A DNA stretch of 64,000 bases from Nitrososphaeria archaeon. Its GTDB lineage: Archaea; Thermoproteota; Nitrososphaeria; JACIWG01. The notes beneath the pieces were generated by a model. That model saw only the letters and a program-made list of their open reading frames with translations, made no database searches and was not told the origin of the DNA. Within the stretch, counting starts at the first letter, position 1. The number at the start of each line of letters is the position of its first letter. The stretch covers positions 214,961 through 278,960 of the forward strand of contig JARVJP010000011.1 of assembly GCA_029776065.1 (NCBI GenBank), in the 5' to 3' direction. A program made the position numbers and the translations under genes. Shown piece after piece: positions 1-64,000 of this stretch.

Positions 1-372
1 ACACAATATAGTAACCCTCAACTTGACGAGCTTCTTGAAAAATGGTTGCGAACTTCAGAGCATAGCGAACAGGTTAAAGTACTACAGCAGATTGAAGACA
101 TAATAAGTCAAGATGTGCCCGTAATAGTACTTTATCAGATTAACTGGGTTTACGTTAGAAGCAACTTTATTCAAGGGCCTGATATACCTGACGGGAAATA
201 CGTGTTTGTAGATAGCCTTGCAAACGAGTACATTGTATCATCTACAACGACGCCGGGTTCAGGTCAGCTTTTCCCGATCGAGTATTTGGTTGCGGCTGTC
301 GCTGCAGTAATAGTAATAGTAGTTGCCGTATGGTTTATCCTGGTGAAAAGAAAGAAGCAACCTGCTAAATAG
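1..372 (+). CDS. ABC transporter substrate-binding protein (family 5, oligopeptide/dipeptide type), C-terminal fragment with C-terminal membrane anchor; 5'-partial (ORF is open to position 1)
   Basis: Frame 1 is open from nt 1 (TQYSNPQLDELLEKWL...), continuous with the listed ORF 46-372. C-terminus has a Thr-rich stretch, PGSG, a hydrophobic helix (LVAAVAAVIVIVVAVWFILV) and a KRKK tail, as in archaeal C-terminally anchored SBPs. Immediately followed by ABC ATPase and permease genes. Confidence 0.6.
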   Translation, partial: TQYSNPQLDELLEKWLRTSEHSEQVKVLQQIEDIISQDVPVIVLYQINWVYVRSNFIQGPDIPDGKYVFVDSLANEYIVSSTTTPGSGQLFPIEYLVAAVAAVIVIVVAVWFILVKRKKQPAK

Positions 373-403
373 ACCTCCTACCACGTAATTTCCAAGGATC
401 GGC

Positions 404-1396
404 ATGACATTAACGATGATCGAAAGAAAAAACTCATCGAAGCTACTTCTCTCTGTTCAAAATCTTAAGATTCAGTATAGAAAGAAAAACGAATATATCG
501 AAGCTGTAGAAGATGTTTCATTTAATATAGACAGAGGCAAGGTAGTTGCATTAGTTGGTGAGTCTGGCTCAGGAAAAACCACCACCGCATTAGCCATACC
601 TAATCTCCTCCCAGCGAACGCCATAATAAAAGAGGGTGTTATATTATACAAGGGAAAGAACCTGATTCAAGCCACTCACGAAGAGTTAAGGGCGATAAGA
701 GGTAAAGAAATTGGAATGGTTTTCCAAGACCCTACATCATTCCTTGACCCCTTAATGAGGGTAGGAGATCAAGTAGCAGAAGTCATCGTTAAACACGAAA
801 GCATTAAAAAAAAGGAGGCGATTTTAAAAGCTAAGAACATCCTAGAGAAGATGCGTGTAACGGAACCAGAAAGAATCTATTATTATTATCCTCATCAACT
901 TAGTGGAGGAATGGCGCAGAGGGTGGTTATAGGAATGGCTATTGCTTGTCAGCCATCACTTCTCATAGCTGATGAACCAACAAGTAATCTAGACTTGACA
1001 GTCCAAGCCCAGATCCTAAATCTTTTAAAAGCATTGAATCACGAGCTTGGTATGTCGATCTTGCTTATCAGTCATGATTTGGGTGTTGTGAGTGGTATAG
1101 CTGATCGTGTTGTAATAATGTACGCTGGTCGCATAATGGAAGAGGGTGACGTACACTCCATCTTTAAGAACCCAAGACACCCTTATACACGAGCTTTACT
1201 GGTAGCTAGTGAACTAGGGGAGGACATGGTTAAGCAACAGAATGATTTTCCATCTGATTTGTTAAGTTCATCTTCAGGTTGTTGTTATAGGCATAAATGT
1301 CCCTATGTGATGGAACGTTGCAAAGAAAACCCAATCGAAATATTACTCGATCAAGACTCAAGGGTTTATTGTTGGTTGTATAGTAATGAAAGTTAG
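404..1396 (+). CDS. Oligopeptide/dipeptide ABC transporter ATP-binding protein (OppD/DppD-like)
   Basis: Walker [13 protein letters not shown] signature LSGGMAQRV, Walker B LLIADEPTSNLD, C-terminal Cys-rich OppD/F extension (CCYRHKCPYVMERC). Confidence 0.9.
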   Translation: MTLTMIERKNSSKLLLSVQNLKIQYRKKNEYIEAVEDVSFNIDRGKVVALVGESGSGKTTTALAIPNLLPANAIIKEGVILYKGKNLIQATHEELRAIRGKEIGMVFQDPTSFLDPLMRVGDQVAEVIVKHESIKKKEAILKAKNILEKMRVTEPERIYYYYPHQLSGGMAQRVVIGMAIACQPSLLIADEPTSNLDLTVQAQILNLLKALNHELGMSILLISHDLGVVSGIADRVVIMYAGRIMEEGDVHSIFKNPRHPYTRALLVASELGEDMVKQQNDFPSDLLSSSSGCCYRHKCPYVMERCKENPIEILLDQDSRVYCWLYSNES

Positions 1397-2384
1397 TAAT
1401 TCTCCGCTGCTATCTGTTAAGGAATTAGTGAAATACTTTCCTGTAAAAAGGAGTATGTTTTCTAGATCTGTTAAATTCTTGAAGGCTGTTGACGGGGTGA
1501 GCTTCGAAGTATGGCAAGGTGAAAATATTGCAATCGTAGGTGAAAGTGGTTGTGGTAAGACGACTTTAGGTCGGATGCTCTGTGGTATAATACCTCCGAC
1601 TAAGGGTACGATTGAATACGAAGGTGAACCAATGAGTAAGGTTGATAAGAAGCAGTTTGTAAGTGTGGTTCAACCTATTTTTCAAGACCCGTACTCTGCG
1701 TTGAACCCTGTAATGAATGTGAGACAGATACTTTCTAAACCTTTCAAATTGCATGATATAGATTTTAATGATGAGACACTTTGCAGTCTCCTTGAGCAAG
1801 TAGGCCTATCCCCTCCTAGGTCTTTCCTTAAGAGGTATCCACATCAACTTAGCGGCGGGCAAAGGCAACGGATTGTGATCGCTAGAGCGCTAGCGCTCAA
1901 TCCTAAGCTTGCTGTTTGTGATGAACCTGTTTCAGGTCTTGACCCAACTGTTCAAATTTTAATCTTGAATTTGTTGAGAAAGTTCCAGCAAATGTATAGA
2001 ACAACCTACTTAATTATTTCGCATGATATTCGCTTGGTGAAATCTATTTGTCAAAGGACCATGGTGATGTATTTGGGGAAGATAGTTGAAGTCGGCCCAA
2101 CAGGTGATGTGTTACAAAGACCGTTTCATCCGTATACGAAGTCTCTGCTGCAGTCTTTCCCATCAAGGGACCCTGATGATACCTCTTGGGTGGATAACCC
2201 TCCTATATTTGGCGATGTACCATCAGCAATAGACCCGCCATCAGGGTGTGGGTTTAGAACTCGTTGTCCGTTAGCGGTTGAAGAGTGTGCCTTAAAAAAC
2301 CCGACTTTAACAACGTGCGGGCCAAATCATTACGTAGCATGTCACGTGGTTTTAGATGGCCTTAAAGTAGGTGGGAGTCATTGA
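1386..2384 (+). CDS. Oligopeptide/dipeptide ABC transporter ATP-binding protein (OppF/DppF-like)
   Basis: Walker A GESGCGKTT, signature LSGGQRQRI, Walker B LAVCDEPVSGLD. Overlaps upstream ATPase by 11 nt (operon). Confidence 0.9.
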   Translation: MKVSNSPLLSVKELVKYFPVKRSMFSRSVKFLKAVDGVSFEVWQGENIAIVGESGCGKTTLGRMLCGIIPPTKGTIEYEGEPMSKVDKKQFVSVVQPIFQDPYSALNPVMNVRQILSKPFKLHDIDFNDETLCSLLEQVGLSPPRSFLKRYPHQLSGGQRQRIVIARALALNPKLAVCDEPVSGLDPTVQILILNLLRKFQQMYRTTYLIISHDIRLVKSICQRTMVMYLGKIVEVGPTGDVLQRPFHPYTKSLLQSFPSRDPDDTSWVDNPPIFGDVPSAIDPPSGCGFRTRCPLAVEECALKNPTLTTCGPNHYVACHVVLDGLKVGGSH

Positions 2385-3352
2385 TTTGGCGTTTCATTAT
2401 AAAGAGGGTTGCACTTTCTTTTATCACAGTGCTTACAGTGGTTTTACTCTCCTTCATGATAATCAAACTTGCTCCTGGTGATCCTGCAGTTCTACTTGCT
2501 GGAGCAGGCGCAACCCCTGAATATCTAAAAGCTGTAAGGGAGGCCTATGGACTAAACCTCCCGATAACACAGCAACTAACAATATATCTAACATCAGTCC
2601 TAACTGGAAATCTGGGGCATTCTATAACATACAGTCGTACAGTCATCGATGTTATACTCGGTAGACTGATTCCAACGGTTCTTTTAGCAACTACCTCAAG
2701 TATAATTGCAATAGCCGGCGGCATCTTCCTAGGATTATTCTCTGCTGCAAAGCCTAACTCATTAAGAGACGAACTGATTAACATCTCTTCTTTAGTTTTA
2801 TTTTCAATTCCTGTGTTTTGGTTAGGGTTGTTTATGATACTGGCTTTTGCGGTAAATATCCCTCTCTTCCCCACAGGTGGAATGGCCAGTACTACACCAC
2901 CAACCGGCTTGTACGCTATTTTAGATGTGGTTTGGCACATGGTTTTGCCGGTAGCAACTTTATCCGCAGTTTTTTTTGGTATATACGCTAGGTTAACAAG
3001 GGGTGGACTGTTACAAGCGCTTTCAATGAATTACTCTGTTGCTGCACGCGCAAAGGGTTTATCTGAGCGTGAAATCCTGTATCACCATGCCCTTCGTAAT
3101 TCTCTCCTACCGATAATTTCACTTGCTGGGACTCAGATAAACTTGATAATAGGTGCATTAGTTCTAGTCGAAAACATTTTCTCTTGGCCAGGATTAGGAA
3201 CGTTGATTGTACAAGGTTTCTTGCACAGAGATTATCCATTAACTACTGGTCTTTTGATCTTCTTTGCAATTATCACCGCTTTAATGAACCTTTTCGCTGA
3301 CATACTTAACGCTATAGTTGATCCACGGATTAGGAGTAGTGTTGGTGAATGA
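2381..3352 (+). CDS. ABC transporter permease (OppB/DppB-like)
   Basis: Polytopic membrane protein with a BPD-transporter inner-membrane signature region (...SAARAKGLSEREILYHHALRNSLLPII...). 4-nt overlaps with flanking genes. Confidence 0.85.
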   Translation: MIWRFIIKRVALSFITVLTVVLLSFMIIKLAPGDPAVLLAGAGATPEYLKAVREAYGLNLPITQQLTIYLTSVLTGNLGHSITYSRTVIDVILGRLIPTVLLATTSSIIAIAGGIFLGLFSAAKPNSLRDELINISSLVLFSIPVFWLGLFMILAFAVNIPLFPTGGMASTTPPTGLYAILDVVWHMVLPVATLSAVFFGIYARLTRGGLLQALSMNYSVAARAKGLSEREILYHHALRNSLLPIISLAGTQINLIIGALVLVENIFSWPGLGTLIVQGFLHRDYPLTTGLLIFFAIITALMNLFADILNAIVDPRIRSSVGE

Positions 3353-4182
3353 AGAAACTTAGTTTCCATGGTTTTCAACTAATACCGGTAAAGGGAAGAG
3401 CGATTCTCCCATTAATTCTTCTTGCACCAATAATCCTTTTTGCAGTCTTTGCATATCAGATCGCTCCTTATAACCCTCTCCAAACTGGTGTTGGTGAATC
3501 TTTATCTCCTCCATCAAGTCGGAATTTTATGGGGACGGATCAGCTTGGTGAAGATATCTTTAGTCAAGTAGTACATGGGTCCAGAGTCGCATTGTATGTT
3601 GGAATTACTTCGTCTTTGATCACGGTCTTTCTTGCCTTAGTAATTGGAACCGTGGCAGGGTATCTTGGAGGAATGGTTGATGAGGTTTTAATGAGGTTCA
3701 CAGACGTGGTGCTTTCGATTCCTTCCTTCATTCTTATCATATTTATAGTTATTCTGTTTGGGAGTTCGATAAATGTAATCACACTCGTGATCGGCGTTGT
3801 TTCATGGCCTTCTATGGCGAGGGTCGTCAGGGCCCGAGTACTTTCATTTAAAGAACAAGAATTTGTTCTAGCTGCTAAAGCCCTAGGAGCTAATCCGCTA
3901 AATGTTATGTTATTCGAGATACTTCCAAACATTTGGCTAGGTATCATTCCTGCAATCACTCTGCAAATAGGAAATGGTATACTTACAGAGGCTGGATTGA
4001 GTTTCCTCGGACTCGGCGATCCTAACGTAGCAAGTTGGGGTAGAATTCTGTATTTGGCAAGTACAGCGATCTATTTAGGTTGTTGGTGGGGTGTGCTCTT
4101 CCCAGGGCTTGCAATCATTGTAACGATAATTTCGTTCAATCTTCTTGGTGATGTGCTAGGTACTTCTCTAAGTCCGAAATGA
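3349..4182 (+). CDS. ABC transporter permease (OppC/DppC-like)
   Basis: Polytopic. EAA-like loop region (LAAKALGANPLNVMLFEILPN). Last gene of the operon. Confidence 0.85.
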   Translation: MKKLSFHGFQLIPVKGRAILPLILLAPIILFAVFAYQIAPYNPLQTGVGESLSPPSSRNFMGTDQLGEDIFSQVVHGSRVALYVGITSSLITVFLALVIGTVAGYLGGMVDEVLMRFTDVVLSIPSFILIIFIVILFGSSINVITLVIGVVSWPSMARVVRARVLSFKEQEFVLAAKALGANPLNVMLFEILPNIWLGIIPAITLQIGNGILTEAGLSFLGLGDPNVASWGRILYLASTAIYLGCWWGVLFPGLAIIVTIISFNLLGDVLGTSLSPK

Positions 4183-4246
4183 TGATCAACTTTGGCTGAT
4201 AAAAAGGAAGGCTGTAACTATACCGGTTAATTCATGTTGGAAGCTA

Positions 4247-6106
4247 TTAATAAGTAGGATGTTTTAGTGCTTTGATATCGTTTTGATATAGTTTTAATAC
4301 GAAGTCTGACACTTTTATTATAAGCTCCGTCAACCTTTCCCTGCCCCTAATAATTATTAACGCGTTGATCAGATCGTACATCGATCCAAGGTACCAGTTC
4401 CAAATAATGTTATAGGGGCTCTTATCACTCACTTCTATTTCGTCATAACCTTTGGTTGCCTTTTGTATTCCTTGTAAGGCTGAATCAAGCAACGCTAATG
4501 CTCCTTGCCAACCATAGTCTTGTCTCCATTCAACAGGTCTTTTATAGTTGTAATCTTCGTTTATTCCAAGAATTTGATTTAAGATTCTTAATCTCATTTC
4601 GTCTAAAGTCTGAGCCAATGAGAACGTGTTCGGATTTTCTATCAAAATGGATTCAGCTAATTTCTCACATTTTTCTAGCCTAATTTTCAATTCGACGTGC
4701 CTTTCTTGGAGTGCTGCATCTTCCACTTCGATCTCATCTGGCAACTTAGTTAATCTCGCAATTATACTAGGCCATTTTTGAAGTGCTGTTAATCCGAATG
4801 TAGACTCTGCTCTCTCATCAGTTAACCATTGAGGAGTTGGTTTTAGCGGTTTTAAAGCTAGCTTTGCTACCTCTTTCCTTATTGCATCACATCTTTTAAC
4901 GAGTTTTTTATGTAAATATTTAGGAGCTGACATCGAAGCTGATTTGAAGGGTAAATGCTTAGTGCCTCTTTTCAAATAAGAGCAAGGTACACTACTTGAG
5001 ACAACCCAAAATACGAAGTTAACTATCATCTTTGCAGGTAGATCCCATTTTTCCAGAAGCCAGTCAAGACCGAATTCTGGGTGTCCTCCACAGGCACAGA
5101 CTTTTCCAAGGCCATAGTAACCAGCTATGATCCCAAATCGTTGTTCACTGATCGCTTTGCCAGCATAAGTTTTTTCAAGTGCACCCGTTTCTTTTTGTTT
5201 TGTAGGAGAATGTGTGAATTCAGCAGAAGTCCATTCTTTGGTAAAATCTTTTAATTGTAGTAGCGGGATCGGATCTGAAGCGTCTCTATTTCTTCTTTCT
5301 ATGGGATTGAGAAAGGGACCTAGATGCCATGTCATCTCAAATTCTTCTGGCATACCCAACATGATTGGGTGGTCTTTTCTAATGTTTTTCACAGTAAGCT
5401 TCCCAACTCCTGACATGCCTACTGACCAGTATTCAGCGTTAATAACCTCTAAACTGTACATGCCTCGCCAATCCTTAAAAAGTGGCTTCCAAGAATTAAT
5501 GGTTTCTTCAGGCATATAAATAATGTTACAGCAACCAGCACAGCTACCCCATAATCCTCCGCCTTTGTGCACAAACTCTCTTACGCGTTGTCTTCCAATT
5601 TCACCTAATAATTCTCCTTGAACAGGGGGACCAAGCTCCCCCCCGCCTGGAATTATTAATACATCATAATCTTCAAGTTCTCCGTTTCTGATGTCTACAG
5701 CTGTTAAGTCATTATATTCGATTCCTACATTTGATAAAATGTCTGCGAAGGGGTAGGGTGAACCTCCATCTGCATATAAGGCAACTCGGGCTGGCCGAAG
5801 ATATGCTGCATCAACATCTAATTCTCCAGAAATAGTATGTGCTCTAATTCTCCAATTTTCTACTTCTTTTTCAATCATTTCATAATTCTTTATGGGGTTT
5901 GTACTATAGTTAAACACTTGTCCAAATGGTACCATAATACTACCTGCTGCAAACAAGTTGTTGCTTTTTCCAACTTTAGCATTAAATGAATCTTGCGCCC
6001 AAAGGACAGTTAATCTAGATTCTAGGAGAAAGTTAGCAAACTTAGCTACAGTTCTCCAATCGTTATCATTATCTGAAATGATAATGGTTCTTTTTTCTTT
6101 TTTCAT
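4247..6106 (-). CDS. Uncharacterized 619-aa protein with N-terminal class-I glutamine amidotransferase-like / BPL_N-like domain
   Basis: VLIIPGGG...KGGGLWGSCAGCC resembles the GG-x-Y-L-G-x-C-A-G nucleophile elbow of BPL_N/GATase1-like folds. C-terminal ~300 aa is helical, with no motif I recognise. Confidence 0.35.
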   Translation of the reverse strand: MKKEKRTIIISDNDNDWRTVAKFANFLLESRLTVLWAQDSFNAKVGKSNNLFAAGSIMVPFGQVFNYSTNPIKNYEMIEKEVENWRIRAHTISGELDVDAAYLRPARVALYADGGSPYPFADILSNVGIEYNDLTAVDIRNGELEDYDVLIIPGGGELGPPVQGELLGEIGRQRVREFVHKGGGLWGSCAGCCNIIYMPEETINSWKPLFKDWRGMYSLEVINAEYWSVGMSGVGKLTVKNIRKDHPIMLGMPEEFEMTWHLGPFLNPIERRNRDASDPIPLLQLKDFTKEWTSAEFTHSPTKQKETGALEKTYAGKAISEQRFGIIAGYYGLGKVCACGGHPEFGLDWLLEKWDLPAKMIVNFVFWVVSSSVPCSYLKRGTKHLPFKSASMSAPKYLHKKLVKRCDAIRKEVAKLALKPLKPTPQWLTDERAESTFGLTALQKWPSIIARLTKLPDEIEVEDAALQERHVELKIRLEKCEKLAESILIENPNTFSLAQTLDEMRLRILNQILGINEDYNYKRPVEWRQDYGWQGALALLDSALQGIQKATKGYDEIEVSDKSPYNIIWNWYLGSMYDLINALIIIRGRERLTELIIKVSDFVLKLYQNDIKALKHPTY

Positions 6107-6283
6107 ACCTATGTTATTTATTGATAACTTTTAAAAGTTTTATTGAATATATACTTATACTCTAACAATATTCTTTATGGAAAAGTCAAATTCGATTTGT
6201 TTAATTTCAAATTCTATAAAACTTGGATGGTTAAAATTCATAGTATGATAAGGGATATTACCAGCGTTTAAGAAAGGTATTGT

Positions 6284-7051
6284 TCAGGCAGATCTAATTA
6301 GGTCTAGGCTTAGCCTAGCCCCCTTTAGTAGTAATGAGATATCCGATGTTAGAGTTATCATCTTGAAACCTTTCTTCAGATATTTTACTGCGTCTTGGCC
6401 ACCACTTGTGTATATTCCACCAGGCTTACCAGTCTTCCTTCCTGCTTCAAGGACTGTGTCTATTGCCGACTTGAAGGTTTCACATTCAAAATCAAGAGGA
6501 AAACCTAGAGAGACTGAGAGGTCGTATGGTCCTATAAAGAAGGCGTCAATACCATCGGTGGATAAAATGTCTACAACGTTATCTAAGGCTTCCCGTGTTT
6601 CTATTTGAGCGATTAAAGCAACGTCATCTTTTGCTCTTTTCCAGTATGTAGGGTCTAAGCCATATACAGCGGCTCTTCTAGGCCCCCATCCCCTTATACC
6701 TTCAGGAGGGTACCTGCAGGCTCTTACCGCGTTTATGGCTTGTTCCTTGTTGTTCACCCAAGGCACAAGGATGCCTTCTGGGCCGACGTCTAAGGCCAGC
6801 TTGATCATAACTGGGTCGTTCCAAGGGACTCTGATAATAGGGGATACATTGCTCCCATTTAGGGGCTGTATGAGTCTTTGGACTGTCTCGATAGTTAGTG
6901 GGGCGTGTTCCGTGTCAAAAACTAACCAATCGAATCCAATTCTAGAAAGAGCTTCTGTGACATCCGTATTATTTATAGTGATCCAGGTTCCAACTGAAAC
7001 TTTGTTTTCTTTTAAGATCTTTTTCAACTTTCCAGTCACAAACTCGGTCAT
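6284..7051 (-). CDS. HpcH/HpaI family aldolase (2-keto-3-deoxy-sugar-acid aldolase type)
   Basis: Full-length similarity pattern to 2-dehydro-3-deoxyglucarate/4-hydroxy-2-oxovalerate aldolases: ...WLVFDTEHAPL..., ...IAQIETREALDNVVDIL..., ...FFIGPYDLSVSLG... Confidence 0.8.
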   Translation of the reverse strand: MTEFVTGKLKKILKENKVSVGTWITINNTDVTEALSRIGFDWLVFDTEHAPLTIETVQRLIQPLNGSNVSPIIRVPWNDPVMIKLALDVGPEGILVPWVNNKEQAINAVRACRYPPEGIRGWGPRRAAVYGLDPTYWKRAKDDVALIAQIETREALDNVVDILSTDGIDAFFIGPYDLSVSLGFPLDFECETFKSAIDTVLEAGRKTGKPGGIYTSGGQDAVKYLKKGFKMITLTSDISLLLKGARLSLDLIRSA

Positions 7052-7121
7052 TAAAATCGCATTGTTTGCAATTATCGTCTATATAATTCTTATTATATGT
7101 GAGAAATAAAGTTATATTTAA

Positions 7122-7631
7122 TTGGCTTCTGTACACTATATGATGTTAAAGGTCCTAGTGGTCTCTGATACCCATTGTTCTACGCTAAACCAACTGCCAA
7201 AAAAGGTGATCGACGAAATTAGTAAAGTGGATGCAATAATTCATGCAGGAGACTATACAAGCATCGATCTAGTGAATGAGCTTAAATCTAGTAAAAACTT
7301 CTTTGGCGTATATGGGAACATGGATGACTTGAAGATAAAAACATCGTTAAGTGACCAATTGCTACTTGAATTGAACGGTTTTAAGATAGGTGTTACACAT
7401 CCACCTGAAGGCGGGCCACCATTTGGTATAAAGAAGAAGGTTATAGCCCAATTTGATGAAAAACTTGACGGAATCATCTACGGCCACACGCATAAACCTG
7501 AGATAATAGAGTCAGAGGGTGTTCTTTTTATGAACCCTGGTTCAACATCAAAACCATTTCCTATGTGCCCCAAGGCTATGATCATCCTAACCATATCAAA
7601 TAAGCTTGAGCCTAAGCTAGTTAACCTCTAG
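7122..7631 (+). CDS. YfcE/MJ0936-type metallophosphoesterase (phosphodiesterase). Probable real start at the ATG ~18 nt downstream (MMLKVLVVSDTHC)
   Basis: Motifs VVSDTHC, HAGDYTS, GNMD, GHTHKP typical of calcineurin-like phosphoesterases of the YfcE family. AT-rich TATA-like element ~25 nt upstream of the internal ATG suggests a leaderless transcript. Confidence 0.8.
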   Translation: MASVHYMMLKVLVVSDTHCSTLNQLPKKVIDEISKVDAIIHAGDYTSIDLVNELKSSKNFFGVYGNMDDLKIKTSLSDQLLLELNGFKIGVTHPPEGGPPFGIKKKVIAQFDEKLDGIIYGHTHKPEIIESEGVLFMNPGSTSKPFPMCPKAMIILTISNKLEPKLVNL

Positions 7632-7788
7632 ACATATTATTCAAATTATTGTACTAAGTGATTTTTATGGTGCGTTTAAACGCTCTTAGATTAGTTTAGG
7701 TTGTAGGAGTTTTGTGTTATGTGAGACCATTGTTTGAGTGGAGAGTTTAGTAACAATTTTTGGAAACGTTAATATAAGAATTGAGTAG

Positions 7789-7857
7789 ATGTTTGTAATG
7801 CGGGTGGTGGTCCTCCCACTGTTCCGCAGAATAAATCCCGGTAGGGAGGTAGAAAGT
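7789..7857 (+). promoter_or_regulatory. Structured 5' leader with potential Shine-Dalgarno-sequestering hairpin upstream of QueT-like transporter
   Basis: CCTCCC (7812-7817) can pair with GGGAGG (7844-7849), which is the SD for a TTG at 7858. A GCGG...CCGC stem lies just upstream. Confidence 0.3.
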
Positions 7858-8352
7858 TTGGGCATAAAAAATAATAGTAGAAAGGTTCTTACTTTGTCTA
7901 TCTTAATTGCTGCTATATACTCTGTTCTCACAATAGTTCTTTCTCCTATAAGCTATCTCGCAGCTTTTCAAATACGAGTTGCTGACGCGTTGATCCCTTT
8001 GAGCTATAATAAAAAGATCAGTAAAGCAGCCATATATGGTACTGCTTTAGGCGCCTTTGTAGCTAATATTTACTCTTTCTACGGCGTCTACGACATGTTG
8101 ATCGGGACCATTGCAAACTTCGTTGCAAGCTACTCTGCTTATTCGTTATCTAGATACAAGGGTCTCATTCCAAAGTTTCTAGCATCGTTAGTCTCATTTT
8201 TAATAATAGTTTTCCTCATAGGGGTTATACTGTTTCACTTGGTTCTGCAAATACCTATCGAGGTTTCCCTCTTCGGCATTTCGATCGGCTCTTTTATATC
8301 AATAGTAATTTTAGGAACTTTACTATTATTAGGCTTGGAAAAGGTCTACTAG
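7858..8352 (+). CDS. QueT-like (ECF S-component type) queuosine/archaeosine-precursor transporter. TTG start preferred over the upstream ATG at 7789
   Basis: Small 5-6 TM protein with the QueT-family motif RVADALIPL. GGAGGT located 7 nt upstream of in-frame TTG (7858). The N-terminal 23 aa of the longer ORF is not hydrophobic. Confidence 0.6.
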   Translation: MGIKNNSRKVLTLSILIAAIYSVLTIVLSPISYLAAFQIRVADALIPLSYNKKISKAAIYGTALGAFVANIYSFYGVYDMLIGTIANFVASYSAYSLSRYKGLIPKFLASLVSFLIIVFLIGVILFHLVLQIPIEVSLFGISIGSFISIVILGTLLLLGLEKVY

Positions 8353-8360
8353 CCGCTTCC

Positions 8361-9185
8361 TTATTCCCTTATTGTCTGAAATATGGCCTTACCTAATCTA
8401 TCGTTTGCTGCGACTATGCAACTGATTCTTCCATCATAGTCTAAATTTAGATCTTTATCGATGTTTAAGAGTTTGAAGTATGCCCCAGAAATCCTCGCCA
8501 TGTGGAGCGATGCTGCAAGATCCACTACACGTAATCTAGGATAAAGCTCTATGAAAGCGTCCAGTAGACCTACTGAAACATATGCAGACTCTATTGCCGC
8601 ACTACCGATAAACCTTGGATGTCTTATCATCTTTAGTAGTTTTAGGAGGCTCTCTGTGTACTTTGGGTCGTCTGTGTTGTATAGTCTTGGTATTATTGAC
8701 ACTATGGAGTGGTTAAGTTCGCTTACCTTCGACCTTTGTCTATACTCGTTATTATATAGTACACTATCTTGGGTGGCGAGGATTATGTCACCGGTGACCA
8801 CGTTCATGATCCCTGAAGCGAAGACATCGGAGAGTTTATTTCCATTTGCAACCGCTATAGACACGCAGTAGCATGGAAGCCCCCTTATTCCGTTGTTGCT
8901 TCCATCAAGTGGGTCTACTACCGCAACCATTCCCCCTCTATTTACCTCGGTTATCCCTGATTCTTCAGATATAATTGTGTACCCTCTACCGCTTTTCTTG
9001 AATTCATCAATTATTACCATTTCTGATTCAACATCGATGTTAAATGTTGTGTCTCCAAAACGGTTTCTTCCAACTACTCTTATCGACCCCCTGTTTTTTA
9101 AGAGGGTTTGCCTTGCACGGTTTAAAGCTAATCGTATTGTTTCAAGTACTTCTCCCTGTGCCATTTTACGTCGAGGAACCCTCAA
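8361..9185 (-). CDS. Inositol monophosphatase / fructose-1,6-bisphosphatase family protein (archaeal IMPase/FBPase, SuhB-like)
   Basis: Metal-binding motifs EES...DPLDGSNN and WDxAAG-region equivalents. Start may be the internal M (MAQGEV...). Confidence 0.8.
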   Translation of the reverse strand: MRVPRRKMAQGEVLETIRLALNRARQTLLKNRGSIRVVGRNRFGDTTFNIDVESEMVIIDEFKKSGRGYTIISEESGITEVNRGGMVAVVDPLDGSNNGIRGLPCYCVSIAVANGNKLSDVFASGIMNVVTGDIILATQDSVLYNNEYRQRSKVSELNHSIVSIIPRLYNTDDPKYTESLLKLLKMIRHPRFIGSAAIESAYVSVGLLDAFIELYPRLRVVDLAASLHMARISGAYFKLLNIDKDLNLDYDGRISCIVAANDRLGKAIFQTIRE

Positions 9186-9224
9186 ACTTACTCTTATAAA
9201 TCGATTAAATTTTTAGAATTGAGG

Positions 9225-11624
9225 TCATCCTTTCCACGCTCCTTTATGCTCCACTTTTAAGGTGGAATATAGGATAATTCCAAATATTATGAGGATCAAC
9301 GTGTATGCTATCGTCTCAAGGGCGTTGTACGGGATTGATGCTATTGATGGGGTAGGGATTGAGGTGCTTGTGGTTATTGGTATTGGTTGTTCATATGATT
9401 GCCCTATCGCTATGATATCGTATCCAACAAGTATCCCTGTTTTAGTGTTTGCTAAGACTGATACCCAATACTCACCAAGCATCGGCGTCTCAAAGGTTAT
9501 ATTCTCTTGGCTGGTGACGAAATGTGTTATCTGGATAGTTTCACCTGGGGTTTGAATTGTAATCCTCGCTGCGATAAAGTCCTTAGGTTGGAATGTGAAT
9601 GTTATGTGGTCCTTTGTATGCTCAACTATGGTTATGCCTACGCGGTTGACGTTGACTCTAATTAGGACTCTTTGGGTGACTTTGTTGCTTGAAATATTTA
9701 TCCAGCCATAAAATGTCCCATAGACTTCGCTTTTTAATTCGGCTTCGATTGTCAATTGAGTGGTGCCATTAATTGAACGCTTATCCTTTAATCGAACGTT
9801 AACATAATCCGGTCCTGTCCAAGTATCAGACACATTTAAAGTGATGTTATTCTCTGTTAAGGGTAAAACCGTGATATTTCTTTGTATTTTAGTCTGGTTT
9901 AAAGGTGACAAGTGAATGACTAGGGAATTCGGCATAACAAGGAAGTCGCTCATTATAGAATTGTAAACATCCATCAACCCTGCTCCTTGTGTGTCGATTG
10001 TGTAAGGTTGTCCTCCGGTCATTAAGGGTTCCGCGTTTCCCATTAGAAGGGACATCACCTCGTAAGGAGTGAGTTCTGGGTGTACTTGCTTTATTAGCGC
10101 TACTGCCCCTGCGACATGCGGTGAAGAAAAACTCGTACCAGAAAGTTGCACATATCTTCCTCGGTAATCGATCGTCGTTACATCGTTTCCAGGCGCTAGA
10201 AGGTTGGGTTTAATATAGAATGGGGATGCTGGTCCCCTTGAACTAAACCATACCACTTGGTAAGGATCTGGGGTTATGGAAAGCCTTCCATTGAGTTGAC
10301 GGCTCTTTAAAGTTTCTACTATAAATTCACCTTCACTCCCTGGAATTGAAGCCACAGGTATGGAAACTTCGTCCTTTAGTGCCCCTATAAAATTATACGA
10401 TTGGTTGTTAAAGACTATCAATGCGATTGCACCCTTCTCTTGGACGTTCTTAGCTTTATCGCTGAAGAAGTAAACTCCTCTTTTAGCGACAGCGATCGCC
10501 CCATTCAGATCCAACCCTAACACTTCCTCTTTGGAGGCTAGTCCTACATAGACTAGTTTTCCTTCTAATGGCTCCTTTGTTTGAACTGTTTTGTTTAAGG
10601 GTATTGCGTCAAAAGAGAGCTCTAGTTCAGGAATTGAAAACTCTGCTTTATAAGATTGCGAACCAATATTAGAGGAGGCACCCACTGATATTACGTTATT
10701 AAGTGCACTTGGGTACTCTATTGTGTAGGTTTCTGGGCCGGAGTTACCAGCTGCGGCAACAACAATAACACCTGCGTTAACCGCGTTGGCGATCGCTGTG
10801 CCTACCGCCTTGTTCTCACCAAGTCCACCAAAGCTTAAGTTGATAATATCTGCACCATCGGCAACAGCTCTATCTATAGCTTGTACAATAAGAGATGTCG
10901 ATGTTTCTTGAAATTCGCTCAGTGCCCTGTAAGCTAGTATTCTAGAATCAGGAGCAACCCCCTTCAGCTTCTCATCTTTACCAGATATTATTACGGCAAC
11001 CGCTGTCCCGTGTCCTTCATCATCCATTGGGTCTTTGTCTTTGTCGATGAAGTCATATCCTCCTACCACTTTGAAGTTCGGTCCAATTCCCCCTCCTAAA
11101 GCTGGTAGTAAGTAGTTGACCCCCGTATCTACAACAGCAACCTCTATCCCATTTCCAGTTACGTTATTACCGTTTATGTCTTGTAGGTTCCAAACTTTAT
11201 CCGAGTTTATCATTTTAACACTATTTTCAAGGTTTACTTTGTAGGTGTTGCTTTTCTCGCATAGTTCAACTTTTTTGTCATTTGAGATTATAGGGATATA
11301 TCTTGAGGGTATTTTGGCGATTACGCCGAGTACCACGGTTTGTAGATATTCTTCTACTTCTACTGGGTAACCTTTACTCTGTAGTTTTGAAACTGCGCTT
11401 AGTAATTCATGTTCTTTCTGTTTTGATATGTTTTGAATTATTGGATTACTTAAAGAAATGTTCATTTCACGCGTGATGGTCGCTAAAGGTTTGCCATTAA
11501 ATATTATTACAACGTCTACAATCGTGTCAAATGGTTCTGCTGAAGTGAAGAAGATTGAAAGCGTGAGTGTTGTTAAAAGGATCACGCAGATGATATGATG
11601 CCTTGCAAGTTTCATTTTCCACAT
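9225..11624 (-). CDS. Secreted subtilisin-like serine protease (peptidase S8) with PA-type insert and C-terminal transmembrane anchor
   Basis: Catalytic triad motifs VAVVDTGV (Asp), HGTAVAVIISG (His), GTSFSSPHVAGAVALI (Ser). N-terminal signal/TM. C-terminal hydrophobic helix TIAYTLILIIFGIILYSTL followed by basic tail. Confidence 0.9.
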   Translation of the reverse strand: MWKMKLARHHIICVILLTTLTLSIFFTSAEPFDTIVDVVIIFNGKPLATITREMNISLSNPIIQNISKQKEHELLSAVSKLQSKGYPVEVEEYLQTVVLGVIAKIPSRYIPIISNDKKVELCEKSNTYKVNLENSVKMINSDKVWNLQDINGNNVTGNGIEVAVVDTGVNYLLPALGGGIGPNFKVVGGYDFIDKDKDPMDDEGHGTAVAVIISGKDEKLKGVAPDSRILAYRALSEFQETSTSLIVQAIDRAVADGADIINLSFGGLGENKAVGTAIANAVNAGVIVVAAAGNSGPETYTIEYPSALNNVISVGASSNIGSQSYKAEFSIPELELSFDAIPLNKTVQTKEPLEGKLVYVGLASKEEVLGLDLNGAIAVAKRGVYFFSDKAKNVQEKGAIALIVFNNQSYNFIGALKDEVSIPVASIPGSEGEFIVETLKSRQLNGRLSITPDPYQVVWFSSRGPASPFYIKPNLLAPGNDVTTIDYRGRYVQLSGTSFSSPHVAGAVALIKQVHPELTPYEVMSLLMGNAEPLMTGGQPYTIDTQGAGLMDVYNSIMSDFLVMPNSLVIHLSPLNQTKIQRNITVLPLTENNITLNVSDTWTGPDYVNVRLKDKRSINGTTQLTIEAELKSEVYGTFYGWINISSNKVTQRVLIRVNVNRVGITIVEHTKDHITFTFQPKDFIAARITIQTPGETIQITHFVTSQENITFETPMLGEYWVSVLANTKTGILVGYDIIAIGQSYEQPIPITTSTSIPTPSIASIPYNALETIAYTLILIIFGIILYSTLKVEHKGAWKG

Positions 11625-11668
11625 TTATTTTTCTACCCTCAGTCACTTTCCCCAGTTAAAAAATCTTG

Positions 11669-12706
11669 CTATATCTCGCTAATCATACGATATATTTCTT
11701 GGTGTATCTTTAATGCGTCTTCTCTGTCCTTTGGTCCGATCAAAAGCATGTTTCCACTTTTCATAAGGGTTATCTTCACGTCAGGGCTATAGTCAAAGCT
11801 TATAGAGTTCTTTGTAAGTAGCCTTACCTTATATGTGTTAGATATCTTTTGCGCGACCTTTGGCATGTCGAAGTCAAATGTTCTTTTAGGTGTTGTTGTG
11901 TACTTATTCCTTCCACAGACTTCAACTATGCTCACCTCTTTTCTGGTAGTATCTATTATTGACTTGCAAGAGAGGCATTTCTCGTTCTTATAGAATGGTA
12001 TTATGTCCATACTAGGTTGGCTGAGGTCTACAACGCAGAGCTTGTTCTCTAAGAGCCCTTTTCCATGTACAACCAAGTTGACTACCTCGTTCACCTCTAA
12101 GCTGGCAACCAGAGTTACTGCACTAGGTAGTACTCCTACAGTTTCACACGTTAGAGTAGGCTGCCCTATTAGTGATGCGAGATTACATTCTAAGCATCCT
12201 GTTCTAGTTGGCGTAAATGTGCTTAAGTTGCCATATGTCTCAAGAACTCCCGCATAAACATATGGAATCTTATTTAGGATGCTTGCTCTATTGACCGCAA
12301 CCCTTGGGATGAAGCTATCCAACCCATCTACAACAATATCCGCATCCTTCAAGAATTGTATTGCCGTGTCTTCGTTTATTGTCTGTGTTGAAGAGCTGAC
12401 AATCGTGTTTGGGTTGACCTCTTTTATCCTCTCCTCAATTACCTCAACCTTTGGCTTCCCTATATCATTATGGTGAAAGTTGGTTTGTCTATGTATGTTC
12501 GATAGGTCTACTATATCATTGTCGATGATCTTTATAGCGCCGATACCAATGCCTGCCAACGATACTGCGATATGTCCTCCGAGTCCTCCTACACCAGCTA
12601 TGGCAACTCGTGCTCTTTTCAACTTCAGCTGCCCATTCTCACCTATATGTTTAAGGACCAGTTGTCTGGAATACCTGATCTTCTCTTCTGCACTTACTTC
12701 TGACAA
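11669..12706 (-). CDS. ThiF/MoeB/UbaA-family E1-like adenylyltransferase with ~100-aa C-terminal extension
   Basis: RYSRQLVL start, GVGGLGG nucleotide-binding loop, CxxC zinc motifs (TGCLEC...CLSC). Residues ~250-345 form an extra C-terminal domain. Confidence 0.8.
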   Translation of the reverse strand: MSEVSAEEKIRYSRQLVLKHIGENGQLKLKRARVAIAGVGGLGGHIAVSLAGIGIGAIKIIDNDIVDLSNIHRQTNFHHNDIGKPKVEVIEERIKEVNPNTIVSSSTQTINEDTAIQFLKDADIVVDGLDSFIPRVAVNRASILNKIPYVYAGVLETYGNLSTFTPTRTGCLECNLASLIGQPTLTCETVGVLPSAVTLVASLEVNEVVNLVVHGKGLLENKLCVVDLSQPSMDIIPFYKNEKCLSCKSIIDTTRKEVSIVEVCGRNKYTTTPKRTFDFDMPKVAQKISNTYKVRLLTKNSISFDYSPDVKITLMKSGNMLLIGPKDREDALKIHQEIYRMISEI

Positions 12707-12845
12707 TCTGACTGTTACACCACTTGGTCTGATGGTATCTTCTGTGATTTAAAAGATTTCTAAATTAAGTGCTATGTTGATAGAGTCTAATGATCTTTAG
12801 AAACCTCTTTATACCCTATTAAAAGATGGCAAATGAAGAACATAG

Positions 12846-13625
12846 ATGCTGAAGAGGGTAGAAGTCATCCCGTTAAAGTCTCACCTAGTTAAAGAAGGTG
12901 AAGACGTAGTAGGTATCATCATCAAATTACTAAAGAGGAGTAGAATTCGACTTAAAGATAAGGATGTGATCGTGATCGCTGACAAAATACTCGCTATTTC
13001 AGAAGGTAGGATCGTCAACTACGAGAAGACCATTTCAAGCGAAGAAGCGAAGATCCTCTCTGAGAAGTATGCTCTTGAACCTGGATTCGTGCAAATCGTA
13101 TTAGATGAATCCGAAAGAATATTTGGTGGTGTGAAGAGAGCTATACTCTCAATCAATAATGGCATACTAATGGCTAACGCTGGAGTAGACCATAAGAATG
13201 CGCCTGTCGGTTTTGCAGCTTTATGGCCTAAAGACCCTGATGGGACAGCGCGTAGGATTAGGGAAGAGCTTGAAAAGAGAACTGGCAAAAGAGTCGGGGT
13301 AGTAATATCTGACAGTAGAGTTAACCCGATGAGACGTGGAACGGTTGGAATTGCGATAGGCTCATCCGGTATACTGCCTGTAATAGACTGTAGGGGCAAA
13401 ACAGATCTTTTTGGTAAGTCTTTAAAAATTACCTTCATAAACGTGGTCGACGACCTGGCTTGTATGGCTCATATGGTGATGGGGGAGACAACAGAAATGA
13501 CGCCGGTAGTACTCATAAGGAATGCCAACATCATACTTGATGGTGAAGCGACTTCAGAGCAGGTTAAGATCAGTGAAGACGAATGTTTGATCGTTAGGAG
13601 CATTAAGGAGTACTTCGCATCATAG
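12846..13625 (+). CDS. cofE: F420-0:gamma-glutamyl ligase family protein (CofE-like)
   Basis: Length and conserved blocks of the CofE family (...IADKILAISEGR..., ...ANAGVDHKNAP..., ...VVISDSRVNPMRRGTVGIAIG...). Confidence 0.7.
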   Translation: MLKRVEVIPLKSHLVKEGEDVVGIIIKLLKRSRIRLKDKDVIVIADKILAISEGRIVNYEKTISSEEAKILSEKYALEPGFVQIVLDESERIFGGVKRAILSINNGILMANAGVDHKNAPVGFAALWPKDPDGTARRIREELEKRTGKRVGVVISDSRVNPMRRGTVGIAIGSSGILPVIDCRGKTDLFGKSLKITFINVVDDLACMAHMVMGETTEMTPVVLIRNANIILDGEATSEQVKISEDECLIVRSIKEYFAS

Positions 13626-13680
13626 TAAGGAAGTCTGTTTATATCCCGCACTAAATTTAAAAGGACATGTAACCCATTAA

Positions 13681-14157
13681 ATGTTATGGATGGCGTTGGA
13701 AAGCTTCGAAAGTGATCTATCAGCTATCTTTGAAGCGGTGGGTGGAAAGCAACGGGCACGTCTAATTTTAGCCCTTAGAGAAGGCGCTGAAAGGCCTTCA
13801 AAACTAAGTCATAAGTTAGATGTACCTCTCCCAAACTTATACAGGATATTCAACGAATTAAAGGAGGTAAATTTAGTCGAATCCATTGAGAAAGAGGGTA
13901 TCGTATACTGGGCGCTATCTCCTTTGGGTGAAAGATGGTTAAATGCGAACATCAGCGCACTATCTGAAAAGGTGTTAAAGACAGAGTCGAAACATGGTTT
14001 TTGGCGAAGGCAGAAACGGCACTTTCCTTTATATGTTTCGCTTTTAATATTCTCTTTCGCACTTATTCGTGGCCTTATGGTATCGCAGTCATCGTATATA
14101 ATCGGGGGTTTGATGCTCGCAGTCATAGTCTTCGTGGTCTTGGAAAAAGTTAAATGA
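13681..14157 (+). CDS. Membrane-anchored ArsR-like winged-helix transcription regulator
   Basis: N-terminal wHTH (RARLILALREG...PSKLSHKLDVPLPNLYRIFNELKEVNLVE) followed by two C-terminal hydrophobic helices. Confidence 0.55.
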   Translation: MLWMALESFESDLSAIFEAVGGKQRARLILALREGAERPSKLSHKLDVPLPNLYRIFNELKEVNLVESIEKEGIVYWALSPLGERWLNANISALSEKVLKTESKHGFWRRQKRHFPLYVSLLIFSFALIRGLMVSQSSYIIGGLMLAVIVFVVLEKVK

Positions 14158-14179
14158 TAAATTATGATCATGTTATCTT

Positions 14180-15124
14180 ATGGTAATGAAGGAAACGAAA
14201 GAATTTGATATTGTAGTGGTTGGAGCTGGGCCTGCTGGATTGACTTCTGCACTTTATACTGGGAGAAGTGGGAGAAGTTGTATTGTACTTGAGCGCCTTA
14301 CTGTAGGAGGACAAGTTACGCTTACCGATCTGATTGAAAATTATCCTGGATTTTCTAAGATAAGTGGGGAAGAACTGGCCCAGAGACTCATAGACCAAGT
14401 CAAACTCTATTCTGTCCCAATAGAAGTAAAGGAGGTAACACGACTCATAAATAAAGGTGAGCGTAAGCTTGTCGTAACCGATGAGACTGATTACATCGCT
14501 AAAGCTGTAATAATTGCTACAGGAACGAAGCCGAAGATGCTTATAGTTCCAGGTGAAAAAGAATTCTATGGAAAAGGAGTTTCCTATTGTGCTTTATGCG
14601 ATGGTAACTTCTTCAAGGAAAAAGTTGTTGCTGTGGTAGGTGGCGGAGACTCAGGTGTCAAAGAAGCAATCTACTTATCACGAATTGCCAGGAAGGTCTA
14701 TTTGATCCATCGACGCGATCGATTGAAAGCAGAAAAAGCTCTCCAGTTAAAGGCGTTTCAGATAAACAACATAGAAATACTTTGGTCGACAGTAATTTCT
14801 TCTATAAATGGCTTAGATAAAGTTGACAGTTTAACCCTAAAGAATCTCAAGACTAATGAATCATATAAGCTGCCTGTAGAAGGGGTCTTCATTTACGTTG
14901 GGTTAGCACCTAATACTAGTGTTTTTGATGTCGCTAAAGATAAATATGACTTCATTAGGGTGAACGATAAAATGATGACGTCGATACCAGGTGTTTTCGC
15001 GGCAGGAGATTGTGTTGTACAGAATTCTGCTGGTCCTTGGGGGCAGATTTCTACCGCGGTTGGGGATGGAGCGAAAGCCGCCATTTGTGCAGATGAGTAT
15101 ATTTCTAAAGTTTTAAATGAGTAG
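14180..15124 (+). CDS. trxB: Thioredoxin reductase
   Basis: FAD motif VVGAGPAG, redox-active CALCDG, NAD(P)H motif GGGDSG, C-terminal FAD motif GVFAAGD. Confidence 0.9.
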   Translation: MVMKETKEFDIVVVGAGPAGLTSALYTGRSGRSCIVLERLTVGGQVTLTDLIENYPGFSKISGEELAQRLIDQVKLYSVPIEVKEVTRLINKGERKLVVTDETDYIAKAVIIATGTKPKMLIVPGEKEFYGKGVSYCALCDGNFFKEKVVAVVGGGDSGVKEAIYLSRIARKVYLIHRRDRLKAEKALQLKAFQINNIEILWSTVISSINGLDKVDSLTLKNLKTNESYKLPVEGVFIYVGLAPNTSVFDVAKDKYDFIRVNDKMMTSIPGVFAAGDCVVQNSAGPWGQISTAVGDGAKAAICADEYISKVLNE

Positions 15125-15167
15125 AAGTCTTTTATATCTAATGATAATAAGTCTTTAGGAGAAAGAG

Positions 15168-15884
15168 TTGACTGTTCTCCTATTCCAAAGTGACAGTTAC
15201 TTGAAAGATTTTGAAGCGACGGTAGTAGGTTTTCAAGATAACGCCTTAATACTAGATAGAACCGCCTTCCATCCTCTTTCAGGTGGGGTTGACCACGATA
15301 TAGGTACCTTAACTGTGAATCGGAGCCAATATAATGTGATTCAAGTGAATGAAGACAGGCTTACAGGTAATGTTTTTCACGTTGTAGAAGGTAAGCCTAA
15401 TGTATCAGTTGGCGATAGAGTTAAAGGAAGCATTAACTGGGGAAGAAGATATAGTTTAATGAAACTGCATACGGCTGCGCACATACTATCTTCTATACTA
15501 TACAATAAATACAACGCGTATGTAACAGGGGGGCAAATCGACCCACAGCACGCCAGAGACGACTTTAGTCTTGATTCATCAGATAGGCAAGTATTTGAAG
15601 ATGCAATAGACGCCACAAACTCCATAATCGAGAAAGGGATAGAAGTGAAGGTGTACTTCTTATCACGTGAGGAGGCTCTGAAAATACCTGGTATAGTAAA
15701 GCTCGCACAACGTGCCCCTCCTAACTTGGACATTCTAAGGATAGTTGAAGTCCCAGGAGTTGATATTCAAGCAGATGGGGGGCCACATGTTCAAAACACA
15801 AAAGAAATTGGTGAAATCGCCCTTGAAAAGATAGAAAACAAAGGTAAAGGGAGAAAGCGGGTTTACTATAAACTTTCTGAGTAA
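15168..15884 (+). CDS. Alanyl-tRNA editing protein AlaX-M-like (Thr/Ala-tRNA synthetase second additional domain)
   Basis: HTAAHIL (HxxxH) and GGPHV zinc-site-like motifs. Size (~238 aa) matches AlaX-M. Confidence 0.6.
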   Translation: MTVLLFQSDSYLKDFEATVVGFQDNALILDRTAFHPLSGGVDHDIGTLTVNRSQYNVIQVNEDRLTGNVFHVVEGKPNVSVGDRVKGSINWGRRYSLMKLHTAAHILSSILYNKYNAYVTGGQIDPQHARDDFSLDSSDRQVFEDAIDATNSIIEKGIEVKVYFLSREEALKIPGIVKLAQRAPPNLDILRIVEVPGVDIQADGGPHVQNTKEIGEIALEKIENKGKGRKRVYYKLSE

Positions 15885-15925
15885 AAGCAAAAGCTCTTTA
15901 ACAAACAAGCTGAAGTCTATAAAGG

Positions 15926-16738
15926 ATGAGAAGTCCCCCTATTGTACTCTTTACAGACTTTGGAGAAGGAAGTATTTATGTTGGTGAAATGAAAGGAATC
16001 ATTTTAAAGGTGAACCCCTCCTGCACTATCGTAGACCTAACACATAATATACCACCTCAAAACGTTCTTCAAGGCGCTTTTCTGCTTAAGGAAACTTTCC
16101 GTTTTTTCCCTAGACAAAGCATATTTGTTTGCGTAGTCGATCCAGAGGTAGGTTCAACAAGGAAGAACCTTGCTATTAAAACTAGAAACTTCATTTTTTT
16201 AGGCCCAGATAACGGAATCCTCTTCCCAGCTGTACGCGAAGATAGAGTGGACAAGGTTGTGAGCATAGAAAATAAGGCTCAGTTACCAGAAAAGATCTCC
16301 CCCACTTTCCATGGGAGAGATGTTTTTGCTTATGTTGCAGCTAAGATTTCTAAGGGGTTACCTATCGAAGAATTAGGCCCAATGGTACGGGAAATTAAAG
16401 AGTTAGCCATACCTGTTCCTCATGTGGAAGGAGAAAAAATAGTATGCAAAGTTTTATTTATTGACTCCTTTGGTAACATTGTTACAAACCTCAAGAGAGT
16501 GAACTTCCGAGGAAAGTTAGATGAGTCTTTAGAGATATTGATAAGAGGAAGTCGATTTACAATACCTCTTGTAAGATCATATCATGAAGTAAAGGAGAAT
16601 CAGCCTTTAACTTTATTCAATAGCTTCGACTGCTTAGAAATTGCTGTGAACCGAGGTAATGCGTCCAAATGCTTCAAGGTTAAATGCGGTGACACAATCA
16701 GCATTAAAATTGGTAAAGAGAAAAATTTAATATCTTAA
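15926..16738 (+). CDS. S-adenosyl-L-methionine hydroxide adenosyltransferase / SAM hydrolase (DUF62; fluorinase/chlorinase superfamily)
   Basis: N-terminal LFTDFGEGSIYVGEMKG, VVDPEVGS, GPDNG, TFHGRD blocks and ~270-aa two-domain length typical of DUF62 enzymes. Confidence 0.75.
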   Translation: MRSPPIVLFTDFGEGSIYVGEMKGIILKVNPSCTIVDLTHNIPPQNVLQGAFLLKETFRFFPRQSIFVCVVDPEVGSTRKNLAIKTRNFIFLGPDNGILFPAVREDRVDKVVSIENKAQLPEKISPTFHGRDVFAYVAAKISKGLPIEELGPMVREIKELAIPVPHVEGEKIVCKVLFIDSFGNIVTNLKRVNFRGKLDESLEILIRGSRFTIPLVRSYHEVKENQPLTLFNSFDCLEIAVNRGNASKCFKVKCGDTISIKIGKEKNLIS

Positions 16739-16765
16739 GAAAACCAATACTTGAATTGATATTTA

Positions 16766-17389
16766 TTGAACACAAGCAAATCCAAGGTAACGAGCATAAT
16801 CATAGCAAATGAACTCACATACATGCCATTGCCCAACAGATTCTACAGCACCACTACCGAATCTTCTGTGCTCGAATACGTTCTGGACGCTTTATGGACC
16901 ATATACGATAATATTCTGATATTAACACCGATCGAACCTCCTATTGATATACTTGAGAGAATCAACCCTGTTGGCGCCAGAATCATTATGGGCAAGGGTA
17001 AAAGCCTTCCTGAAATGTTATCTACAGCATTGGAGTTTGTTGAAACACCTGTAACTGTCTTAGTCAGCGGTGATAGGCCCCTTCTAAAGCCAAATATTTT
17101 GTTTACTGTAGGTTATAGTATTAACGAATATGAAATTGCGATCCCCAGGTGGAAGGATAAGAAGGTCGACCCGTTCCTAGCCTCTTATAAAACATCGGTT
17201 CTTAAAAGGTTGATAAGTAAATTTAAGACTCAAGATGATTTTTATAAGCTTCATGATATGTTGACCGATGTTCTTTATTTATCTGTGGAAAGCGAACTCA
17301 AAACATTAGACCCTGAACTTTACTCGTTCATCAAGCTAGAGAGCCCTAATGATAGAGAAAGGGTTGTTAAGATTATAGATTTGAAGTAG
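16766..17389 (+). CDS. Uncharacterized NTP-transferase-like (MobA/CofC-like fold) protein
   Basis: Weak resemblance to MobA-like nucleotidyltransferases (IIIAN...; VLVSGDRPLL). Low confidence. Confidence 0.3.
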   Translation: MNTSKSKVTSIIIANELTYMPLPNRFYSTTTESSVLEYVLDALWTIYDNILILTPIEPPIDILERINPVGARIIMGKGKSLPEMLSTALEFVETPVTVLVSGDRPLLKPNILFTVGYSINEYEIAIPRWKDKKVDPFLASYKTSVLKRLISKFKTQDDFYKLHDMLTDVLYLSVESELKTLDPELYSFIKLESPNDRERVVKIIDLK

Positions 17390-17524
17390 TTAACTGCTCA
17401 TGGTTTAAGGAGCTTGTTATAGTTACTGTAGAAATATCAGATATTCCTCTATCTACTTTTTAATTTTTTAACAATTTTATACTCTAAAAAACTATTAAAT
17501 TCCACCATACAATAAGTAGGTTGT

Positions 17525-18478
17525 ATGAGAAAAGTTGGTGTTGCCTACGGTGAAGCGTTGCTTCAATATTCCTTTGGGATAGATCATCCAATGAACTTTA
17601 ATCGCATTAGATCTTTTTTTAGGATGTTCGATAAGCAATTCAAAGAAAATGGTTTGTTTGATGACATAATATTAATTAGCCCTGTTCTGGCTCAGGAGGA
17701 AGTTATAAAGTTGTTTCACACTGAAGAATACATTGAATATGTTAAGAAAGCGTCGCTCAATGGCTTTGGGTATCTGGATTACGGCGACACTCCTGCCTTT
17801 AAAGGCATCTTTGAGGCTTCATCGTACGTTGTAGGTACAACAATAGAGTGCGTTGAAAAAATTATGGACGACATCGTTGCCTTCGCCTTCAACCCCATGG
17901 GAGGGCTCCACCATGCTCGAAGAGATTCGGCTGCAGGTTTTTGCGTTTTCAATGATATTGGAGTTGCAATAGAGTTTTTACGTAAGAAGCATGGTGTCAA
18001 ATCTTTTTTGTATGTTGACATTGATGCACACCATGGAGATGGGATCTTCTATGAATATCTAGAAGATAAAGATGTTTGGATTGTGGACGTGCACGAGGAC
18101 TGGCGAACACTTTACCCTGGTACAGGTAAAGAAACTGAGAGGGGTGAAGGCAATGCTTTTGGTACTAAAATGAACATAACCCTGCCTGCAGGGTCTGATG
18201 ACGCAGACTTTTATAAGAGGTTCAATGAAATAAAGTTTTTCACCGCAGATTTAAAGCCTGATTTCATTATATTTCAGTGTGGTGGGGACTCCCTTAAAGG
18301 TGATCCAATTACCCACCTTAACCTGTCACCTCAGGTGCATAAGGATTTAGCGTCTTTGCTTAAAAAGGTCTGTTTGGAGAGTGGGAGTCACGGTATCTTG
18401 GCTCTTGGAGGTGGCGGTTATAATAATATAATGACCTCACAAGCTTGGATTAATGTTATAAATGCGCTGCTTGAATGA
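17525..18478 (+). CDS. Histone deacetylase superfamily protein (AcuC / acetylpolyamine amidohydrolase-like)
   Basis: GGLHHA, DIDAHHGDG and GGGGY signature blocks of the arginase/deacetylase fold. Confidence 0.85.
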   Translation: MRKVGVAYGEALLQYSFGIDHPMNFNRIRSFFRMFDKQFKENGLFDDIILISPVLAQEEVIKLFHTEEYIEYVKKASLNGFGYLDYGDTPAFKGIFEASSYVVGTTIECVEKIMDDIVAFAFNPMGGLHHARRDSAAGFCVFNDIGVAIEFLRKKHGVKSFLYVDIDAHHGDGIFYEYLEDKDVWIVDVHEDWRTLYPGTGKETERGEGNAFGTKMNITLPAGSDDADFYKRFNEIKFFTADLKPDFIIFQCGGDSLKGDPITHLNLSPQVHKDLASLLKKVCLESGSHGILALGGGGYNNIMTSQAWINVINALLE

Positions 18479-18484
18479 TCTATG

Positions 18485-20092
18485 TTAATAGTAAATTGGG
18501 GATACTGCTGTTAACAATATCGCATATATGATCGAGTTCCAGATGACTTGCTCGGTGATAGACCTGCTTTTTTGGAACAAATATAGTGAAATTAAGTCAA
18601 AGCTCAGCTGAAGTATTGCGACCATATATAATATAATGGTTAGAAACCCAAGGGTTCCCCCTGAAGTACCGAAGAGCATCATAATGACGATATAGAATAT
18701 TACCAGGCTAGAGACCCTCATCAGCATCGATAATGCTACCTTATAACGTAGCCCCTTTCCTAAAGTGCTTAAAACAGCTCGATAAAATATTTCGTTAAAT
18801 GTGACATAGGGTATTAGAAGGACTGCTAGAACTATAACCATCCCAATTCTATAAGAACTTATTTCTATGTTGAAGAAGTGTTGAAACATTAGATAGTAAA
18901 GTACATATACGACGATCGCTATTATTGCGGAATATAAGATTCTTAGGGGAAGCTTGTCTTTAACAAGGTAAGTGTTTAAGAGCTCTCTAAAACCATTATC
19001 TGTGTCTTTCTTGTGCACATAGAAGACTATGTAGAAAGCTACGATCTGAGAGTAGAAGAAGCCTAGGACGAACGTTGAAACAAACCCTGGAGAGAATAGC
19101 ATGAAAACAACTTGTAGAAGTAGAGTAAACGGGCCTGCAAAAAATGTGCCTGCAAGGTATGTGGGCGCTAGTTTAGAAACGCTAGAAACCTTATCAACCT
19201 TCTCTGGTGGTATCGCTAGATTTTCCCTGATGTCTCTGAGGAGAGGAAATACTAGTAAAAACGCTAAGACCGAGATAAGCAGGAAGAGTGCGAGTTTAAT
19301 ATCGTTTGAGAAGACTAGTTTACCAATTTTGTAAAACTGGCTCACCCACTCTACAGTCTTCTTTACTCCGTTGCTACTATATAGTATTGTTAAATGGTCA
19401 TTTAAACCGCTTATGTAGAGTTCCCTAGCATTGTTTTGTTCGAAGTCTCCATAAGTCACACCTACCTCAGGGTGTTCCACCTCTGTTATGTTCTTGAAAG
19501 CGCTTAAGGCTGTCTCTATGCTTGTGATCTCGTCATTCGCCCCGTTCAAAACAAGTACATTTATCTTTGAATCTTTATCTAGAAAGTCTGTGGTAGGTGT
19601 AGCGCCAATTATTACTAGACATTTTATTCTGCTATCGTTCTTTGCTAGCGATTGAGCATAATAAGCACCTATGCTATGGCCTATAATTGCTATTGAATTT
19701 AGATTTGCACCATATTTTAACCCAACTTCTAAGATCTTGCTAAAGTCGCTGTATATCAGCGTCTGGTTGAAAGATAAGTAAGAGCCACTTTTACCATGCC
19801 CCCTGTTATCATAAGCTATTGTAAGTATTCCATTGTTGGCGAGTTCACCTGCTATCATGTCCATCATTTCAGAACTTCCTCCGAAACCATGCATTAAGAT
19901 CGCAAGAGGTTTAGGTCCGTTTGCTTTAGGAATATGTGCTATGTAGAACAGTTTCTCCCCATCTTCAATATCCACTGTACCTACATTCGTTGAATAACCA
20001 CTGTTTATGTAGGAAATAGCAACATTAAATGCAATGATTAAAGTAATAGTTATTGAGACAAAGAGTAGCCTTTTGGATTTTACTTTTTGCAC
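18485..20092 (-). CDS. Alpha/beta-hydrolase domain fused to a C-terminal polytopic membrane domain
   Basis: N-terminal TM/signal, HGFGG oxyanion region, nucleophile elbow GHSIGA (GxSxG). After ~250 aa, 7-8 predicted TM helices to the C-terminus. Confidence 0.65.
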   Translation of the reverse strand: MQKVKSKRLLFVSITITLIIAFNVAISYINSGYSTNVGTVDIEDGEKLFYIAHIPKANGPKPLAILMHGFGGSSEMMDMIAGELANNGILTIAYDNRGHGKSGSYLSFNQTLIYSDFSKILEVGLKYGANLNSIAIIGHSIGAYYAQSLAKNDSRIKCLVIIGATPTTDFLDKDSKINVLVLNGANDEITSIETALSAFKNITEVEHPEVGVTYGDFEQNNARELYISGLNDHLTILYSSNGVKKTVEWVSQFYKIGKLVFSNDIKLALFLLISVLAFLLVFPLLRDIRENLAIPPEKVDKVSSVSKLAPTYLAGTFFAGPFTLLLQVVFMLFSPGFVSTFVLGFFYSQIVAFYIVFYVHKKDTDNGFRELLNTYLVKDKLPLRILYSAIIAIVVYVLYYLMFQHFFNIEISSYRIGMVIVLAVLLIPYVTFNEIFYRAVLSTLGKGLRYKVALSMLMRVSSLVIFYIVIMMLFGTSGGTLGFLTIILYMVAILQLSFDLISLYLFQKSRSITEQVIWNSIIYAILLTAVSPIYY

Positions 20093-20217
20093 AAAAAAGT
20101 CTTTTCTGCGCTATATTTATCCATTGCTATACCAACACCTTTATTCACCGTCTCACATATGACAATTTCCACAAGCCAGCTTAAAGGAAAGACTTATTTC
20201 TTTAATAGAATGTCTTT

Positions 20218-20709
20218 TTGTGTATGATAAAGTTAAAGGTTGTTAAAATAGATGTGCCAGAAGGGTTGAATGTAATTCTAGGCGCTACCCACTTCATAAA
20301 ATCGGTTGAGGACGTTTACGAAGCTGTGGTTAATAGTGTCCCTAGTGTGAAGTTCGCTGTCGCTTTCTGTGAGGCCTCAGGGAAGAGGCTAATTCGGAGT
20401 GAAGGGAATGATGAAGAGTTAATCTCTTTAGCGCAAAAGAACGCTATGAACCTGTCATGTGGGCATACCTTTATCGTTTATCTAAAGGACGCGTACCCAA
20501 TTAATGTACTCGAGAAGATAAAGAACGTCTACGAAGTCTGTTGCATCTTCGCTGCGACCGCTAACCCCTTGCAAGTGATAGTGGCTGAAACAGAACAAGG
20601 GAGGGGTGTACTAGGTGTTATAGACGGTTTCACATCCTTAGGTGTTGAATTAGAGAAAGATAGAGCAGAAAGAAAGGATTTCTTAAGGAAGATGGGTTAC
20701 AAGCTCTAG
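20218..20709 (+). CDS. Adenosine-specific kinase family-like small protein (archaeal DUF; tentative)
   Basis: ~160 aa archaeal-type protein with conserved GHTF / ILGATHFIK blocks I associate with PF04008-like proteins. Assignment from memory only. Confidence 0.35.
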
Positions 20710-21731
20710 CCTCTTATCTTTTTTAATTTATATGCAAACCTCCTTGCTTCTTCTAAGCTCTTACCTTGCGCCTCTAAATTTATCTCGTTTAGTATAGAGC
20801 TTGAAAAACTTAGCTTATTTTCTGTAACCTTGTTCTTTCTTAGGTCTAGTTCTTCTATAATCTTCGGATTAAATTGTGATACTTTTTCCATCGAACATAC
20901 TGTATGGTATAATTCTCTTACCGAATCCGTGTACCACTTGGTTGAAATAATATGCGCATTTAACGGCATTTTCTGTTCTATTGCGAACTGGCATTTTTTG
21001 AGAAGTTCATTTACTTTAATGTCGGAGAGGAGAATGGGCTTTTTTGAAAAATCTGTTGGTGGCCGGTTTTCAAATTCATAGAAGTCAGTCATCCTCATAA
21101 AAAGTGTCAATGTTGAAAATACCCTTTTAAAGGAAGTTGTTGTAGCATATTCCAATCCTAGGAAGTGAGCAATGCTTACAAAGAACTCAGAACCTTTGAA
21201 TAACGGGTTCTCTCTGATCTGCTGGATCAGATGGCTTGGTGAGCTGAGTTCTTTATTTAAAATATTCAGCGCAACAACTGCGTCGTAGCCGAGGACTAAG
21301 AGCCAGAATGCTGTTGAATAGAGTGCTTGTAAGCCATAAGCTTCCTCTGCATATGTTAAATGCTTTAGTAGCTTTAGGGTTTGGTCCTCGAATGCTTGTG
21401 AAAAGACTTCTTTCTCTTTCTTCAGTAACCCTTCTTTAAGTGATGCGAGGAAGAGGTTAGGGTCATTAAGTATCTTAGCCTTTAATAATGCAATATTAAT
21501 TTCATAATTTGTTCTGTCCTCAAGCTCCTGATGCGTACGATAGTAGATGTTTAAAATTATATCGTCTATTTGGACCGGTATCTGCCCTGTCACATTGTTA
21601 GTGAACACTATCACATCATACCCACAAACCGGCCATTGCAACTTACCGACTTTACAGCCTACTAAAATCGAGGGATCACTAGCGTGTTTCTTGATTAAGT
21701 ATTTATTTACTATCCCTACTTGTTGGCTCAC
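20706..21731 (-). CDS. Hypothetical protein (341 aa), possibly nucleotidyltransferase-like N-terminus
   Basis: Long ORF with consistent coding character. No motif I can confidently place. Confidence 0.4.
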
Positions 21732-21779
21732 GATGGATGTAAATATAAAGAGGGAAAAAAAGTTTTATTATTGTATCAA

Positions 21780-21866
21780 TTTTTATTTTTTTATTAACAA
21801 AATTAGTAACATTTAAATAATAGATATTTTAGTATTATTGGTGTATATAAACTTTGGTGTATTTTT
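21780..21866 (+). promoter_or_regulatory. AT-rich archaeal promoter region of tfb (TATA-like TTTAAATAA / TATATAA elements)
   Basis: TTTAAATAA at ~21813 and GTGTATATAA at ~21841, upstream of ATG 21867. Confidence 0.3.
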
Positions 21867-22820
21867 ATGAGTGATGATAAATCTTCTAGTGGAAGTTTAA
21901 CTTATTTAACTGAAAAATGCCCAAGATGTGGGCGTGCTAAACTAATACTTGATAATGCTCGAGGCGAAATATTCTGTAGCCATTGTGGATTCGTTGTTAG
22001 AGAGAAGCTTGAAGAAGCTGGCCCAGAATGGCGTGCCTTCTCTAAAGAGGAAAAGGAGAGCCGTAGTAGGACTGGTGTTCCATCATCGTTAGCCATGCAT
22101 GATATGGGCCTGTCAACAATCATTAGCCAACTTGATAAAGATGCTTCAGGTAAAAGTATTTCTTCGGCTATGAAGACTACGTTTGACAGGTTGAGAACTT
22201 GGGATGGAAGGAGCCAAGTCCACGAGCCTGTAGACCGTAACCTTAGACAAGCCTTCAGTGAACTCGATAGACTTGCAGATAAGCTAAGTGTGGGCGACGC
22301 TGTAGTTGAACGAGCTGCTTATATCTACAGGCAAGCTCTTGAAAAGGGGTTGGTTAGAGGTCGTTCTATTTCTGCCTTAATCGCTGCGTCACTATACGCT
22401 GCATGTCGAGAAACTGAGACTCCACGTACTCTAAAGGATGTGGGTGCAGCAAGTAACATCAAGAAGAAGGATATTGCAAGATGCTACCGTCTTCTTGTTC
22501 GTGAGTTAGATAAGAAGATGCCTGTTGCCGACCCGCTTAAAACGGTTTCTAGGATCGCTAGCGCTGCTGGGTTATCTGAGAAAACTAAACGTCGAGCTTT
22601 AGACATTATTACTAGGACAAAGGAGAGCCTCTCTTCAGCTGGAAAGGACCCTATGGGCCTCGCGGCAGCTGCCCTCTACGTATCGTGTGTTTTAGAGGGT
22701 GAAAATAAAACACAGAAGGATGTTGCCGAAGCAGCTGGTGTAACTGAAGTAACAATAAGAAATAGGTATAAGGGATTAAGGAACATATTAACACCCGATG
22801 AACTAAGAGTTGTCGAGTGA
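21867..22820 (+). CDS. tfb: Transcription initiation factor IIB (TFB)
   Basis: N-terminal zinc ribbon CPRCG...CSHCG, B-reader/linker, two cyclin-fold repeats. Confidence 0.95.
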   Translation: MSDDKSSSGSLTYLTEKCPRCGRAKLILDNARGEIFCSHCGFVVREKLEEAGPEWRAFSKEEKESRSRTGVPSSLAMHDMGLSTIISQLDKDASGKSISSAMKTTFDRLRTWDGRSQVHEPVDRNLRQAFSELDRLADKLSVGDAVVERAAYIYRQALEKGLVRGRSISALIAASLYAACRETETPRTLKDVGAASNIKKKDIARCYRLLVRELDKKMPVADPLKTVSRIASAAGLSEKTKRRALDIITRTKESLSSAGKDPMGLAAAALYVSCVLEGENKTQKDVAEAAGVTEVTIRNRYKGLRNILTPDELRVVE

Positions 22821-23037
22821 TTTAACCCTATTAGAAGGAGAAGTAATAAATATCATACGTAGAATGAACTATGCTAGTCAAGCAGATATTGTCTTAGCCC
22901 TCAAGCACCGGGCAACGCATGATGATGTTATTAATTGTCTCTCCACGTTGGTCAAGAAGAAGAAGATTAAAAAAATGAGTGTTGGGACTCGAGATAGACC
23001 TGATACCATGCGTATTGTCTACACTATTCTCGATTAG
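22810..23037 (+). CDS. Small hypothetical protein, possible winged-helix DNA-binding protein
   Basis: 75 aa, overlaps tfb stop by 11 nt. Helix-rich basic protein (..GEVINIIRRMNYASQADIVLALKHRATHDDVINCLSTLVKKKKI..). Could be spurious. Confidence 0.35.
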   Translation: MSSDLTLLEGEVINIIRRMNYASQADIVLALKHRATHDDVINCLSTLVKKKKIKKMSVGTRDRPDTMRIVYTILD

Positions 23038-23515
23038 GCTTAAAGCTAGGTACGATCTTTTTGAAATAAGGCATTGCTTCTTCAGTTTCTTCTTTTGTCA
23101 TGAACTGAAATTGGTATTCCCCTTCGTAGGGCGAAGGTTCGCCTATTCTTTGGATGAATTCAATATGCATGAACGGGTCATTTTCTCTTACGGTGATTGG
23201 AGTTCTCTCATTGGAAAGGTTCACTACCTCGAGAGCTAGCCTACCTACAAATCCGCTGTGGACCTTTGCCGCATTTAGGAAGGAAAGTCCTAGTCTACCG
23301 AATCTACTTTTTGCTGTAAGGTGTGCTATGATGTTTGTCGGAAGCATTATTATTTCCTTTGAAATCAGGTTTTTATGTTCAAGATAGTTTAAGACGACGT
23401 TGTCTTTCACTGTTAAGATGTATCCGTCGCCATCCAGTAACTTTTCTTCAAAGGGGTGGATCATACGGTATTCTTTTTGAAGCTTTAGAATCTCGCTTTT
23501 TCCTAGTATGCCCAT
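23024..23515 (-). CDS. dcd: dCTP deaminase / dUTPase-family protein
   Basis: Blocks AHLTAKSRFGRLGLSFLNAAKVHSGFVGRLALEVVNLS and C-terminal YEGEYQFQ align with archaeal Dcd. Confidence 0.8.
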   Translation of the reverse strand: MGILGKSEILKLQKEYRMIHPFEEKLLDGDGYILTVKDNVVLNYLEHKNLISKEIIMLPTNIIAHLTAKSRFGRLGLSFLNAAKVHSGFVGRLALEVVNLSNERTPITVRENDPFMHIEFIQRIGEPSPYEGEYQFQFMTKEETEEAMPYFKKIVPSFKPNRE

Positions 23516-23553
23516 TTACATCCCTATGGAGACATCATTGTAATGGATATAAA

Positions 23554-24534
23554 CTATTGCTCTTTCTTCTTTATTCTTGGCAGCAAGATTTTAGCTCCGT
23601 AATAGAGTATTAGAATTGTTCCTAGTACCAAAACGAACATGTCATTGAAAGTAGATAGATCTAAGTTGTATACATTTTGCTCGAATAAATATATTGAATT
23701 GGTGTAGTAATTGAACGCCCAGTGGACCATTATAGCCGCACCTAGCCCGTAAAACACATAGGCTACTCCAAGCATCAATCCTGCGATTGTGGCTTCAGTA
23801 AACTTTCCTATCTCCCATACCGAACCAGGTGCTATATGCGCAAATCCGAAAAAGAGTGACGATCCAATGATTAGTGGAAGGAATAGACCCCAAACCCTAC
23901 TCCTGAAATTAATGTAATTCTGCGACTTCTTTAACGTGGGCAAGGGGTTGAGTAAGAACTCTATTTTTGAGACGCCTGTTTTCCACCCTCTTATTGTTAA
24001 AAGGGCGAATAAGCCAATAATTGATAATCTGAATCCAATTTCTTCAGATAGAGGTGCATGTGTTATTGTTGCTAGAAGTTTTGCAGAATTGGTTTCAGGT
24101 AGAGTGCCAGATGGTATTCCAACGATAGTTTGGACAAGGTCTATTACAAGTACTAGGACTGCGGTTATTGAGAAGATCGCTATTGACGCAGAAAGGTCGT
24201 TCTTAAAGAAGCTGCTGACCCCTCCTTTATGGCTGTTCTTTAGAACTTTAGCAAGGGTTTTTTCTCCAGAAAATAAGAGGATAGAGAATATTGCGACATA
24301 CATAACCCATTCCGATACGAACTGTTGCTGTATCACTGCGGAAAAGGGGAATACAAGTAAGAACCCAACAATGAAGACATAGTAATAATCGATCTCTCCT
24401 TCTATTTGCTTCCCTTCTTCTGTATTGAAGACGATGTATGGGCCTAATATAAAAGAAAATACAACTGTCGCCACTATGAGCACTATTAGTACGGAAATAA
24501 CCAGTGCCAGAACGCTATTAAGAGTCTTCTCCAA
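23554..24534 (-). CDS. CPBP-family intramembrane metalloprotease (CAAX protease/Abi domain) membrane protein
   Basis: Motif 1 SEEIGFR (EExxxR), motif 2 FxxxH (FGFAHIAPG), motif 3 HWAFN. Multiple TM helices. Confidence 0.8.
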   Translation of the reverse strand: MEKTLNSVLALVISVLIVLIVATVVFSFILGPYIVFNTEEGKQIEGEIDYYYVFIVGFLLVFPFSAVIQQQFVSEWVMYVAIFSILLFSGEKTLAKVLKNSHKGGVSSFFKNDLSASIAIFSITAVLVLVIDLVQTIVGIPSGTLPETNSAKLLATITHAPLSEEIGFRLSIIGLFALLTIRGWKTGVSKIEFLLNPLPTLKKSQNYINFRSRVWGLFLPLIIGSSLFFGFAHIAPGSVWEIGKFTEATIAGLMLGVAYVFYGLGAAIMVHWAFNYYTNSIYLFEQNVYNLDLSTFNDMFVLVLGTILILYYGAKILLPRIKKKEQ

Positions 24535-24621
24535 CGATTTCCATATGGTATCTTAGTTAAATAACATTACGTTGTCCTAAGCCGTAAACAGCATAATTAT
24601 TAAAAAATATTGGAATGTTGT

Positions 24622-24810
24622 CTACTCATCTTTCTCAAGTCCAATAGGGCCCCTATACCCACAAGAAGGGCATTCGTATTCCTCCGGTAATAACCACCCA
24701 TGTAAGCCTAAAACCGGTTTAAGCTTGCCCAAGCATGTTGGGCAGTACTTGTTCTTCTTCTTCGTAACAGAAGTCCTTTTTATCTTTGGTTCAGTGCTCA
24801 GAATGCTCAC
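24622..24810 (-). CDS. Small C4 zinc-ribbon protein
   Basis: 62 aa, basic N-terminus, CPTC...(20)...CPSCGY. Starts immediately after the aSUI1 stop on the same strand. Confidence 0.5.
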   Translation of the reverse strand: MSILSTEPKIKRTSVTKKKNKYCPTCLGKLKPVLGLHGWLLPEEYECPSCGYRGPIGLEKDE

Positions 24811-25116
24811 CTACTGTATTTCTATTGAGTTACTGTTAAATCCTAGTTTGACCAACTTATCCTTAATCAAGTCTCGATGATCCCCTTGTAAGAGGATTGT
24901 ACCGTTTTTTGCAGTGCCACCACATGCTAGAGCTGATTTGAGTTGTTGTGCTATCTTTTGTAGATTATTACCCTTTGGGTCAATCCCTTCTATGACCGTG
25001 GTTTGTTTACCGAATCTCCTAACTTCTAATCTCACCGTTATCCTTGCACTTTCTTTGCTTATTTGTTCGCAGACACAGAGGTCTTTAGGTAATCCACAAA
25101 CTGGACAAATATCCAC
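24811..25116 (-). CDS. sui1: Translation initiation factor SUI1 (aSUI1/eIF1 homolog)
   Basis: N-terminal zinc knuckle CPVCG...CVC followed by SUI1 fold (..FGKQTTVIEG.., ..LACGGT..). Confidence 0.9.
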   Translation of the reverse strand: MDICPVCGLPKDLCVCEQISKESARITVRLEVRRFGKQTTVIEGIDPKGNNLQKIAQQLKSALACGGTAKNGTILLQGDHRDLIKDKLVKLGFNSNSIEIQ

Positions 25117-25281
25117 CAGAACTTGCCTCTGCGTAGATTATCGTTATAGGCATATTTAAATTTTTGAAATCTTGATTAATTAGTATCTATTTTTCTAACA
25201 AAAACTTTTATACATTAACTTAACTTTTTTTAACACACAGTAACTTAAATTAATAGTTCTCAAGTATGTTAAGTATAAGGC

Positions 25282-25890
25282 TTGGTGGTCACACTATACG
25301 AGGTATCAAAGTTAGCTTTAGAGCTAGCAGCTTTAGTGGTAACTGTTCTAGCCTTAATGGTTTCTTATGCTGGCTACTCAAAGACTAAAAAATCCGTTTT
25401 TGCGAGACTTTCTCTAGCTTTTATTGGTCTTTCTGTAAATTTTTTTCTAAATCTACTCGCTGACTCACTTTTTATGTTTGAAGTAATCGAAGACCTTTAC
25501 TATATAAAGCTGATTGCCTCTTTTTTCGAAATGGTCGGGTTCTTCTTTCTAGCTTTCTCCCATATGGTAAAAGTGTATCAAGAAAAGAGGTTTGTAGTTG
25601 CCCCTTTGATTATATTTAATCTAAACGCCGCATTCAAGACGTTGTCGATATATTTCATATTCTACGCAACTCTAGAAACAATGATCACATATTCTCGTTC
25701 TAAATCCCGGATTGTACTATCGACAGCTATTGGGCTGTTGGGCTTTGCCACATATTCTATACTAAGTTGGATTGCAGAGTTTGTCGTTGATCCAACAATA
25801 TATCAGGTTTTCTCCTTAATCTTCCAAGTATTTGGGATTTTAGCCTTCTTTGTTCCGATATGGATATATTATAGGGGTGTTAAAACATAG
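25282..25890 (+). CDS. Hypothetical polytopic membrane protein (6-7 TM)
   Basis: Hydrophobicity pattern. Directly abutting a downstream wHTH protein gene. Confidence 0.5.
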   Translation: MVVTLYEVSKLALELAALVVTVLALMVSYAGYSKTKKSVFARLSLAFIGLSVNFFLNLLADSLFMFEVIEDLYYIKLIASFFEMVGFFFLAFSHMVKVYQEKRFVVAPLIIFNLNAAFKTLSIYFIFYATLETMITYSRSKSRIVLSTAIGLLGFATYSILSWIAEFVVDPTIYQVFSLIFQVFGILAFFVPIWIYYRGVKT

Positions 25891-26172
25891 ATGATGAGCT
25901 ACCGTCACCAAGTCCGTATTGTTTCCGATGTTCTTCTAGCGGTTAAAGAGGGACATGAAGAAGGTGTCGGAATAGCTCAACTTATGCATAAGGCAAACAT
26001 ATCATATGTTCGTGTAACAAAGATTTTGAATGAACTAATCTCAGTAGGTTTAATCGAAGAAATCAGGAACGAAAAATCAACTAAGTATAAAATAACCTAT
26101 CTCGGAATAGAGTACCTTAACGAATATGAACGCTTTTCTACGTTCGCAAAAAACTTTGGTCTTGAAATATAA
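25891..26172 (+). CDS. Small winged helix-turn-helix DNA-binding protein
   Basis: 93 aa. ..GVGIAQLMHKANISYVRVTKILNELISVGLIEE.. typical wHTH recognition helix + wing. Confidence 0.55.
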   Translation: MMSYRHQVRIVSDVLLAVKEGHEEGVGIAQLMHKANISYVRVTKILNELISVGLIEEIRNEKSTKYKITYLGIEYLNEYERFSTFAKNFGLEI

Positions 26173-26220
26173 TTCTTCTAGTGCATGTTATGTTCTTAGG
26201 ATTAATAAATTCATCATCGT

Positions 26221-27084
26221 TCATGCTTCTGGCACTACAACCAACGTGACTACTGGCGCCTTCTTTACTGTACCATATTCCTTTTTACCTAGCAAGTTTC
26301 TGAATCTGGGTTTCGATACAGAAAGTAAGAGGATGTCTATATCATTATCTGATATGTAATTTATAACATCTTCTGCTTCCCTTACAGGTAGAATCAGTGG
26401 TGTGAGCGGTCTCCCAACTAGTCCTATGTATTCACCCACACTGCGAGTAAAAACTCTTCCAGCTTTCTTGAATTCTTTTGATTCTGCGACTTCATCTAAA
26501 GGTATAGTGGGTGGGAGCTCGACTATCTTCATAACCCTTATTTCAGCGTCACTGGTTGAAGCCGAGCTGGTGAGTAATGCCGAGAGAAGAATTACATCTT
26601 CAGAGACTGTTTCCTTAAATGTGGCTGCGAGAATACGCTTGAGCACCAGAGGCAGCTTTAATCCGATTTGAGGTGTCTCAACAATAACGACCTTCTTTTT
26701 AGTCTTTCTGACCACCCTATCAGAGACTCTTCCAAAGAATTCAACATAGGTTCTTTCTCTATGCGCGGGCATAACGATGTATTCGTAATCTTCTTTATTT
26801 GATTCATCGACTATAGAGGATGCTATCAAATTATGTGAGAATGTTTCACGGAGTGTTTTCTCCTTTAATTCATATTTTACCTTTAGCTCTTTGGCTAACT
26901 TCTCGAGTTCGATTGTGAAGTCTATCTCTTCTTTCTCATCAGGTGCTCTCACATGGAAGATTGTGATAGGGCTGCCACAGCATTCTGAAATGTAAAAGGC
27001 TATTTTAACAGCGTTCATTTCATATGGTGTATAAGATAGGGGGAGTAGAAGCCTGCCAGGATGCCAGGTTAGATCCCTACTCAT
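26221..27084 (-). CDS. Universal stress protein (tandem UspA domains)
   Basis: Two UspA-like alpha/beta domains, C-terminal ..ILLLSVS...G..TV.KKAPVVTLVVVP. 8-nt overlap with downstream APC permease. Confidence 0.7.
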   Translation of the reverse strand: MSRDLTWHPGRLLLPLSYTPYEMNAVKIAFYISECCGSPITIFHVRAPDEKEEIDFTIELEKLAKELKVKYELKEKTLRETFSHNLIASSIVDESNKEDYEYIVMPAHRERTYVEFFGRVSDRVVRKTKKKVVIVETPQIGLKLPLVLKRILAATFKETVSEDVILLSALLTSSASTSDAEIRVMKIVELPPTIPLDEVAESKEFKKAGRVFTRSVGEYIGLVGRPLTPLILPVREAEDVINYISDNDIDILLLSVSKPRFRNLLGKKEYGTVKKAPVVTLVVVPEA

Positions 27085-28486
27085 CTTTTCCTATCCTCCT
27101 TTTTAGACGCATAACTAAGTAGAGGATTACTCCAAAACTGAACCATGCAAAGCCTAATAGTCTCCCTTGTTCGTGCGTTATAACCATCATTACCCATATT
27201 GTAAAACAGGATATAAAACCTATCAGTGGGATAAGAGGGAGCTCAGTTTTCTTTCCATGGTAAGGTATCTTTATAACCCATGGAGTATGCCAACCTTCTT
27301 TACTTTCTTTATGTAGAATGACTAACGCAAGGTTCACATACATATAAGATATTAGTGCCCCAAAGTTGTAAAGAGAGGCGACGAGTTCGAGGAGGTCCAA
27401 ACTTGAGAGGAATATGTTAGACATGATGATTGCGATCGCTATTAATGGGAAGATTATTATCGTAACATAAGGTGTTCTAAACCTCTTGTGAACCCTTCTA
27501 AATATTTGTGGTGAAAGCTTTAATCTACCCATTGAAAACGTTACCCTCGATACACCGATGACTCCTGTGTTTGTTGAAACATAGCATATCATAAATCCCA
27601 TGAAACCTATCCAAAGGGAGAGTAGACCACCGATGTAGGGGATAGAAGAAGCAAGAGCCACCATAGGATCCTGTGCTCTGCTTCCTATTGTAGACACGTC
27701 TAAGAGGGTTACAGATAAGAGTGAGGCCATTAGGGCGACAATTAGAACAGAAATAATAGCTGCTTTCGTCGCCATAGGAATGATTCTTTTAGGGTTCTTA
27801 GTCTCCTCCGCTGCTTGAGAGATCGACTCAATTCCTATGTAGGACGCCATGCTAAGAGTAATTGCATAAGCAAAACCATTCCAAGAAGGTGTCTCCCCAA
27901 TATTCGATAGCGAGTTAAACCATAAGATAACCCTTCCAGAAAATAGTAATGTGGCTACACCTGACAGTAGTAAAACTCCTACTGTAAACAAATCAATCAT
28001 CACAAATAATTCGTTGAAACGTGACGAGTACTTTATCCCAATTATGTTCAAAACAATTAAGGCAAGTATTAAAAAGATCGCGGATATACCGTAATAAGGG
28101 TTCATAAGAATGATACCTGATCCCCAGAACGCTTCTACTAGAAAACCCAAGTACCCGACCGCAGCTAATGAAAAAAGAGCAATATTTACTGTATAGTCAA
28201 GCATCAATCCCCATCCTGCTAAGAAACCGTTTAATTTGCCAAAAGCTTTGTAAGCATAGTAGTGCGCTCCCCCTGCGACCGGGTAGGTTGAAGCGAGTTC
28301 TGCATAGCTCAGTCCAGTTGTTATGTAAGTTATTGAAGCTATAAGCAGAGCGATAGGAGCTGCTTGTAAGGCATAGAGCGCGATAAGGCCCAGTGAAATG
28401 TAAATGTCTGCGCCAACATCGGCGTAACCCATGCTGAAAGCGCCAAAAGCTCCTATCTCTCTTTTTAACTCGTCTTCCTCACTCAA
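27077..28486 (-). CDS. APC-superfamily amino acid permease
   Basis: 12-TM architecture with N-terminal conserved APC region (..GAFSMGYADVGADIYISLG..). Confidence 0.85.
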   Translation of the reverse strand: MSEEDELKREIGAFGAFSMGYADVGADIYISLGLIALYALQAAPIALLIASITYITTGLSYAELASTYPVAGGAHYYAYKAFGKLNGFLAGWGLMLDYTVNIALFSLAAVGYLGFLVEAFWGSGIILMNPYYGISAIFLILALIVLNIIGIKYSSRFNELFVMIDLFTVGVLLLSGVATLLFSGRVILWFNSLSNIGETPSWNGFAYAITLSMASYIGIESISQAAEETKNPKRIIPMATKAAIISVLIVALMASLLSVTLLDVSTIGSRAQDPMVALASSIPYIGGLLSLWIGFMGFMICYVSTNTGVIGVSRVTFSMGRLKLSPQIFRRVHKRFRTPYVTIIIFPLIAIAIIMSNIFLSSLDLLELVASLYNFGALISYMYVNLALVILHKESKEGWHTPWVIKIPYHGKKTELPLIPLIGFISCFTIWVMMVITHEQGRLLGFAWFSFGVILYLVMRLKRRIGKDE

Positions 28487-28595
28487 ACTTGTCTCACCTT
28501 TCTTTTAACAAATACTATAGTTTAGTTCAATATTACCCCATTGTAAATAACTCGCTGATATAGTTATTGCTCGTTAAGCGCACTTATCTATGATC

Positions 28596-28892
28596 CTATT
28601 CTTCTTTATTGATCAGCTCCGTTATCTGATCTGCTAAATAATGGTTTCTTAAATTTACTTTGATGGATTTGACGCCCTCTATACTTGAGACCACCTTCTT
28701 TATGTCTTGGCCTATTTTAATTGCGAACATAGGTGGACAGTATGGCATAGAGAGGTGGTAATCCACTATTATATCCCCATTTTGAATATCTATCTTATCA
28801 ACAAGCTTCATCTCTGTAATTGGGACACCTATTTCGGGGTCGTACACCTTTTCTAAAGCCTTTTCTATTTTGTTCTTCAGTGCTTTTTCCAT
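28596..28892 (-). CDS. DUF59/MIP18-family Fe-S cluster assembly protein (SufT-like)
   Basis: V-Y-DPEIG...GDIIVDYHLSMPYCPP motif characteristic of DUF59. Confidence 0.7.
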   Translation of the reverse strand: MEKALKNKIEKALEKVYDPEIGVPITEMKLVDKIDIQNGDIIVDYHLSMPYCPPMFAIKIGQDIKKVVSSIEGVKSIKVNLRNHYLADQITELINKEE

Positions 28893-28945
28893 GTCTTACA
28901 CTCGGATTTGGCTGGTATAAAAATTGTTCAAATACATTAAAATAC

Positions 28946-29464
28946 TTAATTGTTGTGCCTGTCTCCATTTTTGTTTTTTAGGTCGATTTCCATGACGTAG
29001 GCGTCTTCTCCATCATTATAATACCCTCTAATCCTTTGAGCGACATGGTACCCCAGCTTTTTGTACATGCTTATTGCAGGATCATTTGAAACTCTTACTT
29101 CAAGGAAAGACGTCTCACACCCATGCTTCTTAAACTCCTCTATGGCTCGTTGTAAGAGGGCTGTTGCTAGCCCTTTCCTTCTATGCTCTTCAAGAACTGC
29201 GATGGAGATTATATGCCCCTTTTTTACTATTTGAGGTTTTGTTTTAAAAGAAAAACCATACTCTATTCTACCCATATGGTAGGCTACAACTCTTCCATTA
29301 TACTCGATAACTAAGAATGTGTCAGGATTAGTTGAAAATATTGAGGTATAAAACGAGTGCGTATAGTGTTCGGGTAAGGCGACACTGTTAACGTTGATAA
29401 CCCCATCGATATCTTCCTCTCTTGCCTTCCTCAGAGTGTAACCATATGGGATTAGCATCTGCAT
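28946..29464 (-). CDS. GNAT N-acetyltransferase (RimI / archaeal N-alpha-acetyltransferase-like)
   Basis: Acetyl-CoA binding motif A: IISIAVLEEHRRKGLATALL. ~170 aa. Confidence 0.85.
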   Translation of the reverse strand: MQMLIPYGYTLRKAREEDIDGVINVNSVALPEHYTHSFYTSIFSTNPDTFLVIEYNGRVVAYHMGRIEYGFSFKTKPQIVKKGHIISIAVLEEHRRKGLATALLQRAIEEFKKHGCETSFLEVRVSNDPAISMYKKLGYHVAQRIRGYYNDGEDAYVMEIDLKNKNGDRHNN

Positions 29465-29513
29465 ACTTTACGCATAGTTTATTATGTAGATAAGTTTTAA
29501 AGCTGCCCCATTA

Positions 29514-30626
29514 TTGGCTTCTCAGATGCAAAGTTCTGATGGGCAAAACATTCTAGGCTATGAAGAAATTACCAAAGAAGTTAGTAAGAACTTCACAATC
29601 ATAGATTACTTTCTACGCTCTGATGGAGCGGTAGAATATAAGGTCATGAAGACCGAAAACATAAAGGAAAATTTTCTATCCCTTTGGTCTACTTTAAAGA
29701 AGAGTGGTTACATCCCTGTTCTCAGGAAAGGTGAACCATATTTAACGCTTTATGTAGCCCCTTATATTAAAAGGAAAAAGTATAGTTACAAAATGGGGGT
29801 CACACTTCTCGCGGCAACTATGGCATCTCTGTTAATAGATGGTTGGGTGAGGGCTTCATCTTCTACAAGTCAAAAGATATTCCCAGAGTGGAATCCTATA
29901 GTTGTGACTTTATCTTATGCTCTGGCATTTATAGGCATACTCGGTTTGCATGAGGTAGGACATCTAGTTATGTCTAGGAAGCGTGGGCTATCTTCAACAA
30001 TGCCCTACTTTATACCGGGAATTCCAGGCTCAGGCGTTCCAACATTTGGGGCTGTTATATTTGCTACAGAACCTATGGTAAATAAAGATACACAGTTTGA
30101 TATCGGTCTTTTAGGGCCAATTTCAGGATTTATTGTAGCTGTTTTTGTCAGTTTTCTTGGAGTTTTAACCTCAGTTCCTATGACTTTGGAGGAGTTCACT
30201 AAACTCTTTGGAGCAGGAGAAACGTCTTTTGTCGATGTCCCATTAATAATGAACCTTATGTTGATTGGAACGGGAAAGGTGTCGGCATCACAGCAAATGG
30301 TCGTAATACTCTCGCCTCTTGCTTACGCAGCATGGTTCGGTTTTCTAATAACATTCTTGAACACCCTTCCTGCTTGGCAACTTGATGGAGGTCATATGTC
30401 TCGTAGTGTGCTTAATGAGCGGCAGCAGAGAATTGCCACTTTGCTATCTGCTGTTATAATGGCGCTCTTCGGCTTCCTTCTAATGGCTATGCTGATTTTA
30501 TTTTTATCATTTGGGCAGAATGAGATAAAGCCTTTAGATGAAGTTTCACCGCTTTCTAGGTCGAGGAAGCTCGTCTACGGACTAGTGTTGGTGGTCACTA
30601 TTTTATGCGCCCCAATTCCTCTTTAA
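29514..30626 (+). CDS. Site-2 protease family (peptidase M50) membrane metalloprotease
   Basis: HEVGHLV (HExxH) in a TM helix and NTLPAWQLDGGHM (LDG motif). Confidence 0.85.
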   Translation: MASQMQSSDGQNILGYEEITKEVSKNFTIIDYFLRSDGAVEYKVMKTENIKENFLSLWSTLKKSGYIPVLRKGEPYLTLYVAPYIKRKKYSYKMGVTLLAATMASLLIDGWVRASSSTSQKIFPEWNPIVVTLSYALAFIGILGLHEVGHLVMSRKRGLSSTMPYFIPGIPGSGVPTFGAVIFATEPMVNKDTQFDIGLLGPISGFIVAVFVSFLGVLTSVPMTLEEFTKLFGAGETSFVDVPLIMNLMLIGTGKVSASQQMVVILSPLAYAAWFGFLITFLNTLPAWQLDGGHMSRSVLNERQQRIATLLSAVIMALFGFLLMAMLILFLSFGQNEIKPLDEVSPLSRSRKLVYGLVLVVTILCAPIPL

Positions 30627-31768
30627 GAATGTATTAGTAGTGTCTTATCCCCTCTGGCTAAAACGGTTATTTTTTTCCTTTTTTCCTGATCCTTTTCAAT
30701 CAAGTAGTTTACTGCGTCGTTGCCGGTTGTATAACTTTTATAACCTAATCTTTTCTCGATAAAAGACTTTGGTAGTGTCGTCAAGAATCCTAGGTCGAAT
30801 TGCGCTCCGTAGTTTAACAAATAGTAAAGGTTTTCTATCCCTTCAATGTACTGGTTTCTTTTGATACTTTCTTTTACTTCGAAACCTCGATATATGTATT
30901 GAGTAATAGCTTCTGAGCCAAGGCCACCGCTCGATTCTGTTAGAACGATCACTGACGCTCCTTCCTCGAGAGCTGGTAAAATGTTCCATAGCGAGTTAAG
31001 GGATTGATCGAAAGTTGAACATTTACTTTCCTCACCAGGTGTAACTACAGCTAATGGTATCTTCAAACCAACCTTCTTTGCTGAATACTTCAAAAGTTCT
31101 TGGGTTGCTGATTTATGGGCTTCAAGGACGTTCCCTGTAAAGACTTTACTGAAGTCGTCTCTACCAGGAAGGACCTCGATAGCTTTAACTTCCTTAAGTT
31201 CCTCTGCTACTCTTCCAGCAAACCAGCTCGCCGCAGTATCATTAGCTGGGTTAGGCTTTAACTCAGTCTCTCTTTTTAAGGCCTCAAACTTTAGGTTATC
31301 CCCTAAAAATTTTATTAAAGCTGTTGGCCCCCCTGAAAACCCGAAAAGCGGGTCTAAACCAACAGATGAAATGAAATAGAGATCTTTTCTGGAAAAGATG
31401 GTTGGCGACTTTAATACTACTCCATCAACTATTCCAATAGAGTGTTTCTCTTCATCTATCTTCGTAAAGGTGCACTGTGTTTCCTTGACCTCCCTTTTAT
31501 ATTGTCTTAAAATTTGTTCATTCGAGTATATATTGACTTTACTTGGTGAAACAAATTGGATTAGATGTCGTATGAACTTAACTGTCGATAACTCGTAGTC
31601 CCCTGCTAGAACATGTATTTCATCCATCTCCTTTAATTCCTGTAGTTCCTTGTTAATCACATCTACTATTTGGTCTGGTAAGGGGTCTTCTATGACTTGG
31701 GCAAGACGCTCCCTTCGGATCTCTATGGCGATTTCGACCTTTCCATATCTTAGCCAGATTTCAGGCAT
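30623..31768 (-). CDS. LarA-like (DUF2088, lactate racemase family) protein, apparently lacking the cofactor-tethering lysine
   Basis: N-terminus IWLRYGKVEIAIEI resembles LarA IYLPYGKTDTLTAEV. DPLFGFSGGPTALIKFLG aligns with LarA EPHFFAGFSGGRKSILPG but has L for His and PT for RK. Confidence 0.5.
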   Translation of the reverse strand: MPEIWLRYGKVEIAIEIRRERLAQVIEDPLPDQIVDVINKELQELKEMDEIHVLAGDYELSTVKFIRHLIQFVSPSKVNIYSNEQILRQYKREVKETQCTFTKIDEEKHSIGIVDGVVLKSPTIFSRKDLYFISSVGLDPLFGFSGGPTALIKFLGDNLKFEALKRETELKPNPANDTAASWFAGRVAEELKEVKAIEVLPGRDDFSKVFTGNVLEAHKSATQELLKYSAKKVGLKIPLAVVTPGEESKCSTFDQSLNSLWNILPALEEGASVIVLTESSGGLGSEAITQYIYRGFEVKESIKRNQYIEGIENLYYLLNYGAQFDLGFLTTLPKSFIEKRLGYKSYTTGNDAVNYLIEKDQEKRKKITVLARGDKTLLIHS

Positions 31769-31872
31769 GTTCTACCCACAACTAGTAAGCGCATTTAATA
31801 AATCCTTACTTTATTTTACTCTTTTCGTTTCCTGTTAAAGGTTTTATCTTAGAGGTGGGATACTAGTGTCAT

Positions 31873-32523
31873 ATGGTGAACAAGGCGGTTAAGATTTTAT
31901 GGTTAAACGAGTACAGCACCATAAAGGTGACCTATAATAATATATCATTAGTCACTGATCCTGCTCAGACCCTGTCTTCTAGCATAGGAGAAGTAAACTA
32001 CATACTTATCTCGCATGAGCACTACGACCACTTGGATGTTCGACTGGTGAACGAGCTCTCAAAGTATTCCCCAATGGTCATATCCGACTCGGAGTCAGGG
32101 AGTAGATTAAGAAGGTACATCCCAAAGGAGCGACTTAGAATTATGAGACCTGGGAACATTTACAAAGACTCTAATCTATCTATTACAGCTTATAAGAGCG
32201 TTCACCCCGCAGTTAACCCCGTCACTTATTTGATCGAATACTCTGATTGCGTTAAACTGTTTTATGCAAATGGCTCACTACTTACAGGTGAACATTCTCA
32301 ACTTGCAAAATTGAATGTTGACCTGGCTTTTGTGCCCATTGGTATCGCTCCAGGTGCCTCACCTAAGAGTGGTAGTGAGATGGTTCACGTGATTCAGCCT
32401 CGAGTCGCTATTCCTTTGCATGGTACTCGTTCTAATGATTTCAAATCTATAGTGGAGGCTAGAGACCCTAATATTAGAGTTCAAATAATCCCTAGAGATG
32501 TGGAAGTGGTGGTGGAGTTATGA
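31873..32523 (+). CDS. Metallo-beta-lactamase fold hydrolase
   Basis: SHEHYDHL (HxHxDH) motif. Downstream His (..AIPLHG..). Confidence 0.8.
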   Translation: MVNKAVKILWLNEYSTIKVTYNNISLVTDPAQTLSSSIGEVNYILISHEHYDHLDVRLVNELSKYSPMVISDSESGSRLRRYIPKERLRIMRPGNIYKDSNLSITAYKSVHPAVNPVTYLIEYSDCVKLFYANGSLLTGEHSQLAKLNVDLAFVPIGIAPGASPKSGSEMVHVIQPRVAIPLHGTRSNDFKSIVEARDPNIRVQIIPRDVEVVVEL

Positions 32524-33149
32524 ACTGGAATGAGGAGAAGTTACATTTGGTAAAAGATTTAGCCCGATCACTGGTTAAGGCACAGGCTCTTAAGTTCGGT
32601 GTTTTCACATTAACAAGTGGAAAGATGAGCAGTTATTACATAGACTTGAGGCTGGTTCCAAGTTATCCTTCAATTTTCAAGAAGATTATAAGCATGTTCT
32701 CTAGAGTTGTTGTTGAAGAAGTTGGCTTATCAAACTTCGATCTAATCTGTGGTATACCTACTTCCGGTCTTGTCTTTGCCTCTGCTGTCGCTTTCTCTTT
32801 AGAGAAACCTTTGATCTATGTCCGTAAGGAGGTTAGAGGTCACGGTACTCAGAAGAATATTGAAGGTTTACTTAAACCAGGGCAACGTGTATTATTGATC
32901 GACGATCTGATTACAACCGGTTCTTCTTTGATCACTGCTAAGGAGGCTGTGACCTTAGAGGGTGGTGAAGTATCAGATGCCGTTGTTCTTGTTGACCGTG
33001 AGGAAGGCGGGATCCAAAAGTTAAAAGAATTTGGGATAACTGTACATTATGTATCAAAGGTTACAGAAATAGCGAAAGAACTTTATCAAAATAATGTTAT
33101 CACTGACGAAGAATATAAAGCTGTTCTTAAACAGGTAGGGACAAAGTAA
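32520..33149 (+). CDS. pyrE: Orotate phosphoribosyltransferase
   Basis: PRPP-binding motif VLLIDDLITTGSS. Type-I PRTase length ~200 aa. 4-nt overlap with upstream gene. Confidence 0.75.
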   Translation: MNWNEEKLHLVKDLARSLVKAQALKFGVFTLTSGKMSSYYIDLRLVPSYPSIFKKIISMFSRVVVEEVGLSNFDLICGIPTSGLVFASAVAFSLEKPLIYVRKEVRGHGTQKNIEGLLKPGQRVLLIDDLITTGSSLITAKEAVTLEGGEVSDAVVLVDREEGGIQKLKEFGITVHYVSKVTEIAKELYQNNVITDEEYKAVLKQVGTK

Positions 33150-33156
33150 GGTTCTA

Positions 33157-33717
33157 TCATCGATATACCATTAACTTCATTTGTTCAAGTGTTTGATGTA
33201 AGTTAGCAACCGCTTCATATACTTCTTGCTCCTTCTTCGCCCCTGTACACACCAGCTTTCCACTAGCAAACAACAGAATAACTGTCTTCGGTTGAAGCAT
33301 TCGGTGTATAAGCCCTGGAAACTGTTCTGGTTCATACATAGACCGGGGTAACTTGATTGCTGCTTCCTCTAGGTCAACCCTACCACCTAAACTTGCTGAA
33401 GCAACGATATTCTGAATCTCGATAACTGGCTCGTTTGTGATCTCAATTCCACCATCCTTAAGCATCTTAACGACCGTGTGTACTGCTTTGAACGCTTGCT
33501 CCTCGGACTTTCCACCCGTACAAACCATCTTCCCAGAGCTAAATATTAGGGTAGCAGTCTTTGGTGTTTTCAACCTAAAGACTAAACCTGGGAACTGATC
33601 CGGTCTATATTCAACGTTTGTAAACCTTCTCGTTATTTCTATCAAATTAATGTTCTGGTTAACAGAAGCTGATGCGACAACGTTTTCTATGCTTACAATT
33701 CGCTTGCCCTTTGACAT
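33157..33717 (-). CDS. tbp: TATA-box binding protein
   Basis: Two direct repeats of the TBP fold (..IENVVASASVNQNINL.. and ..IQNIVASASLGGRVDL..). Confidence 0.95.
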   Translation of the reverse strand: MSKGKRIVSIENVVASASVNQNINLIEITRRFTNVEYRPDQFPGLVFRLKTPKTATLIFSSGKMVCTGGKSEEQAFKAVHTVVKMLKDGGIEITNEPVIEIQNIVASASLGGRVDLEEAAIKLPRSMYEPEQFPGLIHRMLQPKTVILLFASGKLVCTGAKKEQEVYEAVANLHQTLEQMKLMVYR

Positions 33718-33901
33718 TCTATCTCGTTAAATACTTATAAATAAGATATATAAATAGTTTATAAAGCCTCATCTACGTAGGATTCCTTTGATTTTAACCT
33801 AATGTACAGGTAGTGGAAGGCAAGTTTTGTCGAGGGAGCAGAAACCTTCTATGGAATCTGAACATGCTCTATTTAATATTCTTCATAGGCAAAGGGAAGT
33901 G

Positions 33902-34414
33902 TTAACCCGCCCTTTTCTTAGGCTGATAGATGTCTAAATATATTAGATAAATTACTAAAATCGCAATTATCGCATAATTCACAGGTGGTGCTAATGCCTG
34001 TCCAATAAAACCTGCATAAGGAATTCTTATTCCTACATATTTTCCAACGTAGTTATCACTTTTAACATAATTTGAATCAGGGACTTGATTGTTATCTCCC
34101 TTAGTTATAAACACTCTTTCCCCATTGATGTTTCTAACATCAACGATACGATGAACTACCTTATCATCCAATAAAGGCCTTTTAAAGACAATTATATCCC
34201 CAACCTTTAAGTCTTCAAATCTGGTCCAGTCTATTATTATTAAATCCCCATTCTCTATTGTAGGGTGCATGCTGATTCCTTCAACATAGTAGAAAGGAGA
34301 ATAACCTAGAATGGCACTAAATAGTAGTAAGATCAAGGAAGCGAACAAAACAACTAATACAATATCTTCAAGTATATTGAGCGCTTTCTTGTGTTTTTCT
34401 AAAAAGTCAACCAT
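33902..34414 (-). CDS. Signal peptidase I, archaeal/eukaryotic type (S26B, Sec11-like)
   Basis: N-terminal TM anchor then GISMHPTIENGDLIII (Ser nucleophile in SM-x-P). Catalytic His region ..VVHRIV... Confidence 0.8.
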   Translation of the reverse strand: MVDFLEKHKKALNILEDIVLVVLFASLILLLFSAILGYSPFYYVEGISMHPTIENGDLIIIDWTRFEDLKVGDIIVFKRPLLDDKVVHRIVDVRNINGERVFITKGDNNQVPDSNYVKSDNYVGKYVGIRIPYAGFIGQALAPPVNYAIIAILVIYLIYLDIYQPKKRAG

Positions 34415-35481
34415 ATCCTTTCTGTCCTCTCGACGAAGTTGAACTGAACTAAGTGGCCTGACCCGAATCTTATTGACACATAATTATTTGAACCGTTAAG
34501 AGGTATATATGGGACATATGTTTCTATTTCAAAGGATGTGAAGGGTGCTACAAATTCAGGCTTAACAGATAAACTCTGCGTTATGGTTCCGTTAACAGTA
34601 ATCTGTGAGATAAACATATTCATAGGTATTATCGAATTCGACTTCACAGTTATGAAAACATGTTTCGGTTCAACTAGGTAAAATGAAACCTTGTCAACAT
34701 ATGCAACCAAGTTCTCACACCAGATCGTTAACCCAACTACCTCATATTTATCAGAAGGGCTAGCGTCAATACCCCTCCATTTCCTAAGATATTCCGAGAA
34801 TAATCCTGTTAGGCTTGAGATCTGAAGCGAATACTCGATCCATTCATCAGATTCTGGCAAGTTTTTGTAAAGTAAAACTCGGTGTTTTGTCGAAGTCGCC
34901 CCGTTAGTAATGTTTTCCATCCTTTTATAAAGCACAAGGTCTAGAAAAAAGGCGGTTACATTCGTCTTTCCATGATGGAAGACTATCGTTTCCATCGCTA
35001 TATAAGAAGGTATTGTACCAAAAGGTGTCTTGGTGGTTCTTGCAGCAAATGAAAAAACCAAGTTCCCCCCTACGATATACCTTGTTGTAGCGTTTTTACC
35101 AGAATATATGATCTGTGGAATATTAATGGGTGTTGAAGGCGTCATATTTATTCCCATATTTCCTTCGTAGACCATCGTACGGCTGATCTTTGAACCATTA
35201 ATAAGATTCCAGCTACTCACAACCCCGTCTAAAACATTTTCAAATCCAGTATTTTCATACACTGGAAATAACTGTTCTTTAGTCGTGCGAAAGCCAGATA
35301 ACTCAACAGCTCCAGGTATGAATGGAAGAATCGCTGTTACCAGTAAGATGGCCGTAATGAGGAGTAATACTAAAACTTTTCTCGTTGAAAAGGATCGAAG
35401 TTTTCTCATATTAATGTCACACTGCTTAGGATACCTGTTCATTTTTTCTAATAAATAAACATTAGAGAACGCAATAATCAT
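34399..35481 (-). CDS. Hypothetical secreted/membrane-anchored protein (N-terminal TM, beta-rich ectodomain)
   Basis: 360 aa, N-terminal hydrophobic anchor VLVLLLITAILLVTAILPFIP. Many N-x-S/T sequons. 16-nt overlap with the signal peptidase gene. Confidence 0.5.
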   Translation of the reverse strand: MIIAFSNVYLLEKMNRYPKQCDINMRKLRSFSTRKVLVLLLITAILLVTAILPFIPGAVELSGFRTTKEQLFPVYENTGFENVLDGVVSSWNLINGSKISRTMVYEGNMGINMTPSTPINIPQIIYSGKNATTRYIVGGNLVFSFAARTTKTPFGTIPSYIAMETIVFHHGKTNVTAFFLDLVLYKRMENITNGATSTKHRVLLYKNLPESDEWIEYSLQISSLTGLFSEYLRKWRGIDASPSDKYEVVGLTIWCENLVAYVDKVSFYLVEPKHVFITVKSNSIIPMNMFISQITVNGTITQSLSVKPEFVAPFTSFEIETYVPYIPLNGSNNYVSIRFGSGHLVQFNFVERTERIWLTF

Positions 35482-35564
35482 TACTAAAATAAATGATTTA
35501 ATGAAGATGCTTATCCGATTATAGCAATATTTATATAGCGATAGTCTAAAATTACCAAGTTAAG

Positions 35565-37496
35565 GTGCAAAAAATGAGAGGAATTTCTCGCACAATATTA
35601 GCTGTTGCAGTGATCGTCTTAGTAGTTATAGTAGGTGCTGTTGCGGTCTTAATGCAACCTCCTACACCAACTATTACCACAACAACCACTACCACCACTG
35701 CTACTACTACAACTGCTACTACTTCCACGACAATCACAACAACTACCGCTACCACCACTACAGCCACTACTACAACTGTCACAACTTCGCCAACAACTAC
35801 GACTACAACGATAAAGCCTCCAAACCCTGACACACTTGTTCAAGAAACGATCGGTGAGCCTGATTACGTTGACCCAGCTGTAGACTATGAAACCGCTGGG
35901 GGAGAGATCATAATGAACGTATACGAAACATTGATGTGGTATGATGGTGAAAGTGCTACAAAGGTGATTCCATGGCTCGCAGAAAGTTACCAGATGTCTG
36001 CTGATGGCAAGAGTTACACATTCACACTCAGAAAGGGTATCAAGTTCCATGATGGTACGCCATTTAATGCGAAAGCTGTCAACTATTCTATTGTAAGAGC
36101 AATACTAATAGCTGACCCTAATGGACCAGCGTGGATGCTCGGGCCATTAAAGGGCGCAGAAGAGTTGATGTATAGTATCCAAGATGGTGTTGCAACACAG
36201 GATGATGTAGCTGCATGGCTTGCCTCTAAGCCAATAGAAGTACTTGACGAGTATACAGTTAGAATGAACCTAGACTACCCGTACTCTCCTTGGCTTTCTG
36301 TTCTAGCATATACTGTTACAGCGATAGTCTCCCCAACTTATGTTGAGGCACATGGAGGTATCGTAGTCGGCGAGCATAATGAATGGATGGATAGGCATGC
36401 TGAAGCAGGAACAGGGCCTTATATTCTAAAGTCCTGGGAACCAAATGTCCTGACATTGGTCAGGAACGACGCGTACTGGGGTGGACCCAAAGGCAATATC
36501 AAACCTGTTCTGAAGACCGTGATCATAAAAGGTGTTGCTGATGCGAATACTAGACTATTAGATCTATTAAAGGGGGACGCTGACTTTGCCTACGTGCCTG
36601 TAACTCACATAGACCAACTGATAGATATGACTACTTGGTTTAACGAAAAGAAGATCGTGGTCAAGCCAGAAGTAGCTGACAAGGTCCGAGTAACAGGACC
36701 ATATGAGACGTTCAACCTGGACTTTATCGCCTTCAACCTGAATATCAAAGATGAGATAACAAAACAACCTGCAGCCTTCCAACCATTTAGGGATATAAGA
36801 GTGCGAAAAGCCTTCGTATATGCTTTCGACATAGACCAATACCTTAGAGATGTGGTGAAATATTTCGCTATACAACCAAATGGACCCGTACCCAAAGGAA
36901 TGTTCGGATACAATCCAAGTATACCTACACAACAGTATAATTTAACAAAGGCTAAAGAACTCCTACTACAAGCTGGTCCAGATCTTGGATTTAGCCCACA
37001 GAATCCTAAGACCATGACATTATACTACAACACAGGAAACTTAGCCCGTGAAAAAGCAGCCCTTCTAATCGCAAGCGCGATCAACTCACTTAACGTAGGT
37101 TTGGTGATTCAAGTCGTACCACTTGATTGGCCAGCCTTCCTTGCAAAGCAGAGGGCAAGAGCGTTACCATTCTTCGTTCTAGGTTGGGCACCAGACTATG
37201 TTGATCCAGATGACTACCTTATACCATTCGGTCACGGTCAGAAAGGCACTTTCCCAATAGTAATTGGGTACAATAACCCTGAATTAAACACCTTGATTGA
37301 GCAACAAGCAGTTGAAGCAGATCCTGTGAAGAGGCAAGCGATAATAGACCAGATAGTGAACACTTTGAACTCAGAGTACATCTACCTTTGGACCGCTCAA
37401 GCAACTGCACGCCATGTTGAAAGAACATGGGTAAAAGGTTGGTACTATAACCCAGCTTATCCAGGCAACTATTTTGCAACAATATCTAAAGGGTGA
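35565..37496 (+). CDS. ABC transporter substrate-binding protein, family 5 (oligopeptide/dipeptide), N-terminally anchored with poly-Thr linker
   Basis: N-terminal TM, ~50-aa Thr-rich low-complexity linker, then full SBP_bac_5-like domain. Followed by permease and ATPase genes. Confidence 0.9.
   Translation: MQKMRGISRTILAVAVIVLVVIVGAVAVLMQPPTPTITTTTTTTTATTTTATTSTTITTTTATTTTATTTTVTTSPTTTTTTIKPPNPDTLVQETIGEPDYVDPAVDYETAGGEIIMNVYETLMWYDGESATKVIPWLAESYQMSADGKSYTFTLRKGIKFHDGTPFNAKAVNYSIVRAILIADPNGPAWMLGPLKGAEELMYSIQDGVATQDDVAAWLASKPIEVLDEYTVRMNLDYPYSPWLSVLAYTVTAIVSPTYVEAHGGIVVGEHNEWMDRHAEAGTGPYILKSWEPNVLTLVRNDAYWGGPKGNIKPVLKTVIIKGVADANTRLLDLLKGDADFAYVPVTHIDQLIDMTTWFNEKKIVVKPEVADKVRVTGPYETFNLDFIAFNLNIKDEITKQPAAFQPFRDIRVRKAFVYAFDIDQYLRDVVKYFAIQPNGPVPKGMFGYNPSIPTQQYNLTKAKELLLQAGPDLGFSPQNPKTMTLYYNTGNLAREKAALLIASAINSLNVGLVIQVVPLDWPAFLAKQRARALPFFVLGWAPDYVDPDDYLIPFGHGQKGTFPIVIGYNNPELNTLIEQQAVEADPVKRQAIIDQIVNTLNSEYIYLWTAQATARHVERTWVKGWYYNPAYPGNYFATISKG
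35690..35815 (+). repeat. Low-complexity ACN-codon (poly-Thr) coding repeat within SBP gene
   Basis: Run of ACT/ACA/ACC/GCT codons encoding TTTTTTTTATTTTATTSTTITTTTATTTTATTTTVTTSPTTTTTT. Generates spurious antisense ORFs (35552-35833, 35649-36050). Confidence 0.9.
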
Positions 37497-37524
37497 TTAC
37501 ACCCTTTTCCTCTTTTTCTTTTAG

Positions 37525-38565
37525 GTGATTTTTTTGAAATTATATGAATATTCTATAAGGAGAATATTCTTGTTGATTTTTGTGTTATTAGGTGTAACCA
37601 TTCTTACCTTTTATTTGTCAAGGATAGTTTTGAACCCTCTAGGTGCATACGTCACAGAGAGAACTAGACCTGAAGCAATACCTGCTATTGAAAAGAGGCT
37701 TGGTTTAGATAAACCTTTCTATATCCAATATATAATATATTTGCAAGACTTGGTGACTTTCAACTGGGGTTGGTCTAGGGTAGCGCATATGCCTGTTATT
37801 GAAGCTCTTTTTTATCGTTTTCCCGCAACCGTTGAGCTTGCAATAGCATCATTTATTATCATAATTCTGGTCGGTGTTCCTTTAGGTATTATAAGTGCAT
37901 TAAAGAATAACTCTGTTGTAGATCACGCTATTAGGATTTTCTCTTTAACGGGTATATCTATTCCGGTCTTCTGGCTCGCTTTGACATTGCAATATTCGTT
38001 CTCATACCTTCCAAAGGTCGCTGGCCTACCTAGTCTTCCTTCAAATGGGCGGGTTGACGCCCTTTTATATCAACAGTATCCTGTTAATAGGATAACAGGC
38101 TTGATGATATTCGATTCACTGATACAAGGCAACTTTATAATAGCATCTGACGCTCTGCTACATCTAATACTTCCGGCCATGACATTGGCTTTTCTGAGTA
38201 TAGGGGCTGTAACAAGGGTTGCGCGTTCAAGTATGCTCGAAGTCCTACGCCAAGACTACATATCAACAGCTAGAGCCTACGGGTTACCTGAACGTATGGT
38301 GATATACAAATACGCTCTAAAAAACGCTATGATCCCTGTAACGACGTTAAGCGGTCTTTTGTTCGGCGGGTTATTAGCTGGGGCTATAATAACTGAAAGC
38401 ATTTTCGCGTTCCCAGGTATGGGCCAGCTGACAGTATTCGCCATATCTTCAAACGATTCATACACTATTATGGCGTTTACGGTCTTAGCCTCATTCATTT
38501 ATGTGTTAATAAATCTCTTAGTGGATATAGTGTACGCTAAGCTCGATCCAAGAATTAAGTATTAA
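37525..38565 (+). CDS. ABC transporter permease (OppB-like)
   Basis: Polytopic. Conserved EAA-like region ..STARAYGLPERMVIYKYALKNAMIPV... Confidence 0.85.
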   Translation: MIFLKLYEYSIRRIFLLIFVLLGVTILTFYLSRIVLNPLGAYVTERTRPEAIPAIEKRLGLDKPFYIQYIIYLQDLVTFNWGWSRVAHMPVIEALFYRFPATVELAIASFIIIILVGVPLGIISALKNNSVVDHAIRIFSLTGISIPVFWLALTLQYSFSYLPKVAGLPSLPSNGRVDALLYQQYPVNRITGLMIFDSLIQGNFIIASDALLHLILPAMTLAFLSIGAVTRVARSSMLEVLRQDYISTARAYGLPERMVIYKYALKNAMIPVTTLSGLLFGGLLAGAIITESIFAFPGMGQLTVFAISSNDSYTIMAFTVLASFIYVLINLLVDIVYAKLDPRIKY

Positions 38566-38566
38566 G

Positions 38567-39445
38567 GTGATGCCATTGAAAAGTAGACAAACCAGAATGT
38601 TTTTGATGGACCTAAAATTTGCTTTAACTCTGCTAAGAAAGAACAAACTAGTAGTTTCTGGTTTTGTTATGGTGCTCTTCTTCATTTTCCTAGCTCTTTT
38701 CGGCGACTTTATTGTCGACCCAAACATCGCGAAGAGCGTTGATTACCCAAACGCTCTCAAGCCTCCTTCATGGGAGCATCCCTTTGGTACGGATGATAAT
38801 GGTAGAGATATAGTGGCCATGGTAGTACTCGCTGCTAAATACGATTTAGCTATAGCACTATCTGTTATACTGGCGTCAATTGGCGTAGGAATACTGGTCG
38901 GCTCGGTGTCTGGTTACTTTGGAGGAATTATTGATGAAGTAATCATGAGAATCACTGATATATTTTTGGCTTTCCCGGGATTGGTTTTAGCAATGGCGAT
39001 CGCCACTGTTTTAGGAAGGTCCTTTACAAACTTGATGCTAGCTTTGATCATAGTCTGGTGGTCAGGATATGCTAGAATCATGAGAGGTCAATTTATTTCT
39101 GAACGAGAAAAACCATACGTAGCTGCTGCTAAAATACTTAGCGTGCCAAGTTGGAGGATAATATTCAGGCACATTCTCCCAAACGCTATATACCCTATGC
39201 TCGTTGTTTTAACAATGGATATGGGTGGTGTGATATTGACTGCAGCGGGGCTGAGCTTTATTGGCCTAGGTCCATCACCTTTTGAGCCAGAGTGGGGTTC
39301 TCTTGCTTCCAGAGGCGCGGTATACCTCTTTCAAGCGCCTTGGATAATATTCTTCCCAGGTATAATGATCTTATTTGCATGTTTAGGCTTTAATCTTGTA
39401 GGTGATGGGTTAAGAGACGTGTTAGACCCGAGGCTTAGAAGGTGA
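38567..39445 (+). CDS. ABC transporter permease (OppC-like)
   Basis: Polytopic. ..AAAKILSVPSWRIIFRHILPNA.. EAA-like loop. Confidence 0.85.
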   Translation: MMPLKSRQTRMFLMDLKFALTLLRKNKLVVSGFVMVLFFIFLALFGDFIVDPNIAKSVDYPNALKPPSWEHPFGTDDNGRDIVAMVVLAAKYDLAIALSVILASIGVGILVGSVSGYFGGIIDEVIMRITDIFLAFPGLVLAMAIATVLGRSFTNLMLALIIVWWSGYARIMRGQFISEREKPYVAAAKILSVPSWRIIFRHILPNAIYPMLVVLTMDMGGVILTAAGLSFIGLGPSPFEPEWGSLASRGAVYLFQAPWIIFFPGIMILFACLGFNLVGDGLRDVLDPRLRR

Positions 39446-39449
39446 AAAG

Positions 39450-40433
39450 ATGCTGCTCAGTGTAAGGGACTTGATAGTAGAATTCTACACCTATAGAGGT
39501 ATAGTCCACGCGTTAAACGGTGTAAGTTTTGATCTAGATAAGGGAGAAGTTTTAGGACTCGCTGGTGAAACTGGGAGTGGAAAATCTGTAACTGCCTTCT
39601 CTATACAAAGATTACTTCCGGCGAATGCTAAGATTGTGTCAGGCAAGATCGTATTTGATGGAGTAGACCTGCTCGAGCTAAGTGAGGAAAAGATGCGTGA
39701 GATTAGAGGTCAAAGAATTGCAACGATCTTCCAAGACCCTCATACCTACCTTAACCCCGTCTTTAAGATAGAAAGACAGTTTTTAGATGTTCTAAAGTAT
39801 AATGACCCAGAAATCAAGGCTTTAGAGAATAAAAAGGAGGCTGAGAGAATCGCTTTCGAGAAGGCTGTTGAAATGTTGAAAAAGGTCAAGATGCCTGCCC
39901 CTGAACGCGTTCTTAAGATGTATCCTCACGAACTCAGTGGTGGGATGAAGCAAAGAGTCCTACTTGCTATGGCTTACTCTCTGACTCCAGACCTAATAAT
40001 AGCTGACGAGGCCACAACTGCTCTAGATGTAACTATACAAGCTCAAGTCTTGGAAATAATGAAAGAGCTTCAGAAAGAGAAGAACTTGTCCGTGCTACTC
40101 ATCACCCACGATTTAGGTGTTATTGCTGAAAATTGTCAAAAGGCTGCGATAATGTACGCTGGGAGAGTGGTTGAAATTGGGGACGTAAAGAAAGTTCTTA
40201 TTTCTCCAAAGCATCCTTATACACAGGGGTTACTTAAGGCACTACCTAGAACAGATAAGGAAGTTGAACTGGTAGGTATTCCTGGGACGGTGCCAGATTT
40301 GGTGAACCCACCAACCGGTTGTGCATTTAACTTGCGATGCCCCTATGCTAAAGAAATTTGTAGAACGAAGGTTCCTCCTTACACGTTAGAGGAGGGTTCT
40401 ACGGTTGCATGCTATCTTTATGGTGGGAAGTAA
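39450..40433 (+). CDS. Oligopeptide ABC transporter ATP-binding protein (OppD-like)
   Basis: GETGSGKS Walker A, LSGGMKQRV signature, LIIADEATTALD Walker B. Confidence 0.9.
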   Translation: MLLSVRDLIVEFYTYRGIVHALNGVSFDLDKGEVLGLAGETGSGKSVTAFSIQRLLPANAKIVSGKIVFDGVDLLELSEEKMREIRGQRIATIFQDPHTYLNPVFKIERQFLDVLKYNDPEIKALENKKEAERIAFEKAVEMLKKVKMPAPERVLKMYPHELSGGMKQRVLLAMAYSLTPDLIIADEATTALDVTIQAQVLEIMKELQKEKNLSVLLITHDLGVIAENCQKAAIMYAGRVVEIGDVKKVLISPKHPYTQGLLKALPRTDKEVELVGIPGTVPDLVNPPTGCAFNLRCPYAKEICRTKVPPYTLEEGSTVACYLYGGK

Positions 40434-41398
40434 TGGTGACTGAAGTAGTAAAAATAGAAAATCTTACAAAACACTTCCCTATAGTAGGAGGGATTCTTCA
40501 AAAGACAATAGGGTACGTCTACGCTGTGAACGATGTAACAATGTCCGTTCGCGAAGGTGAAACACATGGCCTAGTAGGTGAATCTGGTAGCGGGAAGACA
40601 ACTGTTGGTAGAATTATCGTGAAACTAACTAACCCAACATCGGGTAGAATTATCTTTGATGGCGAAGACATCACTAGAGTAAAAGGTGAAGCGCTAAGAA
40701 ACTATAGAAGAAAGGTCCAAATGGTCTTTCAGGATCCTTACGCATCTATGAACCCTAGGATGACCGTGAAGAGTGCCTTACTTGAAGTTATGAAGATTCA
40801 TTCGATGCATAAGGGCTCAGAGTATGAATATGCAACTAAGTTGATGGAGAGAGTCGGAATGAGTGAAGAACACCTCTATAGGTATCCACACGAGCTCTCC
40901 GGTGGTCAAAGACAGAGGGTTGTAATAGCAAGGGCTCTCAGTGTAGAACCAAAGTTCATCGTGTTAGATGAGCCTACAGCATCGTTAGATGTGTCTGTTC
41001 AAGCCCAAGTCCTTGATCTTTTAAAGGAATTACAGAAGCAGTATAGTTACTCTTACCTACTGATTACCCACAATTTAGCTATAATCAAGTATATAAGTCA
41101 CAGAACTACTGTGATGTATAGAGGGGTATGGGTTGAAACTGCACCCACACAAGAGCTCTTCAAAAACCCTCAACATCCATACACCATCGCTTTAATGTCG
41201 GCTGTACCTGTACCCGATCCAACATTGAGAAGAGAAAAGATAATCCTGAAAGGGGAACCACCGAATCCGATCGAAAAGGTAGTAGCTTGCCCGTTCCAAG
41301 ATAGATGCCCCTATGTTATGGACGTCTGTAGAGAAAAGATGCCGCCAGACACCGATCTAGGAAGTGAACATTTGGTGAGATGTTGGCTAAGAGCGTGA
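40409..41398 (+). CDS. Oligopeptide ABC transporter ATP-binding protein (OppF-like)
   Basis: [29 protein letters not shown]. 25-nt overlap with upstream ATPase gene. Confidence 0.9.
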
Positions 41399-41502
41399 AA
41401 CCTGATTACAAAGACTTTCTAGCCCTGTTTCTAGCATACCTTAGAATTTTACTCCCAATGATTATAATATTCATAGTGATTCTGGTACTTATATCAATCC
41501 TA

Positions 41503-41521
41503 TTCTTCCACTAAAGTGGAA
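41503..41521 (+). promoter_or_regulatory. Perfect 7-bp stem hairpin (TTCCACT-AAA-AGTGGAA) between the opp operon end and the next gene
   Basis: Inverted repeat read directly from the sequence. It overlaps the GTG that the ORF track uses as the start of the 41516 ORF. Confidence 0.4.
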
Positions 41522-42205
41522 ACTTACAAGAGATCTGTTGTCATGGCTTACCTTAACTCAAACACTCTGCTGAAGATTCTCCCCTACTTGAGAGGACGAA
41601 CGTTCTCTATTCAAAAAGTTGCCGATTCAACAGGGCTTCCAGGTGAAACTGTGATCGAAGTACTTTCGCCCTTGATCGAACAGAACTATTTAGAAATAGA
41701 CGAAGATAAGGTATTTGTTAAGAAGAATTCGATCCCCATACTCTCCATACAGGCATTAAAGGCTGGTGCAAGTTTCAACGAAATCCTCAAGCTAGTGGGA
41801 TGGCAGGACTTTGAAGACTTCGTTCACAACCTAGTCTTAGAATATGGTTTTACCTCTTTTAAGAATTATAGGGTGAAGGAGCCAAGAGTCGAAATAGATG
41901 TGTTGGCTTTAAAAGGATCCTTCGGACTTGTAATTGATTGTAAACAATGGCATAAGGTTCTTGGAGGGTCCGATCTAGATCGGGTTGTCGCCAAACAAAT
42001 AAGTCGAGCCAAAGTTTTATTAGCAATTGATAAGAATCTTTTAAAGGACAAGGTTCTAGTTCCTGTAATCGTCACTTTACTTCCCTCTTCTGAAAGATAC
42101 TATTACGGTGTACCTATAGTGCCTTGTGAGATGTTCAAATCTTTTGTTGGGGAGATTGACGGGCGATTAAGTGAAGTTCTGACAATTTCAAGAGAAAGTG
42201 TTTAA
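41516..42205 (+). CDS. wHTH-domain protein fused to a PD-(D/E)xK (restriction-endonuclease-like/Hjc-like) nuclease fold. Probable real start at ATG 41543
   Basis: N-terminal wHTH (..RTFSIQKVADSTGLPGETVIEVLSPLIEQNYLEI..). C-terminal E..GF...R...EIDVLA...GLVIDCKQW matches the E-x(n)-D-x(n)-(D/E)xK nuclease core. Confidence 0.5.
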   Translation: METYKRSVVMAYLNSNTLLKILPYLRGRTFSIQKVADSTGLPGETVIEVLSPLIEQNYLEIDEDKVFVKKNSIPILSIQALKAGASFNEILKLVGWQDFEDFVHNLVLEYGFTSFKNYRVKEPRVEIDVLALKGSFGLVIDCKQWHKVLGGSDLDRVVAKQISRAKVLLAIDKNLLKDKVLVPVIVTLLPSSERYYYGVPIVPCEMFKSFVGEIDGRLSEVLTISRESV

Positions 42206-42311
42206 GAATGCATAGAAATGTCGATGTTCGCAAAAAAGCCACTACTTGAGTAAATTGTTTGAATAATTAATTTCCAATCTTTAAATATAACTAATATGGA
42301 AAAAAAGGTAA

Positions 42312-42689
42312 ATGCGTGATTGTCATTCCGAAGTCTTGAGACGGAGAGCCCTAGGTCTTCTCAATAACGCTAGAGATAACTTTCAGAGGGAGGAGTATGA
42401 TTTAGTATTATTTCACGTAGAGCAGTTTCTTCAGCTGTACCTAAAACGCATTTTATATGAGAAGATAGGCACTTATATAAAAACCCACTCCCTAACATCA
42501 CTCTTAAAGGAGCTTCAGAAGGTTTACGAAGACAAAGCCTTATTCGAGTTATACAATTCAAATATAGAAACTATAAATCTACTCGAAGACGCGTATATAA
42601 CGTCCAGGTACCTTCCAAGAGAATACGATAAAGAGGTAGCCGAGAAAGTGTTAAAGTTTGCGGAACAGACCTTGGAGGTGTTGCGATGA
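42312..42689 (+). CDS. HEPN-domain protein (HepT-like toxin component)
   Basis: All-alpha ~125 aa, HEPN-family ..EDAYITSRYLPREY.. region. Directly followed and overlapped by an MNT gene. Confidence 0.6.
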   Translation: MRDCHSEVLRRRALGLLNNARDNFQREEYDLVLFHVEQFLQLYLKRILYEKIGTYIKTHSLTSLLKELQKVYEDKALFELYNSNIETINLLEDAYITSRYLPREYDKEVAEKVLKFAEQTLEVLR

Positions 42690-43039
42690 GCATAAGAACC
42701 GAAGTGGATGTACAGCTCGAAATCTTGAGTGCCTTCAAAAAGTACTATGAAAATGTAAACCATTATGTTAATAAGATTAAAGCCCTAGTTAGGAAGTACG
42801 ATCCCTCAGCAAGGGTTATTTTGTTTGGGAGCTATGTTAGAGGAAATATGGGGCCTGACAGCGATATTGACGTACTCCTGATCACAAGGCTTGCGAGTGA
42901 TGTGAAAGAGAGAGTTAGACTGAGAATAGAGATTAAAAGGGCAATAGGCGATCTAACACCCTTCGAAATACACATTGTGACAGAAGAAGAATACAAGAGC
43001 TGGTATAAGAAGTTTATAGATCAACATGTAGAGGTCTAG
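42686..43039 (+). CDS. Minimal nucleotidyltransferase (MNT/MntA-like antitoxin component)
   Basis: GS-x(9-13)-DxD motif: LFGSYVRGNMGPDSDIDVLL. 4-nt overlap with HEPN gene. Confidence 0.8.
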   Translation: MSIRTEVDVQLEILSAFKKYYENVNHYVNKIKALVRKYDPSARVILFGSYVRGNMGPDSDIDVLLITRLASDVKERVRLRIEIKRAIGDLTPFEIHIVTEEEYKSWYKKFIDQHVEV

Positions 43040-43125
43040 AGATGGAATTTGTTCTTCTCTACCTTCTTGTATAGAAGCTATTAGTTAAAATTCCAATCAT
43101 TCTATTTAGAAATAAGCACAAACTT

Positions 43126-43527
43126 CTATTTTTTCGATCGTCCCTCAAGAAGTTGTCTTATCTTCGTTACCTCTTCAAGAATCCTATCATTTACTTTTTC
43201 TTCGTATGTCTCAACTGCTTGCGGTTTCCTGCTTTTAATATAATTCATTATGGTCTCTCTTAAGGATTCGTAGTTCTCCACACATTCTATTCTTATTTCA
43301 GCGGAAGTCTTTTGAGCTGAGTACCCTGCTGTTTGGATCTTAAGAGAGGCGACCTTTAGTCTTCTTGATAAAGGCCATTGGGTTACATCTATGTTCGTTA
43401 TTCTATTGTATGGTACTATACCAGTTGTTTTGAACCATACGCCTCTTCTCCAGACTATCTCGTTTTCGGTAAGCCTATAGAATACCGTCTCATAGTATCG
43501 AGGTATCCAGACGAAGGCTAAAGACAT
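43126..43527 (-). CDS. Bacterial-type PH domain protein (bPH_2 / DUF304-like)
   Basis: ..YRLTENEIVWRRGVWFKTTGIVPYNRITNIDVTQ.PLSRRLKVASLKIQTAG.. matches the YdbS/YdbT PH-domain consensus. Confidence 0.6.
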   Translation of the reverse strand: MSLAFVWIPRYYETVFYRLTENEIVWRRGVWFKTTGIVPYNRITNIDVTQWPLSRRLKVASLKIQTAGYSAQKTSAEIRIECVENYESLRETIMNYIKSRKPQAVETYEEKVNDRILEEVTKIRQLLEGRSKK

Positions 43528-43820
43528 AAACTAGAAAAAATATAGCAAACAAAGAGACTAAAGCTACTTCTTGCACAAACAGGATAAGGGGAATGTACTA
43601 AGAAAGAAAGCCTCCAAAGAACACTATGTTCAGGTAATAGCTGTAAAGTCTCTTAAGTTGGGATGCGGGTTTAAAATCTTCTCCAATATTCACCTTTGTC
43701 CTTTCCATCTAGCTAAAATCAACGGTGCCGCTCCTTATATTCCTTTACTCTATATTATATTATAAAGTTGGAATCAGGTATTAGAATGAAAGTCATGTTA
43801 GAAAATATATTAGTCGTTAA

Positions 43821-45056
43821 TCACGCGTCTACGTTCTTCGCCTTAAAGGTTCTCGCTCCAATTAAAGAGACTAAGTTTGTAGCTATTATGACCATCGTAA
43901 CTATAGAAAGTATCTCTTGCGAGTAGGGTGTACCATATTCTATCATCAAGGTCGCTACAACAGCGGGTGTTAAACCCTGTCCCATTAATGTGAAGATAAA
44001 TCTTTTCTCAAATCCTGGTCTAGAATGGTCGGCCACATAGGTTGCAACAAACCTTGAAGATAATAGCGCCAACATTATAGCACCTAACATAATGTAATTC
44101 TTAAGGCTAAGGAATGTTGAGATACTCATCTCTAAACCCAAGAGGACAAAGAAGAACGTTCTAAGGAAAAAGGAGATCTCGTCTTGAAACCGGCTCAGAT
44201 ATATCATAACATTTTCAGGCATTTCTAACCTCAACGATAGGGGATCAGAAATGAGCTTGCTGTTGGCAAAAACCAGACCTAAGGTGATTGCAGATATTAT
44301 CCCACTCCCATCGATGACCTCAACAAATGCATACGTCATCAGAAGGTAACCAAATGTAGCTATGTACAGGTATTTCACGTCATATGCGACCCTAATAAGC
44401 CTAAGCCAGAAAAGCGCGGCAACAACTCCGATCAAGAAGCTTACAGAAAACTTAGAAAAGAACGAGGCGATGATAACCTTTGCTCCATCGAGATCAAGTG
44501 CAATATTATTAAGGTAACTGTTTAGAAAGGTTGAGAAAAGCACTATAATTATCAGACTATTTAAGGCCGCCTCCATCGTTACACTAACGAACAGATTCTT
44601 GTTTGTGGAAAGCATTTTAGCATAATACCCGACAACAGCGACTGTTGTTTCGCCACCAATAGTCACACTTAAGAATAGAGCTGGGTAAAGAGGCCAGTTG
44701 AATAAGTATGTCAATATATAGAAAACCGATACTATACTTAACCCTACATATATTAATGTCCTAATTAACGCAGAAAAACTTTCTTTCAAAAGTTCTTTGA
44801 CATATATTTCTAGTCCGAAGCCGAAAAGTATCATAGCTAATGTAAGACTGCTCATTACGGGCGCGATCAACTTAACAAGGTCAACAGGAAAGAAGCCTAG
44901 AACTGGCCCTACAACGAAACCGAAAGCGATTAAAAAGAATATTTCCGGAAAGCCTGTCTTCTTGAAAGCTATGTTACCAAAGAAGCCTATAAAAATTATG
45001 GCAGAGAGAAAGACAAAAACCGAAATGGCAGAAATCATCATAAATGATTTGCCCAT
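43821..45056 (-). CDS. Cation:proton antiporter family membrane protein (CPA/NhaP-KefB-like)
   Basis: ~11-12 TM. N-terminal ..IAFKKTGFPEIFFLIAFGFVVGP.. resembles the CPA1/2 first helix-loop motif. Confidence 0.55.
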   Translation of the reverse strand: MGKSFMMISAISVFVFLSAIIFIGFFGNIAFKKTGFPEIFFLIAFGFVVGPVLGFFPVDLVKLIAPVMSSLTLAMILFGFGLEIYVKELLKESFSALIRTLIYVGLSIVSVFYILTYLFNWPLYPALFLSVTIGGETTVAVVGYYAKMLSTNKNLFVSVTMEAALNSLIIIVLFSTFLNSYLNNIALDLDGAKVIIASFFSKFSVSFLIGVVAALFWLRLIRVAYDVKYLYIATFGYLLMTYAFVEVIDGSGIISAITLGLVFANSKLISDPLSLRLEMPENVMIYLSRFQDEISFFLRTFFFVLLGLEMSISTFLSLKNYIMLGAIMLALLSSRFVATYVADHSRPGFEKRFIFTLMGQGLTPAVVATLMIEYGTPYSQEILSIVTMVIIATNLVSLIGARTFKAKNVDA

Positions 45057-45141
45057 TCTGAATATAAGTTTTTAGAAGGAAAGTTAGAGAAAAAAGGAAC
45101 CCGACTATTTTATATAGTATTTTAATAGGAAATATGATAAG

Positions 45142-46056
45142 TTGGAGAACAACCTTTTGAGTCTGCAAAATAGAATTAAAGATCTCAAGATCAAGAGAAA
45201 CGCGATCATACTAGCCCATAATTACCAACCAGCCGAAGTACAAGATATAGCTGACTTCGTTGGAGACTCGTTAGAACTGAGTCAAAAGGCTGCAATGAGC
45301 GATGCTACCACAATTGTATTTTGTGGGGTACATTTCATGGCTGAAACAGCTGTCATACTGTGCCCTGAAAAAAAGGTGTTGATGCCAGAAGTGAATGCCG
45401 GATGCCCTATGGCCAATATGATTACCGTGGAAGGCTTGAAGTCGCTCAAGCGAGCGTATCCAAATGCAAAGGTTGTGTGCTACGTCAACACAAAGGCTGA
45501 AGTCAAGGCGGAAAGTGATATATGTTGCTCCTCCTCTAACGCTGTCAAGGTTGTAGAATCGATCAGGGATCATGAAATCATTTTTATCCCAGACAAATAT
45601 CTAGCACACTATGTATATACCAAGACAGGGAAGAAGATTATATCATGGCATGGTTACTGCCCAACTCACGCCAAGATTCTACCCGAACATATCATGAGAC
45701 AGAAGAAGATTCACCCCCAAGCAGAGGTTATAGTCCATCCAGAATGCGCACCAACCACAATTGCCTTGGCTGACAGAGTACTTTCTACAGGAGGCATGTG
45801 CAAGTACGCTAGAGAGTCTAAAGTACGTGAGATGATCATTGGCACAGAAACCAGTATACTTCACAGACTTAGAAAGGAAAACCCTGAAAAGGAATTCTAT
45901 CCAGCATCTGAATTAGCCATATGCCCAAACATGAAGATGACAACCATCGAAAAGGTACTTTGGTCTCTTCAAGACATGAGTACCGAAATCAAGATCCCAT
46001 ACGACATTCGATTCAGAGCCAAGGCTGCTGTTGATAAAATGTTAGAAATATCTTGA
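45142..46056 (+). CDS. nadA: Quinolinate synthase A
   Basis: ..AIILAHNYQPAEVQDIADFVGDSLELS...VFCGVHFMAETA.. three-repeat NadA architecture with conserved Cys ligands. Confidence 0.9.
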   Translation: MENNLLSLQNRIKDLKIKRNAIILAHNYQPAEVQDIADFVGDSLELSQKAAMSDATTIVFCGVHFMAETAVILCPEKKVLMPEVNAGCPMANMITVEGLKSLKRAYPNAKVVCYVNTKAEVKAESDICCSSSNAVKVVESIRDHEIIFIPDKYLAHYVYTKTGKKIISWHGYCPTHAKILPEHIMRQKKIHPQAEVIVHPECAPTTIALADRVLSTGGMCKYARESKVREMIIGTETSILHRLRKENPEKEFYPASELAICPNMKMTTIEKVLWSLQDMSTEIKIPYDIRFRAKAAVDKMLEIS

Positions 46057-46280
46057 CCAAGTATTTTCATGGCAACGATTACGATATTTTATGAAGACCC
46101 TCTTCTAGCTATCTCTTTGGTTGAAAAGAAAGGTCATTATAATATTGCTTTTTGGTCGCTTGAAACCTGGCTACAAAGGAAATGTATCAAGGAATGAGGG
46201 GAAACATTAGTTGAGGTTAAATGTCACCATTGCCTTTATAAAGGAGCCACAAGTCGGGCATTACCGAAGATGCTTAGAAC

Positions 46281-47141
46281 TTGAAGAACCTAAAGAACTC
46301 AATAATGCTTTTGGCTGTGATCCTAATATGGGGTGCCAACTGGGTGAACATGAAAGTAGGTCTTTATTATACTACACCGTTAAATTACCTATTCCAAAGG
46401 TTCTTCTTTTCAAGTTTCATGATAGCACCGTTTCTTCTCTTCGCTAAAAACGGGTTCAAGAGAGCCCCCAAAGTATACGCAAATGTCGTCATATTATGCA
46501 TTATCTACGCGTTCAGTGTTACCTTCTTAATGATCGGATTAGAGCATGAGAGTGCCGGCATAAGTTCGGTGGTAACATTTACGCAGCCACTGTTCGTCTT
46601 CGCTTTGTCAGCCATCTTTTTGAGGAACGAAATCACAAAAGTTAGAGTTATAGGTGTTCTGATCGGATTTGGGGGCATAGCAATGATATACATTGAGAAG
46701 ATTGGGGGTCTAGAATATACTACAATGTCGATCGTCTTTTTGTTGGCAAGCGCCTTTCTCTGGGCTGTCACAATAGTCCATTATAAGATAATCTCCGATA
46801 AAGTTCATCCTTACTGGATAAGCTTCTTTCAAGTTGCGATCGGTTCTATCATAGTCTACCCATTCGCCTTCTGGACGGGAGGTGTCGTATTCGTATCCGA
46901 TCTACCATACATCTTTTCTTTAGTGTATGTGACGGTCCTGTCGACTGTGGTAGCGTTCTTTCTATGGTTTTACCTTCTAAGGAGCGAAGATGCTGCAAAA
47001 GTGTCTTCTTCAAGCCTTATGATCCCTGTAGTTGCTCTAGTTTCTGGCAATTTGTTACTCGGGGAGATGATCAATTTTTCTCAGATGGTGGGTGTCATGA
47101 TGGTTTTAACAGGTGTCTATCTTGTCAACAGAAGAGACTAG
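46281..47141 (+). CDS. EamA/DMT-superfamily transporter
   Basis: 10-TM, two EamA repeats. Confidence 0.75.
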   Translation: MKNLKNSIMLLAVILIWGANWVNMKVGLYYTTPLNYLFQRFFFSSFMIAPFLLFAKNGFKRAPKVYANVVILCIIYAFSVTFLMIGLEHESAGISSVVTFTQPLFVFALSAIFLRNEITKVRVIGVLIGFGGIAMIYIEKIGGLEYTTMSIVFLLASAFLWAVTIVHYKIISDKVHPYWISFFQVAIGSIIVYPFAFWTGGVVFVSDLPYIFSLVYVTVLSTVVAFFLWFYLLRSEDAAKVSSSSLMIPVVALVSGNLLLGEMINFSQMVGVMMVLTGVYLVNRRD

Positions 47142-47385
47142 TTCTTACTAATATATTTCCAATCTTCATATACCTATGACGTAATAATATGTTCCACATA
47201 TGTCTATAACTTCCAATAAATAGGTCCGTCTTCGACAACGATCTTTATGTTATAAGGTTTTATAGGTAAGTTATTAAATCATAACAGGAAGTAATTGATA
47301 TGGTGTAGTGGTTGATGGTATGAAAAACCTAATCAATTTGCCATATTGAAGAACGCGCACATGTATTACTCTAAGAATTAGTTAA

Positions 47386-49320
47386 CTATATGCTTGCCAA
47401 AGTCAGCAATCTAAATGCAACGCCACCTAAAATTATTGCAAATGTAATCTCAAAAATCGTTATGAACAAGGCTTTTTTCCAACCGAATTCTTTAACTAAA
47501 GCAGCTATAGTTGCAACGCATGGTATATAGAGCATAGCAACTAAAGCTAGTACGAACATTTGAACATGGGTCAAGACTACTGCAAAATCGGTTGTCCCCA
47601 TAAGAGTAGCGAGCATGACTAATGTTAACTCCTTCCTCAGTACGCCAAATATCAACGTGATTCCAGTAACAGCTGGTAATCCCAACCATATAACAGTTAC
47701 TGGGCTGAGGATGGTGGCTACTGGCTCCAAAAGGTCAAAGAATTCTGCAAGCTTTATCGTAAGACTTCCAACAACTATTAAGGGAAAGGCTATCTTTATA
47801 AATTCGGTTACTCTAAACCATGTTTCCTTTAAAACAGTATTCAGATGTGGCAGCTTGTAATCATGCATCTCCATAATTAAGGCTGTCGACTCCCCTGGCA
47901 GAGCTTTAAACGCAAGTCTCCCAAGAGAAAAAATGATTAACAGGTCAATGATATAAAGCATTAAGGCCCACTGAATACCCACAAACGCGCCTACCAAACC
48001 AAGTATTATGACAGAGCGTGCGGCGCAAGGAACTAACGTTGAAACGAACGCAGCTATAAGTCGTTCTCTCTCCGTCTCCATTATCCTGCAACCTAGGCAG
48101 GCTGGAACGTTGCATCCGAATCCTAACATGACAGGTATGAATGCTTTTCCATGAAGCCCCATCTTATGCATTACGTTATCCATCAGGAATGCGATTCGAC
48201 TGAGATAACCTGAATCTTCTAACAAGTACAATATTATGTAAAATGGGACGATGTATGGTAGGGCTATTGTAGTGCCTGCTATGATACCTTCGATAGCTCC
48301 CCAAACAATTGTGCCTAAGAAACCACTTCCAAATAGGTCAACAAAGAGAGGCTTGAAGCCGTATAAGATGTTGCTCAACAAGTCTGAAGTATAGTTTCCA
48401 AAGGTGAAGATAAGATAAAATATTAAAAGTAATAACGAGATCATAATAGGATACCCAATAATTTTATGTGTTGTCATGTTATGGAGTTTCTCATTTATTG
48501 AAGGTTTTGCTGGTATAACTAGCTTTTGAACTTCTCTTGCAATGCATCCCGCAACCTCATATCGTTCAGAAGTTATCACTGTTGGGCAAGAATGGCCGTG
48601 TAGTCGTTCAATTTCCTTTGCAACTTCCTTTGCAGTAGACACTATCTGAGGGCTTATTTCATTAACTCTTTGTTCAATTTCTTGGTCTCCTTCTAAGAGT
48701 TTTATTGCAACATATCTTCGAGGGTACTTTAATTGAAGTTTTTCAAGCATCTTTATCAGATTATTAACCTTCTCCTCAACTTCTCCTCCATACTTAATTT
48801 TTGTTGGTTTAACAGTTCCTTTCTCAATCATTTCTACTGCTTTTTCCAGGAGTTGAAAGACACCAACCCCCTTTGTTGCGATCGTTGGTATGATCGGTAT
48901 ATTCAGAATTTTCTCCAACTTTTTTATATCGATTTCTATGCCTTTTTCTCTAGCTATATCCATCTGGTTTAAAGCAATAACCATTGGCGTTTCAAGTTCG
49001 ATTAATTGTAGTGTGAAGAACAGATTTCTTTCGAGAACAGACGCATCAATTACATTTATCACTAAATCCGGTTTTTCTACAGCAATAAAATTTCTTGAAA
49101 CCAACTCTTCTAGGGAATAAGCTGAAAGTGAATATATGCCTGGTAAATCAATTATATCTATCGTATACCCCCTAAAGTGTAGAGTACCCTCTGCTTTCTC
49201 AACAGTCTTCCCAGGCCAGTTTCCTATGTGCTGATGTAAACCAGTTAAATGGTTGAAGATAACCGATTTCCCGACATTCGCATTTCCGGCTAAAGCGATC
49301 ACCAGTTTCTTCTTGCTCAC
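47386..49320 (-). CDS. feoB: Ferrous iron transport protein B
   Basis: N-terminal G-domain ([16 protein letters not shown]) followed by polytopic permease domain with Gate motifs. Confidence 0.95.
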
Positions 49321-49589
49321 TTCCTATCAACCTCAACGAAAATTCTGTCAGCCATACCTCTGCCAAGAGCCAATCTCGACCCCCTCACTAAGACCTCTAC
49401 TGGTCCATGGAATGGTGCTGACTTCACAACCGTTATCCTCGTACCAGGTGTTATACCCAAGTCCATAAGCCTCTTCTCAAAGCCCCAACCTTTCCCATGA
49501 CGGGGCATTATGGAGGAGACAACACCGCTTTCCCCGTCTCTTAGGGTGGATAATGGTACTTCAACTCTTCCAGAGCTCTGTCTTTCCAT
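49317..49589 (-). CDS. feoA: FeoA family protein
   Basis: SH3-like FeoA domain (..GESGVVSSI...LMDLGITPGTRITVV..). 4-nt overlap with feoB. Confidence 0.85.
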   Translation of the reverse strand: MERQSSGRVEVPLSTLRDGESGVVSSIMPRHGKGWGFEKRLMDLGITPGTRITVVKSAPFHGPVEVLVRGSRLALGRGMADRIFVEVDRK

Positions 49590-49603
49590 AGAATATCAAT
49601 CAC

Positions 49604-50269
49604 CTATTCTATCCGTCTTACTTTTATTATTGATGCGACTTCGTGACTTAATACTCGATTGGCCTTGCCGACCTTTAGAGTTATAGGGCCATCAAAAGGG
49701 GCCTTATCTAAGATTTCTATTTTAGTATTAGGTACAAGTCCAAGTGTACCTAAATAATGCAATAGTTCAGGTTTTTCTTCTATTACTTTCATTATCATGC
49801 AGCTTTCTTTTACGTTAAGCTCTACCAGAGGTTGTGATTTTTCTTCGATTATTCCTCCACACTTAGTGGGGATAGGGTTGCCATGGGGGCATGTCTTAGG
49901 GTGGTTAAGAGCCTTCTCAAGTTTCTTTATTACATCGTTATCGATAGCGTGTTCAAGCTTACATGCCGCCTCATGTGCTTTCTCCCACTCCACATGTAAA
50001 ATGTCAGTAAGTAGTCTCTCAGATAATCGGTGCCTTCTAATAACGTTCAAAGCTATCCTTTGGCCCTTGTCAGTGAGCTTTGCACCTTTATAAGGCACAT
50101 GAACTATTAAACCATCCCTTTCCAGTCTTTCAACAGTATTAGTAACGGTTCCAGGAGATACTTTAAGCGATGCAACAATATCAGATGTTCGAGCAACTTC
50201 TTTTTTTTCTTGAAGCTTATAAATAACTTCAAGATATTCCTCAACTATCGGCGTAACCTCTTTGCTCAT
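49604..50269 (-). CDS. DtxR/MntR-family metal-dependent transcriptional repressor with C-terminal FeoA-like domain
   Basis: N-terminal wHTH + dimerization/metal domain (..RHRLSERLLTDIL..H..E..). C-terminal FeoA/SH3-like (..LGLVPNTKIEIL..). Confidence 0.85.
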   Translation of the reverse strand: MSKEVTPIVEEYLEVIYKLQEKKEVARTSDIVASLKVSPGTVTNTVERLERDGLIVHVPYKGAKLTDKGQRIALNVIRRHRLSERLLTDILHVEWEKAHEAACKLEHAIDNDVIKKLEKALNHPKTCPHGNPIPTKCGGIIEEKSQPLVELNVKESCMIMKVIEEKPELLHYLGTLGLVPNTKIEILDKAPFDGPITLKVGKANRVLSHEVASIIKVRRIE

Positions 50270-50905
50270 ACAACATCACTACGAACGCACTAAATCAAAA
50301 CTACGATAAGTCGTATATTTAAACATGATGCCTTATAAAAACTAACGAAAAAGTTGGATTGTAACTTAAACCAATTTGCAACTACGTTTATTTTTCATTG
50401 TAGCTCATTCACTAATGTTCAAAGGCCATCCTTCGCTAAGCGCCTGAGCTGCCTTATTCCTTGCGCTCTGAAGAAGTCTCCAAACCGTTCCTTTGAAAAT
50501 TCCCATCTTGATCAACTAAGCTACTATCTCCAACTCTTGCCGCACATATAAGTTGGCTTACGCAGGCTATGTGTGGGACTTCATCTTTCCTTTTATAAAA
50601 AAGAAGAGGAACTGGGACTATGTTGATTTATGCTACTTCCTTTGACACTTTCTTGGCCATAGCGTATACTATTGGTACTAGCATTATAGCGAGAGTTATT
50701 GCGAAATCCCATGAAATAATTAGAATTCCAGAAATATTTCTGTCATCACATTTTCTTGATATAAATAATACTTATTTACTATACAAATTTTATCGTGAAT
50801 TCTTTGGCTTTATTGACAAGTTACGTCTTCACTGGTTTCTATTAACCGTATTTTATATGGTTCTTAGCTATTACTCTTTTGTCCTCGATTAGTGCACGTT
50901 TTACT

Positions 50906-51190
50906 CTAGTTCTTAAGGAATAAAATTATCTTACTTACTTGAAGTTCGCATATCTTCCTTATTCCTCTTTTCCCTGGGGAATAGCTTACCTTGATCAAAT
51001 TTAAATCTTCTAAATTACTAATTTCTTCGCTAATGTATGCCTCGCTAAGATCAAGGCGAAGAGCGATTGTTGAGATATCTAACTTTTCATTAGCTAGCAA
51101 TTGTAATATCCTAAAGCTTGTCCTTGATGAAAGTGCTTGAGCCATTTTGAAGACTTCCTCTCCTTCAACGTATATCTCATTAAGCGGCAA
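50906..51190 (-). CDS. ArsR-family HTH transcriptional regulator
   Basis: ..SRTSFRILQLLANEKLDISTIALRLDLSEAYISEEISNLEDLNLIK.. canonical ArsR HTH. Confidence 0.65.
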   Translation of the reverse strand: MPLNEIYVEGEEVFKMAQALSSRTSFRILQLLANEKLDISTIALRLDLSEAYISEEISNLEDLNLIKVSYSPGKRGIRKICELQVSKIILFLKN

Positions 51191-51302
51191 TCATGATCGC
51201 CTTAGACGTATAATTTCCCCATATAAATACTTATAAGTATAATTAATTTATTAATAGTATAATATATTAGTAATATTTATAAGTTATATTCAATAAGTAT
51301 GG

Positions 51303-51926
51303 GTGGTCGAAGCACTTATGTCAAAAAAGGAAGAAGTAAAAACTGAAGAGACAACAGGAGGGAAAGGTATCGACGTCTATGGAGCTGAGGCCTACGCTGA
51401 ATCTGCAAAAGCTGTTCGTGAAGTCGGTGCAAGAGTAGTCCTATCAATAATAGCAGCTATACTAATATGGCTATTTGGAGAAATGATTTTCTTACCTATA
51501 GCGAAGTCGATGGCACAAGTATTCTACGGATATCCAGTACATTCAATAATTAGCTTCATAATTGTGGTTGTACTTGCTATCATAATATTTTCAGTATTCG
51601 TGGATATAAGGAAACTGACTAGTGGAATCGCGGGAATACTGGCTTTCGAAGTTGGGAAAGTAAGCGGAGAATCTAACATCGAATCATTTAGGCATTACAG
51701 GATAGCCTTAGATGGCATAATATATGTAATTGTCGTGTCATTAGCGTACCTATTGTTTGCGGATTACCTAGGGCAAATTCACCCAGCAATACCTGCTATA
51801 CTATTGATCCTGATCGTAATATGGTCTGTATTTGCCTTGTGGAGGAGTACAAGAGCTATAGCATCTGAATTAGGACGCCATACATCGAAGTGGGCTGAAG
51901 AACTTGAAAAACGTTCCAAAAAGTAA
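51303..51926 (+). CDS. Hypothetical membrane protein (paralog 1 of tandem pair)
   Basis: 4 TM. Shares ..LIWLFG..(I/V)F(L/I)PIA.. block with the next gene. Confidence 0.55.
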   Translation: MVEALMSKKEEVKTEETTGGKGIDVYGAEAYAESAKAVREVGARVVLSIIAAILIWLFGEMIFLPIAKSMAQVFYGYPVHSIISFIIVVVLAIIIFSVFVDIRKLTSGIAGILAFEVGKVSGESNIESFRHYRIALDGIIYVIVVSLAYLLFADYLGQIHPAIPAILLILIVIWSVFALWRSTRAIASELGRHTSKWAEELEKRSKK

Positions 51927-51986
51927 TGGTTGCTCTATACTGAGCTATTCCCTTTTTTTTGCTAAAAAAATTTTAAGTGAACCGCC

Positions 51987-52466
51987 TTGAACTCTAAAAA
52001 GGAAGTCTTCGAAGAAGACGAGACGGCTGTAAAAAGTATCAAATATAGTACAACATATAACCTTTCTGCTGCAGTCTTAATATGGCTCTTCGGGGTTCTG
52101 GTATTTATCCCTATAGCGGACACAATTAACGTTCAAACAAGACTTTTTGTAAATCTGATTGTATTTATTCCCTTTACAATTCTATTACTCAAAGCTGTTC
52201 CAAGAGTTAAAAGATTGTTAGAGGTTTTTGCAGTAGTTTTAGCTAAGAAATTTAAATTTATGGAAGTCAAAGAGGATGAACAGATTATAGTCTTCAAAAA
52301 GTTTCTTCACATGATGTTTATTATAGTCGTATATTTGTTTTATTTTCCTTTTTTGAATAATTTTCATCCTGCGATAAATGGTATAGTACTTATTGTTGCT
52401 CTACTTTGGAACTTCTTTTTACTCTTTGGAATATTACAAATAGCACTCAACAGTAAAATGAAATAA
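51987..52466 (+). CDS. Hypothetical membrane protein (paralog 2 of tandem pair)
   Basis: VLIWLFGVLVFIPIADT vs ILIWLFGEMIFLPIAKS in upstream gene. Similar topology. Confidence 0.5.
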   Translation: MNSKKEVFEEDETAVKSIKYSTTYNLSAAVLIWLFGVLVFIPIADTINVQTRLFVNLIVFIPFTILLLKAVPRVKRLLEVFAVVLAKKFKFMEVKEDEQIIVFKKFLHMMFIIVVYLFYFPFLNNFHPAINGIVLIVALLWNFFLLFGILQIALNSKMK

Positions 52467-52478
52467 AGGTGAGTTGAA

Positions 52479-53453
52479 TTGTTTGAAGAACTTGGTCTTT
52501 TAGGTAATGCTATAGTCTTACTATTGTCATTTCTCGTCTTAAGTAAAGCAAGCGATGTAGTTGTAGAATACGCAGAGAAACTTGCGTTTGTGACCGGCAT
52601 TTCAGCTACAACAATAGGCTTTTTGCTAATTTCTTTTTCCACATCTTTGCCAGAGTTCTCAATAGCGCTATCTGTGCTGATCACAGGTGAAGGAATAGGT
52701 TTACCCTTTGGTAACGTCTTAGGTGCGAACATTACCAACATAACCCTAATATTGGGTATTTGTTATCTGGTATTATTCCTAAAAAAAGGGAACTCTAACT
52801 CCATAAATCAGATTCAAAAAGAAGAAATCAACAGTTTAAATTTTGGTCTTTTCATTGCATCCACGATCCCTTTAGCCTTACTCTATCTAGGAGAAGCTAG
52901 CAAGTTTATTGGCATAATACTTGTATTTGTATTCATTTTGTCCTCCTTCCAAATTTCAGTTTCCGAGAAGGAAAAAAGTGAGAAGGCATCAAAAGAAGAA
53001 AGAAAGAAGATTAAAAAATATGCCCTGCTCATATTTATAGGTATTATTGGCGTACTTATGTGCGGGGCACTTATTGTTGACTCGGCAACCTACATCGCGT
53101 TAGAATTAGGTGTGCCTGAAGTTATAATTGGGGCGACAATCGTGGCGTTTGGAACTACTGTCCCTGAGTTATCTGTGAACATATCCGCTGTGCGGAAAGG
53201 AAAGATAGGGATTATGCTTGGAAACGTTATTGGGAGTTGTTTTATCAATATAACATGTATCTTAGGTCTCGCATTAATAGCCTTACCATTCGCTGTAAGC
53301 TTATCTGCGTTTACGAACCTAGTACTATTCTCTATAATAGCTAAGTTGTTTTTATGGTACTTTCTCTCAGGATTAAAAATGACATGGAAAGAGGGTATAA
53401 TCTTCCTATTTCTGTATGGTCTGTTCTTAGCTACTAGTTTTAGTTCTTATTAA
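52479..53453 (+). CDS. Ca2+/cation antiporter (CaCA family, YrbG-like Na+/Ca2+ exchanger)
   Basis: Alpha-1 (..GISATTIGFLLISFSTSLPEFSIAL..) and alpha-2 (..GVPEVIIGATIVAFGTTVPELSVNI..) repeats. Confidence 0.85.
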   Translation: MFEELGLLGNAIVLLLSFLVLSKASDVVVEYAEKLAFVTGISATTIGFLLISFSTSLPEFSIALSVLITGEGIGLPFGNVLGANITNITLILGICYLVLFLKKGNSNSINQIQKEEINSLNFGLFIASTIPLALLYLGEASKFIGIILVFVFILSSFQISVSEKEKSEKASKEERKKIKKYALLIFIGIIGVLMCGALIVDSATYIALELGVPEVIIGATIVAFGTTVPELSVNISAVRKGKIGIMLGNVIGSCFINITCILGLALIALPFAVSLSAFTNLVLFSIIAKLFLWYFLSGLKMTWKEGIIFLFLYGLFLATSFSSY

Positions 53454-53519
53454 AAGGTTAATGAAGAAAGTAATCTCGCATCAAAGCTTTAATAATGTTG
53501 AATCGATAAGATAATCATC

Positions 53520-54836
53520 ATGGATGTTAAAAAAGAAAAAGGAGATAACTCAATATTATTCGACTCCTTACGTGGCCATAAAAAGTGTGTCGGAATCATC
53601 CACTATTCGGCTCCGCCAACTGAGAAAGGGGGGGTTGAGAGGGTCATCGACGCACATATAAGATTTCTCGCTAAAAGGATTGAATATACGATTCATATGA
53701 TCTATGGAGTTGGCGGTGGATACAAAAATGACAAAATCCTTGAAAGTAAGATTTCAGTACTATCTCCACAAAATCAAGAAGTCAAGACAACTCAAGAGTT
53801 GATACTTTCTGAGAGAAGAGAGGTTAAATCTTTCATTAGCCTTAAAAATAAAATTAAATCTCGGCTGAACCCTATTTTAACGGACTTAGATGTTTGTATA
53901 GTTCATAATATTCCTTCGATGCCTTTTAATCTTGCTGCCACTGCTGCTATAAATGAGCTTGCCGATGAATTAAAAACAAGATTTGTCTTCTGGATCCATG
54001 ATATTGCCCTATTAAGGCAAGAGTGGATAGGGAAGGAAAAAGAATTCCCAGCAAATCTATTCCTCCATAAGAGTCCTAATATAACCTATGTCACTGTTAC
54101 TGAATACAGAGCACGTCAACTGAGGGAACTGCAACTTGATAACGTTCAAGTTATACCAAATGGGGTAAACATTGAAGATTATCTTAAAATTGATAAAGTG
54201 ACTCTTGAGTTAATGCATAGATTAGGTATTAAGTTTCAGGACCTTATCATTCTAGTTCCCGTGAGAGTTACGCCTAGAAAGAACATTGAGATGGCTATTT
54301 GGGTCGCTGACGAGTTAAAGCATTTATTAGGTTCCGATCAGACGCTCAAAGTTTTAGTGACAGGCCCACCAGATCACCAAGCGACAACCATGGGTATGGA
54401 TTATTTAGAGTATCTTAATAAGTTAATAAAGAGAAGGGGGCTAGAAGAAGAAATCATCTTTTGCCATGACCTAATCTCATATGATAGAGTGTTTGTAGGT
54501 AATAGAGTGTTGAAGTGGAGCGTAGGTGATGTATATTCAATTTCGGATTTAGTCTTTGTACCTAGCAAAGAAGAAGGTTTTGGTCTACCAGTAATAGAAG
54601 CTGGTGCAGCAAGAAAGATGGTTTTTTGTTCACGGATACCCCCATTCCAAGAGCTGATTAAGGAAGATATTGACGGTTTCATGTTCGACTTAAATGGAAG
54701 TCCTAAAGATGTGGCTTTCCGAATTTATAAAGAATATATTCTTGACATTGTCGGTTCAAACTTTAACAATGTCGCAAGAAGGTTCACATGGGACGCCATA
54801 CTTGCTAAAAGATTTCTTAGTCTTCTAAACATTTAG
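53520..54836 (+). CDS. Glycosyltransferase family 4 (GT-B, retaining)
   Basis: C-terminal E-x7-E motif region ..VPSKEEGFGLPVIEAGAARKMVF... Confidence 0.75.
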   Translation: MDVKKEKGDNSILFDSLRGHKKCVGIIHYSAPPTEKGGVERVIDAHIRFLAKRIEYTIHMIYGVGGGYKNDKILESKISVLSPQNQEVKTTQELILSERREVKSFISLKNKIKSRLNPILTDLDVCIVHNIPSMPFNLAATAAINELADELKTRFVFWIHDIALLRQEWIGKEKEFPANLFLHKSPNITYVTVTEYRARQLRELQLDNVQVIPNGVNIEDYLKIDKVTLELMHRLGIKFQDLIILVPVRVTPRKNIEMAIWVADELKHLLGSDQTLKVLVTGPPDHQATTMGMDYLEYLNKLIKRRGLEEEIIFCHDLISYDRVFVGNRVLKWSVGDVYSISDLVFVPSKEEGFGLPVIEAGAARKMVFCSRIPPFQELIKEDIDGFMFDLNGSPKDVAFRIYKEYILDIVGSNFNNVARRFTWDAILAKRFLSLLNI

Positions 54837-56248
54837 ATTTTAGGTATTAACTCTGCGCTCCTTAATCGACTGTAAGTAGATTGGTTTGAGCGTCTTTTCA
54901 TCAACGTGCTTAATACTAGATAATCTGAGTTACTGACGCAAGAACTCCAAGCTGGTAAGCAGTCTTTTAATTGTATGGGGTTCTGCAAAGTTTCAGTCAT
55001 TATTGAAGAAAATAGGTTAAGCCTCTGGGTATCTGTCTGTTTAGAGTAAAATATGGGTTCCTTAACTCTCCGCTTAACATCCTTTTTTAATGCGTTAAAA
55101 ACTCTACGATGCTCTTTAAATAATGAATAGGCTTCTTCTACGTACATTTGAACTAATCCATCGACTTCTTCTTTGGTTAGTTGTACATTGTTCTTTTTCA
55201 GGATGTTTATAAAATATGTTGTGATCTGTTGTACCATGTTTTGAAGACCCTTTGTCGATTGGCCAATATGATAGAATAGGTCTAAATCCGATTGACATAT
55301 GTATTTAAGGCCATGTTTTTGGGCGATTTGGTAGAGGATTGCTATCTCAACACTATAATCATAGGGAAATTCAATTTTTTCGAGTACCTCTCTAATGATC
55401 GCGCTCTCGCCTGAAAGGGGATATCTTAAAGTCTCTAAACCCCCAAAGATCGTTGGATACCTCATCGACAATACTTTGATTAAAGGTAACGCAAAAAGTC
55501 TTGAGACTCTACCACCGAAAACGTAATCTTTATGCTCTGATTCATACCTTAAAGTTAACCTTTTATAAAACGCTTTCGTCATTTGATAATTTAACCTTTT
55601 GTTTCTTATGGAACTAACTAAGGGATGGCATAAGGCAACCACCATTTCCTTCTCAAAGTTCATGATATCGGAGTCAAGAAAACATAAAATGTCACCTTTT
55701 GTTAATGGTATAAACATCCACAAAGCAGTCCCCTTGCCAGGTGGCATATGACTTGCATTTTTCAGTTGGGGGACCTTCGAAGTTATCAGCTTAGCTATAT
55801 TGGGGTCATATTGGTGGACCACCTTCACGAAAAAGTCAAAAAAACCTCTACTTGCATGCATAGCTTCTGCTTTACTAGAGGCGATCAGCCCTACCTCTCT
55901 TCTAAAAAGGCTTAGGTAAAGATATGCAGTTTTAATCACCTTAATCAACACGCTGTAATCAGGTTTATTTAGTTTGTTCACCGAACCATCCAAGACTATG
56001 ATTTCATCCACATATCCAAGGTCAGCTAACTGACTACACTCTCTAAGCATCTTCCCTAAAGTTTCAAGTTCCTTTCTTCTTGACTTTCTTCCAACGTCGA
56101 TTTTGGTTGGAATTGCGATCGAAATTGTTAAAGGCCTTTTTAATCCAGCTTCGTCTACAACCATTGTATCTAATTTTTCCCTAACAGACCGCTTTAAGTC
56201 AACTTCCTTGACTGAACCAACAACAGGAGCTGATACAACTTTAACCAT
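54833..56248 (-). CDS. Glucosyl-/mannosyl-3-phosphoglycerate synthase-like GT-A glycosyltransferase (GpgS/MpgS family, GT81/GT55-like)
   Basis: PGKGTALWMFIPLTKGDILCFLDSDI closely matches the GpgS block PGKGEALWRSLAATSGDIVVFIDSDL (DxD). N-terminal ISIAIPTK.. matches ISVVLPALNEE... Confidence 0.65.
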   Translation of the reverse strand: MVKVVSAPVVGSVKEVDLKRSVREKLDTMVVDEAGLKRPLTISIAIPTKIDVGRKSRRKELETLGKMLRECSQLADLGYVDEIIVLDGSVNKLNKPDYSVLIKVIKTAYLYLSLFRREVGLIASSKAEAMHASRGFFDFFVKVVHQYDPNIAKLITSKVPQLKNASHMPPGKGTALWMFIPLTKGDILCFLDSDIMNFEKEMVVALCHPLVSSIRNKRLNYQMTKAFYKRLTLRYESEHKDYVFGGRVSRLFALPLIKVLSMRYPTIFGGLETLRYPLSGESAIIREVLEKIEFPYDYSVEIAILYQIAQKHGLKYICQSDLDLFYHIGQSTKGLQNMVQQITTYFINILKKNNVQLTKEEVDGLVQMYVEEAYSLFKEHRRVFNALKKDVKRRVKEPIFYSKQTDTQRLNLFSSIMTETLQNPIQLKDCLPAWSSCVSNSDYLVLSTLMKRRSNQSTYSRLRSAELIPKI

Positions 56249-56272
56249 GATAATTTAATAATAACAATTATC

Positions 56273-56926
56273 CTATATAAATTTGCTATAATCAAGATCT
56301 AGTAACTCCGAAAAACTGGAAACCTTTAGGTCACAGACTCCCTCTAAACTTTTACTTTTTGGGTTAAAAGCAATAGCAAAATCAGATTCAGTGCTCATGC
56401 AAAAATCGCTTTCCCCATCTCCTATCGTTATTGTCCAAGGGTTAAACAGTCTACGACACTGACGTAGAAACCAAAGTTTACATACGTAATATCTTCTACA
56501 GCCTCTAATTTCTTGGCATTTATACTCAGAAGTTATGCGTCCAGTAAATCTTCCATTTATAATTTCAACATCAAGGCCATATACAAGGTTGACGTTTAGT
56601 TTCTTAGCTAAATTTTCAGCTAAAAATTGATAAGAATCAGTAGCGATAGCTGTTATAAACCCTTCTTGCCTAATAAATTCTATGAACTCTTCCACATAGG
56701 GGTTTAATGGGATTTTGTTAAATGTGCTTTGGATATCCCTAACCGCTATGTCTTGGAATAGCTTTGCTACTTTCTCTGCAATCTTAAAGGCTGGGAGTTT
56801 GCTACTTTCTTTATCGATTTTATCAAGTTCATTCTTTAAATTGTAAGCTTCGCATAATACGTCAACAGTCCTCTGCGCTAAAAGAGTTCCATCCATATCT
56901 AAAATCACAAGCTTGTTCAACACCAA
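56273..56926 (-). CDS. HAD-superfamily phosphatase (phosphoserine-phosphatase-like, HAD-IB)
   Basis: Motif I ILDMDGTL, motif IV ..IGDGESD... 10-nt overlap with downstream GT4 gene. Confidence 0.75.
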   Translation of the reverse strand: MVLNKLVILDMDGTLLAQRTVDVLCEAYNLKNELDKIDKESSKLPAFKIAEKVAKLFQDIAVRDIQSTFNKIPLNPYVEEFIEFIRQEGFITAIATDSYQFLAENLAKKLNVNLVYGLDVEIINGRFTGRITSEYKCQEIRGCRRYYVCKLWFLRQCRRLFNPWTITIGDGESDFCMSTESDFAIAFNPKSKSLEGVCDLKVSSFSELLDLDYSKFI

Positions 56927-58065
56927 ACACCATGGTAATTAACTGCTCGTTTATAGGCTTCAGATACAACAGTGGCGACCTTTTCCCAAGTGAATTGGTT
57001 GGTAACCCATTTGTTTCCATCTAATCCCATTTTAATTGCTCTATCAGGATCTTTTAGAAGCATTGATGTTGCTTTTGCTAGTGATCGCCAATCTCTTGGA
57101 GGAACCAATATACCTGTTTCAAAGTTCTTAACAACTTCAGGGATAGCACAGTTGTTAAAAGCAACTACGGGTTTGCCGCATGCTTGAGCCTCAGCTGGTG
57201 GGATTCCAAAACCCTCCCATAAACTAGGAAAGCAAAAGACGTCGCACGTTGAATAAAACTGAGGAACTTCTTCATCGGGTATATATCCTGTGAAGATGAA
57301 TCTTTCTCTGATTTTTTGGTTGGTTAATAATCTGCTGATTTTGATGAAATCATGCCTTGAAGTACCTGCAACAATGAAATATGTGTTAGGAACCTCTTTT
57401 AATATTAAGGGTGCTGCTTGAAGTATGTATTGAACACCTTTATATGGTACTAAGCGTCCAAAAAATAGGACTAAAGGTTTGTCTCCGAGTTTATAGCGTT
57501 CCCTTATCAAATCACCTTTCACACTTAGGTTAAATCGTCTAAAATCAATCCCATTATAACATACTAGAATCCTATCACTTGGAAAGTAATACTTCTCAAC
57601 AAGTTCACGCTTTAAATATTCGCTTACTGTTAAAATGTAGTCAATACCATACTTTAAGGCTATAAACGTTCCTAATCGGTGGTCGATCATCTTTAACATT
57701 TGCCTAATACTTGACCAAACTCTAACAGGTGCGAAACCATGATAGGTAAAAACATGAGGTTTCCCTTTTATTAAATGAGATAAACTTCCCGCTAAGACGC
57801 CAGGATGATATTGAGAATGAACTATGTCGAAGTCTTCAATGAACTTAAGAAGCGAGAGAGAAAAGGTAAAGTGACGGAAGAAGAGGGTGTTCTTTAAAGG
57901 GTCATTCACTATATTCACAGGAATATCTCCTAAATTTTCTAAAGATTGTCTACAAAAGACTTCAACATAGTGATTCTTTGCCTTTAGTGCTTTAGCTGTT
58001 TCCTTTATGTGAACAACCTGCCCTGACCCTCTATTTAACGTAGTTCGAATAACTGCAACTCTCAT
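56917..58065 (-). CDS. Glycosyltransferase family 4 (GT-B)
   Basis: ..FCFPSLWEGFGIPPAEAQACGKPVVA.. E-x7-E motif. Rossmann-like halves. Confidence 0.8.
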   Translation of the reverse strand: MRVAVIRTTLNRGSGQVVHIKETAKALKAKNHYVEVFCRQSLENLGDIPVNIVNDPLKNTLFFRHFTFSLSLLKFIEDFDIVHSQYHPGVLAGSLSHLIKGKPHVFTYHGFAPVRVWSSIRQMLKMIDHRLGTFIALKYGIDYILTVSEYLKRELVEKYYFPSDRILVCYNGIDFRRFNLSVKGDLIRERYKLGDKPLVLFFGRLVPYKGVQYILQAAPLILKEVPNTYFIVAGTSRHDFIKISRLLTNQKIRERFIFTGYIPDEEVPQFYSTCDVFCFPSLWEGFGIPPAEAQACGKPVVAFNNCAIPEVVKNFETGILVPPRDWRSLAKATSMLLKDPDRAIKMGLDGNKWVTNQFTWEKVATVVSEAYKRAVNYHGVWC

Positions 58066-58151
58066 TTTATATAATCTACCATTAAATATCTAATAAGTGT
58101 TTTCAATGCTGGGAAAGATATATTAAATATGTTTATCTTATTTCTAATGAA

Positions 58152-59366
58152 ATGGGGATCAGAAAACCCTTAGAAGTAGGACGTGCAGACATCCTTGTAG
58201 GGATACCATCATATAATAATGTTTCAACAATAGCTTATGTGATCGATCAAGTTTCAAAAGGCCTGGACAAATTCTTTCCCGGCATGAAGAGTGTCATAGT
58301 TGTTTCTGATGGCAACTCTAATGATGGAACATTTGAAATCGCTAAATCAGTTAATTTACCAAAGAATATCCACTTGATTGCCAAAATTTATGATGGGGTA
58401 CCTGGAAAAGGTTCTGCTATAAAATTAGCCTTAAAAATCGCAAAAAGGCTTGGATGTCGAGCAATGGCCATGGTTGACTCAGATCTAAGGAGCATAACCC
58501 CAGAATGGATGCACCTACTCATAAAACCAATATTCGAAGGAACAGGACTCACCACTCCTAGATATTCCAGATATAAATACGACGGGACAATTACAAATCA
58601 AGTGATCTACCCCTTCACGTTATCCCTTTTTGGTGTAAATATCCGTCAGCCAATAGGTGGGGATTTTGGGTTGTCAAAAGAGCTTATAGAATTAATGATA
58701 AACTCGCTTTTATGGCGCACACCCTACACACCTCGATTTGGAATCGACATATCGATAACCCATACCGCTTTAGCACATGATCTTGAAGTAAAAGAAGCAT
58801 TTTTAGGAAGTAAGATACACGACGTTAAGGATCCTACGAAGCATCTAGGACCTATGTTCAAACAAGTTATCGGGGCTCTTTTCACATGCACTGACCTCTA
58901 CTTTGATAAGTGGAAGAATGTTAACACAATAAGCGACCCAAACCTTATTAGAGGAAGTATGGGAGATCAAGAACCTGAACCCTTTGAAGTAGGCTATGAG
59001 GGTGCGTTGGATACTTTTAAATGCGAATTAGAAAGGCATCAGGAAACAATACAAAGAGTTTTACCAAAGTACCTATTACAATCTCTGAAGGAGAGCTCGG
59101 TTAGTGAAGCATCGATCACCGCCAAAGATTGGGCCAGAATCACCTACCATTTTGCCAACTATTTCAATCAAGTCAGAGAAGAAGATAAGGATGAAGTGAT
59201 TGAAGCTTTTAAAGTCTGCTGGATTGGGAGAGTAGGTAATTTCGTGAAGGAGACATTGGAATTATCAAACTCTGAAGCGGAAGCAAAGATAATTTCTGAC
59301 GCAATGGCCTTCGTACAAGAGAAACCATATCTAGTATCTCTATGGTGTAATAAGTTTGGTTTTTGA
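58152..59366 (+). CDS. Second GpgS/MpgS-family GT-A glycosyltransferase paralog
   Basis: ..GVPGKGSAIKLALKIAKRLGCRAMAMVDSDL.. and ..IGGDFGLSKELIELM.. (cf. GpgS SGEYAASRELLTSL). N-terminal ..ILVGIPSYNN... Confidence 0.6.
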   Translation: MGIRKPLEVGRADILVGIPSYNNVSTIAYVIDQVSKGLDKFFPGMKSVIVVSDGNSNDGTFEIAKSVNLPKNIHLIAKIYDGVPGKGSAIKLALKIAKRLGCRAMAMVDSDLRSITPEWMHLLIKPIFEGTGLTTPRYSRYKYDGTITNQVIYPFTLSLFGVNIRQPIGGDFGLSKELIELMINSLLWRTPYTPRFGIDISITHTALAHDLEVKEAFLGSKIHDVKDPTKHLGPMFKQVIGALFTCTDLYFDKWKNVNTISDPNLIRGSMGDQEPEPFEVGYEGALDTFKCELERHQETIQRVLPKYLLQSLKESSVSEASITAKDWARITYHFANYFNQVREEDKDEVIEAFKVCWIGRVGNFVKETLELSNSEAEAKIISDAMAFVQEKPYLVSLWCNKFGF

Positions 59367-59498
59367 TTCATTATGATTTTTAATCGACTGTTTTTTTAAG
59401 AGTTATAGAAGTCGCTACTAACGTGAGCATGTTGTCTTTATCAGGGGTTTAAAGAAGAAAAATAATAAATACCATTAAATCAGTTAAATTGAAATGAA

Positions 59499-60575
59499 AT
59501 GGAGTTAAAGGATATTTATGCCAAAAAGGTTCAATCCATAAAAGTGGAAAACAAAGTTAGTATATCTAAACTGTTATCTAAAATGGCAAAGACAGGTTAT
59601 CAAGGTAGAATGCTTGCAGAAGCCACTAATGTCGTAAATGAAATGATACGGGACAAAGACGTAACAATCTTCATGGGTTTAGCTGGCTCGATGTCTACTG
59701 CAGGGCAATGGCGTATCATAAACTGGTTTATAGAAAATAATTATGTTGACGTCTTAGTGCCAACAGGAGCTAATATTTCGGAAGATATCGTAGAGGCGAT
59801 GGGTTACAGCTACTTCCAAGGTCCACATTTGGTCGATGACAAGGAGGTTTTTGACCTAGGCCTAAACAGATACTATGACGTCTATGGAAAAGAGGATGAT
59901 TATTTAAAGATGACCGAACTCATAGCTGATTTCATTCAAACACTAGATAAGGATTACAAATACTCCTCTAGAGAGTTCCTGTACTTGTTTGGGAGATTTC
60001 TCTATAAAAAAGAAATAAAGAGTATCGTTGCAACCGCAGCAGAAAAGAAGGTTCCAATATTTTGTCCAGCAATTATAGATAGCCCATATGGAGATGCTGC
60101 CTTAATTGCAGAAAGCAATGGTTTCCATTTAACAATCGATGCGATTAAAGATTATGTTGAATTTATGAAGCTTGCAGAAGAAGTAAAGGATACAGGGGTG
60201 ATCTATATTGGTGGAGGAGTTCCAAAGGATTTCATTCAGCTTTTCGCTGTAACCGCAGATCTCTTATATAAAGATAGAATAATACCAAGTAGGAATAAGA
60301 AACCGATATATTGCAATCTAACAAATGAGAGTTACTACCCCCATAAATACGCAGTCCAAATTACAACAGATGCACCCCAATGGGGTGGATTATCAGGATG
60401 TACATTTGAAGAGGCAATATCATGGGGCAAAGAATCACTAGATGGGAAGTTCGTGCAATGTTATTGCGACGCGACAATTGCTTTACCAATAATTTCGCAT
60501 GCATTAGCAGAGACCATTAAATCAAATAGGAAACCTAAATCTTTCCGTTTGAAAAAGGACTTTTGGCCTAAATAA
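59499..60575 (+). CDS. dys: Deoxyhypusine synthase (DHS-like)
   Basis: ~358 aa. ..VPTGANISEDIVEA.. and ..VIYIGGGVPKDFIQL.. (GGGxPK catalytic-Lys region) typical of deoxyhypusine synthase. Confidence 0.7.
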   Translation: MELKDIYAKKVQSIKVENKVSISKLLSKMAKTGYQGRMLAEATNVVNEMIRDKDVTIFMGLAGSMSTAGQWRIINWFIENNYVDVLVPTGANISEDIVEAMGYSYFQGPHLVDDKEVFDLGLNRYYDVYGKEDDYLKMTELIADFIQTLDKDYKYSSREFLYLFGRFLYKKEIKSIVATAAEKKVPIFCPAIIDSPYGDAALIAESNGFHLTIDAIKDYVEFMKLAEEVKDTGVIYIGGGVPKDFIQLFAVTADLLYKDRIIPSRNKKPIYCNLTNESYYPHKYAVQITTDAPQWGGLSGCTFEEAISWGKESLDGKFVQCYCDATIALPIISHALAETIKSNRKPKSFRLKKDFWPK

Positions 60576-60756
60576 TTTAATCTTAATGCGCATTTACCAC
60601 TTATTAGAAACGTCTTAAAAGATGTTTCCACATCCTATACTTGAATAGGTTTATCATCGATTAAATATTGAGGTCGTTTGATGCTAAACCCAAGTCTTAT
60701 AAATATAAGCCTATTATGGTAATCGCTCCCAAAACCATTATCATCCAAAGATCGAC

Positions 60757-61565
60757 TTATTTTACAGTCTTTAGAGCTCTATCCCTTGTAGGTTCCATTA
60801 AAAGGTAGATAATAGAAAAAAAGAAACCTCCTTCTGATATAAGAACAACTAAAGTCCTTAGAACATCTAGCTTGTTAAATAGATAAAGAAAAATAATTGG
60901 GCCAAATAGAGCTGTTATAGAGTAAAAGACTGAAGCGAGGAGAGCTGCTGTATGAGGTCCATTAATTATTGCAACACTTCTAACGCTCTTAACTCTATCA
61001 CCTTCCATGTCAGCTATGCCTTGGGTTATTTCCCTCCCTAAGTTCGAGAAAAAACTCAAAGTAAATAGTGTAGCTACCGTAAGACCGATAGAATTCGTAG
61101 TTGACAAGAAACCAAAGATAAACGTGATAGAGACGCAATAGGCTACCATTATGTTTCCTAGTAAATCATAACCCTTATCATATAAACTGTAGAGCACTGA
61201 TAAAATAAAAGCAATGCCAATAACATCGCTAACAAGTTTATCATAATGGAAAATAAAGAACCCAATGCAAATAATGTTAAGCCAAAGTAAAGCGTCGCCT
61301 TCTTTGAAACTAAACCACATGGGATGGGCCTATTAGGTCTATTTATACGATCGATTTCAACATCTAAGTAATCATTTATTACAAAGGACGATGCAGTTAG
61401 AAAAACTGAAGTTGAAAATGGAAAGAAGCTTAATGGTAACTCAGGTAATGCCTTTAGAGGAATCACTTGACCGGCAAATGTGACCAATCCTATAAGAATG
61501 GTGCCTAACGGTCGAATCAATCGAATATAAGCAATGAACGAAGGACTATTTAAGCCATATTTCAA
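60757..61565 (-). pseudogene. UbiA-family prenyltransferase of the DGGGP-synthase type, split by a -1 frameshift in a T homopolymer (pseudogene or sequencing error)
   Basis: ORF 61158-61565 encodes the N-terminal half with motif NDYLDVEIDRINRPNRPIP. ORF 60757-61320 encodes the C-terminal half with DMEGDRVKSVRSVAI. Frames switch around 61201-61210. Adding one T restores ...LLALLLFLSVLYSLYDK.... Confidence 0.75.
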
Positions 61566-61800
61566 ACTTAAACCATTTAAATAATATTAACTTATCTATA
61601 TGTCTCTTATTAAAAACTTACAGAACGTCTTACTTATCTCCTATGATATGAGTATAAACTTGGGCGCAAGATATCAATAAGAACTTTGGTCAAATCAATA
61701 TAGTTTCGGTTGTCTAAAACATCGCTACGTTATACTTGTGAAAGCCTCTATTCTTATATCAAAAAGCTTAAAAACCTACTACAAGGAGAGATTAAATTAC

Positions 61801-62718
61801 ATGACTAGAAAAAAGTTTTTGATTTTAACCATAATCATGATAACAACTCTAACTTATACTATGGGACAAGCCTGTGCAGCACCCCTTCCATCTAAAGTGA
61901 AGGCTGGTGTGTGGATAACAAGCATAGACAAAGTAGACCTGGCTGCTGGAACTTATTCGATAGATTTTTATCTTTGGTTCATCTACGATGATGCTCCTCC
62001 TAACTTTGAATTCATCAACGGCGCACCAACTAGAATAGAGAAAACAGTCGAAAGGGAAGGTTACGTTGAATATAGGGTTAAGGCAACATTCGTCCAACAA
62101 TACGATTTCAAGAACTTCCCATTCGATACTCAAAACTTGGATATAATGATTGAAGACAAAACACAGAATATAACTTCGTTAGAATTGATCCCGGATTCTG
62201 AGCAAAGCGGTTTGGATTCACAAGCCTACGTTGTCGGATGGCAACCAAAGGAGTTTACATATCAAAGTTATGTTCACGAATACCCAGGTGAAAACTACTC
62301 CAGATTAGTCTTCACAGTGTCAATACAAAGAGAAATTTTTCCAGTCTTTATGAAAAACTTTGTCCCAATTACTTTGATCACGTTGATAAGCCTGCTATCG
62401 TTTGCAGTTAGCATACAGAACTATTCACAGAGGATATCAATAGGTATAACGACATTGTTCTCGGCAGTTGCATACCATTTGGCAACACTTGGAAGCTTAC
62501 CCCCGCTTTCATATCTAACTCTATTCGATAGAGTTATGTTAGCCATCTACTCCCTATTCCTCTATAACATAGGTGTAAGTGTGCAAGGAATGAGGCTAGT
62601 CGACAAAAAGCAAATAGACAAGGCCATTAGTTTTGAAGATAAAGCGCAAAAACTCCTACCCGTAGTTACTTTGTTCTTGATCATACTCTACACCGTACTA
62701 TTGGCGCCTTTTATATGA
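61801..62718 (+). CDS. Prokaryotic pentameric ligand-gated ion channel homolog (GLIC/ELIC-like Cys-loop receptor family); start at ATG 61801 preferred
   Basis: Signal peptide MTRKKFLILTIIMITTLTYTMGQA. Beta-rich ectodomain with FPFDTQNLDIMIE (cf. GLIC YPFDSQTLHIYL). VGWQPKEFT (cf. GLIC TGWDIESFT). Four TM helices M1-M4. Confidence 0.8.
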   Translation: MTRKKFLILTIIMITTLTYTMGQACAAPLPSKVKAGVWITSIDKVDLAAGTYSIDFYLWFIYDDAPPNFEFINGAPTRIEKTVEREGYVEYRVKATFVQQYDFKNFPFDTQNLDIMIEDKTQNITSLELIPDSEQSGLDSQAYVVGWQPKEFTYQSYVHEYPGENYSRLVFTVSIQREIFPVFMKNFVPITLITLISLLSFAVSIQNYSQRISIGITTLFSAVAYHLATLGSLPPLSYLTLFDRVMLAIYSLFLYNIGVSVQGMRLVDKKQIDKAISFEDKAQKLLPVVTLFLIILYTVLLAPFI

Positions 62719-62821
62719 GTCACTTACATATGAATGGTAAGTTAATCAAACCCCCATTCAGCAAGTATTCAACACGTTGGAAGCCGAAAGATTAATAATA
62801 ACTGCATAAAATATATCACCG

Positions 62822-63430
62822 ATGTCTGTCAAGAGGCAAGTCGTATTCTTTGAGAAACCTGGGCCAGAAAACACAATATCTGTAGTTGATGCGGTTAAGG
62901 ATAGACTTGGTCTAGGCGATTTAAGGAAAGTTATTGTACCTGTCACTACAGGTAAAACTGCTAAGATGTTCTCTGAAAGATTAGGTGACTTAGCTGACAT
63001 TGTGACCATATCTGAAAGCGAACTAATATCTATCTATAAGAAGAAAGATGTTAAACATGTAAAAGGCAGTTTCCTAGACGAATTATTGCATGAACGATTA
63101 AGAGATTTGGATAGAACTATCTCTGAAAGACTGAGGCGCGAAATCTTCGATATCGTCTTATTGCCCTTTTTCGGGGAGAAATGGGACGCAATTAAGGAGA
63201 CACTTTACATCTTTGGCCAAGGTATGAAAGTAGCTATAGAAGTATCCATAGCATCAGTTGAACTTAATAAAACAGAACCGTACCTCAAAGTGATTGCTGT
63301 AGGTGGAACAGAAAGTGGTGCCGACACAGCGGTAGTGATAAGAACCGCCCCTCAAAGACAAGCATTGGGGAAGAATAAAGAAAGACGACTCATAGTTGAA
63401 GAAATATTATGCATGCCTAGAGAGAAATAA
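62822..63430 (+). CDS. Pyruvate-kinase C-terminal (alpha/beta) domain-like protein
   Basis: ..RKVIVPVTTGKTAKMFSERLGDLADIVTIS.. resembles the PK C-terminal domain block. Confidence 0.45.
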   Translation: MSVKRQVVFFEKPGPENTISVVDAVKDRLGLGDLRKVIVPVTTGKTAKMFSERLGDLADIVTISESELISIYKKKDVKHVKGSFLDELLHERLRDLDRTISERLRREIFDIVLLPFFGEKWDAIKETLYIFGQGMKVAIEVSIASVELNKTEPYLKVIAVGGTESGADTAVVIRTAPQRQALGKNKERRLIVEEILCMPREK

Positions 63431-63544
63431 AGTTTACTTTGTGAAATTTTACAGTTAAATGCATTACACTCTAAAATGCTCGTGCTAAGACGTTACACAG
63501 CTAAGATTAAGTTTGCGAATTCATTTTCATTGAATTATCTGACA

Positions 63545-63562
63545 GAAAGTATTTAAATTAGA
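63545..63562 (+). promoter_or_regulatory. TATA-like promoter element for leaderless heliorhodopsin-like gene
   Basis: AAAGTATTTAAATTA centred ~24 nt upstream of ATG 63578. Confidence 0.35.
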
Positions 63563-63577
63563 TCTGTTTATTTTTTT

Positions 63578-64000
63578 ATGACCTTTAGGAAAAAGCAAGA
63601 AATAATTTCTAGTTCTCCAATATCATTCCGTTATTTAAGACGTCTTAACATAGCAGCAGGCTTTCTACATCTCTCCCAAGGAATAATAATGCTAATCTTA
63701 GGCTCTCTTCTGAAATGGGAGCGTAGCATATACACATTTTACCTAAATATTACTATAATTCAAGGTCCTCCCGTAAAAATAGAATTGGTTCCAAATCCAC
63801 AAGTTATTTTCACTGTGAGCTACTTAGGAGCTATAGTCGCCTCATTTCCACTAATATCTGCTATAGCCCATTTTATGATCGCTTTCGTAGTAAATGACAA
63901 GTACAATGAGAACTTGAAGAAAGGTATGAACCCTTTCCGATGGTATGAATATGCATTTTCCAGCTCTATTATGATAGTGTTGATCGCTCTATTCCTAGGG
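63578..64000 (+). CDS. Heliorhodopsin-like 7-TM protein, N-terminal ~141 aa (3'-partial, runs off window)
   Basis: Not in ORF track because no stop before window end. Translation has 3 hydrophobic helices, His31 and His98, and NPFRWYEYAFSSSIM with Glu124/Ser128. This mirrors the His23/His82/Glu108/Ser112 spacing I recall for heliorhodopsins. Confidence 0.55.
   Translation, partial: MTFRKKQEIISSSPISFRYLRRLNIAAGFLHLSQGIIMLILGSLLKWERSIYTFYLNITIIQGPPVKIELVPNPQVIFTVSYLGAIVASFPLISAIAHFMIAFVVNDKYNENLKKGMNPFRWYEYAFSSSIMIVLIALFLG

What the first reader, a model, noticed from the sequence alone, without database searches (positions are those of the whole stretch)
60757..61565. DGGGP-synthase-type UbiA prenyltransferase interrupted by a single-base frameshift in a T-run
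Two overlapping minus-strand ORFs in different frames carry the two halves of a UbiA enzyme (NDYLDVEIDRINRPNRPIP, then DMEGDRVKSVRSVAI). The frame switch maps to the TTTTATTTTA run near 61201-61210. Adding one T gives a continuous ~270-aa protein (...LLALLLFLSVLYSLYDKGYDLL...).

DGGGP synthase is normally essential for archaeal ether-lipid synthesis. So this is one of three things:
- A homopolymer sequencing/assembly error.
- A redundant paralog decaying into a pseudogene.
- Much less likely, programmed frameshifting.
Basis: seen in the sequence. Interest (0 to 1): 0.55.

Follow-up and report, generated by a model that had tools for sequence, protein, structure and literature searches.

The report
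Decaying archaeal lipid-synthase-type gene (pseudogene)
A DGGGP-synthase-type membrane prenyltransferase gene in a hot-spring archaeon is a genuine, recently broken pseudogene (a 4-base deletion plus a premature stop), and the same gene is broken independently in several related hot-spring populations, which is unexpected for an enzyme type normally needed to make archaeal membrane lipids.

Summary
The two overlapping minus-strand ORFs (61565..61158 and 61320..60757) are the two halves of one UbiA-family gene. Its closest solved relative is M. jannaschii DGGGP synthase.

The lesion is not a single-T slip. Against three orthologs the window lacks 4 nt at 61206-61212.

The window comes from an Illumina/SPAdes MAG (DRTY-6_201705_bins_76, order JACIWG01, 99% complete). 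A second contig in the collection (source label Logan) carries the identical 187-aa fragment. I found no other broken gene among about 68 in the window. No slippery heptamer, downstream RNA structure or conserved shift site supports recoding.

So this is a real, recent pseudogene (dN/dS 0.13 against an intact ortholog).

The syntenic ortholog is also broken, by different lesions, in:
- a sister JACIWG01 population;
- three Brockarchaeota alleles, two of them in one species from the same spring.

Flanking genes are intact in every case. About 85 more distant orthologs are intact.

I could not determine whether the genome holds another DGGGPS.

The parts
60697..61565 (-). Full span of the ancestral UbiA/DGGGPS-type gene, from the TTG start to the ancestral TAA stop. 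It is 869 nt now, and 873 nt = 290 codons once the 4 missing bases are restored.
   Evidence: The nucleotide and protein alignments with intact orthologs L005 (P0001, 290 aa), L009 (P0002) and L013 (P0003) are colinear from start to stop. Pfam UbiA E 3.8e-33.
61158..61565 (-). ORF A. Residues 1-119 are the N-terminal half of the enzyme (TM1-4 and the first Asp-rich motif). They are followed by 16 out-of-frame residues (YQCSTVYMIRVMIY...) and a stop.
   Evidence: The HMM match of this piece alone is E 3.8e-40. The TTG start is shared with L002/L005.
61320..61376 (-). First Asp-rich motif, NDYLDVEIDRINRPNRPIP. N64, D65, D68 and D72 are retained. Ser83 just after it has become Cys.
   Evidence: Coordinates. 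Family invariants. S83C is a window-branch change (16 of 17 homologs have S).
61206..61212 (-). Frameshift site: a net 4-nt deletion within TM4. The window reads GCATTGCT^TTTATTTTA; orthologs read ..TTG TTT ACC TTT ATT TTA. Exact placement is ambiguous within the T run.
   Evidence: 4-column gap; 869+4 = 873 nt, the length of the two closest orthologs.
60757..61320 (-). ORF B, deposited in GenBank as MEM3403144.1 'UbiA family prenyltransferase', 187 aa. The first ~38 residues (MWFSFKEGD...VIGIAF) are an out-of-frame read of the N-terminal half. The rest is residues ~121-270 of the enzyme.
   Evidence: P0004 is identical to this ORF. HMM match E 3.3e-47.
61153..61191 (-). Central Y-x5-K / GN motif, YSLYDKGYDLLGN. 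Three window-specific non-conservative changes (G131D, R133G, G135D) come from five nucleotide changes within 15 nt. Y127, K132, G138 and N139 are retained.
60997..61011 (-). Second Asp-rich motif DMEGD (D187, G190, D191), intact.
60757..60759 (-). Premature TAA stop replacing Gln271 (CAA in L002/L005, CAG in L009). This is the second, independent lesion.
60697..60756 (-). Orphaned 3' end: 19 still-conserved in-frame codons (VDLWMIMVLGAITIIGLYL, aligned to the C-terminal end of the M. jannaschii enzyme) plus the ancestral TAA stop.
   Evidence: It aligns to residues 263-277 of M. jannaschii DGGGPS. There are 2 non-synonymous and 4 synonymous differences from L005.

Best explanation
This is a real, recently inactivated gene (a unitary pseudogene) for a DGGGPS-type UbiA prenyltransferase, in a thermophilic, anaerobic archaeon of order JACIWG01 (class Nitrososphaeria).

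Two genuine mutations destroy it:
- A 4-nt deletion in TM4 separates the first Asp-rich motif from the rest of the active site.
- A C-to-T change turns Gln271 into a stop and removes the last helix.

Neither fragment contains a complete catalytic core, so no active enzyme is expected (inferred). The gene was under purifying selection until recently.

Its loss is not a one-off. The syntenic ortholog has been broken independently, by different lesions, in a sister JACIWG01 population and in several Brockarchaeota (EX4484-205) alleles, while close relatives keep it intact.

The most likely reading is that this gene is dispensable in these lineages (inferred). The presumed reason is that another enzyme supplies the second ether bond of the membrane lipids. 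That enzyme was not found here.
For: **The lesions are in the DNA.**
- 4-nt gap and TAA against CAA/CAG in three orthologs.

**Not an artefact.**
- The source MAG is DRTY-6_201705_bins_76 = JAVZCQ, sequenced on Illumina HiSeq 4000 and assembled with SPAdes --careful (PMC11094006 methods and Suppl. file 5).
- The identical 187-aa fragment, which spans the junction and ends at the TAA, is on a second contig of 50-200 kb in the collection; the protein's sources are NCBI and Logan.
- The UbiA pair is the only same-strand frame-switch pair in the 64 kb.
- 28 of 30 other genes checked have Pfam matches, nearly all spanning most of the profile.
- The gene is not unusually rich in homopolymers: 4.6 runs of 5 or more per kb, against 4.2 for the window.

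**Recent loss.**
- dN/dS against intact L005 is 0.13 (dS 0.62). It is similar before the frameshift, after it, and after the stop.

**Relaxed constraint on the window branch.**
- 25 polarised amino-acid changes against 12 (p about 0.03-0.05).
- These include S83C, A91T and G135D at positions conserved in at least 90% of 21 relatives.

**Recurrence.**
- L002/3/4 (83% aa identity, same synteny): a C deletion at codon ~47, seen in three assemblies.
- L058/L179-L182 (Brockarchaeota JAAOZP01 sp017601225): a 1-nt deletion at codon ~177 plus T5 to T4 at codon ~278, in five assemblies.
- L178, same species and same spring in 2019: a C insertion at codon ~222.
- L039: TCA to TAA at Ser83 plus an extra T.
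- Flanking genes are intact in all of these.
- In the genome scan both truly frameshifted loci fall among the 4 closest relatives, and none among the 75 others. The chance of that is about 0.002 (my own arithmetic).
- All 15 metagenome orthologs of at least 40% identity are intact.
Against: - No reads were inspected. A minor intact allele in the population cannot be excluded.
- All residues that are invariant across the family are still present.
- The polarised N/S excess on the window branch is not significant: 22/24 against 14/28, p 0.20. The decay is therefore very young.
- No second DGGGPS-type gene was found. Two protein searches with the TACK-type and Aigarchaeota-type enzymes returned, in their best 120 rows, no other hit on contigs of 796,201 or 1,699,570 bp.
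- If this really is the only DGGGPS, 'dispensable' needs another explanation.
- L039 comes from a contig of only 2.8x coverage.
Confidence: 0.8

Rival explanations
1. Polymorphic population. The MAG consensus captured a loss-of-function haplotype, while an intact allele persists in the same population and carries the function. The gene is then conditionally dispensable or under fluctuating selection, not lost from the species.
For: - In the Brockarchaeota 90%-identity cluster, intact (287-298 aa) and at least two different broken alleles coexist across samples.
- Two different broken alleles occur in the same species and spring, in 2017 and 2019.
- In JACIWG01, L002 (broken) and L005 (intact) differ by only dS 0.054.
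Against: - No intact version of the window species' own gene exists among about 15 billion proteins. The best full-length hit is 83% identical.
- The window allele carries two lesions plus extra substitutions, which argues for some time spent as a pseudogene.
Confidence: 0.2
2. Sequencing or assembly error: the real gene is intact.
For: - The site is T-rich.
- MAG consensus sequences can contain indels.
- A second frameshifted gene (heliorhodopsin) lies 3 kb away in the same scaffold.
Against: - The data are Illumina HiSeq 4000 with SPAdes --careful.
- The deficit is 4 nt, not a run-length change.
- An independent base substitution creates a stop.
- The same fragment is on a second contig in the collection.
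- No other frame-switch pair exists in the 64 kb.
- Orthologs in other, independently sequenced samples are broken at other sites with intact neighbours.
Confidence: 0.05
3. Recoding. A programmed -1 ribosomal frameshift or transcriptional slippage at the T-rich site, plus stop read-through, yields a full-length enzyme.
For: - The frame change needed is -1.
- In the sister allele L002, the C deletion creates U_UUU_UUU. A -1 slip there would restore exactly the wild-type peptide (my own reading).
Against: - In the window the 0-frame codons at the site (CUU UUA UUU UAU) do not form an X_XXY_YYZ heptamer.
- The 116 nt downstream fold no better than shuffles (z 0.18).
- The shift site differs in every broken lineage, and close relatives have no shift at all.
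- A UAA would also have to be read through.
- Restoring the frame by -1 gives a protein one residue short in a TM helix.
Confidence: 0.03
4. Functional split enzyme. ORF A and ORF B are translated separately and assemble in the membrane into an active two-piece prenyltransferase.
For: - ORF B has its own ATG.
- Its 38-residue out-of-frame leader is hydrophobic (LLWLNIICIGFFIF) and could act as a surrogate helix.
- All invariant catalytic residues are retained in the two pieces.
Against: - The break lies inside a TM helix, not in a loop.
- The C-terminal helix is also lost to the stop codon.
- Other lineages break the gene at quite different places, and some also carry nonsense codons.
- There is no conserved split architecture.
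- The bacterial-type promoter scan shows nothing above chance before ORF B. That scan does not cover archaeal promoters.
Confidence: 0.04

Closest known systems
Digeranylgeranylglyceryl phosphate synthase (DGGGPS, EC 2.5.1.42), e.g. Methanocaldococcus jannaschii enzyme, PDB 6m31/6m34/7bpu
   Same: - Full-length colinear match: query 12-284 to chain 10-277, E 3e-28.
- Same motifs: NDxxDxxxD, Y-x5-K...GN, REI...DxEGD.
- JGI names several homologs of 41-48% identity geranylgeranylglycerol-phosphate geranylgeranyltransferase.
   Different: - Identity is low, judged by eye from the alignment.
- The window copy is broken by a 4-nt deletion and a nonsense codon.
- No member of this TACK subfamily was tested biochemically in anything I read.
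NCBIfam NF009523 (PRK12884.1, 'prenyltransferase' equivalog) and NF009521/NF009522 (DGGGPS equivalogs)
   Same: These are the top three models for the restored protein and for all its orthologs. PRK12884 is also the top model for five of the six other DGGGPS-like proteins tested and second for the sixth.
   Different: Scores are below every curated cut-off: 192 against 269 for the window, and 203-259 against 269 for the orthologs. By NCBI's own rule this is not an equivalog member.
Programmed -1 frameshifting in Archaea (Saccharolobus solfataricus alpha-L-fucosidase fucA1, A_AAA_AAU site; from my own knowledge, not checked here)
   Same: Two overlapping ORFs in the 0 and -1 frames encode one enzyme, in a thermophilic archaeon.
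   Different: There is no slippery heptamer, no downstream structure and no conservation of the site. Intact orthologs exist without any shift, and there is an additional in-frame stop.
Ordinary prokaryotic unitary pseudogenes / recurrent gene loss in natural populations
   Same: - Frame-disrupting indels and nonsense codons occur in an otherwise syntenic, intact neighbourhood.
- Different lesions occur in different lineages.
- Historical dN/dS is low, so the inactivation is recent.
   Different: The gene hit repeatedly belongs to the enzyme family that normally makes the second ether bond of archaeal core lipids, which is usually treated as indispensable.

Membership tests
UbiA prenyltransferase superfamily (Pfam PF01040) | Significant match to the family profile above the gathering score | tested here: met
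   115.3 bits against a cut-off of 34.2, E 3.8e-33, profile positions 5-240 of 250, on the frame-joined protein. Each half also matches a family HMM on its own.
UbiA prenyltransferase superfamily (Pfam PF01040) | Two Asp-rich motifs (NDxxDxxxD and DxxxD) plus the central Tyr/Lys | tested here: met
   N64 D65 D68 D72, Y127 K132, D187 G190 D191 are all present. These columns are invariant or nearly so in the 35- and 21-sequence alignments.
UbiA prenyltransferase superfamily (Pfam PF01040) | One uninterrupted reading frame encoding all TM helices | tested here: not met
   A frame change at 61206-61212 and a premature TAA at 60757-60759.
DGGGP synthase (EC 2.5.1.42) | Score above the curated cut-off of an NCBIfam DGGGPS equivalog model | tested here: not met
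   PRK12882 157.9 against 296; PRK12883 146 against 353; PRK12884 192.2 against 269. Intact orthologs also fall short.
DGGGP synthase (EC 2.5.1.42) | Closest experimentally characterised or solved relative is a DGGGPS | tested here: met
   6m31 M. jannaschii DGGGPS, E 3.2e-28. The next hit is chlorophyll synthase at E 2e-08.
DGGGP synthase (EC 2.5.1.42) | Transfers geranylgeranyl from GGPP to GGGP | not testable with these tools
   Needs an enzyme assay on an intact ortholog such as P0001 or P0002.
DGGGP synthase (EC 2.5.1.42) | It is the only such gene in the genome (which would make it essential) | tested here: inconclusive
   - No other UbiA gene in the 64 kb window.
- No other hit on contigs of 796,201 or 1,699,570 bp in the best 120 rows.
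- The genome is not in the genome-contig collection, so the rest of its 1.73 Mb was not searched.
Programmed -1 ribosomal frameshift site | Slippery heptamer X_XXY_YYZ in the 0 frame at the shift point | tested here: not met
   The 0-frame codons are CUU UUA UUU UAU. Re-pairing after a -1 shift would need UUA to UUU and UUU to AUU (read directly from the sequence).
Programmed -1 ribosomal frameshift site | Stimulatory RNA structure a few nucleotides downstream | tested here: not met
   MFE -17 kcal/mol against a shuffle mean of -17.6, z 0.18.
Programmed -1 ribosomal frameshift site | Shift site conserved in orthologs | tested here: not met
   L005, L009, L013 and about 85 others are unshifted. 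Broken relatives are shifted at other codons: ~47, ~118, ~177, ~222, ~278.
Pseudogene (recent, unitary) | Frame-disrupting lesions relative to intact syntenic orthologs | tested here: met
   A 4-nt deletion and CAA to TAA. The orthologs L005/L002 sit in the same DS / ligand-gated-channel neighbourhood.
Pseudogene (recent, unitary) | Relaxed selective constraint on the lineage | tested here: inconclusive
   Amino-acid changes 25 against 12 (p 0.03-0.05), but polarised N/S is 22/24 against 14/28 (p 0.20). Pairwise dN/dS is still 0.13.
Pseudogene (recent, unitary) | Lesions supported by the underlying reads | not testable with these tools
   Only indirect support: Illumina/SPAdes provenance, and the identical fragment on a second contig in the collection.

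The most novel reading that the evidence does not exclude
This is the only DGGGPS-family gene in these roughly 1.7-Mb genomes. JACIWG01 and Brockarchaeota populations nevertheless persist and spread with it inactivated. They would then either form the second ether bond of their membrane lipids with an unrecognised enzyme, or live on monoalkyl or scavenged lipids. Recurrent loss of the canonical gene would be the genomic footprint of that alternative.
Probability: 0.1. Interest if true: 0.75.

Novelty: new member of a known kind. Interest (0 to 1): 0.35.

Why it matters
**Annotation.** GenBank lists the 187-aa fragment (MEM3403144.1) as a 'UbiA family prenyltransferase'. Presence/absence tables built from Pfam or KEGG hits would therefore score DGGGPS as present in a 99%-complete MAG where the gene is dead. 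The same applies to the split Brockarchaeota entries (MBO3797627/8 and others).

**Biology.** One gene of a nominally essential lipid-biosynthesis family has been knocked out at least five times independently, with at least nine separate lesions. This happened in two orders of hot-spring archaea, always amid intact neighbours, and in one case twice in one species in one spring. That pattern points to redundancy or conditional dispensability of this enzyme in these lineages. The question becomes concrete and testable: which enzyme makes the second ether bond there?

Tried and rejected
1. **Second DGGGPS in the same genome.**
   - The HMM scan of the window found nothing else.
   - A search with an Aigarchaeota-type enzyme (L055) gave no hit on the large JACIWG01 contigs. 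The one 'Nitrososphaeria archaeon' candidate, P0174, belongs to another MAG.
   - A search with the L122-type enzyme, which I guessed might be thaumarchaeal, turned out to be Micrarchaeota. That was wasted.
   - The question stays unresolved.
2. **Literature.** No paper in the library links Brockarchaeota or JACIWG01 to DGGGPS or lipid genes. The supplements of PMC8065059 and PMC10833072 hold no lipid-gene tables. One of them lists the split Brockarchaeota gene as COG0109.
3. **L017.** It looked frameshifted, but it is a run of N with duplicated flanks, a scaffolding artefact.
4. **Mutational-target idea.** I asked whether the gene is unusually rich in homopolymers. It is not.
5. **Promoter/terminator scan.** Nothing above chance. 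It uses a bacterial consensus, so it says little for an archaeon.
6. **The second contig carrying the 187-aa fragment.** It could not be displayed or named.

Full report
**What is in the window**

On the minus strand, the ORF listing gives two overlapping ORFs in different frames: 61158..61565 (135 aa, TTG start) and 60757..61320 (187 aa). The first carries NDYLDVEIDRINRPNRPIP (61320-61376). The second carries NLGREITQGIADMEGDRVKSVRS (60976-61044).

An HMM built from full-length homologs hits only these two pieces among all six-frame ORFs of the 64 kb (E 3.8e-40 and 3.3e-47). The frame-joined protein matches Pfam UbiA (E 3.8e-33).

**What the lesion actually is**

I aligned the DNA with three syntenic or related orthologs: L002, L005 and L009.

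- The window lacks four bases, not one. It reads GCATTGCT^TTTATTTTA where the others read GCGTTGTTTACCTTTATTTTA or the equivalent.
- Filling four Ns gives exactly 873 nt = 290 codons, the same length as L002 and L005.
But the product is one residue short inside a transmembrane helix.

- All orthologs are 285-290 aa and end ...ALKTV(R/K)QVNLWMIMVLGAVTIIGLYL.
- The window has TAA (60757-60759) in place of the Gln codon (CAA in L002/L005, CAG in L009).
- After it come 19 conserved in-frame codons, VDLWMIMVLGAITIIGLYL, and then the ancestral stop at 60697-60699.

The gene therefore has two independent lesions: a 4-nt deletion and a C-to-T nonsense mutation.

**Where the window comes from**

The 187-aa ORF is identical to P0004, which lies on NCBI GCA_038874315.1, contig JAVZCQ010000001.1 (796,201 bp). 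L001 is base-for-base identical to the window over their overlap.

Supplementary file 5 of PMC11094006 lists JAVZCQ as follows:
- MAG DRTY-6_201705_bins_76;
- 99.03% complete, 1.73 Mb, 11 scaffolds, GC 39.96%;
- GTDB c__Nitrososphaeria; o__JACIWG01.

That paper's methods give Illumina HiSeq 4000 reads and SPAdes, with --careful re-assembly. PMC10833072 describes JACIWG01 as the deepest-branching order of Nitrososphaeria, thermophilic and lacking Complex IV.

**Artefact or mutation?**

The evidence against an artefact:
- This is not long-read data.
- The deficit is 4 nt, not a homopolymer-length change.
- The stop comes from a base substitution.
- The exact 187-aa product, which reads across the junction and ends at the TAA, is on a second contig of 50-200 kb in the collection; the protein's sources are NCBI and Logan.
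- The UbiA pair is the only same-strand frame-switch pair with coding signal in the window.
- 28 of 30 other genes checked have Pfam matches, nearly all spanning most of the profile.
- The gene is not enriched in A/T runs.

One other frameshifted gene, a heliorhodopsin, lies just past the window end. I put the artefact reading at about 5%.

**Recoding?**

- The 0-frame codons at the site (CUU UUA UUU UAU) are not an X_XXY_YYZ heptamer.
- The 116 nt downstream fold no better than shuffles (z 0.18).
- Intact orthologs have no shift.
- Broken relatives are shifted elsewhere (see below).
- A UAA would also need read-through.

I put recoding at about 3%.

**Age and constraint**

- Pairwise dN/dS against the intact L005 gene is 0.13 (dS 0.62). 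It is similar upstream of the frameshift (0.10), downstream of it (0.17) and after the TAA (0.11, few sites). The gene was under purifying selection for most of the divergence, so the lesions are recent.
- I polarised the changes with four outgroups. That gives 25 amino-acid changes on the window branch against 12 on the P0001 branch (chi-square p 0.033, binomial p 0.047).
- The window-branch changes include S83C, A91T and G135D, at positions conserved in at least 90% of 21 relatives.
- G131D, R133G and G135D form a cluster next to the central Lys.
- At nucleotide level the polarised N/S ratio is 22/24 against 14/28 (odds ratio 1.8, p 0.20), which is not significant.
- All family-invariant residues are still present.

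Together this is a young pseudogene.

**What kind of enzyme**

- The best solved relative is M. jannaschii DGGGPS (6m31, E 3.2e-28, full length). The next is chlorophyll synthase at 2e-08.
- The best NCBIfam models are PRK12884 ('prenyltransferase'), PRK12882 and PRK12883 (DGGGPS). All are below cut-off for the window protein and for its intact orthologs.
- Other DGGGPS-like subfamilies behave the same way.

'DGGGPS-type' is therefore justified as a resemblance. Membership in a curated equivalog is not met.

**The unexpected part: the same gene is broken again and again nearby**

| Lineage / allele | Lesions | Seen in |
|---|---|---|
| Sister JACIWG01 population, L002/L003/L004 (83% aa identity; same neighbours: deoxyhypusine synthase on one side, a Neur_chan_LBD channel homolog on the other) | Loss of a C at codon ~47 (TTTCTTTT to TTTTTTT). 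The longest remaining ORF starts at Met108, beyond the first Asp-rich motif. | ENA, JGI and Logan assemblies that differ by 1 nt in 12.5 kb |
| Brockarchaeota JAAOZP01 sp017601225, allele 1 (L058, L179-L182) | 1-nt deletion at codon ~177 and T5 to T4 at codon ~278 | Five assemblies, including the 2021 De Anda MAG and JAVZCH, which comes from the same May-2017 DRTY-6 sample as the window |
| Same Brockarchaeota species, allele 2 (L178 = JAVZMO) | C insertion at codon ~222; intact at the other two sites | DRTY-6, December 2019 |
| Third Brockarchaeota-like lineage (L039, SKW236, only 2.8x coverage) | TCA to TAA at Ser83 plus an extra T at codon ~118 | One contig |

Close relatives keep the gene intact:
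- L005/L006 (dS 0.054 from L002).
- P0002, identical in six assemblies.
- P0003.
- Intact 287-298-aa alleles in the same 90% cluster as the broken Brockarchaeota ones.

In every broken case the flanking genes are full length.

In the genome scan, both truly frameshifted loci are among the four closest relatives, and none is among the 75 others. The chance of that is about 0.002 (my arithmetic). All 15 metagenome orthologs of at least 40% identity are intact. L017 looked broken but is an N-gap artefact.

**Interpretation**

- Shown: the lesions, their independence and the intact neighbourhoods.
- Inferred: the gene is dispensable, or only conditionally needed, in JACIWG01 and Brockarchaeota.

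The usual reason would be a second enzyme with the same activity. I could not find one, and I could not search the rest of the genome:
- There is no other UbiA gene in the window.
- The MAG is absent from genome contigs.
- Two further protein searches gave no hit on the large JACIWG01 contigs.

A polymorphic-population version also fits the Brockarchaeota data, and I give it about 0.2. In that version broken haplotypes circulate beside intact ones.

The most novel reading still open is that this is the sole DGGGPS and these archaea manage without it. I put that at about 0.1.

**Verdict**

- A single pseudogene is ordinary. The recurrent, lineage-restricted loss of a lipid-synthase-type gene lifts it somewhat. 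Interest 0.35.

Noticed in passing
window 63557-64000 (+) and beyond; L001 2923-3743 (-) = L173 6923-7743: A heliorhodopsin gene (PF18761) is called as two pieces, 214 + 58 aa. A 1-nt deficit near GCGGGAACC shifts the frame before the last ~60 residues. It is a second broken membrane-protein gene 3 kb from the UbiA pseudogene. The gene is absent at this position in the sister-species locus L002.
   Followed up: partly
L002 5810-5830 (also L003, L004): The C deletion in the sister allele creates AGU UUU UUU C, a perfect U_UUU_UUU heptamer in the 0 frame. A -1 slip there would regenerate exactly the wild-type peptide ...LSFFSFSTSVF.... This broken allele could therefore be leaky.
   Followed up: partly
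L178 (JAVZMO, DRTY-6 Dec 2019) vs L179 (JAVZCH, DRTY-6 May 2017): Two MAGs of the same Brockarchaeota species (JAAOZP01 sp017601225), from the same spring as the window MAG, carry different inactivating lesions in the orthologous UbiA gene. Each is intact where the other is broken.
   Followed up: yes
window 60757-61320 (-): GenBank protein MEM3403144.1 ('UbiA family prenyltransferase', 187 aa) is a pseudogene fragment. Its first ~38 residues are an out-of-frame translation. The N-terminal half has no gene call in the collection's table for this contig.
   Followed up: yes
window 61738-62718 (+): A pentameric ligand-gated ion-channel homolog (Neur_chan_LBD E 1.7e-07; NCBIfam LIC/LGIC_1 below cut-off) sits next to the UbiA gene. 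A gene of matching length (305 aa, Neur_chan_LBD) sits in the same position in sister locus L002; in L005 a 293-aa gene with no Pfam hit on record is there. It is an archaeal member of a mostly bacterial and eukaryotic family.
   Followed up: no
window 61153-61191 (-): Five nucleotide changes fall within 15 nt (GGT AAG AGG TAT GGG to GAT AAG GGT TAT GAT). They give G131D, R133G and G135D beside the conserved Lys132. This is an unusually tight cluster of substitutions, possibly a single multi-nucleotide event.
   Followed up: partly
(genome-contig scan): Neither the window MAG nor any MAG of the P0002 species appeared among the 80 kept loci, although both peptide patterns occur in their genes. 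Other MAGs of the same BioProject are in the collection. The representatives of these JACIWG01 species either lack the gene or are different assemblies.
   Followed up: no
L136 and L139, 2208-2714 and 3001-3804: Two DGGGPS-like UbiA genes lie in tandem on JGI metagenome contigs (29% identity to the query). This shows that some lineages do carry paralogous copies of this enzyme type.
   Followed up: no
window 25282-25890 (+) and 25891-26172 (+): Two ORFs lie in the same frame, separated only by a stop codon followed directly by ATG. The second is a complete HTH_45 winged-helix domain. The first has no Pfam match. They are probably two genes, but an in-frame stop was not excluded.
   Followed up: partly
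L017 3200-3300: A run of N with the same ~17 residues duplicated on both sides mimics a frameshift in a 'binchicken' co-assembly MAG. It is a scaffolding artefact, not a lesion.
   Followed up: yes

Follow-up and report, generated by a model that had tools for sequence, protein, structure and literature searches.

Does the open reading frame at positions 61,801 to 62,718 of the 64,000-nucleotide stretch of archaeal DNA analysed here (hereafter, the window) encode an ion channel of the pentameric ligand-gated class (pLGIC), and if so, what opens the channel, which ions pass, and do its neighbours share its function? pLGICs are the receptor class of fast synaptic transmission, and two bacterial homologues, GLIC and ELIC, gave much of the structural understanding of the family. 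The original prediction described the gene as an archaeal homologue of GLIC. Our main conclusion, in which as a whole we place high confidence, is that the gene, from a Nitrososphaeria archaeon, codes for a subunit of a Pro-loop receptor, a pentameric ligand-gated channel of the Cys-less kind; the channel is likely gated by a small molecule, and the gene stands alone in its genome.

The pLGIC subunit gene (61801..62718, + strand) was delimited by reading the ORF and identified by Pfam, NCBIfam, PDB and fold matches. The ORF is real and intact, with an ATG start and a terminal stop codon, and specifies 305 amino acids plus stop. Its product is 100% identical to NCBI QXJ17_01125, a "hypothetical protein" of the Nitrososphaeria MAG GCA_038874315.1. 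The start at 61801 is favoured over an upstream GTG at 61738 because homologues begin at the same Met; upstream of the ATG, a purine-rich AAGGAGAG (61783..61790, +) resembles a Shine-Dalgarno element and may act as one. The GC content of the gene (0.388) matches the window average (0.392), so that the gene reads as native; GC3 also matches that of the window, so that base composition shows no sign of recent horizontal acquisition.

The protein begins with a predicted signal peptide (aa 1-26; 61801..61878, +), made of MTRKK, FLILTIIMITTLTYTM and GQACA/A, the slash marking the putative cleavage site. A KK-rich n-region, a hydrophobic helix (aa 2-19 in the AF2 model), low pLDDT at aa 21-25 and an A-C-A/A site at about aa 26 are consistent with the cleavable signal peptide proposed initially, and A-x-A-type sites occur at the matching position in homologues. 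The mature subunit, of about 279 aa, is unusually small. It contains no cysteine at all, and is thus 'Cys-less' like other prokaryotic members, without the Cys-loop disulfide pair that marks metazoan Cys-loop receptors.

Profile HMMs, PDB sequences, the predicted fold and conserved residues all agree on membership of the pLGIC/Pro-loop receptor superfamily (TC 1.A.9), as originally predicted. Among Pfam families, Neur_chan_LBD (PF02931) is matched above its cut-off (31.6 bits versus 26, E 1.4e-7), whereas Neur_chan_memb (PF02932), at 18.6 bits, stays under its gathering score of 28.1. In phmmer searches the protein matched GLIC at 1e-14 (aa 79-299, spanning M1-M4) and a GLIC-GlyR chimera at 2.6e-17. 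NCBIfam LIC (TIGR00860) was hit with an E of 2.6e-17 (62.7 bits versus a cut-off of 280.2) and LGIC_1 (NF033918) with an E of 5e-14 (52.4 bits versus 500); the protein is related to these two curated subfamilies and is a member of neither. The seven most-conserved residues of the superfamily, including the [F/Y]PxD Pro-loop motif with its absolutely conserved Pro, have been tabulated (Jaiteh et al. 2016, PMC4795631, Table 1). All seven are kept here: F106, P107 and D109, together with W147 (beta9 core), R177 (pre-M1), P189 (M1 kink) and P234 (M2-M3 loop), the latter four corresponding to GLIC W160, R192, P204 and P247. We regard homology, fold, signature residues and distribution as established.

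The AF2 single-chain model (pLDDT 89.6, pTM 0.76) consists of a beta-sandwich followed by four helices, the expected architecture, and superposes on GLIC at a TM of 0.8. When it was compared to the PDB with Foldseek, GLIC came first (E 7e-22, TM 0.78-0.80, about 21% identity), and 1108 chains matched at E<=1e-3, GABA-A and GlyR among them. The extracellular beta-sandwich (aa 27-178; 61879..62334, +) is compact and free of cysteines, and the model shows nine strands in it, spread over aa 31-176; its mature length is about 152 aa instead of the roughly 190 aa first announced, and alignment reveals a deletion of some 22 aa around beta3 relative to GLIC 50-73. The Pro-loop signature FPFD (aa 106-109; 62116..62127, +) aligns with GLIC Y119-P120-F121-D122, and its P107 is invariant in the clade, for which all residue counts given here refer to 45 aligned members. 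This signature opens the Cys-loop-region hallmark that had been pointed out, FPFDTQNLDIMI, located at aa 106-117. The block described as GW-x-x-x-FT is also present, as GWQPKEFT (aa 146-153), but with the spacing GW-x4-FT, as in GLIC GWDIESFT.

The four transmembrane helices anticipated from the sequence all appear in the AF2 model. M1 (aa 179-202; 62335..62406, +) carries the kink proline P189, invariant in the clade, and is followed by the predicted pore-lining helix M2 (aa 208-230; 62422..62490, +), by M3 (aa 241-268; 62521..62604, +) and by M4 (aa 272-300; 62614..62700, +). Only three residues separate the last two helices, a very short cytoplasmic turn in keeping with the short M3-M4 loop of the original prediction. 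The register of M2, whose sequence from aa 211 to 230 is RISIGITTLFSAVAYHLATL, was taken from the GLIC/ELIC alignment, and places S209 at -2', Q210 at -1', R211 at 0', S213 at 2', T217 at 6', F220 at 9', A224 at 13', H226 at 15' and L227 at 16'.

In the representative genomes of GTDB species, a search with the clade alignment confirmed 261 loci of the subfamily; the 80 best of these 261 are all archaeal, mostly from Bathyarchaeia and Hadarchaeota. To call such channels rare in archaea was therefore an overstatement, all the more since Thaumarchaeotal pLGICs were published in 2016 (PMC4795631); beyond that study (Jaiteh et al.), a literature search turned up no relevant work on archaeal pLGICs that had been characterised or on prokaryotic ones selective for anions. 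Homologues from Nitrosocaldus and Nitrososphaerales, 38-40% identical, fall inside the same archaeal clade, and many of the related MAGs come from hot-spring datasets, judging by isolate names. Archaeal pLGICs were reportedly described as early as 2005, and Pfam already tags the family; the window gene adds a solid case to those known, not a surprising one.

What would open the channel? In ELIC, the agonist is contacted by Y38, I79, E131 and F133 (PMC9674596). Y38 corresponds to Y57 (45/45 in the clade), E131 to E118 (44/45) and I79 to I72, in a column occupied by I in 26, L in 15, M in 3 and V in 1 of the 45 sequences; the cation-pi residue F133 is replaced by K120 (K in 44/45), so that three of the four ELIC contacts are kept. 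Moreover, ELIC E77 is matched by E70 and R105 by R92 (both 45/45), and F188 by Y166 (Y in 40, F in 5). As the AF2 model is a monomer, the pocket geometry predicted here derives from alignment. Because most ELIC agonist contacts are invariant in the clade while the proton sensors of GLIC are absent, a small molecule is a likelier agonist than protons, and we consider such a trigger reasonably probable, if the protein is indeed a channel. The predicted pocket is far nearer to the amine/GABA site of ELIC than to the proton network of GLIC, so that the likeliest trigger would be an amine or amino-acid-like metabolite and not pH; Lys120 in place of F133 would disfavour a simple primary amine.

The alternative closest to the original prediction is a GLIC-type channel, proton-gated and cation-selective, that would open upon extracellular acidification. 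GLIC is indeed the best whole-protein PDB match in both sequence and fold, the hot-spring origin suggested by the isolate names of related MAGs could fit such a trigger, the ectodomain is net acidic, and two clade-invariant histidines, H159 (loop C) and H226 (M2 15'), could titrate. Mutational studies of GLIC point to a role of E35, E26, H235 and E243 in proton gating and of E222 in selectivity, and GLIC structures mutated at those residues are among the PDB matches of the window protein. However, in the alignment E35 becomes G50, E26 S41, H235 (11') A222, E243 (19') L230, E222 (-2') S209 and E75 N68. Across the clade, E35, E26, H235, E243 and the -2' Glu ring are unconserved; every GLIC residue probed as a proton sensor, E75 included, is thus missing, E222 is replaced by Ser, Gly or Ala, and the residues of the agonist pocket, in contrast, are invariant. 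Likeness to GLIC holds for the fold and not for the gating chemistry, in which sensor residues are lost and ELIC-type agonist contacts are kept. Proton gating was accordingly rejected as the leading model, and we judge it unlikely.

Two other readings arise from the genomic context. The locus had been suggested to be a small sensory membrane locus, next to a heliorhodopsin-like gene and a PK_C-like protein; on such a reading the three genes would be co-regulated or functionally coupled as a light- and chemo-sensory module. The three genes all lie on the + strand with gaps of 103 and 147 bp, and the heliorhodopsin gene, whose N-terminal part (63578..64000, +) is in the window and which extends past its end, was correctly named (PF18761, 7.6e-34; NCBIfam HeR, 8.2e-37). 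The PK_C-like gene (62822..63430, +) is real, but its 202-aa product matches Pfam PK_C at E=0.14 only and is homologous instead to the AF0103/MTH1675 family (PDB 1vp8, 3.8e-13; 1t57, 1.9e-12). ABC ATPases recur near pLGIC loci at variable distance and orientation, and a scan of the window for tRNAs found none. When the window heliorhodopsin, the 202-aa protein, UbiA and DHS were used as tblastn queries against 89 homologous loci, heliorhodopsin was found within about 5 kb in 0 of 89, and the PK_C-like gene in a single one, with 30% identity and at a distance of about 5 kb. Neighbours already differ among relatives: at 83% protein identity the pLGIC gene is flanked by an aminotransferase on one side and a CBS protein on the other, and at 72-74% by HpcH_HpaI and Iso_dh genes. 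All-against-all clustering of 822 neighbouring ORFs revealed no partner recurring across lineages, synteny being lineage-restricted, and A/T-rich TATA-like elements read before each gene suggest separate promoters. Since the related loci yielded not one heliorhodopsin and a single PK_C-like gene, itself distant, the sensory locus is unsupported; as an operon it was rejected by tblastn and neighbour clustering, and as a functional module it is by now largely refuted by the comparison of loci, so that we grant it hardly any probability. The gene is stand-alone, without a conserved genomic partner. It is also most improbable that the gene is a decaying or non-channel relic, which would keep the fold without conducting ions and perhaps serve as a binding protein or scaffold. 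The ectodomain is truncated compared to characterised channels, and in the assembly both flanking genes, UbiA and heliorhodopsin, are broken into two ORFs apiece, so that the locus may carry frameshifts. Yet the pLGIC ORF is intact and full length, all signature residues of the gating interface are kept, and the transmembrane domain (TMD) is the most conserved part of the protein over the 45 clade members, including R211, L219, A222 and H226 of M2; moreover, the compact architecture is common to these 45 members and motifs particular to the family are found again in hundreds of archaeal loci. The conserved TMD, the signature residues and the shared architecture speak for a working channel kept by purifying selection.

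If the protein is a channel gated by a small molecule, as we favour, which ions would it pass? The pore mouth of the clade has S, G or A at -2', Q at -1' (44/45) and R at 0' (45/45), forming S-Q-R in the window protein, and the commonest residues of each column, of which up to five were tabulated over the 45 sequences, include no D or E anywhere between -4' and 21'. The M1-M2 loop aligns without gap to GlyR/GABA-A, whereas a two-residue gap is required for GLIC and ELIC. Given the S-Q-R mouth, the absence of an acidic M2 ring and the GlyR-length M1-M2 loop, the pore is probably devoid of classical cation selectivity. When the TMD alone was compared to the PDB, the first 38 entries were GlyR and GABA-A chains (best 1.3e-6); as these receptors are anionic, anion or weak selectivity is possible. 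Several observations point the other way: with 23 D+E versus 13 K+R, the ectodomain carries an excess of acidic residues that would make the vestibule more favourable to cations, position -2' holds Ser, Gly or Ala where the anionic 'PAR' motif has Pro, and the prokaryotic pLGICs characterised so far are, as far as is known, all cationic. From the sequence, we consider an anion-selective pore a tentative possibility.

A bolder and slightly more doubtful proposal is that this archaeal clade (Nitrososphaeria, Hadarchaeota, Bathyarchaeia) represents the first anion-selective pLGIC of prokaryotes, gated by an amino-acid-like metabolite. Besides the neutral residues at -2' and -1', the invariant Arg at 0', the lack of acidic residues tabulated in M2 and the GlyR-like length of the M1-M2 loop, we counted in its favour that the TMD is closer in sequence to GlyR/GABA-A than to any bacterial channel, and that the predicted pocket joins a loop-B Glu to loop-E Arg and Lys residues. 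Were this so, inhibitory receptors would gain in the clade a minimal model (279-aa mature subunit), probably a thermostable one since many of the related MAGs carry hot-spring isolate names, and could bear on a possible archaeal root of the anionic eukaryotic receptor branch. The window protein would let one test for anion-selective pLGICs outside eukaryotes, and the combination, in a small subunit, of an ELIC-like predicted pocket with a pore mouth and TMD resembling those of inhibitory receptors makes the protein a reasonable structure target.

How the subunits assemble, which class of ligand they bind, which ions pass and what the channel does for the cell we infer, and the following sequence of events can be proposed. 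The subunit would be exported by the Sec pathway, with probable signal-peptide cleavage near aa 26, and would come together with four more copies in the cytoplasmic membrane; each of the five would contribute a compact 152-aa extracellular beta-sandwich and four transmembrane helices, with M2 lining the central pore. An extracellular small molecule would bind at the subunit interface, in a pocket of clade-invariant residues, to which loop D would give Y57 and W59, loop A E70 and F71, loop E R92, loop B E118 and K120, and loop C H159, Y161 and Y166. From there the signal may be relayed by the Pro-loop (FPFD), by Arg177 ahead of M1 and by Pro234 of the M2-M3 loop to open a hydrophobic gate at 9' and 16' (F220, L227). 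In the cell, the channel would presumably adjust membrane potential or ion balance in response to chemical signals.

How does this protein compare with known systems? Like the archaeal clade described by Jaiteh, Taly and Henin in 2016 (PMC4795631), it is a Cys-less Pro-loop receptor, of sporadic distribution in Thaumarchaeota (Nitrososphaeria) and other archaea. Its sub-branch seems to differ in grouping with Hadarchaeota and not with ammonia-oxidiser lineages, a placement that is a hint only, as it comes from a neighbor joining tree without support values.

GLIC (Gloeobacter violaceus, proton-gated; PDB 3EAM) is its best whole-protein match in sequence (1e-14) and fold. Common to both are a Pro-loop without cysteines (F/YPFD), the block GW-x4-FT in beta9, an Arg preceding M1, prolines in M1 and in the M2-M3 loop, and a very short link from M3 to M4, and both are devoid of an N-terminal helix or accessory domain. 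The window ectodomain, however, is about 40 aa shorter, GLIC 50-73 (beta2-beta3 loop and beta3) being missing, and the M1-M2 loop is two residues longer. With ELIC (Erwinia/Dickeya, amine/GABA-gated; PDB 2VL0, 2YN6) the protein has in common the predicted agonist-pocket residues, an identical loop A EFIN, the S-x-R context of the pore mouth and the M2 'VAY' at 12'-14'; it differs by Lys120 in place of F133, by Gln210 in place of the -1' Glu229, by a shorter ectodomain and by a low overall identity.

As for GlyR alpha1-3 and GABA-A, the region from M1 through M2 to M3 aligns without gap and has in common R0', the residues GITT from 4' to 7', an M2-M3 loop containing SLP-x-x-SY and one Asp within M3, and E118 of loop B sits at the position of GlyR E157 and GABA-A beta E155. 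In contrast to these receptors, the window protein comes from an archaeal host, has no Cys-loop disulfide, N-terminal helix or long M3-M4 cytoplasmic domain, and carries S-Q-R instead of P-A-R at the pore mouth.

The channel gene occupies an intact open reading frame on the plus strand (61801-62718, 305 codons and a stop), with a GC content of 0.388 that matches the window average (0.392). Mechanical ORF calling places its start further upstream, at a GTG at 61738. We prefer the ATG at 61801, because the purine-rich AAGGAGAG lies 5' of it on the same strand (61783-61790) and the equivalent Met is the start of nearly all homologues in the clade alignment; the coordinates first proposed were thus right. 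The host is archaeal, since the protein is 100% identical to an NCBI protein on a 796-kb contig of GCA_038874315.1.

The product genuinely belongs to the pLGIC/Pro-loop superfamily. Among the Pfam profiles proposed as a check, Neur_chan_LBD exceeds its gathering cut-off (31.6 bits versus 26, E 1.4e-7), whereas Neur_chan_memb falls below its own (18.6 versus 28.1 bits); the NCBIfam profiles LIC (2.6e-17) and LGIC_1 (5e-14) match significantly, both far under their subfamily cut-offs. Searching all PDB sequences with phmmer gave matches to GLIC (about 1e-14, across aa 79-299, from the Pro-loop to M4) and to a GLIC-ECD/GlyR-TMD chimera (2.6e-17). An AlphaFold2 model built from an alignment of 57 homologues (mean pLDDT 89.6, pTM 0.76) consists of a helix at residues 2-19, a linker of low confidence (21-25), nine beta strands within aa 31-176, and four C-terminal helices (aa 179-202, 208-230, 241-268 and 272-300). 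Foldseek matched this model to 1108 PDB chains at E<=1e-3, with GLIC chains at the top (E 7e-22, TM 0.78-0.80, about 21% identity) and GABA-A and glycine receptors ranking after them. The seven positions most conserved across the superfamily (Jaiteh et al. 2016, Table 1; PMC4795631) are all kept in the alignment with GLIC: F106, P107 and D109 of the F/YPxD Pro-loop (GLIC Y119, P120 and D122), the beta9 core Trp W147 (W160), the pre-M1 Arg R177 (R192), the M1 kink Pro P189 (P204) and the M2-M3 loop Pro P234 (P247). With a receptor-profile match and a beta-sandwich followed by four transmembrane helices, the original prediction of an archaeal GLIC-like pLGIC homologue stands. By composition count, the whole mature protein has no cysteine, which makes it, as with other prokaryotic members, a Pro-loop receptor of the Cys-less type and places it outside the strict Cys-loop receptors.

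The ectodomain spans aa 27-178, that is, about 152 residues of the mature protein and not the roughly 190 announced. Relative to GLIC it has lost about 22 residues (GLIC 50-73, the beta2-beta3 loop and beta3), as well as several further stretches of 2-4 residues; at the site of the large deletion, the Bathyarchaeia branch keeps a 6-residue insert. The beta9 GW...FT block is present, but with the x4 spacing of GLIC instead of x3. We infer a signal peptide from a KK-rich n-region, a hydrophobic core of 12-15 residues, and a putative cleavage site whose -3 and -1 positions hold small residues (A-C-A before the cut, A after it); A-x-A sites occur at the equivalent place in homologues.

Homology and fold being established, our reading of the mechanism draws on alignment. 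GLIC and ELIC sequences, both 100% identical to PDB chains, were added to the alignment of the clade (45 sequences). None of the proton-sensing and selectivity residues of GLIC is conserved at the six aligned positions: E35 is replaced by G50, E26 by S41, E75 by N68, H235 (11') by A222, E243 (19') by L230 and E222 (-2') by S209. Pocket residues of ELIC, in contrast, are largely retained. Among those contacting agonists in crystal structures (Y38, I79, E131 and F133; PMC9674596), Y38 corresponds to Y57 (45/45 in the clade), I79 to I72 (I in 26, L in 15, M in 3, V in 1), E131 to E118 (44/45) and F133 to K120 (44/45). Elsewhere in the pocket, E77 aligns with E70 and R105 with R92 (each 45/45), F188 with Y166 (Y in 40, F in 5) and F19 with W38 (43/45); the loop C residues H159 and Y161 and the loop D residue W59 likewise do not vary. 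Such an invariant, charged and aromatic putative orthosteric pocket favours a conserved small molecule as the agonist. Its two Glu residues suggest that this ligand may carry an ammonium group, and its Arg and Lys suggest an anionic group as well, a combination found in amino acids; a plain amine of the ELIC type seems unlikely, given the change from F133 to K120.

Glu at -1' or -2' forms the classical cation filter. The alignment places S209 at -2', Q210 at -1', R211 at 0', S213 at 2', T217 at 6', F220 at 9', A224 at 13', L227 at 16' and G231 at 20'. Across the clade, -2' is G, A or S, -1' is Q (44/45), 0' is R (45/45), 15' is an invariant His and 9' varies between M, L and F, with Phe a known minority variant there (13%; PMC4795631); no acidic residue is among those tabulated (up to five per column) from -4' to 21'. 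Compared with GLIC and ELIC, the M1-M2 loop has two extra residues; it aligns ungapped with GlyR, and in a TMD-only search the first 38 PDB matches were solely GlyR and GABA-A (best 1.3e-6), with DeCLIC next. These pore features would speak against a cation filter of the classical kind and in favour of a pore that selects anions or is weakly selective. Anion selectivity is countered by the net acidic ectodomain (23 D+E versus 13 K+R) and by a -2' residue other than Pro, and we consider it rather improbable that the clade represents prokaryotic anion-selective, metabolite-gated pLGICs.

The rarity in archaea initially assumed is outdated. A word-indexed search returned about 50 homologue clusters at 39-90% identity in Nitrososphaeria, Hadarchaeota and Bathyarchaeota, then a single match at 35% and the remainder at 25-28%. 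Scanning one GTDB genome per species with family-specific motifs confirmed 261 loci of the subfamily. The best 80 of these are all archaeal: about 60 from Bathyarchaeia/Bathyarchaeota, 10 labelled Hadarchaeota, a few Nitrososphaeria, two labelled 'Methanobacteriota', one Nitrosocaldus and one Nitrososphaerales. Isolate names of many relatives suggest hot-spring datasets. The wider prokaryotic family is very large, as a profile search of 1.84 billion representatives matched 25,056 proteins at E<=1e-3, of which 2,143 reached E<=1e-30, and archaeal pLGICs were already reported from Methanosarcina in 2005 and as a Thaumarchaeota clade in 2016 (PMC4795631). The profile search also returned proteins with five separate pLGIC matches each (P0070, 2697 aa; P0074, 2078 aa; P0085, 2473 aa; P0087, 2451 aa) or three (P0201, 853 aa); for P0070 and P0074, Pfam confirmed both the Neur_chan_LBD and the Neur_chan_memb domain. 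Such proteins look like natural single-chain concatenated pentamers. In a neighbor joining tree of the 80 loci, calculated without support values, our protein and four close Nitrososphaeria relatives are sister to Hadarchaeota sequences, apart from the Nitrosocaldus and Nitrososphaerales copies, which cluster with Bathyarchaeia; this hints at a transfer between phyla. Two paralogous copies on different contigs occur in a Hadarchaeales MAG (JZ-2_201705_bins_153, loci L024 and L026) and a Bathyarchaeia MAG (HHBFW-2_201803_bins_227, L068 and L072), making heteromeric channels or functional divergence possible.

The gene is a stand-alone unit. Upstream lie deoxyhypusine synthase (59499-60575), preceded by glycosyltransferases, and a divergently oriented UbiA prenyltransferase (Pfam; 60757-61565, minus strand). 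The latter is broken into two ORFs that overlap and differ in frame (61158-61565, profile positions 5-105; 60757-61320, positions 75-240); either it is a pseudogene with a frameshift or the assembly carries an indel there. Downstream, on the plus strand, the supposed PK_C-like protein (62822-63430, 202 aa) reaches only E=0.14 with that Pfam profile and is clearly homologous to AF0103 and MTH1675 (1vp8 and 1t57; about 1e-12 to 1e-13), 'hypothetical' proteins from structural genomics. The heliorhodopsin named next to it, starting at 63578 on the plus strand, is confirmed (PF18761, 7.6e-34; NCBIfam HeR, 8e-37); the source record calls it as two adjacent ORFs (L001 11778-12422 and 12422-12598, 214 and 58 aa), which makes two split genes, with UbiA, within 3 kb of the channel gene, itself intact. 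The sensory membrane locus proposed from these neighbors is unsupported, because the linkage is not conserved: among 89 other pLGIC loci, none has a heliorhodopsin within about 5 kb and one has a PK_C-like gene (L002 12317-12883, 30% identical, at a distance of about 5 kb). Even a relative at 83% identity is flanked by an aminotransferase and a CBS protein, those at 72-74% by HpcH_HpaI and Iso_dh genes, and Hadarchaeum and Bathyarchaeota loci by yet others. Clustering of 822 neighbor ORFs revealed synteny only inside lineages, with ABC ATPases recurring at inconsistent positions. The Hadarchaeum loci L003/L004 have, a few kb upstream of their pLGIC homologue, an intein-bearing TFIIB gene (1637-3583; PF14890, Intein_splicing).

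Overall, the original prediction was right in its core, but it erred or went too far regarding rarity, the size of the ectodomain and the sensory locus. The channel is not new in kind: archaeal pLGICs are already catalogued and the family is tagged by Pfam. No characterized archaeal or anion-selective prokaryotic pLGIC was found in the literature searched, of which coverage was incomplete. The protein is of modest interest because its ectodomain is very compact, many of its relatives seem to come from hot springs and its pore mouth reads S-Q-R. Compared with known channels, its minimal architecture resembles GLIC most, its TMD is closest to that of the anionic receptors, and its predicted pocket would most resemble that of ELIC; it is related to the NCBIfam LGIC_1 and LIC subfamilies, yet a member of neither.

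Follow-up and report, generated by a model that had tools for sequence, protein, structure and literature searches.

In the view of Bulzu et al. (PMC8612252), heliorhodopsins (HeRs) are sensory switches related to photo-oxidative stress. Three characterized HeRs have partner proteins, namely AbHeR with glutamine synthetase (PMC9529153), TfHeR with photolyase (PMC9769723), and OcHeR with an ABC transporter (PMC11109279), and V2HeR3 is a viral HeR that transports protons (PMC9448325). Among archaea, HeRs of Bathyarchaeota (Bathy-6/-8) were reported previously (Pan et al., 2020; PMC7110647). The best solved relative of the HeR examined in this work is TaHeR from Thermoplasmatales archaeon SG8-52-1 (PDB 6IS6, 7U55, and 7CLJ), with ∼36% identity in the structural alignment. 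The founding member of the family is 48C12 (PDB 6SU3, 6SU4, and 6UH3).

The HeR gene at the 3' edge of our window (the whole 64-kb stretch of DNA that was analyzed) encodes a protein that aligns with both. With TaHeR it shares the TM3 motif NP-x-RW-x-EY-x-x-S, the His pair, the TM7 Lys motif "LS-x-VAK," and a spacing of 26 residues between the TM2 His and the counterion Glu; unlike TaHeR, it has an EF loop longer by 4 residues, an extended AB loop (see below), and a frameshift in the EF loop. The hosts also differ, a hot-spring Nitrososphaeria for the window HeR and a marine-sediment Thermoplasmatales for TaHeR. All six key residues are common to the window HeR and 48C12; 48C12 is actinobacterial, more distant than TaHeR, and shorter in the N-terminal and AB-loop regions. 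The window HeR falls in the same clade as the Bathyarchaeia HeRs and carries their N-terminal extension ERQEII-x-SPISF-x-YLKRFN. Bathyarchaeia-type HeRs are often found beside SOUL, Pyridox_ox_2, DUF1722, AhpC/TSA, or UvdE genes, whereas the window locus has none of these, and none of the partner genes of AbHeR, TfHeR, and OcHeR adjoins the window HeR.

A sequence-only reading of the window had proposed that a heliorhodopsin-like gene opens with an ATG at 63578 and runs off the window end. The ORF is present, its translation is identical to the one given, and the frame stays open for 141 of the 273 codons of the gene; it was absent from the ORF list because ORFs running off the window end are left out. 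The residue numbers quoted for H31, H98, and the R121-W122-Y123-E124-Y125-A126-F127-S128 block are all correct. The 141-aa fragment matched Pfam PF18761 (Heliorhodopsin) with E=7.6e-34 (117.6 bits, cutoff 26.7; profile positions 1-114 of 242) and scored 127 bits against the NCBIfam equivalog NF038020 "heliorhodopsin HeR" (cutoff 100). All the solved structures matched by the sequence of this fragment are heliorhodopsins, the best one being TaHeR (6is6, E=2.4e-14). We concluded that the ORF at the window edge is the 5' part of a genuine HeR gene, the match being far beyond chance; the proposed family assignment is borne out by the above-cutoff PF18761 and NF038020 matches and by the alignments to 48C12 and TaHeR. 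Table 1 lists the features of the window discussed in this work.

Table 1. Positions of the HeR gene, its neighbors, and other features in the 64-kb window
Feature	Position	Strand	Remarks
Oligopeptide/dipeptide ABC transporter cluster	404-4182	+	
Oligopeptide/dipeptide ABC transporter cluster	35565-41398	+	separate from the cluster above
HEPN domain gene and nucleotidyltransferase gene	42312-43039	+	4-nt overlap
UbiA-family prenyltransferase, frameshifted	60757..61565	-	2 kb upstream of HeR; 1-nt deletion in T run
GLIC-like pentameric ligand-gated ion channel homologue	61738..62718	+	GLIC chains E∼1e-14 to 3e-17; NCBI start 61801, 305 aa
202-aa soluble protein	62822..63430	+	between channel gene and HeR; no hydrophobic segments found
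Purine-rich stretch then TATA-like element (AGAAAG TATTTAAATT)	63544..63559	+	19-34 nt upstream of HeR ATG
Heliorhodopsin gene 5' part (codons 1-141)	63578..64000	+	basic N-terminus, TM1 (H31), AB beta-hairpin, TM2 (H98), TM3 (E124, S128)

An identical protein is found in the public record as MEM3403141.1 (P0001, 214 aa), named "MAG: heliorhodopsin HeR [Nitrososphaeria archaeon]" by NCBI. It is encoded on the 796-kb contig JAVZCQ010000001.1 of GCA_038874315.1, and the last 10.4 kb of the window is the start of its locus (L001). JAVZCQ is the MAG DRTY-6_201705_bins_76 from a Tengchong hot spring, which is 99% complete in 11 scaffolds with 40% GC (Qi et al., 2024; PMC11094006). In GTDB this MAG belongs to Thermoproteota, Nitrososphaeria, order JACIWG01, an order that is enriched in acidic springs (Qi et al., 2024; PMC11094006). 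The family is a known one and the gene is already labeled HeR in NCBI; the sole feature specific to the window copy is the frameshift described next.

The JAVZCQ contig gives the sequence past the window end. A 1-nt deletion is located 624 nt into the HeR gene, at window-equivalent position ∼64201 (JAVZCQ010000001.1 ∼222,177). The 0 frame then reaches a stop codon at window-equivalent 64220-64222, which makes the 214-aa ORF; TM6-TM7 and K258 are encoded in the -1 frame, which extends to window-equivalent ∼64398 (the HeR gene occupies 10001-10821 of L001). The overlap of the two frames is just 34 nt. At the end of the 214-aa product, 8 residues (LQHLST before the stop) are out of frame, and the -1 frame runs on as PPTFVYLILF...YIILSFVAKTILAWLVFVGVFSPF to its own stop. 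Two genes of 214 and 58 aa are called in the public record; both match PF18761, and the 58-aa one begins about at the stop codon of the other. In the relatives, the deletion site corresponds to a conserved Pro-Pro pair in the EF loop encoded by CCN CCN. A Nitrososphaeria relative, in locus L013, has GGAACCAACCCACCA, and the window genome has GGAACCAACCTCCA at the same spot; the window genome therefore lacks one C in the EF loop.

The downstream sequence had been expected to complete seven TM helices and to supply a Lys in helix 7. This expectation failed for the 214-aa ORF, which has five TM helices and no such Lys, and held for the DNA, in which TM6-TM7 and the Lys are found directly downstream in the -1 frame. 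The lack of a single uninterrupted ORF for the full 7-TM protein is a lesion of the window copy, not a family-level difference. Among 162 loci of relatives from genomes and metagenomes, the HeR gene is intact in one frame in 155, and in the other seven it is interrupted by a contig end or an N gap; an internal frameshift was found in none of the 162. The missing C in the Pro-Pro pair would stop translation after 214 residues and would leave a product of five helices devoid of the retinal-binding Lys. A 214-aa product without TM6-TM7 and the Lys cannot be a photoreceptor, and the HeR copy as sequenced is frameshifted and probably inactive.

To describe the encoded protein we used a 273-aa translation obtained by adding back one C at the frameshift (the repaired protein). 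It matched PF18761 over profile positions 1-241 of 242 (E=2e-90, 302.8 bits) and NF038020 over positions 1-244 of 244 (330.5 bits), and aligned end to end with TaHeR (6is6, E=1.1e-55, residues 13-272) and 48C12 (6su3, E=4e-44). Seven hydrophobic segments are present in the repaired protein, and all seven TM helices are encoded at the locus. H31, H98, E124, S128, S254, and K258 align with H23, H80, E107, S111, S237, and K241 of 48C12, respectively. The residue-level proposals made from the window alone, that the spacing of E124, S128, and H98 is that of the HeR counterion, the Ser at +4, and a conserved His, and that H31 is the second His, were all right, as the four residues fall on 48C12 E107, S111, H80, and H23. 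K258 lies in the TM7 motif "SFVAK" at the position of the Schiff-base Lys; it is encoded in the DNA, but past the frameshift, and the annotated 214-aa product lacks it.

The N-terminus is basic, as had been noted from the window sequence, with six K/R and one acidic residue in residues 1-22. In the repaired protein, the N-terminus and the BC, DE, and FG loops contain 15 K+R in total, vs. three in the AB, CD, and EF loops and the C-terminus. Given this difference between the two membrane faces, the positive-inside rule predicts an inverted topology with the N-terminus in the cytoplasm. The long beta-hairpin-like AB loop seen in the translation was confirmed in two ways: the loop is 9 residues longer than that of TaHeR in the phmmer alignment, and it forms a hairpin in the AlphaFold2 model. 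It aligns to the AB loops of TaHeR and 48C12, with an insertion. The AlphaFold2 model of the 214-aa product (pLDDT 84) contains five TM helices and the AB beta-hairpin with strands 49-61 and 67-80 (pLDDT ∼80); the tail, residues 207-214, is disordered (pLDDT<50). The best structural matches of this model are HeR structures.

Pattern scanning of genomes gave at least 599 matches, at least 583 of which encode a HeR relative. Among the matches listed, the closest relatives are 65-79% identical, have ∼274 codons, and come mostly from Bathyarchaeia MAGs; a protein-based scan of JGI metagenomes found no relative above 79% identity. The clade also occurs in Methanobacteriaceae, Hadarchaeota, Conexivisphaerales, and Nitrososphaerales. 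We concluded that the window HeR belongs to an archaeal HeR clade that is common in Bathyarchaeia. A gene for a SOUL haem-binding protein adjoins HeR in 24 of the 83 genome loci, mostly as a divergent upstream gene at a median distance of 190 nt (loci L004-L083; e.g., L018 11602-12117, PF04832 E=5e-40), a link that has no mention in the main paper on HeR gene context (PMC8612252). Other recurrent neighbors in the 83 loci are Pyridox_ox_2 (13 loci), 2-thiouracil desulfurase/DUF1722 (9), DUF6512 (8), AhpC/TSA peroxiredoxin (8), and UvdE (5).

Several of the relatives depart from the consensus in their own ways. One JGI metagenome relative with 77% identity (P0030) has Ala in place of the TM3 counterion Glu (RWYAYAFSSS), and its Schiff base would be without the usual counterion. 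The C-terminal parts of three other JGI proteins (P0003, P0006, and P0007) depart from the consensus after ALFLG, CISGG, and GVWD, respectively, in a frameshift-like manner; the tail of P0003 corresponds to the +1 frame of HeR, and the three may be broken copies as well or sequencing errors. The "partial" HeR P0015 (L002, CP070649.1) was considered as a sign of a recurrent split gene or an intron, and this was rejected: it ends at a 100-N scaffold gap (L002 6433-6532), just past the GVWD motif that closes TM3, and the L002 "chromosome" consists of joined contigs. P0026 (L003, CP070767.1), a second "partial" HeR on a megabase "chromosome" record, also stops directly after the GVWD motif.

The gene two positions upstream of HeR had been read as a ligand-gated channel, and it is indeed a homologue of such channels, with matches to GLIC chains. 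The GLIC match covers residues 100-320, and the N-terminal ∼100 residues match nothing. The protein matched Neur_chan_LBD with E=1.7e-7 (31.3 vs. cutoff 26); the matches to the TM-domain model and to the NCBIfam models (LIC/LGIC_1) were below the cutoffs. The 202-aa protein encoded between channel and HeR had no match in Pfam or NCBIfam. The UbiA-family gene on the opposite strand is related to archaeal lipid-synthesis enzymes and is split into overlapping ORFs of 135 and 187 aa, which match UbiA profile positions 5-105 and 75-240; after repair, the protein matched PRK12884 with 197 bits (positions 6-257 of 279) as well as DGGGP-synthase-like models, all below the cutoffs. The ∼84 kb inspected, next to which the genome has another ∼1.6 Mb, showed no genes for making retinal or carotenoids.

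Elsewhere in the window, the components recognized in the two ABC transporter clusters are SBP_bac_5, two BPD_transp_1 permeases, and two ABC_tran/oligo_HPY ATPases. The overlapping HEPN (E=1.7e-26) and nucleotidyltransferase (E=1.5e-15) genes look like a HEPN/MNT toxin-antitoxin pair. An Rfam scan of the 64-kb window gave no matches.

We consider it likely that the HeR frameshift is a real and recent inactivating mutation that is fixed or dominant in the population. In the main competing explanation, the MAG contains a consensus or assembly error, the gene is intact, and the cell makes a normal 273-aa HeR; we regard this as unlikely, though well ahead of the other alternatives. The sequence past the shift is undegraded, as an error would leave it: the -1 frame is free of stops for 65 codons, all key residues are kept, and identity to the relatives is 80.6% in the out-of-frame C-terminal part, vs. 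69.4% in the N-terminal part. In an intact control the C- and N-terminal identities were 82.4 and 77.2%, the same pattern. This absence of decay fits a very recent event and equally an artefact. The second 1-nt deletion, in the nearby UbiA gene, might also reflect a consensus of poor local quality, e.g., owing to strain heterogeneity, and there may be a minority or majority allele mix at the deletion site.

The sequencing data speak against an error, and the lack of internal frameshifts in the 162 loci of relatives also counts toward a real lesion. The MAG was assembled from Illumina HiSeq 4000 2x150 reads by SPAdes --careful (BioProject PRJNA544494; PMC11770067), so that the frameshift cannot stem from a homopolymer error of long reads, and indel errors in runs of 2-5 bases are rare with such reads and assembly. 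A second assembly (Logan), possibly from the same reads, repeats exactly the same 214-aa HeR product and the same truncated UbiA fragment. Widespread frameshifts or poor assembly were also ruled out: over the ∼84 kb inspected, UbiA is the only other frameshifted gene and gene lengths are otherwise normal. Four same-strand overlapping ORF pairs (25282-26359, 46211-47141, 22810-23613, and 51987-53453) were considered as frameshifts and found to be separate genes or shadow ORFs. That two short homopolymers no more than 3 kb apart should each have lost 1 nt, with ∼75 other genes that look intact, is odd under either explanation. An exact-pattern scan of JGI metagenomes for the intact allele, allowing CC or CCN, gave no match.

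Of much lower standing is a more far-reaching view, in which the HeR and UbiA frameshifts record the loss of a light-response module in real time while the pool DRTY-6 acidified, or in which the intact HeR is a light-dependent regulator of the GLIC-like channel, a pairing unseen elsewhere; we hold this to be very doubtful.

It is more improbable still that the frameshift is bypassed or tolerated, either by programmed -1 frameshifting or by assembly of the TM1-5 and TM6-7 pieces into a split rhodopsin. The perfectly preserved C-terminal frame would suit such a device, as would the 58-aa ORF called at the stop codon of the 214-aa ORF, and bacteriorhodopsin can be reconstituted in vitro from helix fragments. 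Against it, the 58-aa call depends on ATT as the start codon, and a start at the first ATG (M230) would leave out TM6. A slippery heptamer of the X_XXY_YYZ type was not found in the 34-nt overlap window, and the 121 nt beginning at the site show no more folding than shuffled sequences (z=+1.35), i.e., there is no stable downstream RNA structure; on these two grounds, programmed frameshifting found no support. The split arrangement is used by none of the 162 relatives and is therefore not a conserved recoding device.

Adjacency to the ligand-gated channel had been given as a reason for interest in this HeR, and this part of the sequence-only reading did not hold up. Homologues of the channel and of the 202-aa protein are absent within 6-8 kb on either side of HeR in all 162 loci of relatives. 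A tblastn search of these loci for a conserved neighborhood (channel, 202-aa protein, UbiA, deoxyhypusine synthase, and others) gave only isolated weak matches, and this candidate was dropped. The HeR gene also has a TATA-like element of its own at 63550-63559, inside the 147-nt spacer that separates it from the 202-aa gene; together with the purine-rich stretch before it, this is a candidate archaeal BRE/TATA promoter, which may give a leaderless or near-leaderless HeR transcript. With the neighbors absent from the 162 loci and the TATA-like element ahead of HeR, the adjacency cannot be taken to show that the genes are functionally linked. That an intact HeR regulates the channel by light, in parallel to HeRs acting on neighbor-encoded proteins (the glutamine synthetase, photolyase, and ABC transporter cited above being precedents), is the least credible of the readings: the two genes lie on the same strand with 860 nt and one gene separating them, but the intergenic gaps are 103 nt (channel to 202-aa gene) and 147 nt, the pairing does not recur, and HeR is broken here while the channel gene is intact.

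The reading that we prefer, and rate as fairly likely when taken as a whole, is that of a genuine HeR gene that is a very recent pseudogene or null allele in the dominant population, without a demonstrable link to the channel. In its intact form the gene would encode a 273-aa, seven-helix membrane protein with the N-terminus in the cytoplasm. By homology, K258 in TM7 would bind all-trans retinal as a protonated Schiff base, with E124 in TM3 as the counterion and S128, S254, H31, and H98 around it. Judging from characterized HeRs, the intact copy would have a slow photocycle and would serve as a light sensor or a regulator of a partner protein rather than as an ion pump.

The main value of this work is a correct annotation, and the MAG copy should be checked against the reads before it is counted among functional photoreceptors. 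As a one-off, the HeR-channel adjacency gives no clue to heliorhodopsin function. The repaired hot-spring HeR might be modestly interesting as a thermostable HeR for biophysics. For the family, the SOUL, peroxiredoxin, UvdE, and DUF1722 neighbors of the relatives fit the published idea of a light switch connected to photo-oxidative and UV stress.
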